A stretch of DNA of 64,000 nucleotides, taken from contig CM074806.1 in assembly GCA_037447605.1 (NCBI GenBank), positions 4,154,001-4,218,000 on the forward strand. The letters run 5' to 3'. Below the pieces are notes generated by a model, which saw only the letters and a list, made by a program, of their open reading frames with translations, did no database searches and had not been told where the DNA came from. The position numbers and the translations under genes are program-made. The DNA comes from Zygnema circumcarinatum SAG 698-1b (Eukaryota > Plantae > Zygnematophyceae). Shown here piece by piece: positions 1-64,000 of the stretch; the first letter of the stretch is position 1, and each line of letters opens with the position of its first letter.

Positions 1-216
1 TAGGGTAATCGGGCGCAATCAGGAGAAATGGTGAACTCGTATTGGGTTCAAGTCGCGGTCTGGCAAGGGATGGGGTCTCGTTGATGATAATTGTTGGTTG
101 ATTGGATTAATTTTTTGATGGAAATTATAATTTATAGTTTAGTCCAGGTCGTAGAAGTGTAAGCGTATTAGGGTGCGTTGGGTGAGGTTTTTTTGGAAGT
201 TAGTTTCATGTCATTA

Positions 217-349
217 GGGGGTGTCAGACTTCACGAAATCTTACGAACAAGGAAGCTTCGGTAATACTCCGCCGCAGCAAAACTGCGATGTCAAAGGAGT
301 ACTCGTTCTGGTCTCAAACTTACGAACAACAAAAAAGTCTGACACTCCC
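217..349. mobile_element. MITE, family A, copy 1 (15-bp TIR, TA flanks)
   Basis: Starts GGGGGTGTCAGACTT and ends AAGTCTGACACTCCC (14/15 inverted match), with TA on both sides. Internal blocks (aaatcttacgaa, tactccgccgcag, ggagtactcgttctg, tcaaacttacgaaca) recur at 11066-11221. Confidence 0.8.
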
Positions 350-1967
350 TATTCAAAAAAACACTTTCAAGTACGTTTGCAGGGATGTTTGCTGCTAAAA
401 AACTGGACTGCGCATAGCACACTCCCATCCTGCTTTCCGTGCTTGCTCCCTTAGGTCCCACATCCCCCCTTCTTAACACTCAGCCCTAAAAGGCCAAATT
501 TAGTTGTCTGACCCTCACCCACACTCATGCCACTGGGAGGCCTCGCCATTGCAGCCGCTGCCTGAACTCGTCCCCACCGGCGACCCTCACCCTCCCTCAA
601 ATGGAGACCTGTTGGTCCCCCCCAACTTTCGCGAACTCTTAAGGAACACCGTCACGGTGGGGACTGCAACGGTGACTTGCTGTCAACCTCGGTCATTGCC
701 TAATGTCGAATTGAGAGTCTATCTATTCCGGTTGTTGTCTATTTGAAGACTTTCATTTGTCGTTGGTTTTTGAAAACAGATCGAGATCCCAAATCCTTGA
801 ACCGTAACAAGCAACAAGCTCTGAATCACTTAGCACACCCTCTAGAGCGGTGAGTGGAGAAGGCAGAGAAAGGGTGGCAGCTCAAAGACTGGTGGAAAAC
901 ACCGAGCATGGGAAACAAAAAAAGGATAATATTTCAGACATGAGATAGGATTTGTGAGAGTGTTTGTATGTGAGAGTGAGAGATGGCTTCAAATCTCAGA
1001 CACACTATTCCCTGAAAGCATGCCGTAGCAGCCTTGCCCAAACCTTATCCCCGAAAAAATATAGAAATTCAGCTCGTAAAGCTGCTCATACTGTGAGCTT
1101 GAGTTCTCCATACAAAGGGATCCCCAAGGTTAAGGTTGGTACTGCCACCCAAAAAGAAGGGAAAAAAAAGGGGACTGTACCCAAATCAAACTGAGGACCT
1201 TTGCTGAATTATTACGAACAGAAAAAGGAAAAGGAGGAAAATACCGTGTTATGTGCTTCCATGTAAAAGTAGGGCGCCGCACTGCTGCTATAAAAGAGGT
1301 GTTTCAATACTCATCTGACATCACTATGGCAAGTCTCTGGGAAAGAAAGATTGATCAAAATGTAAAAACTACCGGCGAAAGTCTACGTGAATAACTCGTG
1401 AAATCTCAAATCCTCTATGTACCTTCTCTACGTCCGCGTGGAAGCACCGTTTTATAGCAGCTTTCAGGAACACCTATATACTAAAAATTGTGGAATGGGA
1501 ATACCATGGAGGAGCCCCCTGCCGGATGGTGAGCGATTCCTGAAACATTCAATTGAAAGGCTAAACTGCCAGTGACAATACAAAATCTGCACATAAGCAC
1601 ATTGGATAAAACAGGAAAATAGTTAATCCTATCACTATACTATAGACCCATTGTTAAGGACTCGAAGCCCCACAAAACATGCCAATCCTGAATAGAACCT
1701 TTACCGTACAAATGTCCGAGCAGCCTTGCTTTGAATATAGACAGTGAATCTCAACGAGTGGTGCATATCTATACCTAAAACAAATGTCCAAAGTTTAAAT
1801 TCAACGCATAGAACAAGTCAGATCGTTCTTGGCACCGACACACTGCATTCAGCGGAAAAGATACCAAGATACCAAGTGAAAAAACAAACTTACCCGATAT
1901 ACCATTTGATTATTTGTAGTGATATGTAAGCGGTGCTGCTGTTGCCGCATTCTCTCCAATTGCTGCT

Positions 1968-4900
1968 TCAATGAAAACGATCTACCTTATTCCCGACGAG
2001 CTGGTGAGGAAAAACTGTAACATGCTGTTGCTCATTCCTCCCTGTACCCCAACTACCAAACTTCATGCTGTCTCCATCTTGGATTTTCGACAGACTCTTG
2101 CTTGCGTTTGCCCGCCCTGAAACTCCATTTCCCACTCCCATGTTCAAAGGTGCATCATGCTGAGAAGGACCAGCAGCATGCGGAAACTGCCTTTCCGAAA
2201 CCCCATTCTCGAAAACTCCTGAAGTGGATCTTTCTGGGAGAGTGAGAAGATGGCTCTTTCCAGACATATAGCCACTAAAACCTGCTCCTCCATTAACTCC
2301 GTTGCCAGAAGTCAGCGTGCCTGCATGTGGGCCCTGCTCAGACATAGCAAACATGCTATGCAACCTGAAGGGACTATTCTGCACTGCATTTCCAGCTTCA
2401 ATAGCGGATATATCCTCAGTTGCATGTCTTGTGATCCTCTTATCTGTTAGCGGAGTCTTGTCTTGAAGTTGTCCAAACACCCCACCTCCCAAGTCCATAT
2501 CCCCTTCTCCATACTGCAATCTACGGGCCATCACCGGGCTGGAGTTCATCTGATCTCCGTTCCTTGACACTGTACGCATTCCAACATTCGGTTGCCGCAA
2601 AATCTCATTGAAGTGGCTAAATTCGGTTGAAATTCTCTGGGCACTTTCTGTAAAATAAGTTCTCCGTTTATCAACAGATGGTGCCTCTGTTGGGGACGGC
2701 TGAGGCTGACCCAGCTCACCATATGATAATAAGTTTCCATCAGCTATGCCAGTTGAGACTGGTGGAAATGAAAAGGCGCTGGGTACGCCTTCGGAAAACA
2801 AGGGTGAGCTCGAAAAATATGATGATGAAGGAGGAGGACTTGGTATTGGCTCCGGAGATGGCCCCGGTTCCACAGATTCTGCCTCTTCCATGAGCATTTC
2901 TCTCTCCATGTCCAGTACGACACTTAAGGCAGAGCTCTGCATCAAAAAACAGCAACAAAAACCAACGAAAAATGGGGCACGGGTTAGACGAACATCAGAA
3001 ACATTCTTCGAGCAAATAAACACACTTTCAATTCACATGACAAGCATTCCACACCTCGACCTTCTACACACTGGAAGGGCAAAAGTAAAAATACAATATT
3101 GCACTTGGATCGAGCTCACCATTAAAGAAGTACGCCGTTCTCTGATCTGGCGAATTTGAGCCTTTTTCTGCTCATCCATCATAGAGCCCAGGCACGCATT
3201 TTCCACCTCGCACACCTTCCGATGTATGCGATACGCTTCCAGATACTGGTGACGCTGCAAACATAGCCCTGCCCGTCACTGTGACAAAACCCTATTTCAA
3301 GCATACACCCATATTTCACCTAAAGAAGGTCCACAATCTTTCCAGACCTTCCTTAAATCATTCCATACGTCTGAGAGACATAACAGGAAAAATAACATAA
3401 TTTTTGGAACATAAAACAAGGACGAAGCAATTTCATTGAAAACAACCAACCAAACACTGAGTAATTACAGTTGTAAAAAACAGAGCCAGCAAAACTTCAG
3501 AATAGCATTAGGAACACTACGAAGTAGAAAGCACACCTCAATATAGAACCCGACAAGTAAGCTTCCTTCAGCTCCAGCAGGATCCTGCGCATTCCTTGCC
3601 AAGAAACAGGACTTGACGGCCTCCTGCTCTTCTGCACTCCACTGCAGAGCCAATATCCGTCTCGCCCGCGCCTTTCTTATGCAAAGCCAGCAAAACTCCC
3701 CCACCAATGTTTCCATCTGAATTCTCCAGTCAGCTTCAACTTCCTGTTCAGAATTAGAAACAGTTTCCCATCCTCGCCCTCCTCCCCCTACTTTATTTCT
3801 CTCTCCTTTTGCCCTTTCTGTGTGTGCTCGCTGGTACAAGAAGGCTTCTCCCAAGAGGTCGGAATCGACCAAGACTCGAACTGCAGTCACAGATTCTTGT
3901 AGTGATGGAAGACTCGTCCATGTACTTGGAACGGAAAGTTGCTGATTACAGTGGAAAAGACTTAAGGCTACTTGCGTCTGCTGCCTCTCCAGCAAGACTC
4001 TCGCCACCCGAGGATGGGTCACTCTGTGGAAGTAATTCAGTTGTTCGCATGCCTCCTGCAAGACCCAATTCACATCACATGGTAAACCTAATATTTCAGA
4101 GTGGTTCATGTGTAAGGGTTTCAGGAAACGTTGAACTACAAAGAAGTTTAGGGGTTTTGCAAGGGTTCGTCAGGTCCGAACTATTCACCTTTAGTGCATC
4201 CGAACTGTCATCATCGAGTAGAAAGAATATGAAAGTCTCCAATTCAACATTTTTGGGAATGCTGAAAGTCTTCACGTAATCGTCTATGACAGGTTTCCAC
4301 TGATTGTTAGAGGGATTCCATAAACGGTCAAAAAGGTAATATAGAAACTGCAAAATGGTCAAGGACGATACTCTAGGAAGGCAAAAGACCCCAATCAGCA
4401 TATTTTCCCCACACATTGCATCAAAGCTGCAACAAAAAAAAAATCCAAGAGTAAATCTGCAAGGAAGGAAAAAAAGTGGGAATAATGAGGTGTAATAAAA
4501 AGAAAACAAACGCATTCATACATACACATGTATACGTGAGTGTATACATGCCTTGTCTCACTGACGAACATTGACTGTTAAGGATACAATTGCCTCCTTA
4601 GCGAAAAAGAGGTGGGATGCTCCATCCAAGAAAAGGCTGTCAACAGCCGTCCGAACACTGTCTGGAGGATAGGCACTTCCAGTTGCTCCAAAAAGCTTCT
4701 TCTCTGACGTTTTCCCAAAGGCTGTGCTTGTCACACCACCCTGTCGCAACGATTCCAAATCAAAAGTATCTGCTCCAAAATCTGGCGCACTAGTAGCAAT
4801 TTCTGTCTGAAGATGTATCAACGCTTCTTCAATGAACAGATTTATGGAGGGCTTTCCGCCCAACTGTCCGGTGCCTACAATGTAATCGGGCCAAGTCCTC

Positions 4901-5304
4901 TCCAATGCAGCTTGCTTTCTTTGCCTGAACGCTACTCTCCATTTGCTAAAGTCTGCAAATCTGTGTGAAACGGCTTCAACAAATCTGTTTCGGGCCAACC
5001 AAAGCATGATTTGAAGGTGCTGCAGCAAAGATCGCGGCATACGATGGTCGTCAAAAGTCACAACAAAAAAGCGAACCATGCAAAAACGGACAAAATCTTG
5101 AACTGGTCAATGGCGCGTTTAGATCACATCTCCACAGAAACGCTCATGTTTTTAAATTCAATCACGGCCGAGAAACAATGAACTCAGCCTATTTGCAGCG
5201 CCAATATTGAACAGACGCCGATCCAGGTTACAAGAATGAGCAAAAAAAGTCTAAAACAAATACAGGGTAACAAGGGGGGGGGGGGGGGGGGGGGNNNNNN
5301 NNNN

Positions 5305-5336
<32 letters not shown>

Positions 5337-6748
5337 GTGCAATACAAGTACCTGTACCACTTTCTTGACAGCATCAAGGAGACAGTGCAGGTCCTTGGGA
5401 GGCTCCGCTTGACGCTGTTGAGAAAGAGTGTCAATTGTCTCCAGAACGGTCACAACATCCTTCAGTTTCCATGCTGTGCTGTCCAGCACAGTTTGCCTTG
5501 TTTCACGAGCCATTTCCACAGGACCAAGTTTATCTGCATAAGACTTGTTAAGCCAAACTCGAATTTCTCACTGTAAAACAATGAGCACAACAACTCGAAC
5601 TTGTAACAAGTAATCTGTCCAACGGTTCTCGTTGATAAAGATTGCTATCATATTCAGCAGAGACAGAGAAGAGTAAACGACTTGGCAAACCATTAGGTTT
5701 TTTTAAGGGCATCCAAACACGGGAGCGAAAAGCAAGCGTGCAAAAAATAATTGACCCTTAAAGGATACACGTGTCTCTAAGGACTTTCTTCATCCCATGG
5801 AATGCCCTTCTGCACCATTCCTTCACAACTCCACAGTCTAAGAGCACTGAAACAGCCGGATCGCTTGAAACTGCAGTCTCGTCCAAACACACATCCGCGA
5901 TATCTGGCAAGGAGGTTAAGTAACAATAGAAGCCTTGACTTGTAGAGCAAAAGCAGAAAGAACCACGATTAAGTACATAAGGTCGTGCAGAAGGATTACC
6001 GAACGAACCTCATTATGAGATGATTAAGATTCAGATCCTCATTAAAATGATGAGATAAAACTTGTGAGACGGAACTTATACCGTGCTTCTACTGGCATGC
6101 GAGGAATTGGATACAATGACAAATAACGGAGACAAGGCTGTGCTCCAATGCAACGTCAAAAAATTGGTACAATCTTCGAGCATCAACGGTGGAGCAGAAC
6201 TGGTTATCTCGCTGAAACATATCGTCATCACGAACTCGTACGAGAAGCCCTGCGTCTAGTAGATCATCGTGCAACCGAAGAACTGGCGATTGTCCATGTA
6301 TGGGAGTTCGACAAACAGGACAGACTTCCGATCTCTGCGCACATTCTGTGCAAAGACATGCATGTCCACAGGGTGCGAGGTAATGCTGCAGATCTCTGCC
6401 ACACGTACGGAGATCCTTCACTGCCCTGCACTTCTCTACTTTTGCTTCGCTGCACAGTTGGCGTGAGCTTATTGTGGCGAGTCTCTCCAAGACCTGTCAC
6501 AGAAACTCTCCGAGCATGTCACTAACTGTAGGGCAGGGATTTCGAAACGACGGTCACTGAATTGCAGCTGCTACTAGAGATGCTTGCCCATTCCTATGAG
6601 CAGAAATCAACTCCAAACATGATTTCGGCTATATATATGGAAAACATCTTAACTTCAAGACACAGCTAGTGGAAGTTTTTTCAGATAGTTCTAAAAATAA
6701 ACGCTGAATAAGTACCTCAGTTTCCCTGTCCATAGTTTCCTGAGACAT
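1968..6748 (-). CDS. HOS1: HOS1 E3 ubiquitin ligase / ELYS-domain nucleoporin (multi-exon)
   Basis: Exons approx. 6748-6716 (MSQETMDRETE), 6493-6115 (RING: CGHACLCTECAQRSEVCPVCR), 5903-5769 (YIADVCLDETAVSSDP), ~5550-5352 (start unresolved), 5019-4588, 4347-4189 (FLYYLFDR..LLDD), 4055-3537, 3254-3120, 2936-1968. Collinear with recalled plant HOS1 motifs. The 3' end may continue through short exons below 1968. Confidence 0.92.
5274..5335. repeat. Poly-G tract containing a 10-N assembly gap (HOS1 intron)
   Basis: G homopolymer on both sides of Ns at 5295-5304. Confidence 0.95.
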
Positions 6749-7052
6749 GGCCGCTCCCAAAAAAACGGCCAAAAAAGTTCCTACACTGCAACGTCACTTT
6801 GGAAAACTGCTGTTGGCTTCTTTGGCTGCGTCACCACCATGCATGCATAATGAAACAGAGTCAGAGTCAGCCAAGCAAGCAAGCAAGCCAAAGTTATGAC
6901 GCATATATTCAAGAAGTCCCTGAATCTCCCGTGCCCTTCCCCTTACGTACCTGCAGCAGACAGCATGAGCCGCGCGCCTGCGCCTTAGCAGCAGCAGCAG
7001 CAGATCGTCCGTCCGCTCGCGCTGCAACCCAAACCCCTGCAAGCTCCAAACG

Positions 7053-7086
7053 CATCCAAAACCCTAATTTTGTCCAAAACCCTAAT
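7053..7086. promoter_or_regulatory. Tandem telo-boxes in the HOS1/ERI2 divergent promoter
   Basis: AAAACCCTAA at 7058 and 7076 (18-bp period), inside the ~750-bp gap between the two head-to-head ATGs (6748 and 7502). Confidence 0.55.
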
Positions 7087-7501
7087 CTTGCTCGCCGCGC
7101 GCCAGTCCAGAGCCTGCTGCAGAGCAGGCGGGAAGGGCGGGCCCTTGAAACCTCGTTGCCAGGGCTCCAAAAAGTAAGCGCCACGTGTTGACCGCCGGAA
7201 AAAAATCCGTTCAAATTTGAACGAATCGAACTCGGGACCAACGAAACGAGCGCCCAAACTTTTGAAAGAGGATCAGAACTTGGGATCAACCTGGAGATCT
7301 AAGGATTTACATAGGATCAGAAATGTGCGCGTTGTACGCAAAGTAATTAAGTCGAACTTGTCGGATCAATGGAGTGTGGGACTAGGCGTGTTTAAATTTG
7401 AGGATCCACTTGTGTGTGAAGATCCACCTTGTGTGTGGGTTGAAATGGTTTGTATGGCTCCGGGCGTCGTCGTCCTGACGAGCGTCGTGAAGGTGGGGGT
7501 C

Positions 7502-7567
7502 ATGGCGTCCACTGCACTTACCGACGTGCAGAGAGGTAAGGCCTTTCTCTTCGCTCTCTCTCTCTCT

Positions 7568-7598
<31 letters not shown>

Positions 7599-10183
7599 TC
7601 TCTCCGGTTTTTCTCTCCGTCTCTCTCATGCCTCATTCAGCTACGTCCCTCGCGGTACAATTTCTGCTCGTCGTGTATCCATGCAGTGCCGTCGCTGACG
7701 TGCTTCCGTGTTTCTGCAGAGAGAATTGCAGTGAATCGTCAAGCTGCACTCGCGAGACTCATGGTTCGCAAAGTTCGCAAAGCGAGCGAAACTAGCAGCG
7801 CTTTCGTAACTTCCTCGCCGGCACCCTTCTCTCCAAACTCTACCTCATCGTCGTCCGTACATTTAGTCCCTATTCGCGCTGCGAGTGATGACGTTAACGT
7901 TGGGCGGGAAGCCTCCGTATTGACAGCTTTCGTTGAAAACAGCTCAATTCTGGACGTTTCCACCTCTTATTCTATTCGAAAGTGTCAATCATCAGTGACT
8001 TCTTGCCCAAAATCAGCTAATTTTGCTCCTCAAAATGGAAAAGTGCTGTGTTCTATGGCCCCTGCGGTAGAGCCTTCTGCAATATGCAACCCAATGCAGG
8101 AGTTGTCCATCAATCAGAGCTCTTTCTGTGATGGTTTGAGAACTTCATGTGAAGGAGGTACATTTCCTGCGTATGGAGATGCGAGGACGACTTCAAACAT
8201 TTGTCTGGAAGCGTTTCATGGTTGTGAAGGAGAGTTTGTATATAACAACAACAATAGCAACAGTTACGATTTTGGACTCGGAAGACATGAACAAAGAATA
8301 GGCGAAAGTTCCTCCGCCTCTTGTATATTTCAAGTGGAGGAAAAAGAAACTGGTTTGTCTTGGTGTGACAATCCAGCGATTAAAACAATAGAAGAAAGGA
8401 ATCAACAGGATTTTGATTTCCTTGTAGTGATCGATTTTGAAGCAACTTGCGACAACAAGAAGAGTCTTCATCCACAGGTAAGTTTCACCTTTGACTTCAA
8501 TATGAGACTTGAGTTGTTATTACATATTGAATCCCAGAATGAGAGATTACAAGAGCCGATGGGGTATAACGGTTGAGCAATAGGGCCAAAGAGAAGGCAT
8601 AGATGGGGAAGGGAGAGGGAATGAGGAGGAACGGGAGGAAAGGAACAACTGCCGCAAGTAGGGGGAAAATGTAAATGAAAATCGACTTCCCTTGTGACGT
8701 AATTTTTATCTTCATTGTGGCTGTTTAAAGTGTATGCAAGGATCCCCTGCTTTGCTGTCTGTTCATAGGAAATTATTGAATTCCCGTCGGTGCTGGTTGA
8801 TGCGCACTCTTTACAAATAAAGGACAGTTGGCGTGTATATGTTCGTCCACAAGTGAACGTCCAGCTCACTTCTTTTTGTACAAAGCTTACAGGCATCCAG
8901 CAGTCGCAGGTTTGTTCTCCTCGTATCCTCTCTTGCATGCATCCATATTAATTTTATCTGCGTACCTACTATCTCGTTTTATATTCTTACCTACTATCTA
9001 ATTCCGTTTCTATTTTCATACCACCTCTGCTCCTTTCGTTCGCATGTTGTTCTTTTGCTCAGCAACTATACTCTTTTTGGGATTGATTAGTGGGATCAGT
9101 GTTGAAAAAACTACCAAAGCATGAGTTGCATCTTAGTTTATCCTCTGGCATGCTCTGCTTAGTTCCCCCGCAATCTCAGAATCTGAAAATCTTCTCACAC
9201 TCGAGATTCTCCTTTGCAGTGTGCCGAATTAGGATGATTTTCTAGATGTGGCATGTCACAAATGAACATGCTGTAGACGTAGTTTTCTTCGTCAAAATAG
9301 GATGACATGATTTCAGTACTTCTCATGATTTCAGGTCAGCTCTTTATCGTGATTCATTGAGTACATGCAATTATTTTGTCTTTCTTCTGGTGCAGACAGG
9401 AAGTTTCGAGAAGAAAAGCTCAGCAATGGTCCCTCTTTGCGCCTTTAGGTGGATGCAGGTGTTCCCTTGAAGCTGGCTCTGTCCTTACATGACGAGTGGC
9501 TGAGGGGAAAAGGAGTACTGGAGAAAAGATTTGCAGTTGTTACATGGTCGGACTGGGACTGCAAAGTGATGTTGGAAACAGAGTGCAAGTGGAAGAACAT
9601 TCGCAAACCACCTTATTTTAACCAGTAAGTATCGCCCTGTCTCCTTTCAATCTAACTGTTTGCTAAGCTATCCTCTATGTGCAGCATTTGGGACGCTTAT
9701 CAGTGCTTTGTTTTTCCTATCAACTTTTATGGCAGGTGGATCAATTTGAAGGTTGCATTTGGGGAGGCTCAACTGAGCAAAGAGAAGGTAGGCTTGATGG
9801 CTGCAGTTGAGGCAGCAGGGCTTGAGTGGGAGGGGAGAGCACATAGTGGTCTGGATGACGCGGGCAACACGGCTCGATTGCTTATTGCCCTCATTTCTGG
9901 AGGGGCAGTTCTCAAAATCACTGGATCTTTCAAAATTTACGGCCCAGATGGGTCGAGGCTAAAGCAATCAACTGTGAAAAAGAGACCCCGCGGGAGCTCA
10001 GAGGGGTCGCTAGGTGATGAAGTCGTGAGGAAAAAAGGTGGCGGAAAGTGCGAGTGTGGTGTGAAGAGTAGGTTAAGGACAGTGAAGAAACCGGGGCCTG
10101 CACAGGGAAGGGCATTTTATTCGTGCGGAAAGTGGACTATCACGGAAGGAGGAAAATGCGATTTTTTTGTGTGGGCGTCTTGA
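7502..10183 (+). CDS. ERI1/ERI2-like DEDDh 3'-5' exonuclease with C-terminal GRF zinc finger
   Basis: Exons 7502-7535, 7720-8477, 8769-8909, 9449-9624, 9736-10183, with consistent phases. ExoI VVIDFEATC, EIIEFPSV, ExoII TWSDWDC, ExoIII HSGLDDA. GRF finger CECG..GRAFYSCGKW..KCDFFVW. Confidence 0.92.
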
Positions 10184-11065
10184 AAAGGTCGCCCTGTATT
10201 ACAAGGTGGTTTTGAGAGGCTAAGTGCTCCCTGTGACCTTCATGTTGCTTTGATGTGTGGGTCTACCCCTCAATTCTCTAGCCTGGTAGTTCGTCCTCCT
10301 GTTTCCCTCTGACATGCCAAGGTCCAGCACCCGTCAATTCCTCTCCAGTGAGTGACTGCGGGCCCAAGCTTCACCAAGCATTTTTCCCGCTTCGTGTCTG
10401 TATGGATCGGCAAAGTTTTCAGAGAATTGCCGGAACGAAAAAACATCATAGCTACACTCGTGGGTTTTGCGTCACTGCCTGTACAGAGCCGTTTGGACCG
10501 ACGTTTGGGCTAGTCCCTTCTGTACGTTTGAGCCGCACACTTGTCTTTTAGGGCTGCAGCAGCCAGCAGCCAGTTGCAGCCTGCACATTGTGCATTGTGC
10601 AATGTTTCCCCTACACTGCCAATTTGCCAATTCTATCTCTCCTGTTCTACACTTTGTATTCTGAAATTTCGCAATATGTTCGTAAGATGTAATTTAGAAT
10701 GCAGGTTTACATTTTCTACACTTCATTTTGCTTCTTGCATTTGAAAGCTCCACGCCAGTATTGTATGTGACAGGTGGCATTGCTTTTATGCGACGTGGCA
10801 CAACCTTACTTGTTTGGCTGACTCGACTGATTACGTGGCAAAAGCAAGCCACGTGTCGCACAGTACGTCGCTGTTCCTGTCGACGTGGCAAGCAGTCCGG
10901 TCGGGGGCGACCAGTGCTTTTGGCGTCTCCTTGAATCAAAAAGAGTACATTGCTGTCACTAGAGCAAGTTCGCTCTCGCGAATCGCGAGCAAGATCGCGA
11001 TTTTGAGACGTACGAGTTCTTTGTCAATCTGCATTCCGCCACATAGTGCAGCCCGCTTTATATTA

Positions 11066-11221
11066 GGGGGTGTCAGACTTAACAAAATCTTACGAAAAGC
11101 GTTACGAAAAAAAAGGTTACGAAAGTACTCCGCCGCAGGAGGATCGCGATTATACTGGAGTACTCGTTCTGATGTCAAACTTACGAACACGCGTACTGAA
11201 ATTTTTAAGTCTGACACCCCC
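11066..11221. mobile_element. MITE, family A, copy 2
   Basis: Perfect 17-bp TIR GGGGGTGTCAGACTTAA / TTAAGTCTGACACCCCC, flanked by TATTA on both sides (TA core). Homologous to 217-349. Confidence 0.85.
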
Positions 11222-11550
11222 TATTATACCCGCGAAGCTGAAATTCGCTGTTTGAGATTGTCGAGCATCGGCCAATGGGAATACGCCACGTGTATAAAAT
11301 GTACACGTGTCGTTTCGCCATTGAAGATGCTCGCCTGTTTGTATCGTCCGCAAAGGAGCGGCCCTGCAAGCAAGCGCAAGCGCAAGCGCTTGCAAGAAGC
11401 GGCCGCTTGGAGCACTGGCTTTTGCTCACGAAGGCCTGAGCGGACTCTAAAGGAGAAGCGAAGGAGATGTCACTGGTCCTTTTGATATTTTTGCTGGATC
11501 GCAGGCCATGATCAGTTTGTTGAATCGCAGTATTCGCGCTTGTTGATTGT

Positions 11551-29563: not shown

Positions 29564-32500
29564 CCGCGCGCCACGTGGCGCCCGGACAGCTCTCCCCGCG
29601 CTTCCACGCGGACTGCCACGTGGCCGTTCGGAGAGCCGATTGCGGAGTGCCGCGCCTAGTCAGCCCTAAAACGAGCCAATCGGAGCTTTTGGGGCGGGGG
29701 CAACAAGCATGCTGACGTGGCATCGCGGCTGAGCAGTCTCCCATGTGTCTGGACATGCCAGGATTGGTCTGTACAATCTCTTTGGTCAAGTTCGGTTGCG
29801 GGCGGTCGCGGGCTGCAGCCAATCGCGTGCGCGGCCAGCGCAAGGTCAAATTTGACTTTTGCAATACAAGCTGACGTGGCGTCTCATGACTGGTCGAGGC
29901 CGCAAACGTTTTCTTTTCGAGCCATTTCCGAAATCCTCGTTGGCACCGACAAGTGCCACGTAGCAAAATCCAGAACCATCGTCTATGATTGGCTATTCTC
30001 GTCTGACTCGGATTTCGTCCAGCATCCAACCATAAAACGACAAAAGAGAGATGAGAGTTCCCGTCGAACGGTCAACCCTCCCACTGACATCAATTTTGAC
30101 TTATTTCACCTAATCCAACCAATCACATGCTTGCCGTACCTCCCGATCCTGCCAAATCTGAAAAATTGCGTAGGGTTACCGTACCAGCTGGCCGGCTGCC
30201 ATTGGCGGAGCACTCAGAAGGCCCTTACGGAGCCTGTCGCTTTGCAAAAGGACAAAAGTGGTCGCCATCTGTCCGCTATTTGCTGATCTCAGTGAACCTC
30301 GCTGAACCTCGAATACTGTAGTTTGGAAATAAACTTGACTGCTGCATTCACACCTTTTTTGTCTAGATACACACCTATTTTCGTCGGACAGATTTTATTT
30401 TAGAATAGAAAGTGTTAAAAACCCTAAAAACCCTAAAAACCCTGAAACCCCTGAAACCCCTAAAACCCCCTGCAAGCAGTTCGCGCAACGCGACAGGAGA
30501 GGTCAGGGAGGGTTTTGCTCCTCCAGCATAGTTCTTCGCCTCATCCTATACATTGTTCTCCTTCCAACAAAAACTTGAACAACATGAATGGTGAGCTCAC
30601 GTGCTGGCCAGCTCTAGCGGAAGTTCTAACGATTAGCACTCAGCCGGTGCTGTTGCGCATGTTGCTGGCAATGATGGCTTGCATGGTCCGCAGCAATGTT
30701 GGCTTCTCCCAGAGATCTAATGTCTCTGGCAATGCTTGCGGAAATAAGATGGGTTTTCTGGGTTTTCAACACTTTCTTTTCTAAAATAAAATTTGCTCGG
30801 CGAAAAAAGGTCTGTATCTAGACAAAAAAGGTGTGAAAATAGCAGTCTCCTATTATTTTATAGCAATTGTTTCACGTCTCAAGTTATTTACATTTTACAC
30901 AAAGGCAGGCTCCTACCGAAATGTCGCACTTTATTTCCAAATTCATTTGGAAGGAATACCTGCCAAATGCTACCTCCGTAAGGCTGCGCCACTGTACGTG
31001 CTAAATCGCTGTACCGGTTTCAGTTTCCTGCTACGGCAGGTCAAATTTCCACACTGGCCTCGCCCTCCCTCCCTCCCTCCCTCCTCCCTCCCTCCCTCCC
31101 CTCCCTCTCCCTCTCCCTCTCCCTCTCCCTCTCTCTCCCCCCACCTGCGCGGCCTGCCGCCCGGAGCGCTCCGCGGCCCGCTGCGCGCGCAGGAGGACGG
31201 CCCGCAAGGCCTGAGCGGCCGCCGCCTCCGCCGCCGCCGACATCCGCGCGCCACGTGGCGCCCGGACAGCTCTCCCCGCGCTTCCACGCGGACTGCCACG
31301 TGGCCGTTCGGAGAGCCGATTGCGGAGTGCCGCGCCTAGTCAGCCCTAAAACGAGCCAATCGGAGCTTTTGGGGCGGGGGCAACAAGCATGCTGACGTGG
31401 CATCGCGGCTGAGCAGTCTCCCATGTGTCTGGACATGCCAGGATTGGTCTGTACAATCTCTTTGGTCAAGTTCGGTTGCGGGCGGTCGCGGGCTGCAGCC
31501 AATCGCGTGCGCGGCCAGCGCAAGGTCAAATTTGACTTTTGCAATACAAGCTGACGTGGCGTCTCATGACTGGTCGAGGCCGCAAACGTTTTCTTTTCGA
31601 GCCATTTCCGAAATCCTCGTTGGCACCGACAAGTGCCACGTAGCAAAATCCAGAACCATCGTCTATGATTGGCTATTCTCGTCTGACTCGGATTTCGTCC
31701 AGCATCCAACCATAAAACGACAAAAGAGAGATGAGAGTTCCCGTCGAACGGTCAACCCTCCCACTGACATCAATTTTGACTTATTTCACCTAATCCAACC
31801 AATCACATGCTTGCCGTACCTCCCGATCCTGCCAAATCTGAAAAATTGCGTAGGGTTACCGTACCAGCTGGCCGGCTGCCATTGGCGGAGCACTCAGAAG
31901 GCCCTTACGGAGCCTGTCGCTTTGCAAAAGGACAAAAGTGGTCGCCATCTGTCCGCTATTTGCTGATCTCAGTGAACCTCGCTGAACCTCGAATACTGTA
32001 GTTTGGAAATAAACTTGACTGCTGCATTCACACCTTTTTTGTCTAGATACACACCTATTTTCGTCGGACAGATTTTATTTTAGAATAGAAAGTGTTAAAA
32101 ACCCTAAAAACCCTAAAAACCCTGAAACCCCTGAAACCCCTAAAACCCCCTGCAAGCAGTTCGCGCAACGCGACAGGAGAGGTCAGGGAGGGTTTTGCTC
32201 CTCCAGCATAGTTCTTCGCCTCATCCTATACATTGTTCTCCTTCCAACAAAAACTTGAACAACATGAATGGTGAGCTCACGTGCTGGCCAGCTCTAGCGG
32301 AAGTTCTAACGATTAGCACTCAGCCGGTGCTGTTGCGCATGTTGCTGGCAATGATGGCTTGCATGGTCCGCAGCAATGTTGGCTTCTCCCAGAGATCTAA
32401 TGTCTCTGGCAATGCTTGCGGAAATAAGATGGGTTTTCTGGGTTTTCAACACTTTCTTTTCTAAAATAAAATTTGCTCGGCGAAAAAAGGTCTGTATCTA

Positions 32501-32763
32501 GACAAAAAAGGTGTGAAAATAGCAGTCTCCTATTATTTTATAGCAATTGTTTCACGTCTCAAGTTATTTACATTTTACACAAAGGCAGGCTCCTACCGAA
32601 ATGTCGCACTTTATTTCCAAATTCATTTGGAAGGAATACCTGCCAAATGCTACCTCCGTAAGGCTGCGCCACTGTACGTGCTAAATCGCTGTACCGGTTT
32701 CAGTTTCCTGCTACGGCAGGTCAAATTTCCACACTGGCCTCGCCCTCCCTCCCTCCCTCCCTC
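29404..32763. repeat. 1680-bp tandem duplication with breakpoints in (CCCT)n tracts
   Basis: Identical ORFs at offset 1680 (29717/31397, 30127/31807, 30515/32195, 30793/32473). Duplicates PLPBP exon 1 (29563 and 31243) and its upstream region. No N gap. Confidence 0.93.
30337..30847. mobile_element. Long-TIR (~100 bp) non-autonomous element, MULE/foldback-like
   Basis: 30337-30440 (gactgct..ttcacaccttttttgtctagataca..attttattttagaa..gaaagtgtt..aaaaccc) is an imperfect inverted repeat of 30751-30847. No TSD found. Second copy at 32017-32527 is due to the duplication. Confidence 0.55.
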
Positions 32764-32777
32764 CCTCCCTCCCTCCC

Positions 32778-35700
32778 TCACGCGCGGTAAAACCTCTGAG
32801 CCGCCCCTTTCCGGCTTCCCTGCACAACTCAAATGCAAGAGAAAAGGCCGATAAATTGAAAAAAGATTCGATTGACTGACTGGCCCGAAACTCAACGCAA
32901 TGCCATGCCATGCCACACATGCCACACATGCCATGCCATGCCATGCCATGCCACACCATGCCATGCGAGCGGGGCCCACCAGCTTCTCGTTGAGTTCCTT
33001 CCTCAGGCTGACGAGGTCCGGCTCCGTGCGCCCTCCGACCATGGCCACCGCCGTGAGGCGGAGCTTCTTGGCCTCCTCCTCCCCCCCCCCCTCCCCCCCC
33101 GCCCCCTCGCGCGCCGCCGCCATGTCCGCCAGCGTGAAGGCGACGGCCGGGTGCGGACTGCTTCCGAGAAGCTTCGTCCGCACCGCGCGGGACTTCTCCA
33201 GACACTCCGACGCCTTCGCGTACTCGCCCTGCCACTCGTCAGTTCCAACCGACCCAAACGGTCAGCATCATGCCCACTAAAAGGAATAGTAGAGAGAGAA
33301 TGAGAGAGGGCGAGAGGGAGGGAGAGGGAGGGAGAGAGTTTTCAACAAAAAGCACTTGAAGGGGTCTACATACATACATGATTACAGTATATATATACAG
33401 AAAGAGAAGAGAGCGAGAGAAAGAGAGAGAGAGAGAGGCAGAGGGAGAGAGAGCGAGAGAGCACTCACATTCCTGCTATACACAATGCCGAGAGCATCGA
33501 GCACATCCGCGAGATGAAGGTGCGCCTCGTCCTCATTCGACTCGAGCAGACGGCGCGCCTCCTCCAAATACTTTCTCGACAGGTCCCGCCCTCCTTGGAG
33601 CCAATGAGAGGCCGCCAGGTGTCCCAAAGCCTGCGCTACCTTCACATTCGCTGTGGCCCCAAACGACCGCAGCTTGTCCCGGGCAGCTGCCAAAATTTTC
33701 TGCGCCCGGGCGTGCTGCCCGGCCCGCACCAAACTGAGCCCGAGGAGGAGGGCATACTGCGGCGCGGCCTCCTCCAGGGCCTTGGAACCCTTCGCTATTC
33801 GGAAGCAGTTCTCCGCAAGAATGGGCCCCTTCTCCGCCATAGTAAGCTTGGGGTTATCCATTCCCTCTCCCTCCTCGAGGCCCTCCCACACCTCTCCCGC
33901 TGTCCCTCTCACCTCCCCACTGGCGCCCCTTGCCAGCTCAGCATACACGTGGAGAAGCAGCATTCTCACAGCGTGCTGCTCTGCAATGAACGATGTTCCA
34001 TGCCCTTTGAGCAGTTTCAGTTGAACTAGGAGCAGTTTTTTGCAGTGGTTTAGAAGCGGAGTCCCCTCTTTGTGCCCTCCCCCCATTAGGGCCCATCTGG
34101 TGAAGCTCAGGGTCTCAAGCAGAGAGTCGCTATCTTCCTTTGCCATTTGAATAACAAATGTAAGCATTTTAGCCGCTGCTTTCTGCCGATTTTCCGGAAA
34201 ATGAGCGCTTCCAAAACTGCTAAGTGCGGGTCTCCATTCCGGAGCAATATTAGTGGGAGACATAACGGTCTCTCCCTTAGAGGAAGTCACACTTACAGAG
34301 GAAGGATTGAAGGGGATAGCCTGCTTCATTTCTTGGGGTCTTAGGAAGGTGGTAGGCTTGACTTCGGCGGCTTTGGGAGGAGGAGGAGAAGGAGGAGGAG
34401 CTTTAACAAATACAGAACTGGAAATATTCTTTTGAGGCATAGCCGGACCTTTAACAGTACCCCTGCTTCTTTTATTATTGACATTTTCATCCTCATCTTC
34501 TGAATCCGAGTCACAAAGATTCATGCCTTCGGGTGGTTTCGAATCAAAAGCTGCCCTTGAAAGCGGGTTGCTTCCGACTACATTTCGAGATTTTTCCTGG
34601 ACCTGTAACGGAACAACGGCAGCACGGAAACAGTCATGGAAATGCTGCTGACTGGCAGCGGTCTGATAGAGGCGAAAGTAAAGCTTTGACATCTCTCTGT
34701 ATGAGTGGAGGTCGAGAGAGAGAGTGGGAGTGCTGATCCGTCTTGAGAGAAGGAGGCTCTCCATGTGCACATCTACAGCCAATTCCAACCATTTGCTACC
34801 CCCAAAAGCGAGCCCATTTTCCACCACATAGCTCGCCAAATCCTTCATTCCAAATACAAGCAGACTCTCCTCCCTTTCTTCTGCCGCATAGCCCCCCAAA
34901 GGGCCGGAAATATCCTTTGATGGAAGCTTCTCCGCCCTTCTTGCAAGCTCACTTTGAAGCTCTCTCACTTCAGAAGCAACAGCATCAAGCCCCACTGAGT
35001 TTCCGTACAGCTTGTAATGAAGTCTATGGGCCATAAGAAGGAGCTCAAAATTTGAGCCTGAATATTGCTTTGAGAGCTCTTCGCAGCTTCCGAGAAGCTT
35101 CTCGGCCTGTTCGATCTCCTTCCTTCCAGACCCACTTTGAACCCTAATTGCAAAGGACTTATAGAACAAAAATTCTCTTTGAAATGGTCCAATGGCTTTT
35201 CCGCTTTGAAGGGCATCTTCACACACTTGCAGGGCTTGGATTGGTTGATCTGTTCGAGCCCAAAATTCGGCCAATCGGACTCCAATAATCCAAATTTGAC
35301 CAAAAGTTTCTCGGCTACTTTGGTATAATTCTCGCCTGCCCCAAGCAGCGGCGAAGTGAGGAAAAGTTTCTTCAAAGCAGCGGACCGAAATTAAAATTTT
35401 CAAAACTGCCCGAGCAGCTGCTACAGCTCGGGCTCGTCGGGTTCGAATGTACGTTTGAAAAACGGGATGAAAGAGGAGAGCTCCCGATTGGTTAACTTTC
35501 TTAGCCAAGCCATGGTTGAGAAGGAGGGTTTGAGCTGCTTCTACGTCCTCTCTATGGGTTTGGGAAGTCGAACCTCTGCATTCATTCAGGAAATAGGGAT
35601 AAAAATTCTCTTCAGAAAATATCAACAACAAGAAGTACAATGTCGGGTTGAAAATGACTGCTCTTCATCTTATAGTATTCATTGAGGTGAGTTTTTTCAA

Positions 35701-36021
35701 TGATTGTAGATTTGGGTTGCTATGGGGCGAGTGCTGGTCAATAACTAGTCAAATTAATAAAAATAAGTCAATAACTGAGCCTCCTTCTGTAAGTTGTAGA
35801 AAAATGGGGGCAAGCAGTCTGATCTTTCATGACGATGATGCATGTGACGTCAATATGAAATTACTTGTTTTCAGATACAAGGCAATCTAAATAATGAATA
35901 ATAAATATCTTCACCTTCGTCTTCATATTCAGCTTAATGGAAACATGGTAAATGTTGATGACAAACAATGACGATACACTAACATGTGTGTGCTCCCCCC
36001 CCCTCTCTCTCTCTCTCTCTT

Positions 36022-36081
<60 letters not shown>

Positions 36082-37103
36082 CTTCCTTTTTTTTTGAAGT
36101 GTATGATACTCACAAGAACTTGTTCGCACACTCGCAAAGCAGAGGAAGAGGGATGGGCTGCGGCCCAAACCACCCCCCAACCGCCGCCATGGCCCCTGCA
36201 AGCTCCTTCGCGCTCTCCTCCTCCCGCCCGCATGGCAGGCCCTCTATCCACATGTCGAAAACTGAAGATAGCCTGCATAGAAATACTGAATATGAATGAG
36301 CATGTAAACTCAGTTCTCGACTGTTACATCTTGCATAGATCCACAATAAAGAGAGAAACTGTGCAATAAAGGTGATGAGTTTGGAAGCGAATGTATGGGG
36401 CTCTCGACATGTACATCTGCAAAGAGGAGAAGGAGGAGAGGACTGGTAGAGAGGGAATCCGGCCAAAGGAAAATGAAGGAGATAGGAGGGCGAGGAGTAA
36501 GAAAAGAGAAGGGAGAGGCGTGTGAGAGAGAAAAGAAGTGGGCAAATGTAAAATACACTGTCCAAGGGGACGATTGAGATCCCACAGCTAGCTAGCTATT
36601 CAAACCTTTCACTCACCACGAAGGCTTCAAAAAACATTTTTCGGTCATATTTCCGTTTTTGAGCCCTTCAAACTCTCCCGCCTTCTGCAGTCTGCTCAGC
36701 ACCTTTGAAGCTCCCTCGCCCCTCTTCAAGATCGCTCCCACTGCCTCCAAAGCAAGAGGGTATCCGCTCACTATGGAGACTATCTCCTCTACAACCACAG
36801 AGTCTTCCTCCGCAATGTCAGACTCAGCTGAGATCACCTGCAAGGCGGAGACAGTAAAATTTTCGGACGAGGATTTGAATCCGCTCTCCTTCAAATCAGA
36901 GTGCAGTAAACAAGGAGGAGGGGGAGGGGGAGGGAGAAGGGGAGATGCACCTTCCAGGCTTCCCTTTCGTCCATGAGTCCCAGCTCAAGGACCTCCACTC
37001 CTCTTACATACTTCTCTGTGGTTATTAGCACGTGGCTTGAGCCGGCCTGCAGAGACGTCTCACCACCTGACTCGACTACGTGAGAGAGAGAGGGGAAGAA
37101 GAG

Positions 37104-37144
<41 letters not shown>

Positions 37145-38379
37145 AAAAATGGGGGGAGGAAAGGGGCGGTGGGGGGGGGGGAAGGGTGGGAGGGAGACGG
37201 GGAAGGGGGCGGTAGGAGGGTGGGGAAGGGGCGAGGAGGGATGAGGTTGAAGGGGGAGAAAGGAGGGGGGAGATGGAGAGGGAGAAGGAGAGGGAAATGG
37301 AGGGAGTGGGAGAGGGAGATGGGGAAGGGTGAAAGGGGAAAGGGGCAGACGACAAGACTCCTCCTGAGGAATCATGGGCTTAAGGTGGTTACAGAGAGAC
37401 AGAGTGGAAGGGGGAGTGGGGAAGGGAGAGAAAGAGGGAGAGAGAGAGGGAGACACCTTTGGAATCATGGTTTCGAGAAGGTCCACGTCCCGCACATCGT
37501 CCAGAATTAACAGATATCGCTTTCCTTCCTCGAGGACCCGCCGGACCTGCTTCATCTTCAAGGCTTTACTGCCCTTTTCAGCAACCTTCAACCCCTCCCA
37601 AACCCCAAGTTAAAAAAATATATAAACTTATAATCCAAAAGGATACACATCTTGCAGTGAAGAAAAGTCAACCGCTGTTAAATTTCCTTTTCTCGTCTTT
37701 TCCCTTTTTCTTTTTTTCCCCCCTTTTTTTTTTATTTTTTTGTACCCACCTGGGAGTGGAGCACCATGCGCAAATTCACAAAATTCTGTTCTGCAGCGAC
37801 GGGATTTGCATCCACCCAGAGAATGCCATCGTAATTGGACGCTTGGCCGTATGCGAATTCAAGCGCAATACTCGTTTTCCCAAACCCGCTAGGGCCGTAT
37901 AGGGCCACAACTTTGGCCTGCCATTTGAACATCTTCGAAGTTAAAACCACAACTAGGTTTGTCCTTTTTTATCTCACATAAGAAAGGAGGCAGACATTTC
38001 CCATTAACATTTCTTAATTTTTAAAATCTCCATGATTTTCCGAACTTATTGTAAGGGGTCTCGGGTATTACCCCTTCCATGTGATCAAAACGCTTTTGCC
38101 ACCCCTGAAAGGAGCATTGTAACTGTTCCATGGCCACCTTGTTCCCTACAAATTTTTCTTTTCGGGAGAGCGGGAGGAGGAGAGGAGCGGGAGAGGGAGA
38201 GAGAGGAAGAGTGAGAGGCAGCAAATCTTCGAAGAAATGCGAGAATAGCTCAAATGCCTGGTTGTAGAGGTCGGTGGCAAAGGAATTGATGCTTTTCTGG
38301 TTGAGCCCAGCCATGGAGGAGGGCATTGGGGCGTGGGATAATACGACAACAAATAGACCTGCCTGAACATGAAGAGGAA

Positions 38380-38451
<72 letters not shown>

Positions 38452-39325
38452 TCAGTAAGGAATTCAAAAAACAGGAAGGGACTTGCAGAGTCATCGTAGT
38501 ACTGAGGACCCTCGAGCCTAGAAGCCACTCAGAACATGCATATTCCCCATACAGAAACCTATCCCTTCATGAAACCCCTCCCTCTCCTCCTCCCTCTCCC
38601 TCTCCCTATCCCTCTCCCTCTTCCTCCCTCTCCTTTTTTCCCTCCCCGACATGAGCAACTTGCATGCCCTACCTTGGTTACAGCCTCCCCAATCTCCGCT
38701 CCCATCTCCTTCCACTTCTTGCTGCTCTCTACCTCCCTCATCTCCTCCAAAGGGCCCCTCAGAAACTCCATCGCTTGCAGGAGCTCCATCAGCTCGTACC
38801 GTACAATGGAGGAGCTGCCTATCTTACAAGCCAAGTGGAGGAATTCCACTCCCAAAGCGACTCCTTCTTCCTGCAAAAATCACCCCAAAATAGAATAAGC
38901 CGGCTTCAGTTCTCCAATGACGAGGAAGAGAGAGAGTGGGAGAGAGAAAGCGAGAGAGAGAGGGAGAGAGAGAGAGGGTTTGAAAGGACACTTACCTCAT
39001 CAAGGAGATCTTCCGAACCATCAATAGCACTCTCTACTAAAGTGGCAATGTCTTTCCAGACTGAAGTTTTCTCAGTCAGTAAAGCGGAAAGTACAATCTC
39101 TATGATTCCCATCATTATTTGCTTATCAGTGAGCTCTCCACTCCGCTCGATAAAGTCCTTCACAAGGTCCCCCACTTCTTCTGCTAAATCCGCCGTCCGA
39201 TCCGAATCTTCCAATCCGAGGGGATCTTCAAAGTTTATTTTTGGCTTTTTCACTTCCGAACTTGAGCGAGAAATCATCCTTTGCAAGTTCAATCGGCAGC
39301 TGCTGAAGCATGGAAACCAGTCCAT
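32778..39325 (-). CDS. STAND NTPase: helical N-terminal domain - NB-ARC - TPR repeats, ~1330 aa
   Basis: Exons 39325-38996, 38870-38673, 38362-38072 (LSRKEKFVGN), 37917-37750 (P-loop GPSGFGKTS), ~37586-37457 (Walker B LLILDD), 37046-36951 (HVLITT), 36837-36617 (GYPLAL), 36272-36114 (WFGPQPIPLPLL), 35575-33469 (LFHPVFQ; TPRs), 33228-32980 (TPR GEYAKASECLEKSRAVRTKLLG), 32819-32778. Splice phases agree. Confidence 0.88.
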
Positions 39326-40951
39326 GGTCTGAACAGGAAAAGTTGGAACTGTTCCACTTTTTCGTCCCTTCTACACTTGGTTTTTGCAACTCAGGGATTT
39401 CTTTCCAGATGTTGATTGGTAGATGCTCAAGAAATAAGCCGTAAATGATAGTAAACATAAACTAGCAGATTTCTCCCGCCTATGTGGGACAGTCCAGTCT
39501 GCATCGCAAGAAAGCGGAGCAGTTTAACCAATAAGGACGACGAAAACCACAAATCATGGCTACAATGCAAGGTTGAACTGGTGGTTAATAAGGAACTCTG
39601 CACAACAGGAAAGGAGAGCCTTGCAAGAAATATCACTCGGTTCTCTTGCTCAGAAAAAGAAAACAGAGGAAGATTTTAGAGAGCAGGTAATTCCTGATTC
39701 CCACTTTTGAACATAGCAGGCGAGAAGAATGTGTTGTGAGGACGAACGCACGAGGGGAGAGGGTGTAGAGAGGGAAGAAAAGAACATTGACTGAATCCTC
39801 AACGCTTTCAATCCTAACGAGTTTCCCAAAAAAGGAACATATCGATTGAGTTTGATTCAGCGAAAGGCGAGGGGAACTCAAAAGAGTGGCAGGCTGAGAG
39901 AGAGGGGGGAAGGAGGAAAGGTAAAAGGCTTGCAAACAGTCCAGGATTGGCGCAAATGTGCCACAAGTTGCAACCATGGAAAATGACTTTATGACATTTT
40001 GACTGATTGGCTAACCACTATGACATTCATTCTGCTGCTCCCCTGTGAGATTTCTAGTGTGACCGTACACTCTGAATTACCATGAATTTTTTTCCCACTT
40101 TCCAGTCATATACGCTTGGTTCATACATGGTCAAAGAAGCTTATAGTTGGCCTTACCAACTGTGCTGAATGCAATCCCTTCCAATGCAGGGCTTGAAGAT
40201 TGTAGAGGGTCCACCCCCCCCAAACATGCAATCTGGAAAAGAATGGTTACAACATCCTTCTTTTAGTTTTCAAATTAGACATACGATGTGAGGAAACTCT
40301 ATTAGGTCAAGCAAATGTAGCAACAAACGCTAACATTGAACCACTCACTACCTTGAAAAAGGGAAGGTTTCACTAAGTGCCAACAATGTAAACAACATTT
40401 GAACCCAAAACGAGCAATCTGTGATTGCTCACTGTCATTCTTGGCTTTAAGAAACGAGAATGTCTACAAAGGACGTTAAATGAATGAAATATCGATTGAA
40501 TTAAAGGGGTATTAAGCCATAGAACGGCAAGTCTGCAACTTTGCCCTGTCCATAAGTGGTGATTCCAATGCTGAGGTCAATAAGTGCACTACAATACAAC
40601 AACAGCCACATCACATAGTTTTCAGCACAGCTGTCATCCTCAGGCTACCTGCACCACAAAAGCGTAATTGATGACCGCTTCGTCCCTCCCACCTCTCTCC
40701 CTCCCTCCCACTCTCTACCTCTCCCACTCTCTCTCTCTGCCCTCCCTCTATCCCGGTCCTGCTCGGCCCCTCCCTTCCCCCCTTCGCCTCCTCTCCCCCC
40801 CTCCCTCCCCTCTCCTCTCGCACTGCCACCCTTGACCAAGGAGCTCTCCCTAAAGTCACGGTCCATGACTTTATCGAATGAGCCGCGATGGCACGAGTCC
40901 ACGACGCGGTTATGGAAAGCGCGTTAAGTCAACGGACTGCTTTGACCTACC

Positions 40952-41073
40952 GTACGGTACGGTCTGAATGGTACGGCACCGTACTTTTTTTCGTCCGTAT
41001 TAGGTCGTTATTTTTTCCCGTATACGGGAAAACATCTTACGGTACATTAGTAACGTGTACCCATTTTCAGTAC
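40952..41073. promoter_or_regulatory. GTAC (SBP-box/copper-response core) cluster between the NB-ARC-TPR and NQR genes
   Basis: GTAC at 40952, 40957, 40971, 40981, 41042, 41057 and 41070. Confidence 0.4.
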
Positions 41074-41755
41074 AAGATTTTTCTAGGGTTGACATCCCTA
41101 CGACACTAAGGTGACACGTGGCAAAATATCATTGGTTATGTCCAAGTCATTAAGGTTTTTGTACAACATTTGTCCGTTTGCTCGATGAGCGTCTCTCGCT
41201 TACGTGGCGAAAACACAAATCAGCGCGATCTGTGGTTGGCACCTGATTGGCTGCACAAGATTTGAAAGGTGAAAATATCCTCCCCGGGTGTGCACGTTAC
41301 TCCACTCTTTCAAAAATATTCATTCCAGACTTTGCAAAAATCCAACAACGGTAAAGAGGATTTATTTTTTAAGAACGAGTACAGTGCGGTACTCTTGTTG
41401 CTCTTGTTTCCATATTGTAGGTCTTGTACTCCTGTTACAAACTGTAATTCTCCAAAGTACCCATTTCGTTCTCTACGGAAGCTTTCTCCCTCTCGTCTTT
41501 ACGAACTTTCTGAAGAAGTTCCGAAGTATTTGCAAGTCAGGCCCGCCCCAACAAATTTCAGATCCCATGAATTTTCCCGTCGCCAGTCGTCACCTGGGAA
41601 TGCCGCGTGGCACTCGCCGCCCGTATGACGCCATCCCCGCCAATAGAATGCGTGATGACGTATGCATAGTGCATCGACCTGGTGATCTTACGTCAGCATG
41701 CGGCCCTGGCCCTCGCCCTCGCCCTACTTCGCCGTTCTCTCTCTCTCTCTCTCTC

Positions 41756-41791
<36 letters not shown>

Positions 41792-41889
41792 GCCTCTCTA
41801 TGCCCATCTCTCTCTCTCTCTCTCAACACCTCTGACTCTTCCTCCTCCCTGTTCTCCATTGTGTAGGGGAGCACGCTCACGCAGTTGCC

Positions 41890-43603
<1,714 letters not shown>

Positions 43604-44681
43604 GGCTTGACGCGGAGGGAGAACTTTGGCGCAGACTTTTGCAGAAGGAACAAACGAAAAGAGGAGTAAGAGATAGGCCAATGCGACTGCTCTTCAGATA
43701 AGCGAAGGCGAAGCTCACATGCCTTGCATGCATGGAGGCAAGCATGGCATGTTCGTACGCCTATGCTGTAACGAGAGGCAGGGACGATGTTCTAAAACAA
43801 TGTGACTCATGAGAAATTTAGGCATTAAACTTGCACTCGAGATGTTTGTCTCAAGCTTTCAAGTGGTGATGATGTGCACTTGTCAAATGTTGGCTGGTGA
43901 CGACATTGTATTCGGCACGAGCACATGAGAGACCATGATCACCAACTCGTCGCTTACAGTATCGCGAACGAACGAAGCCGAAATGGGCCCGTTCTGGGCT
44001 GGGTTCCAAAAACTCAGTTGAGCATCTTCCAATGCTCATCCGCCACGCGCACACTTTGTACACGTGGCTCTTTTCTATTTCAGTACAGTACAGTAGGTTC
44101 GCAGGGGAGTACGGCCCCGAGAACGCGACAGTCGCCAGGAACGACCCCTGCTCTATGTTCGCAGTTCTTTCTGTCGCCGTTCAACGCTAAATCTATCGAC
44201 AAAGAAGCCACAAATCCAGTTTAACAGAACAAAATTTCCATGTTCACAAATGGCCTGTCAGTCTGACAATTGGCTTGGGAATAAATAGTTTTCGAATTCA
44301 GTACTTTCGAATCTTGAGCATACCAAACAGTTTGGGTATAAAACTGTACTCATTCGATATCCAAAGGAAGGAATTCTTGAGAAATGCCAGAACCGGAACT
44401 GTAACTTTAACTGTAACTACAATTGTCTACAGTCTCCTTGTCTGTAACAGTCGTCCCGTGTCGTTCTGTAGACGAACTAGGGAACATGGAAAGGCCGCTC
44501 GCTGGCTCTCCCGCGTCCCCTCTTTTAGGGTTTCTCCTCTTCTCGCAGAAGGCAGGGAGTGCTGAGCGCAGGGCAGGGCCGGGCCGGGCAGGGCAGCAAC
44601 CCTCCATTGTTTGGCTCCTCTCCCTCTCTTCCTCTCTCTGTCCCTCTCCTTCTCCCTCTTGAGTCCCTCCCCCTTTCAGCC

Positions 44682-46209
44682 ATGGCCCTCCTTCCAAAAG
44701 CAGCCAAGCTTTCAGTCGCGGCTGCGATGCCCCTCTCGCAGCGCCTCGCCACCGCTCTTGCTCCCTCTCCCTCTCTCTCCCCCGTTCCCTCTCCCTCTCT
44801 CCCTCTCTCTCAGCAGACGCGCGCCGCCTCTTCCGCTGCGGACTTTGTGATCGCGAAGGTGGACGACCTCATGAACTGGGCCCGCACGGGCTCCATGTGG
44901 CCCATGACCTTCGGCCTCGCGTGCTGCGCCGTGGAGATGATGCATGCAGGCGCTGCGCGCTACGATCTGGATCGTTTTGGCATTATTTTTCGGCCGAGTC
45001 CGAGGCAGTCCGATGTCATGATCGTCGCAGGGACGCTCACGAACAAGATGGCTCCGGCGCTTCGCAAGTAAGTGGCATTTCTTTCCTGGCAAACGTTTTG
45101 AGGTTTGACGTTTTGAGGTTTTTTAGGGTTGGAGAGAGTGGATGGTCCTGGGGAGTCGGTTTCGTGGGTGATAGAGGTTTGCTTTTGAAGACTGTGTATT
45201 GGTGGTTTCTGGATGAGGAGGAAGGGAGGTCGAGGAGTAGGGATTGCTTGCTTGAAGGGAAGGGGGAGCAGTGTTTTCTATCCCTGTGGAAGAGTTGAGT
45301 TTCAGTGGGACATTGATGAGCTGGATACACACGTAAGTGTGTATTGTGATTTTTTGCTCTTGCTTATAATTGTACGTCAGCTACTGAACATGCAGACAGG
45401 GAGACAGCCTGCCAAGTGGATTTTGGTTTTGTGCAGTAGTCAGTTTCACTTTTTCTAGTTTTTCTTTACGTGTTTATCAAATGAAATACGCGAGTTCTTC
45501 TGGAAAAGTCTTAACTTTAGAGCCTACTTGGATTCTAAAAGTGCGTCCCGGAAAGAGGAAACATTGGTAAGAAGTGCTTACGTTTTGCAGGTCGTCGTAT
45601 TCGTCAACGCAGGCAGGCAGGCTGCAGGATGTTTTTTTGAATCTGTACTAAGACTTATTTGAACCTATGGATACATACTTGAAAAAGTTAGCCAGTGCAA
45701 GAAGAGCGGCGTCAGAAAGAAGAGTGGGATGGGTTGAAGAGGGAGAGAGATGGGAATCCAGAGAACGAGAGGAGGAAGAGCGTGTGGGGAGCGAGATGGA
45801 ATGGTAGGATGTGAGTAACCAGAGGGGACAAGCAGGGAAGGAAAGGAGACAGAAGGAGTGCATCCTAAGCTTGTCCTGTTTCCACCTAAGCTAATCACAA
45901 TCCTTCTCTATTTCTCCAAATATTCTTTATGTTTGCTAACCTTTTCATTTTTTTTACTTTCTCAAACATCGCAGGGTGTATGATCAGATGCCTGAGCCCA
46001 GGTGGGTGGTTTCCATGGGGAGCTGCGCGAATGGGGGTGGCTACTATCACTACTCCTATTCAGTTGTGCGAGGATGTGATCGGATCGTTCCAGTCGACAT
46101 CTATGTCCCCGGCTGCCCTCCCACAGCAGAGGCTCTTCTTTATGGCCTTCTGCAGCTTCAGAAGAAGATCAACCGCAGGAAGGATGTGACAGTGTGGTGG
46201 AATAAGTAG
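44682..46209 (+). CDS. NDUFS7: Complex I PSST subunit (NADH:ubiquinone oxidoreductase 20 kDa)
   Basis: Exons 44682-45067 (transit-like N-terminus, [19 protein letters not shown]) and 45975-46209 ([22 protein letters not shown]). Confidence 0.97.
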
Positions 46210-47048
46210 ATTGGGCGCTCCTTTTCGCGAAAGAAGGAAAACGGGATTCGTTGAAGTGGAAGGAGCAAGTCTTAGTATTATCAGCAAAGGATGCTGAAAT
46301 TTGACCATTGTCTGACTTAGGTCGTTGTATATTTGGCTGCACTTAGGGCAGGGCAGTGTACATTTATTGAAATGATGGCCCATATCTTCATCGGAATTGA
46401 ACTTACATGTAGTGATGTTGTGAGAAGTGCCTATCCTCCTTTAGGATGGAAGCTACGATAAACATGATGCGAATGTGATAAGGCAAAGAAAGAATACCCC
46501 TAACGAGCCTCGTCCATGAGAAGGAGTCAAAAGCGACACACCTTGTTGGAAATATATCAACTTGCAAACATTCCATCGAATGGGTTCGTGCATTTGAAAG
46601 GTTACATGACATTTGTCAAGACCAGATCTTCATCCTACCCGAAGAACAGGTGTTTCTCTCACTACTGTCCTGAAGGGCTGTTTTAAGCCTTCCTACATAA
46701 AGTCACAAGCTGGAGAAAATGAAAGAATTATGTACAAAACCAAATAATTAACAAAATAGCCGAGCTCACTCCCCCAATGCATGCACGAGATCCATTGACG
46801 ACAATGGCACATGAAACGAACTGATGAATGCGATTAGAAAAGTCGACAGCACGAACTCGCAAATGGCGAGTAGGGCGTGGAGGAGCTTCTTTGACAATTT
46901 AAAAAAAAAAAAAAAAACAAAGCAAAAAAAATCCTCCCATTCAAAAAGGGAGGCTGAGCTACACGCGTTTCCAGTCGCTCTGCCCCCCCTCTCTGCCTCT
47001 CCCTCTCCAACGTACACAGAGACCCGTTACGGCCCACAAAGAAACTGC

Positions 47049-48824
47049 TTATAAATTGTCCCCATGAAGGCTGGGGTTCCACATCCGGCGCCCTATCCCC
47101 CTGCTAGTGTCCCGGCAAGACATGAGATAGGACGGATCGGGTTCTAAGACTGGCGTCAACTCATTCTCTCCCGTCACCTCTGCTGCACATTTCCGGTCAT
47201 GGGGTGGAAAGTGATAGCAGGGTTCGCCCGACTCGACCCTCGCACATGCTGGCTTTCCATGGGCGTTTCTTTTCCCAACTGTGGCGTAAATGTCTACAAG
47301 ATAGGGAGGCCTGCCTTGCAAGCCGGCAGCAACATAACCAAATGTGGAAAAGAAAGTTGTGAAGAGGGCATCACAGAAGCTGAGGAGGAAGATTTCTGTC
47401 AGAGCCTGCTCATCTGCTTCCAGAAGATGAATTTCCACCAGAGCAGTGCTGAAAGATAACACATTCACTACGGTTCCATCCACTGCAACTCCGCCATCGT
47501 AAAACTCCTTGAATTCGGTTATATGATGTGGATGAAGTGAGGTTACTAACAGTGCCACCTTCTCCGCATTCGTGTTCTTTACAACTTTGTCCAAAACATC
47601 TCTATCCTCATCACGCCATTTGAATTGCGGATGCCCGGACCGATAGCCACTCCAAAGGTTATTCCACTTGTCCGAGGGAATTGGATGAGGAAGTACGGTA
47701 CTAACATTTACGAGGCAATACCGAGCATAACCGGTCGAGACATTGTGGTCAGCACTTGCTCTCATCTGGAGGCCGACCCGCCTGTCCGCATGCATCATAT
47801 TGTTCTCGTAGAGCCTGCTTATCCTTTCCCAAACGTAATTATTAGGGTTAATAAGGTAGTGAGCCAAGTGGAAGAACGGTGCTCGGTCAGGAAAAAGCTG
47901 ATCGAATTCCTGCTGGAAGCTGGAGATAAGGCACAGCCCGGGAACGAAGAACTGATCTGAAAGCATAATCAGAACCTGCACACTGCTCAGCACCTCCTGC
48001 ACTTTGTCGCAGAAGAAATTCTGCGAAGAATGAGTGTACATGAACGCTAGATCCAGGAACACAGAAATTTCCTTCTTCTCCTTCGCCTTCTTATTCTCTT
48101 TCACCTCCTCCTCCTCCTCGTCCTCCACTTTCTCCACCTCCCCCGCCTTCGCCATTAGGTTATCCAGAAACGGTCCATCCTGCGCCACTCGGCGCATTTC
48201 CTCCTCCGCGCTGTCCGGCAAGTGCCAGGTTCCATGAGGAAAAGGATCACAGAGTAAGCGAAGAAATCCAGAATCGAACACCAACAGAGCCCTGTCTGTG
48301 AGAAGAGCGTAGAGGAAAGCGGAGACTACAGACTCCACCCTGTTCCCTAAGCCCGAACTCTGCGGCTTAAATATGACGTATTGGCATGTGGCATCGGGCG
48401 GAGCCGTCTCTCCTCTAATCAAAGCCGTCCAGTTATTCACAGAGGCCGTACATTGCTTCATCCTTTCTTCAAACTGGCGAAGCCTCTCTTGCAGGACAAC
48501 ATGCCCCCCCGCCACCTCCAGACCTTCAGGAGGAGGAGAGAAGCAGTCGCGCTCTTGCCGCGCCCAGCAGGCGCCATCGCTGGTAGAGCGCTGGGAGACG
48601 CGCGTCTCTCGGGAGCAGGAGGATCCGGAGCGGGAGGGGAGAGGCGGAGATGCGGAGGGAGGAGGAGAAGTGGTGCAGTTAGCTGTAGGGCGCAGCCATG
48701 GTGCCTCTAGAAATAGAAAAAGAAGCACTGAGAGCGTAAGTGCTAGAAGAATAAGCTGAAGCGGTGGGAGAGAAAGAGCCTTCGGCCATGGCCGGCCCGT
48801 TAAGGAGCTCCGGCCGAGCTGCAT
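47049..48824 (-). CDS. GT37 alpha-1,2-fucosyltransferase (xyloglucan/AGP FUT family), intronless, paralog A
   Basis: Type-II TM anchor LILLALTLSVLLFLFL, CQYV..SGLGNRVESVVSAFLYALLTDRALLV, RVGLQMR, STFGYVAAGL, EPCYHFPP. Start placed at ATG 48824 (alternative 48929). Confidence 0.92.
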   Translation of the reverse strand: MQLGRSSLTGRPWPKALSLPPLQLILLALTLSVLLFLFLEAPWLRPTANCTTSPPPSASPPLPSRSGSSCSRETRVSQRSTSDGACWARQERDCFSPPPEGLEVAGGHVVLQERLRQFEERMKQCTASVNNWTALIRGETAPPDATCQYVIFKPQSSGLGNRVESVVSAFLYALLTDRALLVFDSGFLRLLCDPFPHGTWHLPDSAEEEMRRVAQDGPFLDNLMAKAGEVEKVEDEEEEEVKENKKAKEKKEISVFLDLAFMYTHSSQNFFCDKVQEVLSSVQVLIMLSDQFFVPGLCLISSFQQEFDQLFPDRAPFFHLAHYLINPNNYVWERISRLYENNMMHADRRVGLQMRASADHNVSTGYARYCLVNVSTVLPHPIPSDKWNNLWSGYRSGHPQFKWRDEDRDVLDKVVKNTNAEKVALLVTSLHPHHITEFKEFYDGGVAVDGTVVNVLSFSTALVEIHLLEADEQALTEIFLLSFCDALFTTFFSTFGYVAAGLQGRPPYLVDIYATVGKRNAHGKPACARVESGEPCYHFPPHDRKCAAEVTGENELTPVLEPDPSYLMSCRDTSRGIGRRMWNPSLHGDNL

Positions 48825-49524
48825 GGAGGGAGAGGGAGGGAGGGAGAGGAGAGGGAGCCACGGGGAGGGAGGGAGAATGTTGGAGGCGAGGAACAGGGTG
48901 GGATTCTTGCGAGCCTGTCTACGCTCCATGTCGACGCTGTTGTGTTCAGCGTGAAAAGACACTGGGAGCAGGACAAAACTGTCAAAACCAGTTTTCCGTA
49001 CGACAGAAGAAAAATGGAGAATTGTACGGCTGTAGGTGATCGTACGAAGAGGAGATCGTGCCATGGAGAAATTCCGGTTAAAGTTTAAATCTAGTACATT
49101 CCAATTTCATTTTTGATATAATATATGTTTTGCGCAATATACGTCTTCTTCTTAACGAAGCCCAAGTGACGCGTGTACGGCCGTGAGCCTGCCCGCGATC
49201 TGCTCCGATTCAGGGCGGAGCAGATATTCCCGTGACATGACGCGACGTGACGTGATGTAACGTGTCGTCACGCGGTCGGTCGACAATTCTGATCTGAGAG
49301 CCGTGCCGTGAGAGCTGTGCCCTACTGCCCTGCCATTCCACCATGGGTCCACTGATGAACTCGGTTTGGTACAATCATGATCCCGCCCGCCCGAGCATCC
49401 ACCATCAGAAGCATCATCATCATCATAAATTCAAGTCTAAGTTCTAAGATTTATTTGAAATTGTCTGTACTTCAGATGCTTCTTATACAGATACATATAT
49501 ATATATTTTTTTATTCCTATTACA

Positions 49525-50040
49525 GTTGTCCCTCCTAAGTCCTCCTCCACCCAAGACTAAGGGCAAGATCCCTCGCAATATTAAGAACAATTCTACGAGA
49601 GACATAGAGGTGGTAGCCCAAGCTACTTCAAATACAATAGAAGAGGAACCATTTCCCTTTGGGAAGAGAAGAGGCATTGAGCCTCTCCTTTGCCATCTGA
49701 TTTGTACAAAACGAAGGAAGAAAAGATAAAACTGCATGAATCTCACGCAAGCTTTGAGATTATGGAAGAGATCAAGCAAACCTGGTGGAGGAAAATCAAG
49801 GCTCAAAGTTAAAGTGAAAGAGCTGACATGTGCAATTTGAAGTAAAAAGGCTCAAAAAATCACTCGAGGATCAAGAAATGCCTCTTTTTCATAACTAGAA
49901 AAAGATTGTGGAGAAGAAATTGGAAAAATTTCGTACAAAAGTGTTGATGTAGCTCCTCTTGTTGAAGCTTGCAATTCCCTAGTCCAAGAAAGTTGGGCCA
50001 CTTGCCCCTTCCATGGCAATTTAATGGACGATGGGGATGA
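49525..50040 (+). pseudogene. Possible decayed coding remnant (coiled-coil-like) of unknown origin
   Basis: One frame reads ..NLVEENQ..HVQFEVKRLKKSLEDQEMPLFHN*KKIVEKKLEKFRTKVLM*LLLLKLAIP*, protein-like but interrupted by stops. Confidence 0.25.
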
Positions 50041-51058
50041 CGAAAGAGAGAGAGAGAGAGAGGCGAGGGAAAGCGAGAGGGTGACGGAAAGAGAGTGGGA
50101 AAGAGGGTTTTTGCAAAAAACCTTTCTCGCACCTCGTCCTTGATCCACTCGTGAAGGATCACTTACGTCTGTCAATGGATTCAAACGAATCGTCTCCTTC
50201 TTCAGACTCGTGAACACCCTGATGCTTGCTGGTCCTCCAAGGAGGCACTGACTTCTGCTTCAGACCTAAAGAAAAAAACGCGAAAGAAAGAGCAATCAGC
50301 AAATGTTTTCACCTTCCGCAAATGAGGGAATCCTCAACAGTACCAAAGTCTGACTGAGCTTGCTTCCAAACCAATGGCAGAAAGAAAAAATCTGCAAGGT
50401 CAAGCAAGGGAACGAGCATACATGGCGACATCTTCCTGGAAATGCTCATTGCTGCCTGCATGCCTGCTCTGCCTGCATGCCTGCTCTGCGCCTTCGGTGC
50501 TCGCAGGCTCTGAGAGCAGCCTCCCTCGTCCTATCCCTCACCCTCGCCCTCGCTCTCGCCCTCACTCTCGCCCTCGCCCTCGCCCGCCTCCCTCGCAGCA
50601 GCGGCAGCAAAAGCAACAGCAGCAACGTCTTGCAAAGCAAATATATCCTTTGGCGCGGAAACGAGCGCCGGTTTCCGCGACCTCGGCGGGTTCATTTTTT
50701 GAATTTTTTCGCGCGCCCAAGCGGTTGAAGAGGCAGGCGACGCCGACAGTGGCCGGTCCCTTCCAATGAAAAAACGCCACGCTTCTGTATGAACTCGATA
50801 CGTGTCGACACTCCTTCCAAGGGGGCGAAGGGTTCGCTTTGACTGCGAACTACATGTCGAGCACCTGTCGCAGGTCGGACCAACCGTTGGATCAACCATT
50901 ACCGTACGAAACGCTTGAGAACCATTCACGACCTAGCCAACCATTGTCAAGGGTCCAACCATTGCCAATGGTTCCAACCATTGGTCGGCGAACCATCTCC
51001 ATTGGTTCCTACTATGGGTCGGCTAATCACTGCCATTGTTTCAACGGTATAAAACTTT

Positions 51059-51930
51059 CACAGTTCGGACCAGTGGATCGGCAACCATTGGACAACCATT
51101 GGATGGCAATGGTTGGACGTCTACTGGTCGGCAACCAGTCGAATGGTTGTTGGCAACCAGTCGACTGGTTCGGAACCAGTGGATGCCACTGGTTGGCAAC
51201 CAGTCGAATGGTTGTTTCGATCCGGCGGCACTGGTTGGCAACCAGTCGACTGGTTGTGAACCAGTGGCATCCACTGGTTGGCAACCAGTCGAATGGTTGT
51301 TTCGATCCGGCAGCACTGGTTGGCAACCAGTCGAATGGTTATATCCATTAAATCAAATGGTTGGCAACCATTAAATTGTCGGTGTACGGATCCCCGTATT
51401 GTCGATATACTGTAAATATTTTCCGTACGATTTTCCGGCAATTTAAAAAAAAATGCCGGAAAATCGTACGGAAAATATTTACAGTATATCGACAATACGG
51501 GGATCCGTACACCGACAATTTAATGGTTGCCAACCATTGGATCACTGGTTCCGAACCAGTCGAATGGTTGTTTCAGTCCTGCGCCACTGGTTCGCAACCA
51601 GTCGACTGGTTTCCAACCAGTGGATGCCACTGGTTGGCAACCAGTCGAATGGTTGTTTCGGTCCGCAACCACTGGTTGGCAACCAGTCGACTGGTTTGGA
51701 ACCAGTGGATGCCACTGGTTGGCAACCAGTCGAATGGTTGTTTCGATCCGCAACCACTGGTTGGCAACCAGTCGAATGGTTTGGAACCAGTGGATGCCAC
51801 TGGTTGGCAACCAGTCGACTGGTTGCGAACCAGTGGCATCCACTGGTTGGCAACCAGTCGAATGGTTGTTTCGGTCCGCAACCACTGGTTGCCAACCAGT
51901 CGACTGGTTTGTCTAATGGTCCGATCTGTG
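51059..51930. mobile_element. 872-bp non-autonomous DNA transposon with foldback-like internal structure
   Basis: Ends CACAGTTCGGACCA / TGGTCCGATCTGTG (13/14 inverted match). 8-bp direct repeat AAAACTTT at 51051-51058 and 51931-51938. Interior holds arrays of ACTGGTT-N3-AACCAGT and a central hairpin. Confidence 0.8.
51356..51538. repeat. Perfect 85-bp inverted repeat with 13-nt loop
   Basis: 51356-51440 is the exact reverse complement of 51454-51538. Loop is atttaaaaaaaaa. Confidence 0.97.
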
Positions 51931-52096
51931 AAAACTTTCATTGAACTCGCGATGGCGAGGCCATCAAATGTACATGGACAAAGGCAAAATGTGGAACCAC
52001 GAAGGACTGGTCACAAAGGACCGATTTCAACCATTGAATTACCAACCATTGCCATTCATCCAATGGGTAATCCACGTTCCGGGCGGGGATGTCGAG

Positions 52097-52118
52097 TTAG
52101 GGTTAGGGTTAGGGTTAG
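52097..52118 (+). repeat. (TTAGGG)x3.7 telomere-type repeat
   Basis: ttagggttagggttagggttag, about 30 nt upstream of the GT37-B ATG. Confidence 0.85.
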
Positions 52119-52146
52119 AGGGAGGGCCGGGGCGGGGCAGGCAGCC

Positions 52147-53907
52147 ATGCCGTCGCCCTTCCCCGAGCAGTCCCACCTGCGCCCATCGCGCACCACGCCG
52201 ACCAGTCTGCCGCGACCATGGCTGCGCACACCCGGTGGAAATCTTTCCGCTCACCCGGTAACGGCTGGGCTCTTCATGCTGCCCGCCCTCTATTTGCTCT
52301 TCCTCGCCGTTTCCTCGCTCCAGGCGCCATGGCTGCTCTCCGCAAACACCTCCATTACGTCGATTCCCTCTCCATACTCAAAGGAGATCTTTTCTCGCCC
52401 TGGCTGCTCCCTGAAGGAACGTGTTGTGCAGCGCGCGCGCCTCCATGGCAGCTGCTGGGCAAAGCGTGAGCGCGACTGCTTCTCTCCTCCGCCGCAGGGC
52501 CCAGCCATGGGGGACGGAAGCTCTCTCCTGAAAGAGAAGCTGCGGCAATACGAGACCAGGCAGCGGCGGTGCACGGCCTCCGTGAAGGACTGGGCGGCGC
52601 TGATCGCAGGAGAGGAGGCTCCTCCTGACGCCACGTGTCAGTACGTGATAGGGCACCCTCAGAGCCAGGGCATTGGGAACCGCCTGGAGTCCGTGGTGTC
52701 CATCTTCCTCTACGCGCTGCTCACCGAGAGGACCCTCTTAGTGCACGACTCGGAGTTTCTGCGCCTCCTCTGCGACCCCTTCCCCAACGCCACGTGGCGC
52801 CTGCCTGAGAGCGCGGAGCAGAAGGTGCAGGAAATGGTGCAGCAAGGCCCACACTTTGACAATTTTTATAGCGGCGGAGAGGGTGGGAATGCAAGCCAAA
52901 GTGTGAATCATATTTTCGTGGATCTGGCATATATTTATAGCCATGGCGGACAGAATGTCTACTGCGATAACGCGCAGGAGGCGCTGAAAAGAGTTCAGTC
53001 TCTGCTTCTGCGCTCGGAGCAGTTCTTTGCTCCCGGTCTGTTCCTTATTCCGAGCTTTCGAGGTGAGCTCGAAGGGCTTTTCCCCGACCGAGCGCCTTTC
53101 TTCCATTTGGCACGCTACATTGTGAACCCGAATAACCAGCTGTGGGAGAAGATAGTTAGGCTCTACGAAAGCGAAATGATGCACGTGAATCGGCGGGTAG
53201 GTGTACAGATAAGGCAATGGGCTAGCCGCGACAAAGACGTGAAGATTGATTTCATGATGCATTGTATTACAAATATTACAAAAGTTCTCCCTCCGCCTAT
53301 CTCTTCGGAGGAGTGGAGTCGACTCTGGAGGGGGGAGCAGTCGGGCGATTTGCAGTTCAAGTGGACGGATGAGGACAGAGCTCGCATAGAGAGGGTTATC
53401 ATAAACGAAAATCCAGAACGAGTGTTGTTGCTGGTTACTTCTCTGCAACCGCATCATCCGGCAAATTTCCGGAAGCATTACCGGGATGGAGTTGCAGAAG
53501 ACGGGAGCATAGTCACTGTGCTCTCTCTCAGCAGTGACCAACAGGAGAGCCATTATCTTTCAACTGACGAGGAAGCGTTGACAGAGATCTTTCTTCTTAG
53601 TTTTTGCGATGTTCTGTTTACGACCTTCTTTTCCACGTTCGGATATGCAGCTGCTGGATTGCAAGGCAGGCCTCAGTACCTTGTGGATGTGTACGCCACA
53701 GTGGGGCAAGACATTGTAAACGGTCAGCCTGCCTGTGCGCGAGTCGAGTCAGGAGAGCCGTGCTTTCACTACCCCCCTCATGAGAGAAGCTGCGGGGCAG
53801 GTGTGCCAGACACAAGCATTGACCCGCCATATCTCCTGCCGTGCCGTGACACGGAAAATGGCAGAGGACGCCGAATGTGGAACCCAGAGGTTCTCTCCGG
53901 CGTGTGA
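52147..53907 (+). CDS. GT37 alpha-1,2-fucosyltransferase, intronless, paralog B
   Basis: TM anchor LFMLPALYLLFLAV, CQYV..QGIGNRLESVVSIFLYALLTERTLLV, RVGVQIR, STFGYAAAGL, EPCFHYPP. Collinear with paralog A. Confidence 0.92.
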   Translation: MPSPFPEQSHLRPSRTTPTSLPRPWLRTPGGNLSAHPVTAGLFMLPALYLLFLAVSSLQAPWLLSANTSITSIPSPYSKEIFSRPGCSLKERVVQRARLHGSCWAKRERDCFSPPPQGPAMGDGSSLLKEKLRQYETRQRRCTASVKDWAALIAGEEAPPDATCQYVIGHPQSQGIGNRLESVVSIFLYALLTERTLLVHDSEFLRLLCDPFPNATWRLPESAEQKVQEMVQQGPHFDNFYSGGEGGNASQSVNHIFVDLAYIYSHGGQNVYCDNAQEALKRVQSLLLRSEQFFAPGLFLIPSFRGELEGLFPDRAPFFHLARYIVNPNNQLWEKIVRLYESEMMHVNRRVGVQIRQWASRDKDVKIDFMMHCITNITKVLPPPISSEEWSRLWRGEQSGDLQFKWTDEDRARIERVIINENPERVLLLVTSLQPHHPANFRKHYRDGVAEDGSIVTVLSLSSDQQESHYLSTDEEALTEIFLLSFCDVLFTTFFSTFGYAAAGLQGRPQYLVDVYATVGQDIVNGQPACARVESGEPCFHYPPHERSCGAGVPDTSIDPPYLLPCRDTENGRGRRMWNPEVLSGV

Positions 53908-54093
53908 GCAGTTTAAGTATGGAAATGGATAAGAAACATGCTTGAGGCTCGTTGGAGTTGAAGAGCTACTTGAAGAGTCTTCGAGAGTCTTCAGAAAAGA
54001 TGGGGCCGGTACACTTCTCAGGACTGGATTTTTTCCATGCCATTGCATGGCAGGTTTCACTTAGCTGTTTTTTATTGGATTGTGCATGCTAGG

Positions 54094-54238
54094 CAGTGGT
54101 GGACCTACATATACAAGTCGGGGGGGCTTACCCCCCCCCTCAGGTTTTGAAACTCAACTTTTTTTTGATTTTAGCTTATGTATTTTATGCTGAAAGAGCG
54201 TTAGCCCTCCCTTAGCAAAAAATCTTGAGTTGCCACTG
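54094..54238. mobile_element. hAT-type MITE (145 bp) with 8-bp TSD
   Basis: Ends CAGTGG...CCACTG. ATGCTAGG is duplicated exactly at 54086-54093 and 54239-54246. Confidence 0.8.
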
Positions 54239-54817
54239 ATGCTAGGGATTAGCAAACCGAAAACAGCGACCGGCAGGTAGGACCCAAGCAGTTGCCCGAT
54301 GCTCGCTGTAGTTCTCTCTTCCGAAAATGCTTCTCTGTCCGATTACTCTTTAAGAGTAACAGTTAGCCACGTTTGAGTTTTACTAGCCCATGCAATTCTT
54401 CATTGATGGTTTATATGAATTGGAGCGGTGGATGCTCAGAACAAACAAATCACAAATCACAAACCTTGTGATTCAAGGAGAAAATTTCATTGAACCTTGT
54501 GATTGGTTCACACCACTTTATATCCTCAGCCCCTCCTCCGCCTGCACACGTTCCCTTAACGGCCGAACCAACTTGTCGGGGTCAGTCTGGTGCACCGAAA
54601 TCAATTTGAGTAACCCAGTTGGGAAAATCAGATTCATTTCGTTTGCGCCTGTGAAGAGGTGTCCTGCACAGTTCGCAATGCTTTCGATGCATGCATGATG
54701 CATGACTGCATGATGCATGCATGCATGGGGTCAAACCACATCGATACATCCATCGATACTGCATTCGACCCCACCGACTGCATCGGTCGGTGCCCGTGGG
54801 CTTCGGAGGCTCTGCCT

Positions 54818-55020
54818 CCCCGCCCCGCCCCGCCCCCGCCCCGCCCCGCCCCGCCCCGCCCCCGCCCCGCCCCGCCCCGCCCCGCCCCGCCCCGCCCCGC
54901 CCCGCCCCGCCCTGCCCCGCCCCGCCCCGCCCCGTCCCCGCCCCGCTCCGCCCCGCCCCGCTCCGCCCCGCCCCGCTCCGTCCCCGCCCCGCTCCGTCCC
55001 CGCCCCGCTCCGCCCCTCCC
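54818..55020. repeat. (CCCCG)n GC-rich pentanucleotide tract
   Basis: ccccg / ctccg repeats; reads (CGGGG)n on the minus strand. Confidence 0.95.
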
Positions 55021-55930
55021 GCGCGTGCCGTACGGCCTCGGGCTAGCGCCCAGCGCCTCTTTGACGGGACCCTCCCTGACTGGGAGGGAGGATTGGGGGG
55101 ACACGGTCCGGCCCACTTCATGCCCCGGGGCACGTGCCCCCCCCCCGGGGGGCATGCCCCTTTTTGTGCCCCGTGACGTGACCACATACAGTTAAAATCG
55201 GGCCAAAGAATAGCACGGAAACCACTAAGGGTGCGAACATCGACTCTGCGCCTCCCCATTATTGTTCTGTGTGAGCCGTCACCGTCCCGGCCCCGGTCCT
55301 GGCCGTGACGTGACATGACGTGGTACGCTGACGCATGGCCCCCGGGCCTCCAATCGAACCTATCCCGGACCTTCTCGCATGGTTCCGCATGTGACACGTG
55401 GCATATTTCAATTGGCTTCCTATCGCCACGTGGGTGGATTAGCCGATACACCATTGACTGTCTCCATCACGATAATCTCCCAATATCTGTACGGACACGA
55501 TACGGCTTATTGTACGGATTATGGAAAATCTGTTTCGTACGATTCTGTGACGCCGTCCGCCGCCCTGGACCCGCCGCTGGCTGGCTTCAATTACCGCCCG
55601 GCCAGGCCCGGCCTTGGAGGGGGGGGGGGAATTGGGGGAGGGAGGGAGGGAGGGAGGGAGGGAGGGAGGGAGGGAGGGATGAGGAACGGAGAAGGGAGGG
55701 AGAAGCTGGTGGCGATCCATGCGGGCCTTGGTCACTCCTGGGACCACTGACCATGTCCAGAAGCTCGTTTCTTACGGAGGCGGGAAATAGTGGCGGGGAA
55801 TTATGAGTTCCTCGTAGGAGGATGCGCAAGCGTTTTTGACGCAGAACGTTGAATTATTGGCTGAGGGGCCGTCTGAAGTTCGTGTAGTCGTCAATAAGCT
55901 TTAGAAATTGGCGTTTGCTTAGTTGCAGAC

Positions 55931-58900
55931 ATGGCTAGAAGGTCTGCAGGCGGACTTCCAACTGTCATATCTCGGGTTTCAGACTCGAGTGAGAAGAAAA
56001 GGAGTGGCTCTGCCGTGCCATGCTTGCTCGTGTTGATTCTCTTGCTTTCCGTGACGACGCTCCCTGCTGTTGCCAAGTTGACATCGCCTTTGTCACTTCT
56101 CGGCTTCGGGAGCCCGAGCGTGAAGCTCTTGCAGACAGGTCCGAGGAAACAGAACGCTTACTGCACAACAATGTATTGTGGTACGAATCGCGACTATGAG
56201 TATTACATTGCCACTCGCGTGCTCTTCTATGGACTTCGGCGAATGCGTGCAGACGCTGATCTCGTAATTCTGGTCTCGGAGGAGTGTTCGCAGACATGGA
56301 TAGATGCCTAGTAAGTCTGACCGTTGGTAATTGCTTGAACCCTGTTTGTATCGAAATTCCTTTCCTAGCCTTACAGCGAATGTTTTGAAATGCTTAATCA
56401 TGTTTTGAGTTATTGCTAGCCTATTGACGAAGCTTACTCGGAAGCAGAAGTGAGTGATTGTAATGTAGTGTATGACGAGTGTCGAATAAGCGCCCGGGAT
56501 GAACTGCTCGTTTGATTTCTCGCAAAAAACGGATGCTGAGTGATAGGATGTCGCTCTGGTTTCTGGACGAAGTAGCAGCTTCCGAGCTTTCTACCGAGTA
56601 GATGCAATCTTACGCCGAAATCACAGCTGGATTTTAGCTTGAATTTGTGTGGATGATAAAGTCTGAGTCACTCACAGAAGTTGTGCGATAGTGCTTGGCC
56701 GCAAGTTTGAAGCAGGTTTGACGTTTTTGATGTATTTTTTCGCCATATTTGCCGCCTATCTGTTTTTGAAATAACTGTCATATGTAAGAATTGCTATACA
56801 AGCAAGACATTCCTGAGCAGCCCTGTGTAAAGGGTGAGGGGTTTGTCTGCTCTTCAAACAAGCCCTGATGTGTCAAACATGCTAGCTAGCGTCAAATGTG
56901 AGAGTTTCCTGTCTCTTCAAGCATTAGGATACTTCATACTCGACTGAAAAATTACCTGCAGCAAGGCAGTGTTGTCGACTCTTTCCTTCACTGCTGTGGA
57001 GAGTTCATCGAACAATTGAGGTCATTTCAGCTAAATGAAAATTTTGGGTCAGCCTGACTTTGCTGATATATGGCCAGTCATACCAGTGTTGATGTTGTTT
57101 TTACTGTTTGTGATTGATGGATGTGTGTCTGCTGGGATAAATATCTTCCAGAAGTGCTGTTCCACTCTCACCTGCAGACAAGTTGTTGCTCTATGTGCTG
57201 AGTTTTATTTGTGCTGAACAGTTAATTGAGGCCTATCACTTTCCCACACAGGAAGGGGGAGGGGGATGATCTTATCCGCTGTATGTCTTACCGAGGGAAT
57301 CTCTGTAGCACCGATTTCGTTGACCAAGTCATGTCGTTCTAAACCCGATGAACTCATTTGATCGTGGTCCACACCCTCCATTATCCCTTTTCAATTAAAT
57401 TGACTGTAAGAGCCGATGAAAATTCTATTTTTTTCCCTCCCTCCTTCTTTGTCCCCATTCTAATCGGTCTTTTGTAGTTTCTTGTCTGTGCTGGCCCCGC
57501 CTCTGTGCCAGCTCTTCTGATGGCCTTCGAGTTATTCGCATGTCAGATATTCCCAACCCATACACACGTCAAAGTCGATTCAACCACCGATTTGTGCACT
57601 CTCTCAACAAGTTGTACGCTTGGAGTCTTTCGGAGTACAACCGAGTAGTAATGCTCGATGCTGACAACATATTTTTGCAGAACACTGATGAACTTTTCCA
57701 ATGCGGAGATTTTTGCGCCGCATTCATCGATCCCTGCATTCCCCATACTGGCCTCTTTGTCTTATCCGTATGTCTACTATACTCTTGCATCGCCTTTGAC
57801 TGGATTTCTTGACTCGGATTCGATGATGTTGAGAAGAGTCAATGTTTTTGGACAAGTATCGTGCTTTGTTGATGAAGAGTTTGCTAACTGTAAGTTAAGG
57901 AAGGTTTCCACTGACATTGGCTTTGTAGATCCATACGTAGACCATACAAGCTTTCTGGCTCAACTTTAATTTTGTAGGTAATGTTGCTTGCATTTATAAG
58001 CAATGTACCATATCATACCAGACCAGACCATACCATTGACTATAACGATTGACCTATTGGATTTTTGGCTTGGTTATTTTTGCAGCCCTCTAATGAGACA
58101 TTCGCCAAGATTTTGCGAGGTTTGGAAACCATGACCAGTCGAGATGGCGGGGATCAAGGCTACCTGGAGAGCTATTTTGCAAACCTTCTTGATGCTCCCA
58201 TTTTTAGACCACCATTGGATAAATCGGTCCTTAGAGGAAACTATCGTTTGCCTTTCGGATATCAAATGGATACCTCATACTTTTGTAAGTTATGAAGGTG
58301 TTGATACACTCAACTTGCAGCTAAGTGGTCTTAGTGCTTGCTGTTTTTTGGCAGAGAAAACAGAACAGAAAAAGGCAGAAAGTATGGTAACATTGCTCCT
58401 GACATAGAGTCGTCAATGTGGTTGTTTATAAGATTTTATATTTTGGGATACGTCGAACAAATATTTTGAACCCCCCTGTTACCTTTTGTCAAGGGATGTA
58501 TTCTCCTGCAAAAGTTCTGCATACGTGCTTCAAATGTGTGTGCTTAACAACCCCTACGACGCACTGCTGATTTTGTCTGTGCAGACTTCCGACTGAAATG
58601 GCGTGTTCCTTGTGGCCCCAACAGCGTTATGACGTTTCCCGGAGCCGAGTCATTGAAGCCGTGGTTTTGGTGGTCGTGGCCTCTTCTCCCTCTGGGACTG
58701 AAATGGCACGAGGAGCGGCGGCTGTCAGTTGGGTAAGAAACAGCTGCTGATTTTTAGCATCATTTCTTCATTTCTACTGAAACTGTTCACCAAAAATGTT
58801 ACCGACCTTTTAGTTTCTTTAGTGCCTATCCCAGAACTTGCACCGTCACGCTCTTTTTCTGGTCCGCCTCGTTGCCGCATTTAGATCTTATCTGGGCTCA

Positions 58901-59467
58901 ATCGCTTCCGCATGCAGGTATACAGAGGAGCTCCCATTCATTATGTCTCAGGCGCTCATCTATGTCGCAATCCTCATCTTGACGACCTGCATGCGAGGAC
59001 GGTTTCCGTACAACAGACGGGCTTACATGCTCAAACTGTGGTCCACTCGTTTCCCTGCGGTTCTGTCGTACCCAGTGAGGCACCCATGGGCGATTAAGGG
59101 TGCGACCTCAGCCTACCTCATCTTCGCCATCCTTCTCCCATTTGTTGTTGTCCCCACCACCGTTCACCCTGTCATGGGATGGGGCCTCTACTTCTTGGGC
59201 TCCTTAGCCATGCTCTCATTACTGGCAGGGTTCATGCTCCTGCCATGGCTCCCTCTCCTTACTCCCTGGCTTGGCCTCATGATCAGCTGGAGCAACATGG
59301 CAGCCCCTATTTACAGCCATGGCTTACCTCGGTTCTTGGCCATAGGAACTCTGGCATTTGTTTCATCGCCCTTTGTCTGGTGGTCCTATAAGAAGATTCT
59401 GAAGGAAATCGACGTCTTGATTGAGAGGGAGACTCTGATGGCGAAGGGGTGGTCACATGAGAAGTAG
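55931..59467 (+). CDS. GT8 glycosyltransferase, PGSIP7/PGSIP8-like, with C-terminal TM helices
   Basis: Exons 55931-56310 (NAYCTTMYCGTNRDYEYYIATRVL), 57512-57767 (LNKLYAWSL..MLDADN), 58086-58284 (DGGDQGYL), 58585-58732 (LKPWFWWSWP), 58918-59467 (hydrophobic helices). Confidence 0.92.
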
Positions 59468-60244
59468 CGCTCGTCTTTGTCTGTTTGCTCGGAGGATGCG
59501 AAGGATATTGGAGCTTGTCGCCGGCAAGAATAAAACAAGCAATTTTTTTATTCCTTAGCGGGGTGAGGTAGTGAGAGGGAGAGAGGGGGAGGGGAGGGCG
59601 GGTGGGGTCGGAGGGGGAGAAAGAGAGAGGGGGGGGGGTGAGTTTGTATCATAGCTGGGCAAGGCGGTCCACTAAACCGCGCGACTGCAGAAATAAGTAG
59701 GCGGCGGATAAAAGTCACCAAAAGGCGCTTTTACTTGGTCATTTTGTTTTTGCACCCTTTTTTGTCTTTAGTTATGGAGAGGATCAGCTAATTTCAATTA
59801 CGTTTTCTAGCCCCTAGCCTCTAGCCTCTACGAAAAGAGTACTGAAACGATCAAGTTTTTTCTAAAAGCATCACTCTTGTACCAATTTCCCTGCTGCCAA
59901 ACAAGAAGCGTCTTTCCCAAGAAATCAGCGCATTATGCTCCCAGCTCGGAGCCTACCACGGTGGTGCCCATGGCTTTCAGTCTGTGTTCTTGAATTAGAG
60001 CCAGGTTGGCTACATCCCGTACAGCACAGCTACAAGGCATATTGCCTCCCTGCAGAAGTGCAACATTAGCAGCATGAAGCTTTGCATCAAGTGCAACAAA
60101 TCACAGACTCTGCATCTAGGCCTAACAACATGGCTCTAGAAGCAGAAACTATGTCCATGGGATGGCACCACCACCTGAGACCCATGCCAAATCCCTTCAA
60201 CCGAAAGCTTCCATGGTCCTCCCTAAGGGATAGAAAATATGAGC

Positions 60245-60298
60245 GTACGGTACCTTACGATACCGTACGGCTTGCTTCTGTTCGTACAAATAATGTAC
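60245..60298. promoter_or_regulatory. GTAC/SBP-site cluster upstream of proteasome beta-5
   Basis: GTAC at 60245, 60250, 60265, 60284 and 60295, including TTCGTACAA and a GTACGGTA..TACCGTAC palindrome. Confidence 0.4.
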
Positions 60299-60579
60299 GG
60301 ATGAAACAATTTTACCAGTTCCATGCTGCGGCATGCGCGTATCAGACCGCATTTACTGAACTGTGTAGAAATTCGGCTCCATGGAGCGCCAGTCGTCTGC
60401 TTACAGCTCGCCCTATTTTTTGTAAGCCTTCCTCGCGTTCAGAGAGCCCTGAGCAAGGATCTCAGACCGCAGAGAACCATAATATATTTCAGTTTGGAGA
60501 AGGAATTGCGATATATTGTGGCAGGAAAGTGCAATTCGCTGCTTTCTAGTGGGGCGAGGGGCTCTATTTCCCTGCAGGA

Positions 60580-63341
60580 ATGAAGCTCGACCTGAGTGCG
60601 CTGGACCCGCCCAGCCTGAAAGGCACCCCCAACGATCTGCCTGTCGACTCCACACCTTCCTTTGCTCTCCCTGATGTCAAAGATGTAAGTGGATACAGAA
60701 GCTTGGATGCAACTTGACTGTATGCATGTATGCTCCTTCGGACGCTTGTGGATTTTGGTGCATGTAAGCATGTCACGCCTTCTTCCGCATTTGTATTAAT
60801 TAGGTGCCGGCAATCCTGTTACGCTACACGCCTGTATGTATGTTTGATGGGAGAGCTTGGATGTTCACACAGAGAGGCGGTTGTTTGAGGGAAGGCTTTT
60901 GTGCACAGACTCGTGCTGTGCTTCCTCCTGCAGTGTCTTGAGGTTCAGGACAGGGATTTTTTCTCAGAGCAGGTCTTCAGGGGAAAGCATATCGGTGTCA
61001 GTCTGTCTGTTTTTTATTGTAGTTGAGGAACTCATCTCGTTGACACACGGATTCAAAAGATCTCAACATGTCGCTGATTACAAGTTTTTTTTCGGAAAGG
61101 ACGCCTATCAATCTTGTTTTCTCTTTTACATCTTCCTCTGCAAGTTTACTATTTGGAAACAACAGTTGCTCGTCATTTTTTGGTTTAATTATTCCTTCCT
61201 TAGTTGGTAGAAGCCCTCGTGGCCCAAGGCAAAGGAGAATGCACTTGTAGTTTGGCAAACGATTCGCATGAGTGAAAGTTTTGGTTCTTAGGGTTCGAAA
61301 GATCCCCGAAAACATAGCATAAAATACTGACATTTTCGTTTGTCACAACCCTTACAGCTTGATGGCTTCCAACATGCTGCAATGGAAATGTTGAAGCCGG
61401 CACATGGGACGACAACTCTGGCTTTCGTCTATAAGAATGGATTGGTCGTTGCCGTCGATTCACGGGCAACCCAGGGGCCATACATTTGTGCGTTTCAGCT
61501 CGCTGCATTATCTATTTACTTTAACCTTGCAACTGAAGAGCTCCTTGTTCCGTTTGTAGTTCCACACGATTCCTTGTATTTTTTAAGTCATGCCCCGTGT
61601 GCCCGGTCTTTGCACTTTTGGAGTTAATGACATTATTTTTTTACTTTTGGAGTTTCTACCAGGCATGCGGTGTAGTTTTTACTTACCTTTTCTTCTCACT
61701 TCTCTTCCTCTTCTGACAGCTTCACAGACCGTGAAGAAGGTTATCGAAATCAATCCATATCTACTAGGAACTATGGCTGGTGGTGCTGCTGATTGCCAGT
61801 TTTGGGAACGCAACTTGGGGCGTCAGGTGAGTGATTTTGAAAAGAGACTCTTGACTTACCTACTTGATGCGGTGTTGTTTGTTTTATCGAAAGGTGAGCA
61901 AGTTTACACGTTATCTAATGTCCCACCAATCTGCCATTGTTTTTGCAGTGTCGGCTGCATGAGCTGCAGAACAAGAGGAAGATTTCTGTTTCAGGGGCGT
62001 CAAAACTTCTCGCCAACACATTGTTCTCTTATCGTGGAATGGGCCTTTCTATGGGCACGATGATTGCAGGATGGGATGAAACAGTGAGTTACCGGACCTT
62101 TGTTCCAGTGGCCTTGGTAGGGGATGTAGTGCTTGCAGGGTGCGAAACTCTTTATTCCTGCAGTTTATCCTCGTGTACGTACTGAACAAATGTTTCATCT
62201 TCTCAGGGAGATTTTTTTCTCAGGAGTTCTTACATTCTAGACTCTTTTGTATGGAATACACTTTCTTTGGGTAGCAAAGCAAAATTTGTGTGAGTCTGTT
62301 CAGTTTCGCATTCAGGGATTGCATGAGACGAAGCAGGGACAGTGATTAAGTTCACGATGTGGTGCCCTGCAGGGGCCAGGGCTGTACTATGTAGACAGTG
62401 CCGGATCAAGGATAAAGGGCCAACGATTTTCTGTCGGCTCGGGCTCTATGTATGCCTATGGAGTCTTGGATTCAGGGTAAGCTGCCACCCTACAGAAGCC
62501 TATGAGCATTAAATGTTCTTCCGAAGGCAGGTTACGGATGACTATATGCAAAAAGAACGAAGGTAAGAATTGACACTTCGGACTTGAAAACTCTCAGAAT
62601 GTAACGAGCTGAACACAGGAAATCTGATGAAACTGACTGCTTTTGTTTCTCGGTGGATTTGAGGGTAATCAAACTGCAAGTTTGTGATGTCTCCCTCCTG
62701 CAGCTTCAAGTATGACATGACAGAAGCAGAAGCAGTGGAGCTTGCCAGGAGGGCGATTTACCATGCCACCTTCCGCGATGCAGCAAGCGGAGGGACTGTC
62801 AGCGGTAAGGACACTCCATGAATTTTTGTTTTCTCTTAATAGTCCATCGGTGATTTTTTTCCTGTCCCTTAACCATTGGACTCTAAAAACCCTAAAAGGA
62901 TTTCTCTCTTCTGTTCGCGCTCGAAGGAACTCGCGTGAGTCTTAGGTACTCAAAATTTCTTACATAACTGCAGAGGTACCATTGGCTTTAGGTCCTCCTT
63001 TCTGTGAATGTTATACCGGTTTGTATCTATTACTCTTCTTGGCTGAGTCTGTTTCGGTTGACCTGCAGTCTTTCTTGTCATTTGCTCAATAGAATGCATA
63101 TTCGCGTCACTACCCCTTCCCCCCTCTCTCCCTCTCCCCCCCTCTCAACTCATGGGTTCCAACTTGCATATTGTCCTGCGTGCAGCACGGGGTATTAACG
63201 GCTTGGGGTGTGGAGTGTGCAGTGTATCACATAGGGCCGGAGGGGTGGAAGAAGGTGTCGGGAGATGATGTTGGAGTGCTGCACTACCATTATTACCCTG
63301 TTAAGGCAGAAAAGGAAGGCGAGGCGCTTCCCCAGCAATAG
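60580..63341 (+). CDS. PBE: 20S proteasome subunit beta-5
   Basis: Exons 60580-60684, 61358-61487 (HG|TTTLAF), 61720-61826 ([10 protein letters not shown]), 61949-62083, 62373-62476 (FSVGSGS), 62704-62804 ([10 protein letters not shown]), 63223-63341. Confidence 0.97.
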
Positions 63342-63758
63342 AGGAGCACGGGCGCTCGTTCTCTTCCAATGTCTCACTGTCCTTCTGTCTGCCGCTCTCG
63401 TCGTGCACTGCGTATTGTATGGGAGGGGTATCACAGGACGTGAGTCACTGCTGCAAGATGTACTCTGTGTATAAAGCCTGCTTGAATACCACACTGTTAA
63501 AGTGGCGTTTCTGTCAAGCTTGTTGCTGCTATCGTGGCGTGTGGAAAGGTCATGCATGGTCCGTATGTCCTTCCATGGACCATGGTTCAACATGCCTCCG
63601 CATTTCGGACAAATGTGACCGGGGCTTGCACGGGCCAAAATAACCAACATTTTTGCTACTGACAAATAGTATTACAAAACCTTAACCAACTTCTACTGTG
63701 ATTTGAGGAGTTGGTACTTTGTAAGTGGTTAGTCCATGGCTAATAGACTCCTCTTTAG

Positions 63759-63904
63759 TCAGAAGTAATTACGATGTCGAGTTTCTGCCAACACTACCGG
63801 CTCATACAAATCACCATAACCACATTGTTTAGTCTTTTGTTCGGGCCCAAGCTCCCAGGTAAGGCCCAGCACTTTCTCCCTATGTACCTTAGATGGCCTT
63901 GGCC
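63759..63904 (-). CDS. Possible terminal exon of a gene continuing beyond the window
   Basis: Candidate acceptor (ggcag|) followed by an open frame ..PRPSKVHREKVLGLTWELGP..RHRNYF*. No recognisable motif. Confidence 0.22.
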
Positions 63905-64000
63905 CTGCCATTTCGATTTGGCATGACCCATGAGCATGAGGATGCATCATGCATGCCCATGATGGTGAGGGAGATGGAGAGAAAGGAGACGTAAGAGAAT

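What the first reader, a model, noticed from the sequence alone, without database searches (positions are those of the whole stretch)
32778..39325. NLR-like receptor with fungal-style architecture: helical (RPW8/MLKL-like?) N-terminus + NB-ARC + TPR
Seen: an intact 11-exon gene with NB-ARC motifs in canonical order (FVG, GPSGFGKTS, LLILDD, VLITT, GYPLAL, FHP) followed by TPRs, not LRRs. Known: plant NLRs use LRRs; plant TPR-type NB-ARC proteins (TNPs) carry TIR; four-helix-bundle-STAND-TPR architectures are typical of fungal and bacterial immune receptors. Inference: the ~240-aa N-terminus is amphipathic-helical and has no TIR or kinase motifs. The segment ELLQAMEFLRGPLEEMRE..EIGEAVTKAGLFV..KSINSFATDLYNQAFELF resembles the RPW8/MLKL/MCAfunc four-helix bundle. 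This could be an uncharacterised cell-death receptor class in a basal streptophyte.
Basis: partly seen in the sequence, partly recalled or inferred. Interest (0 to 1): 0.8.

Follow-up and report, generated by a model that had tools for sequence, protein, structure and literature searches.

The report
Algal NLR-like receptor, fungal-style layout
This is a real, spliced and expressed algal gene for a switch-type receptor (helical N-terminus, NB-ARC ATPase, TPR repeats) whose N-terminus probably holds a four-helix bundle like those that kill cells in plant, animal and fungal immunity, a layout common in fungi but barely described in the plant lineage.

Summary
A minus-strand gene of 11 exons (39325..32778) encodes 1,329 aa. 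RNA contigs from three runs join exons 1-9, and depth and homology support the last two joints.

There is no LRR, TIR or kinase. Its ATPase module is nearest to bacterial NB-ARC-TPR proteins (FxSxx_TPR, AfsR), not canonical plant NLRs.

The spliced protein could not be submitted to the tools. I therefore folded the N-terminal domain of its only two full-length relatives among 1.84 billion cluster representatives (30% and 22% identity).
- Both fold confidently as about three helices followed by a four-helix bundle.
- These scores are within chance range for helical bundles, and no Pfam family matches.
- Language-model neighbours are fungal Goodbye/DUF7708/NACHT_N domains, which published work describes as an MLKL-like bundle with an N-terminal extension.

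Verdict: a new variant of a known kind. Cell-death function is inferred, not shown. The scan's first readers also noted two other NB-ARC-TPR genes and a 4HB gene cluster elsewhere in this genome; I checked none of them.

The parts
32778..39325 (-). Whole coding span of the 11-exon gene (1,329 aa); the transcript extends upstream of the ATG
   Evidence: Exon model with GT..AG at all introns. Spliced RNA contigs in X1-X3. An in-frame stop lies 16 codons upstream of the ATG at 39325.
38996..39325 (-). Exon 1 = aa 1-110: short Cys-containing N-terminus (MDWFPCFSSC), then the roughly three-helix N-terminal extension (aa ~41-107)
   Evidence: Helices of the homologue models mapped through the alignment. 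This part alone aligns to P0001 at 30% identity, E 2e-6. The exon boundary coincides with the subdomain boundary.
38673..38864 (-). Four-helix bundle, helices 1-2 and the start of helix 3 (aa 113-176, exon 2)
   Evidence: Mapped from AF2 models of P0001:118-335 and P0005:60-262. This part of the models superposes on NRG1.1 CC-R, MLKL, MLA13 and Rx.
38219..38362 (-). Four-helix bundle, rest of helix 3 (conserved KAGLF..V motif) and helix 4 (aa 177-224, exon 3)
   Evidence: As above. The bundle part alone aligns to P0001 at 34% identity, E 3e-21. Conserved columns are shown.
38162..38218 (-). Pro/Leu-rich linker (aa 225-243), coding and not an intron
   Evidence: No GT in the stretch. RNA contig pieces are continuous over 38071-38361.
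37870..37896 (-). Walker A / P-loop GPSGFGKTS (aa 281-289)
   Evidence: Sequence. Exon 4 hits NB-ARC positions 19-56 and NCBIfam FxSxx_TPR positions 27-64 at E 1.5e-9.
37496..37513 (-). Walker B LLILDD (aa 354-359)
   Evidence: Sequence. Exon 5 hits NB-ARC positions 86-117 and FxSxx_TPR positions 88-125.
37017..37031 (-). RNBS-B-like VLITT, followed by E instead of the usual sensor-1 R (aa 378-382)
   Evidence: Sequence. The homologues read the same way: TTEK in P0001 and TSKF in P0005.
36748..36765 (-). GLPL-type motif GYPLAL (aa 429-434)
   Evidence: Sequence. Exon 7 hits NB-ARC positions 182-208.
36137..36178 (-). GGWFGPQPIPLPLL motif of the winged-helix region (aa 510-523)
   Evidence: Conserved in P0001, P0005 and P0003, and present in similar form in the bacterial NB-ARC-TPR proteins P0014 and P0016.
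35464..35472 (-). MHD-equivalent FHP (aa 566-568)
   Evidence: Sequence. FHP is invariant in P0001 and P0005.
34168..34515 (-). Low-complexity Ser/Pro/Asp-rich insert inside the C-terminal helical region (aa ~885-1000)
   Evidence: Sequence. The alignment to P0001 breaks between aa 931 and 976.
33472..33639 (-). TPR_12 unit (aa 1177-1232, end of exon 9)
   Evidence: Pfam TPR_12 at 32.5 bits against a cut-off of 30.1.
33097..33228 (-). TPR continuation in exon 10 (aa 1234-1277)
   Evidence: Pfam TPR_12 at E 1.1e-3. The joint position restores canonical TPR spacing.
32778..32819 (-). Putative last exon (13 aa plus stop); the joint is unverified
   Evidence: GT..AG and frame. The blastp alignment to P0001 runs to aa 1327. 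Deep RNA-like runs hold the intron.

Best explanation
The gene encodes an expressed NLR-like STAND receptor built from three modules.

1. N-terminal domain (about 225 aa, all helical). Roughly three helices, encoded by exon 1, cap a four-helix bundle of the MLKL / HeLo / RPW8(CC-R) shape. This is the layout published for fungal 'Goodbye-like' domains.
2. A divergent NB-ARC ATPase of the bacterial/fungal NB-ARC-TPR lineage. The P-loop, Walker B, GLPL-type motif and the histidine of the MHD motif are intact.
3. A long helical and TPR C-terminus.

Likely working (inferred from the family, not shown). The TPR region holds the ATPase in an ADP-bound off state. Binding of a ligand, microbial or self-derived, allows nucleotide exchange and oligomerisation. 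Oligomerisation brings the N-terminal bundles together. The N-terminal extension is displaced, and the bundles then act on a membrane (pore or ion leak) or recruit a partner, ending in regulated cell death or a strong stress response.

What is shown: gene structure, splicing, expression, domain order, motif integrity, and the fold predicted for two homologues. What is inferred: sensing, oligomerisation, membrane action and any immune role.
For: - Splicing and expression: RNA contigs at word depth 11 (X1) and about 90-108 (X2, X3).
- NB-ARC pieces colinear on the Pfam model, with TPR_12 above its cut-off.
- Homologue P0001 aligns over aa 14-931 and 976-1327 of the model and passes the Pfam NB-ARC threshold, 33.1 against 23.5 bits.
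- ATPase module matches NCBIfam FxSxx_TPR at 6e-46 (P0001) and 8.5e-37 (P0005). The window's own exons 4 and 5 match it at 1.5e-9 and 8e-4.
- Best PDB sequence relatives are AfsR, then the plant NLRs NRC1 and ADR2.
- N-terminal domain is homologous to P0001 at 94 bits, E 2e-27, against a maximum of 20 bits for 100 shuffles.
- AF2 models: pLDDT 82 and pTM 0.80 for P0001; pLDDT 76 and pTM 0.73 for P0005.
- MLKL, CBL four-helix bundle, MLA13 and AtMLKL3 appear in both lists, and Rx CC appears for both models.
- Language-model neighbours of the domain are all fungal Goodbye / DUF7708 / NACHT_N clusters. Foldseek gives weak hits to Goodbye proteins in AFDB clusters.
- PMC9815663 describes Goodbye-like domains as an MLKL-type four-helix core with a longer N-terminal helical extension.
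Against: - No sequence or profile match of the N-terminal domain to RPW8, MLKL_NTD, HeLo, Helo_like_N, Goodbye or any other Pfam family, even at E<=10.
- Foldseek finds nothing significant in PDB, Swiss-Prot AFDB or AFDB clusters: every TM-score is under 0.5. The Atlas shape search gives only unrelated families, each covering at most half of the domain.
- The models are of homologues, built on a 5-row alignment, and not of the window's own protein.
- The bundle's first helix is internal. The domain is acidic overall (net charge -15 and -6 for its two halves), with no basic patch that I identified.
- Sensor-1 Arg is replaced: the motif reads TTE.
- The function of Goodbye-like domains is itself unknown (PMC4986451, PMC9815663).
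- There is no functional or infection-related expression evidence.
Confidence: 0.55

Rival explanations
1. It is a STAND switch whose N-terminal helical domain is an adaptor or oligomerisation module rather than a membrane-damaging executioner. On activation it would recruit or regulate another protein, in the way CARD or PYD domains do. The output need not be cell death.
For: - The bundle's first helix is buried behind a 110-aa extension, and the domain is acidic.
- No profile match to any executioner family.
- Up-down four-helix bundles are a common arrangement: designed bundles, the CBL 4H domain and the vinculin tail score similarly.
- The function of Goodbye-like domains is listed as unknown (PMC4986451).
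Against: - NRG1.1 CC-R is the top or second PDB match in two independent models and covers nearly the whole target.
- The nearest language-model neighbours are fungal NLR N-terminal domains of the MLKL-related superfamily (PMC9815663).
Confidence: 0.3
2. It is a non-immune regulatory or housekeeping STAND NTPase with TPRs, for example a transcription- or metabolism-linked regulator like bacterial AfsR or MalT, or an NPHP3-like scaffold, acquired from bacteria.
For: - The closest solved relative of the ATPase module is AfsR.
- The strongest profile match is the bacterial FxSxx_TPR family.
- The TPR region weakly matches TPR_NPHP3.
- The gene is steadily expressed in several runs.
Against: - There is no DNA-binding (SARP) or other regulatory domain.
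- The family is extremely sparse: 11 hits among 1.84 billion cluster representatives. A conserved housekeeping gene would not look like this.
- First readers report several paralogues in the genome (unchecked), which suits a receptor family.
- The gene has ten spliceosomal introns and lies among ordinary eukaryotic genes.
Confidence: 0.1
3. It is a decaying or mis-modelled gene: an assembly or annotation artefact, or a pseudogene that happens to be transcribed.
For: - The 3' end abuts a 99.8% identical duplicated segment that stops at the stop codon.
- The last intron is unverified.
- Introns are full of microsatellites.
- No identical protein is on record in the databases.
Against: - The reading frame is open over 3,990 nt across ten canonical introns.
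- Spliced contigs appear in three runs from two studies.
- All catalytic motifs are intact.
- There is full-length colinear homology to P0001.
Confidence: 0.03

Closest known systems
Fungal Goodbye-like (NAD1 / DUF7708 / NACHT_N) - NB-ARC - TPR NLRs (Dyrka 2014, PMC4986451; Wojciechowski 2022, PMC9815663)
   Same: - Same three-part order.
- NB-ARC of the TPR-associated lineage.
- N-terminal domain of about 200 aa, predicted as a four-helix MLKL-like core preceded by extra helices.
- Nearest language-model neighbours of the algal domain.
   Different: - No Pfam Goodbye, DUF7708 or NACHT_N match.
- The host is a streptophyte alga, not a fungus.
- The gene is split by ten introns.
- Goodbye function is itself unknown.
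Plant helper NLRs NRG1/ADR1 (CC-R/RPW8 - NB-ARC - LRR) and CC-NLRs
   Same: - A four-helix bundle sits directly upstream of an NB-ARC.
   Different: - TPR instead of LRR.
- No RPW8 profile match.
- The bundle is preceded by a 110-aa extension.
- The NB-ARC matches the bacterial FxSxx_TPR profile far more strongly than Pfam NB-ARC, and matches AfsR slightly better than plant NLRs.
- No MADA or MAEPL-type motif stands at the N-terminus, by inspection of the translated sequence. This was not searched formally.
Plant TNPs (TIR - NB-ARC - TPR), said to be the only TPR-containing NLR-like class in plants (PMC9806590)
   Same: - NB-ARC followed by TPRs in the green lineage.
- TNP NB-ARCs also have actinobacterial and ascomycete relatives, according to that paper.
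   Different: - No TIR: a helical domain stands in its place.
- The RNBS-B motif reads TTE, not TTR.
- Relationship of the ATPase modules was not tested here.
Bacterial NB-ARC-TPR STANDs (FxSxx-COOH system TPR protein NF040586; AfsR; the relative P0014, whose N-terminus looked CHAT-like by eye only)
   Same: - Homologous ATPase plus winged-helix module, including the GWFGP..IP..LL motif.
- TPR_10/12-type repeats.
   Different: - Different N-terminal domains.
- The score is far below the family cut-off (157 against 300 bits).
- This is a eukaryotic, intron-rich gene.
CC-like NLR-like proteins of Chara braunii and other streptophyte algae (Chia et al., bioRxiv 10.1101/2022.10.19.512840; review PMC10952240)
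   Same: - Algal NB-ARC proteins with CC/RPW8-like four-helix bundles and 'alternative C-terminal repeats'.
- Some Chara CC-like domains caused cell death in N. benthamiana.
   Different: - I could not compare sequences, so identity of the families is unknown.
- The papers as I searched them do not describe the extended Goodbye-like layout or a TPR partner for these bundles.

Membership tests
NB-ARC STAND NTPase (Pfam PF00931) | Walker A GxxxxGK[TS] and Walker B hhhhDD | tested here: met
   GPSGFGKTS at aa 281-289 and LLILDD at aa 354-359.
NB-ARC STAND NTPase (Pfam PF00931) | Match to the family HMM above the gathering score | tested here: met
   Window exons 4, 5 and 7 hit colinear parts at 17.6, 19.4 and 12.2 bits. 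Each is below 23.5 alone because the domain is split by introns. Full-length homologue P0001 scores 33.1 bits. A profile of P0001 and P0005 finds AfsR, NRC1 and ADR2 in the PDB.
NB-ARC STAND NTPase (Pfam PF00931) | RNBS-B sensor-1 arginine (TTR/TSR), GLPL and MHD | tested here: inconclusive
   GLPL-type GYPLAL and MHD-type FHP are present (His kept). Sensor-1 reads TTE-K, with no Arg, in this protein and in P0001.
Canonical plant NLR (NB-ARC-LRR) | C-terminal leucine-rich repeats | tested here: not met
   No LRR family hit. TPR_12 and TPR_10 are found instead.
TNP (TIR-NB-ARC-TPR) | N-terminal TIR domain | tested here: not met
   No TIR hit in the window's exons 1-3 or in the homologues' N-termini. 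The models are all-helical.
TNP (TIR-NB-ARC-TPR) | NB-ARC groups with the TNP clade in a phylogeny | not tested
   No TNP sequence could be obtained.
MLKL / HeLo / RPW8 (CC-R) four-helix-bundle executioner domains | Up-down four-helix bundle fold | tested here: met
MLKL / HeLo / RPW8 (CC-R) four-helix-bundle executioner domains | Sequence-profile membership (PF05659 RPW8, MLKL_NTD, PF14479 HeLo, PF17111 Helo_like_N) | tested here: not met
   hmmscan at E<=10 on four homologue segments and two window exons gave no such family.
MLKL / HeLo / RPW8 (CC-R) four-helix-bundle executioner domains | First bundle helix at the free N-terminus, releasable on activation | tested here: not met
   The bundle starts at about aa 113, and exon 1 (aa 1-110) precedes it with about three helices.
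MLKL / HeLo / RPW8 (CC-R) four-helix-bundle executioner domains | Membrane permeabilisation or cell death on expression | not testable with these tools
   Needs an expression assay.
Fungal Goodbye-like domains (PF17109, PF24809, PF17100) | Four-helix MLKL-like core plus an N-terminal helical extension, at the N-terminus of a STAND NTPase | tested here: met
   The layout is seen in both homologue models, upstream of NB-ARC-TPR. The definition is taken from PMC9815663.
Fungal Goodbye-like domains (PF17109, PF24809, PF17100) | Match to the family HMMs | tested here: not met
   No Pfam hit. There are only leads: language-model score 0.84 with 182-191 shared features, and Foldseek TM 0.32-0.41 to two Goodbye proteins.
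FxSxx-COOH system TPR protein (NCBIfam NF040586) | Score above the curated cut-off of 300 bits | tested here: not met
   157 bits for P0001 and 127 bits for P0005, confined to profile positions 3-412. This shows homology of the ATPase module only.

The most novel reading that the evidence does not exclude
Streptophyte algae keep a receptor class that joins an N-terminally capped MLKL/HeLo/RPW8-type bundle (Goodbye-like) to a bacterial/fungal-type NB-ARC-TPR chassis. If the bundle is truly homologous and lethal on activation, this would be a second TPR-based NLR-like class in the plant lineage beside TNPs. It would also be a living link between fungal Goodbye/HeLo effectors and the RPW8/CC-R domains of plant helper NLRs, with the exon-1 extension acting as a built-in safety cap.
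Probability: 0.2. Interest if true: 0.75.

Novelty: new variant of a known kind. Interest (0 to 1): 0.5.

Why it matters
Plant NLR research treats TNPs as the only TPR-based NLR-like class in plants (PMC9806590) and traces CC and RPW8 executioner bundles back to algae mostly through Chara. This gene gives a concrete, expressed algal example in which a bundle of that shape sits on the NB-ARC-TPR chassis typical of fungi and bacteria, in the extended 'Goodbye-like' form whose function is still open. It offers a compact test case for three questions:
- whether Goodbye-like domains kill cells;
- what the N-terminal extension does;
- how effector domains and NOD-repeat chassis were recombined early in the green lineage.

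If the domain turns out to be a plain adaptor, the gene is just one more lineage-specific STAND protein.

Tried and rejected
Searches that found nothing useful:
- The word-indexed protein search with the large exon found nothing, not even the gene itself. The genome's proteins are not in that collection within the length filter.
- An exact look-up of a neighbouring ORF also failed, so I could not name the organism.
- The word-indexed search with the N-terminal region of P0001 found only P0001.
- A metagenome scan with exon 9 found no relative.
- phmmer of exon 1 and of exon 9 against the PDB gave only designed helical proteins and noise.
- A language-model search with exon 1 alone was uninformative.
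- PADLOC gave no defence-system family.
- The Atlas shape searches gave unrelated families.
- An alignment that mixed short window exons with full NODs (A2) was unsuitable for a profile. I replaced it with A3.

Readings rejected:
- An intron in the Pro-rich linker: there is no GT and the RNA is continuous.
- A read-through C-terminus of 1,424 aa is less likely. It would run into a duplicated segment and a microsatellite, and it matches P0001 worse than the 13-aa last exon does.
- A paralogue in the same window: none found.

Not possible with these tools:
- Submitting the spliced protein as one sequence.
- Profile-profile comparison with the RPW8, MLKL, HeLo and Goodbye families.
- An NB-ARC tree including TNPs.

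Full report
**1. Is the gene there?**

Yes. I set exon borders from the sequence and obtained 11 exons, 3,990 nt and 1,329 aa, with GT..AG at all ten introns. The ATG at 39325 follows an in-frame stop 16 codons upstream. The stop codon ends at 32778.

Logan contigs of runs X1, X2 and X3 behave as RNA, since they skip introns. They show the joints 38870/38996, 37917/38072, 37585/37750, 36272/36617 and 35575/36114 with CT..AC ends, which is GT..AG on the minus strand. Adjacent exon-length pieces within one contig fix E2/3 (38362/38673). Record arithmetic within single contigs fixes the intervening exons 36951-37046 and 37457-37585.

Depth in the bins flanking intron 9 fits an acceptor near 33228. 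That choice also restores canonical TPR spacing and matches homologue P0001. The last intron (32820-32979) is unverified:
- X1 holds none of it, while deep runs of the same 2024 study as X2-X5 hold all of it. Those runs also keep low-depth copies of proven introns.
- The 13-residue last exon resembles the C-terminus of P0001, and the blastp alignment runs to aa 1327.

The Pro-rich stretch at aa 225-243 is coding. Introns are packed with CT/GA microsatellites.

**2. What the protein is made of**

- Pfam on the separate exons places exons 4, 5 and 7 colinearly on NB-ARC and finds TPR_12 above threshold at the C-terminus. There is no LRR, TIR or kinase.
- The motifs are a P-loop GPSGFGKTS, Walker B LLILDD, VLITT followed by E rather than R, GYPLAL and FHP.
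- NCBIfam gives a much stronger signal than Pfam. The bacterial FxSxx-COOH-system TPR protein model matches the ATPase module of the two homologues at 6e-46 and 8.5e-37. It matches the window's own exons 4 and 5 at 1.5e-9 and 8e-4.
- The best solved relatives by sequence are AfsR, then the plant NLRs NRC1 and ADR2.
- The word-indexed search from the P0001 ATPase module finds bacterial NB-ARC-TPR proteins. Language-model neighbours are bacterial and basidiomycete NB-ARC/nSTAND clusters.
- A motif GWFGP..IP..LL after the GLPL region is shared with these bacterial proteins.

So this is a genuine but divergent NB-ARC of the TPR-associated lineage.

**3. Relatives**

The family is very sparse. HMMER of exon 9 against 1.84 billion cluster representatives gave 11 hits. 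Only three matter:
- P0001: 1,594 aa, a EukProt Trinity transcript.
- P0005: 1,227 aa, a Logan contig of SRR8128907.
- P0003: N-terminally truncated.

These sources are shown. P0001 aligns over nearly the whole length at 30% identity. The source organisms are unknown to me. There is no paralogue in the window. First readers flagged two other NB-ARC-TPR genes and a cluster of MLKL/RPW8-like bundle genes elsewhere in this genome; I did not check these. Two xyloglucan-fucosyltransferase (GT37) genes in the window fit a streptophyte, which is knowledge-based inference.

**4. The N-terminal domain**

This is a limitation. Instead I showed that aa 14-232 is homologous to P0001 (94 bits, E 2e-27; 100 shuffles reach 20 bits at most) and to P0005 (E 6e-9). 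I then folded those two homologues, with the window's exons 1-3 as alignment rows.

Both models are confident: pLDDT 82 and pTM 0.80, and pLDDT 76 and pTM 0.73. Both are all-helical. Mapped back onto the window, exon 1 encodes about three helices (aa ~41-107).

Structure comparisons gave a mixed result:
- Foldseek found nothing significant in the PDB, Swiss-Prot AFDB or AFDB clusters, though two 'Fungal STAND N-terminal Goodbye domain' proteins appear weakly.

I therefore take the four-helix-bundle shape as supported and homology as open. No Pfam family matches, even at E<=10.

A language-model search returned only fungal NLR N-terminal families (Goodbye, DUF7708, NACHT_N) at 0.84 with 182-191 shared features. 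This is a lead, not proof. It fits the literature. Wojciechowski et al. (PMC9815663) show that Goodbye-like domains share the MLKL/HeLo four-helix core but carry a longer N-terminal helical extension, and they leave the function open. Dyrka et al. (PMC4986451) list Goodbye-like among the commonest fungal NLR N-terminal domains.

**5. Mechanism**

By analogy with STAND proteins in general, the TPR/helical C-terminus would sense a ligand and release the NB-ARC for nucleotide exchange and oligomerisation. That would cluster the N-terminal bundles. Whether these permeabilise membranes is inferred only from shape and neighbours.

Points against a simple MLKL/ZAR1-like release of helix 1 are the 110-aa cap, the acidic charge and the missing profile match. 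A speculative reading is that the exon-1 extension is an inhibitory cap. The N-terminal MDWFPCFSSC resembles acylation motifs by eye only.

**6. Novelty**

The architecture is ordinary in fungi and bacteria. In the plant lineage, TNPs have been called the only TPR-containing NLR-like class (PMC9806590). A review mentions algal NLR-like proteins with alternative repeats and CC/RPW8-like bundles (PMC10952240), and some Chara CC-like domains cause cell death in tobacco (bioRxiv 10.1101/2022.10.19.512840). I found no paper describing a Goodbye-like/4HB - NB-ARC - TPR protein in streptophyte algae. I rate it a new variant of a known kind, of moderate interest.

Noticed in passing
window 30620-31098 and 32300-32779; also 29457-29756 and 31137-31436: A tandem duplication with a 1,680-bp period lies just downstream of the gene. 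Segment 32300-32779 is 99.8% identical to 30620-31098, and the copy ends at a (GGGA)n microsatellite exactly at the gene's stop codon. The 3' UTR therefore lies inside a duplicated unit.
   Followed up: partly
window 47052-49064 (-) and 51361-53904 (+): Two xyloglucan fucosyltransferase (GT37, Pfam XG_FTase) genes sit in divergent orientation, at E 6e-68 and 3e-69. The second ORF begins inside the repeat-rich element that another first-reader note describes at 51051-51938.
   Followed up: partly
window 15838-17696: About 1.8 kb of (CCCT/GGGA)-type low-complexity repeat is open in several frames, as Pro/Ser/Leu-rich or Gly/Arg/Glu-rich ORFs of up to 583 aa. The same microsatellite recurs at 32738-32779, 43305 and 55640. 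It is probably not coding.
   Followed up: no
window 39325-39296 (aa 1-10): The protein starts MDWFPCFSSC. The two cysteines in a hydrophobic context recall S-acylation motifs at the N-terminus of membrane-anchored plant kinases. P0001 has a similar CFTSS stretch, but it is internal.
   Followed up: no
P0005 (L001:59-3742): The Logan homologue has a degenerate P-loop (APSGYEKS) where the window protein and P0001 have GP.G.GKT. It may be an ATPase-dead member of the family.
   Followed up: no
window 38996/38870 exon border: Exon 1 encodes exactly the N-terminal helical extension, and exon 2 starts at the first helix of the bundle. Both borders are phase 0. This fits modular assembly of the domain.
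   Followed up: partly
window 9677-10180 (+), 6092-6490 (-), 44559-45068 (+), 61590-62060 (+): The neighbouring exons carry a GRF zinc finger, a RING finger, the NADH-ubiquinone oxidoreductase 20-kDa subunit and a proteasome subunit. These are ordinary eukaryotic genes, with no obvious immune cluster around the receptor.
   Followed up: partly
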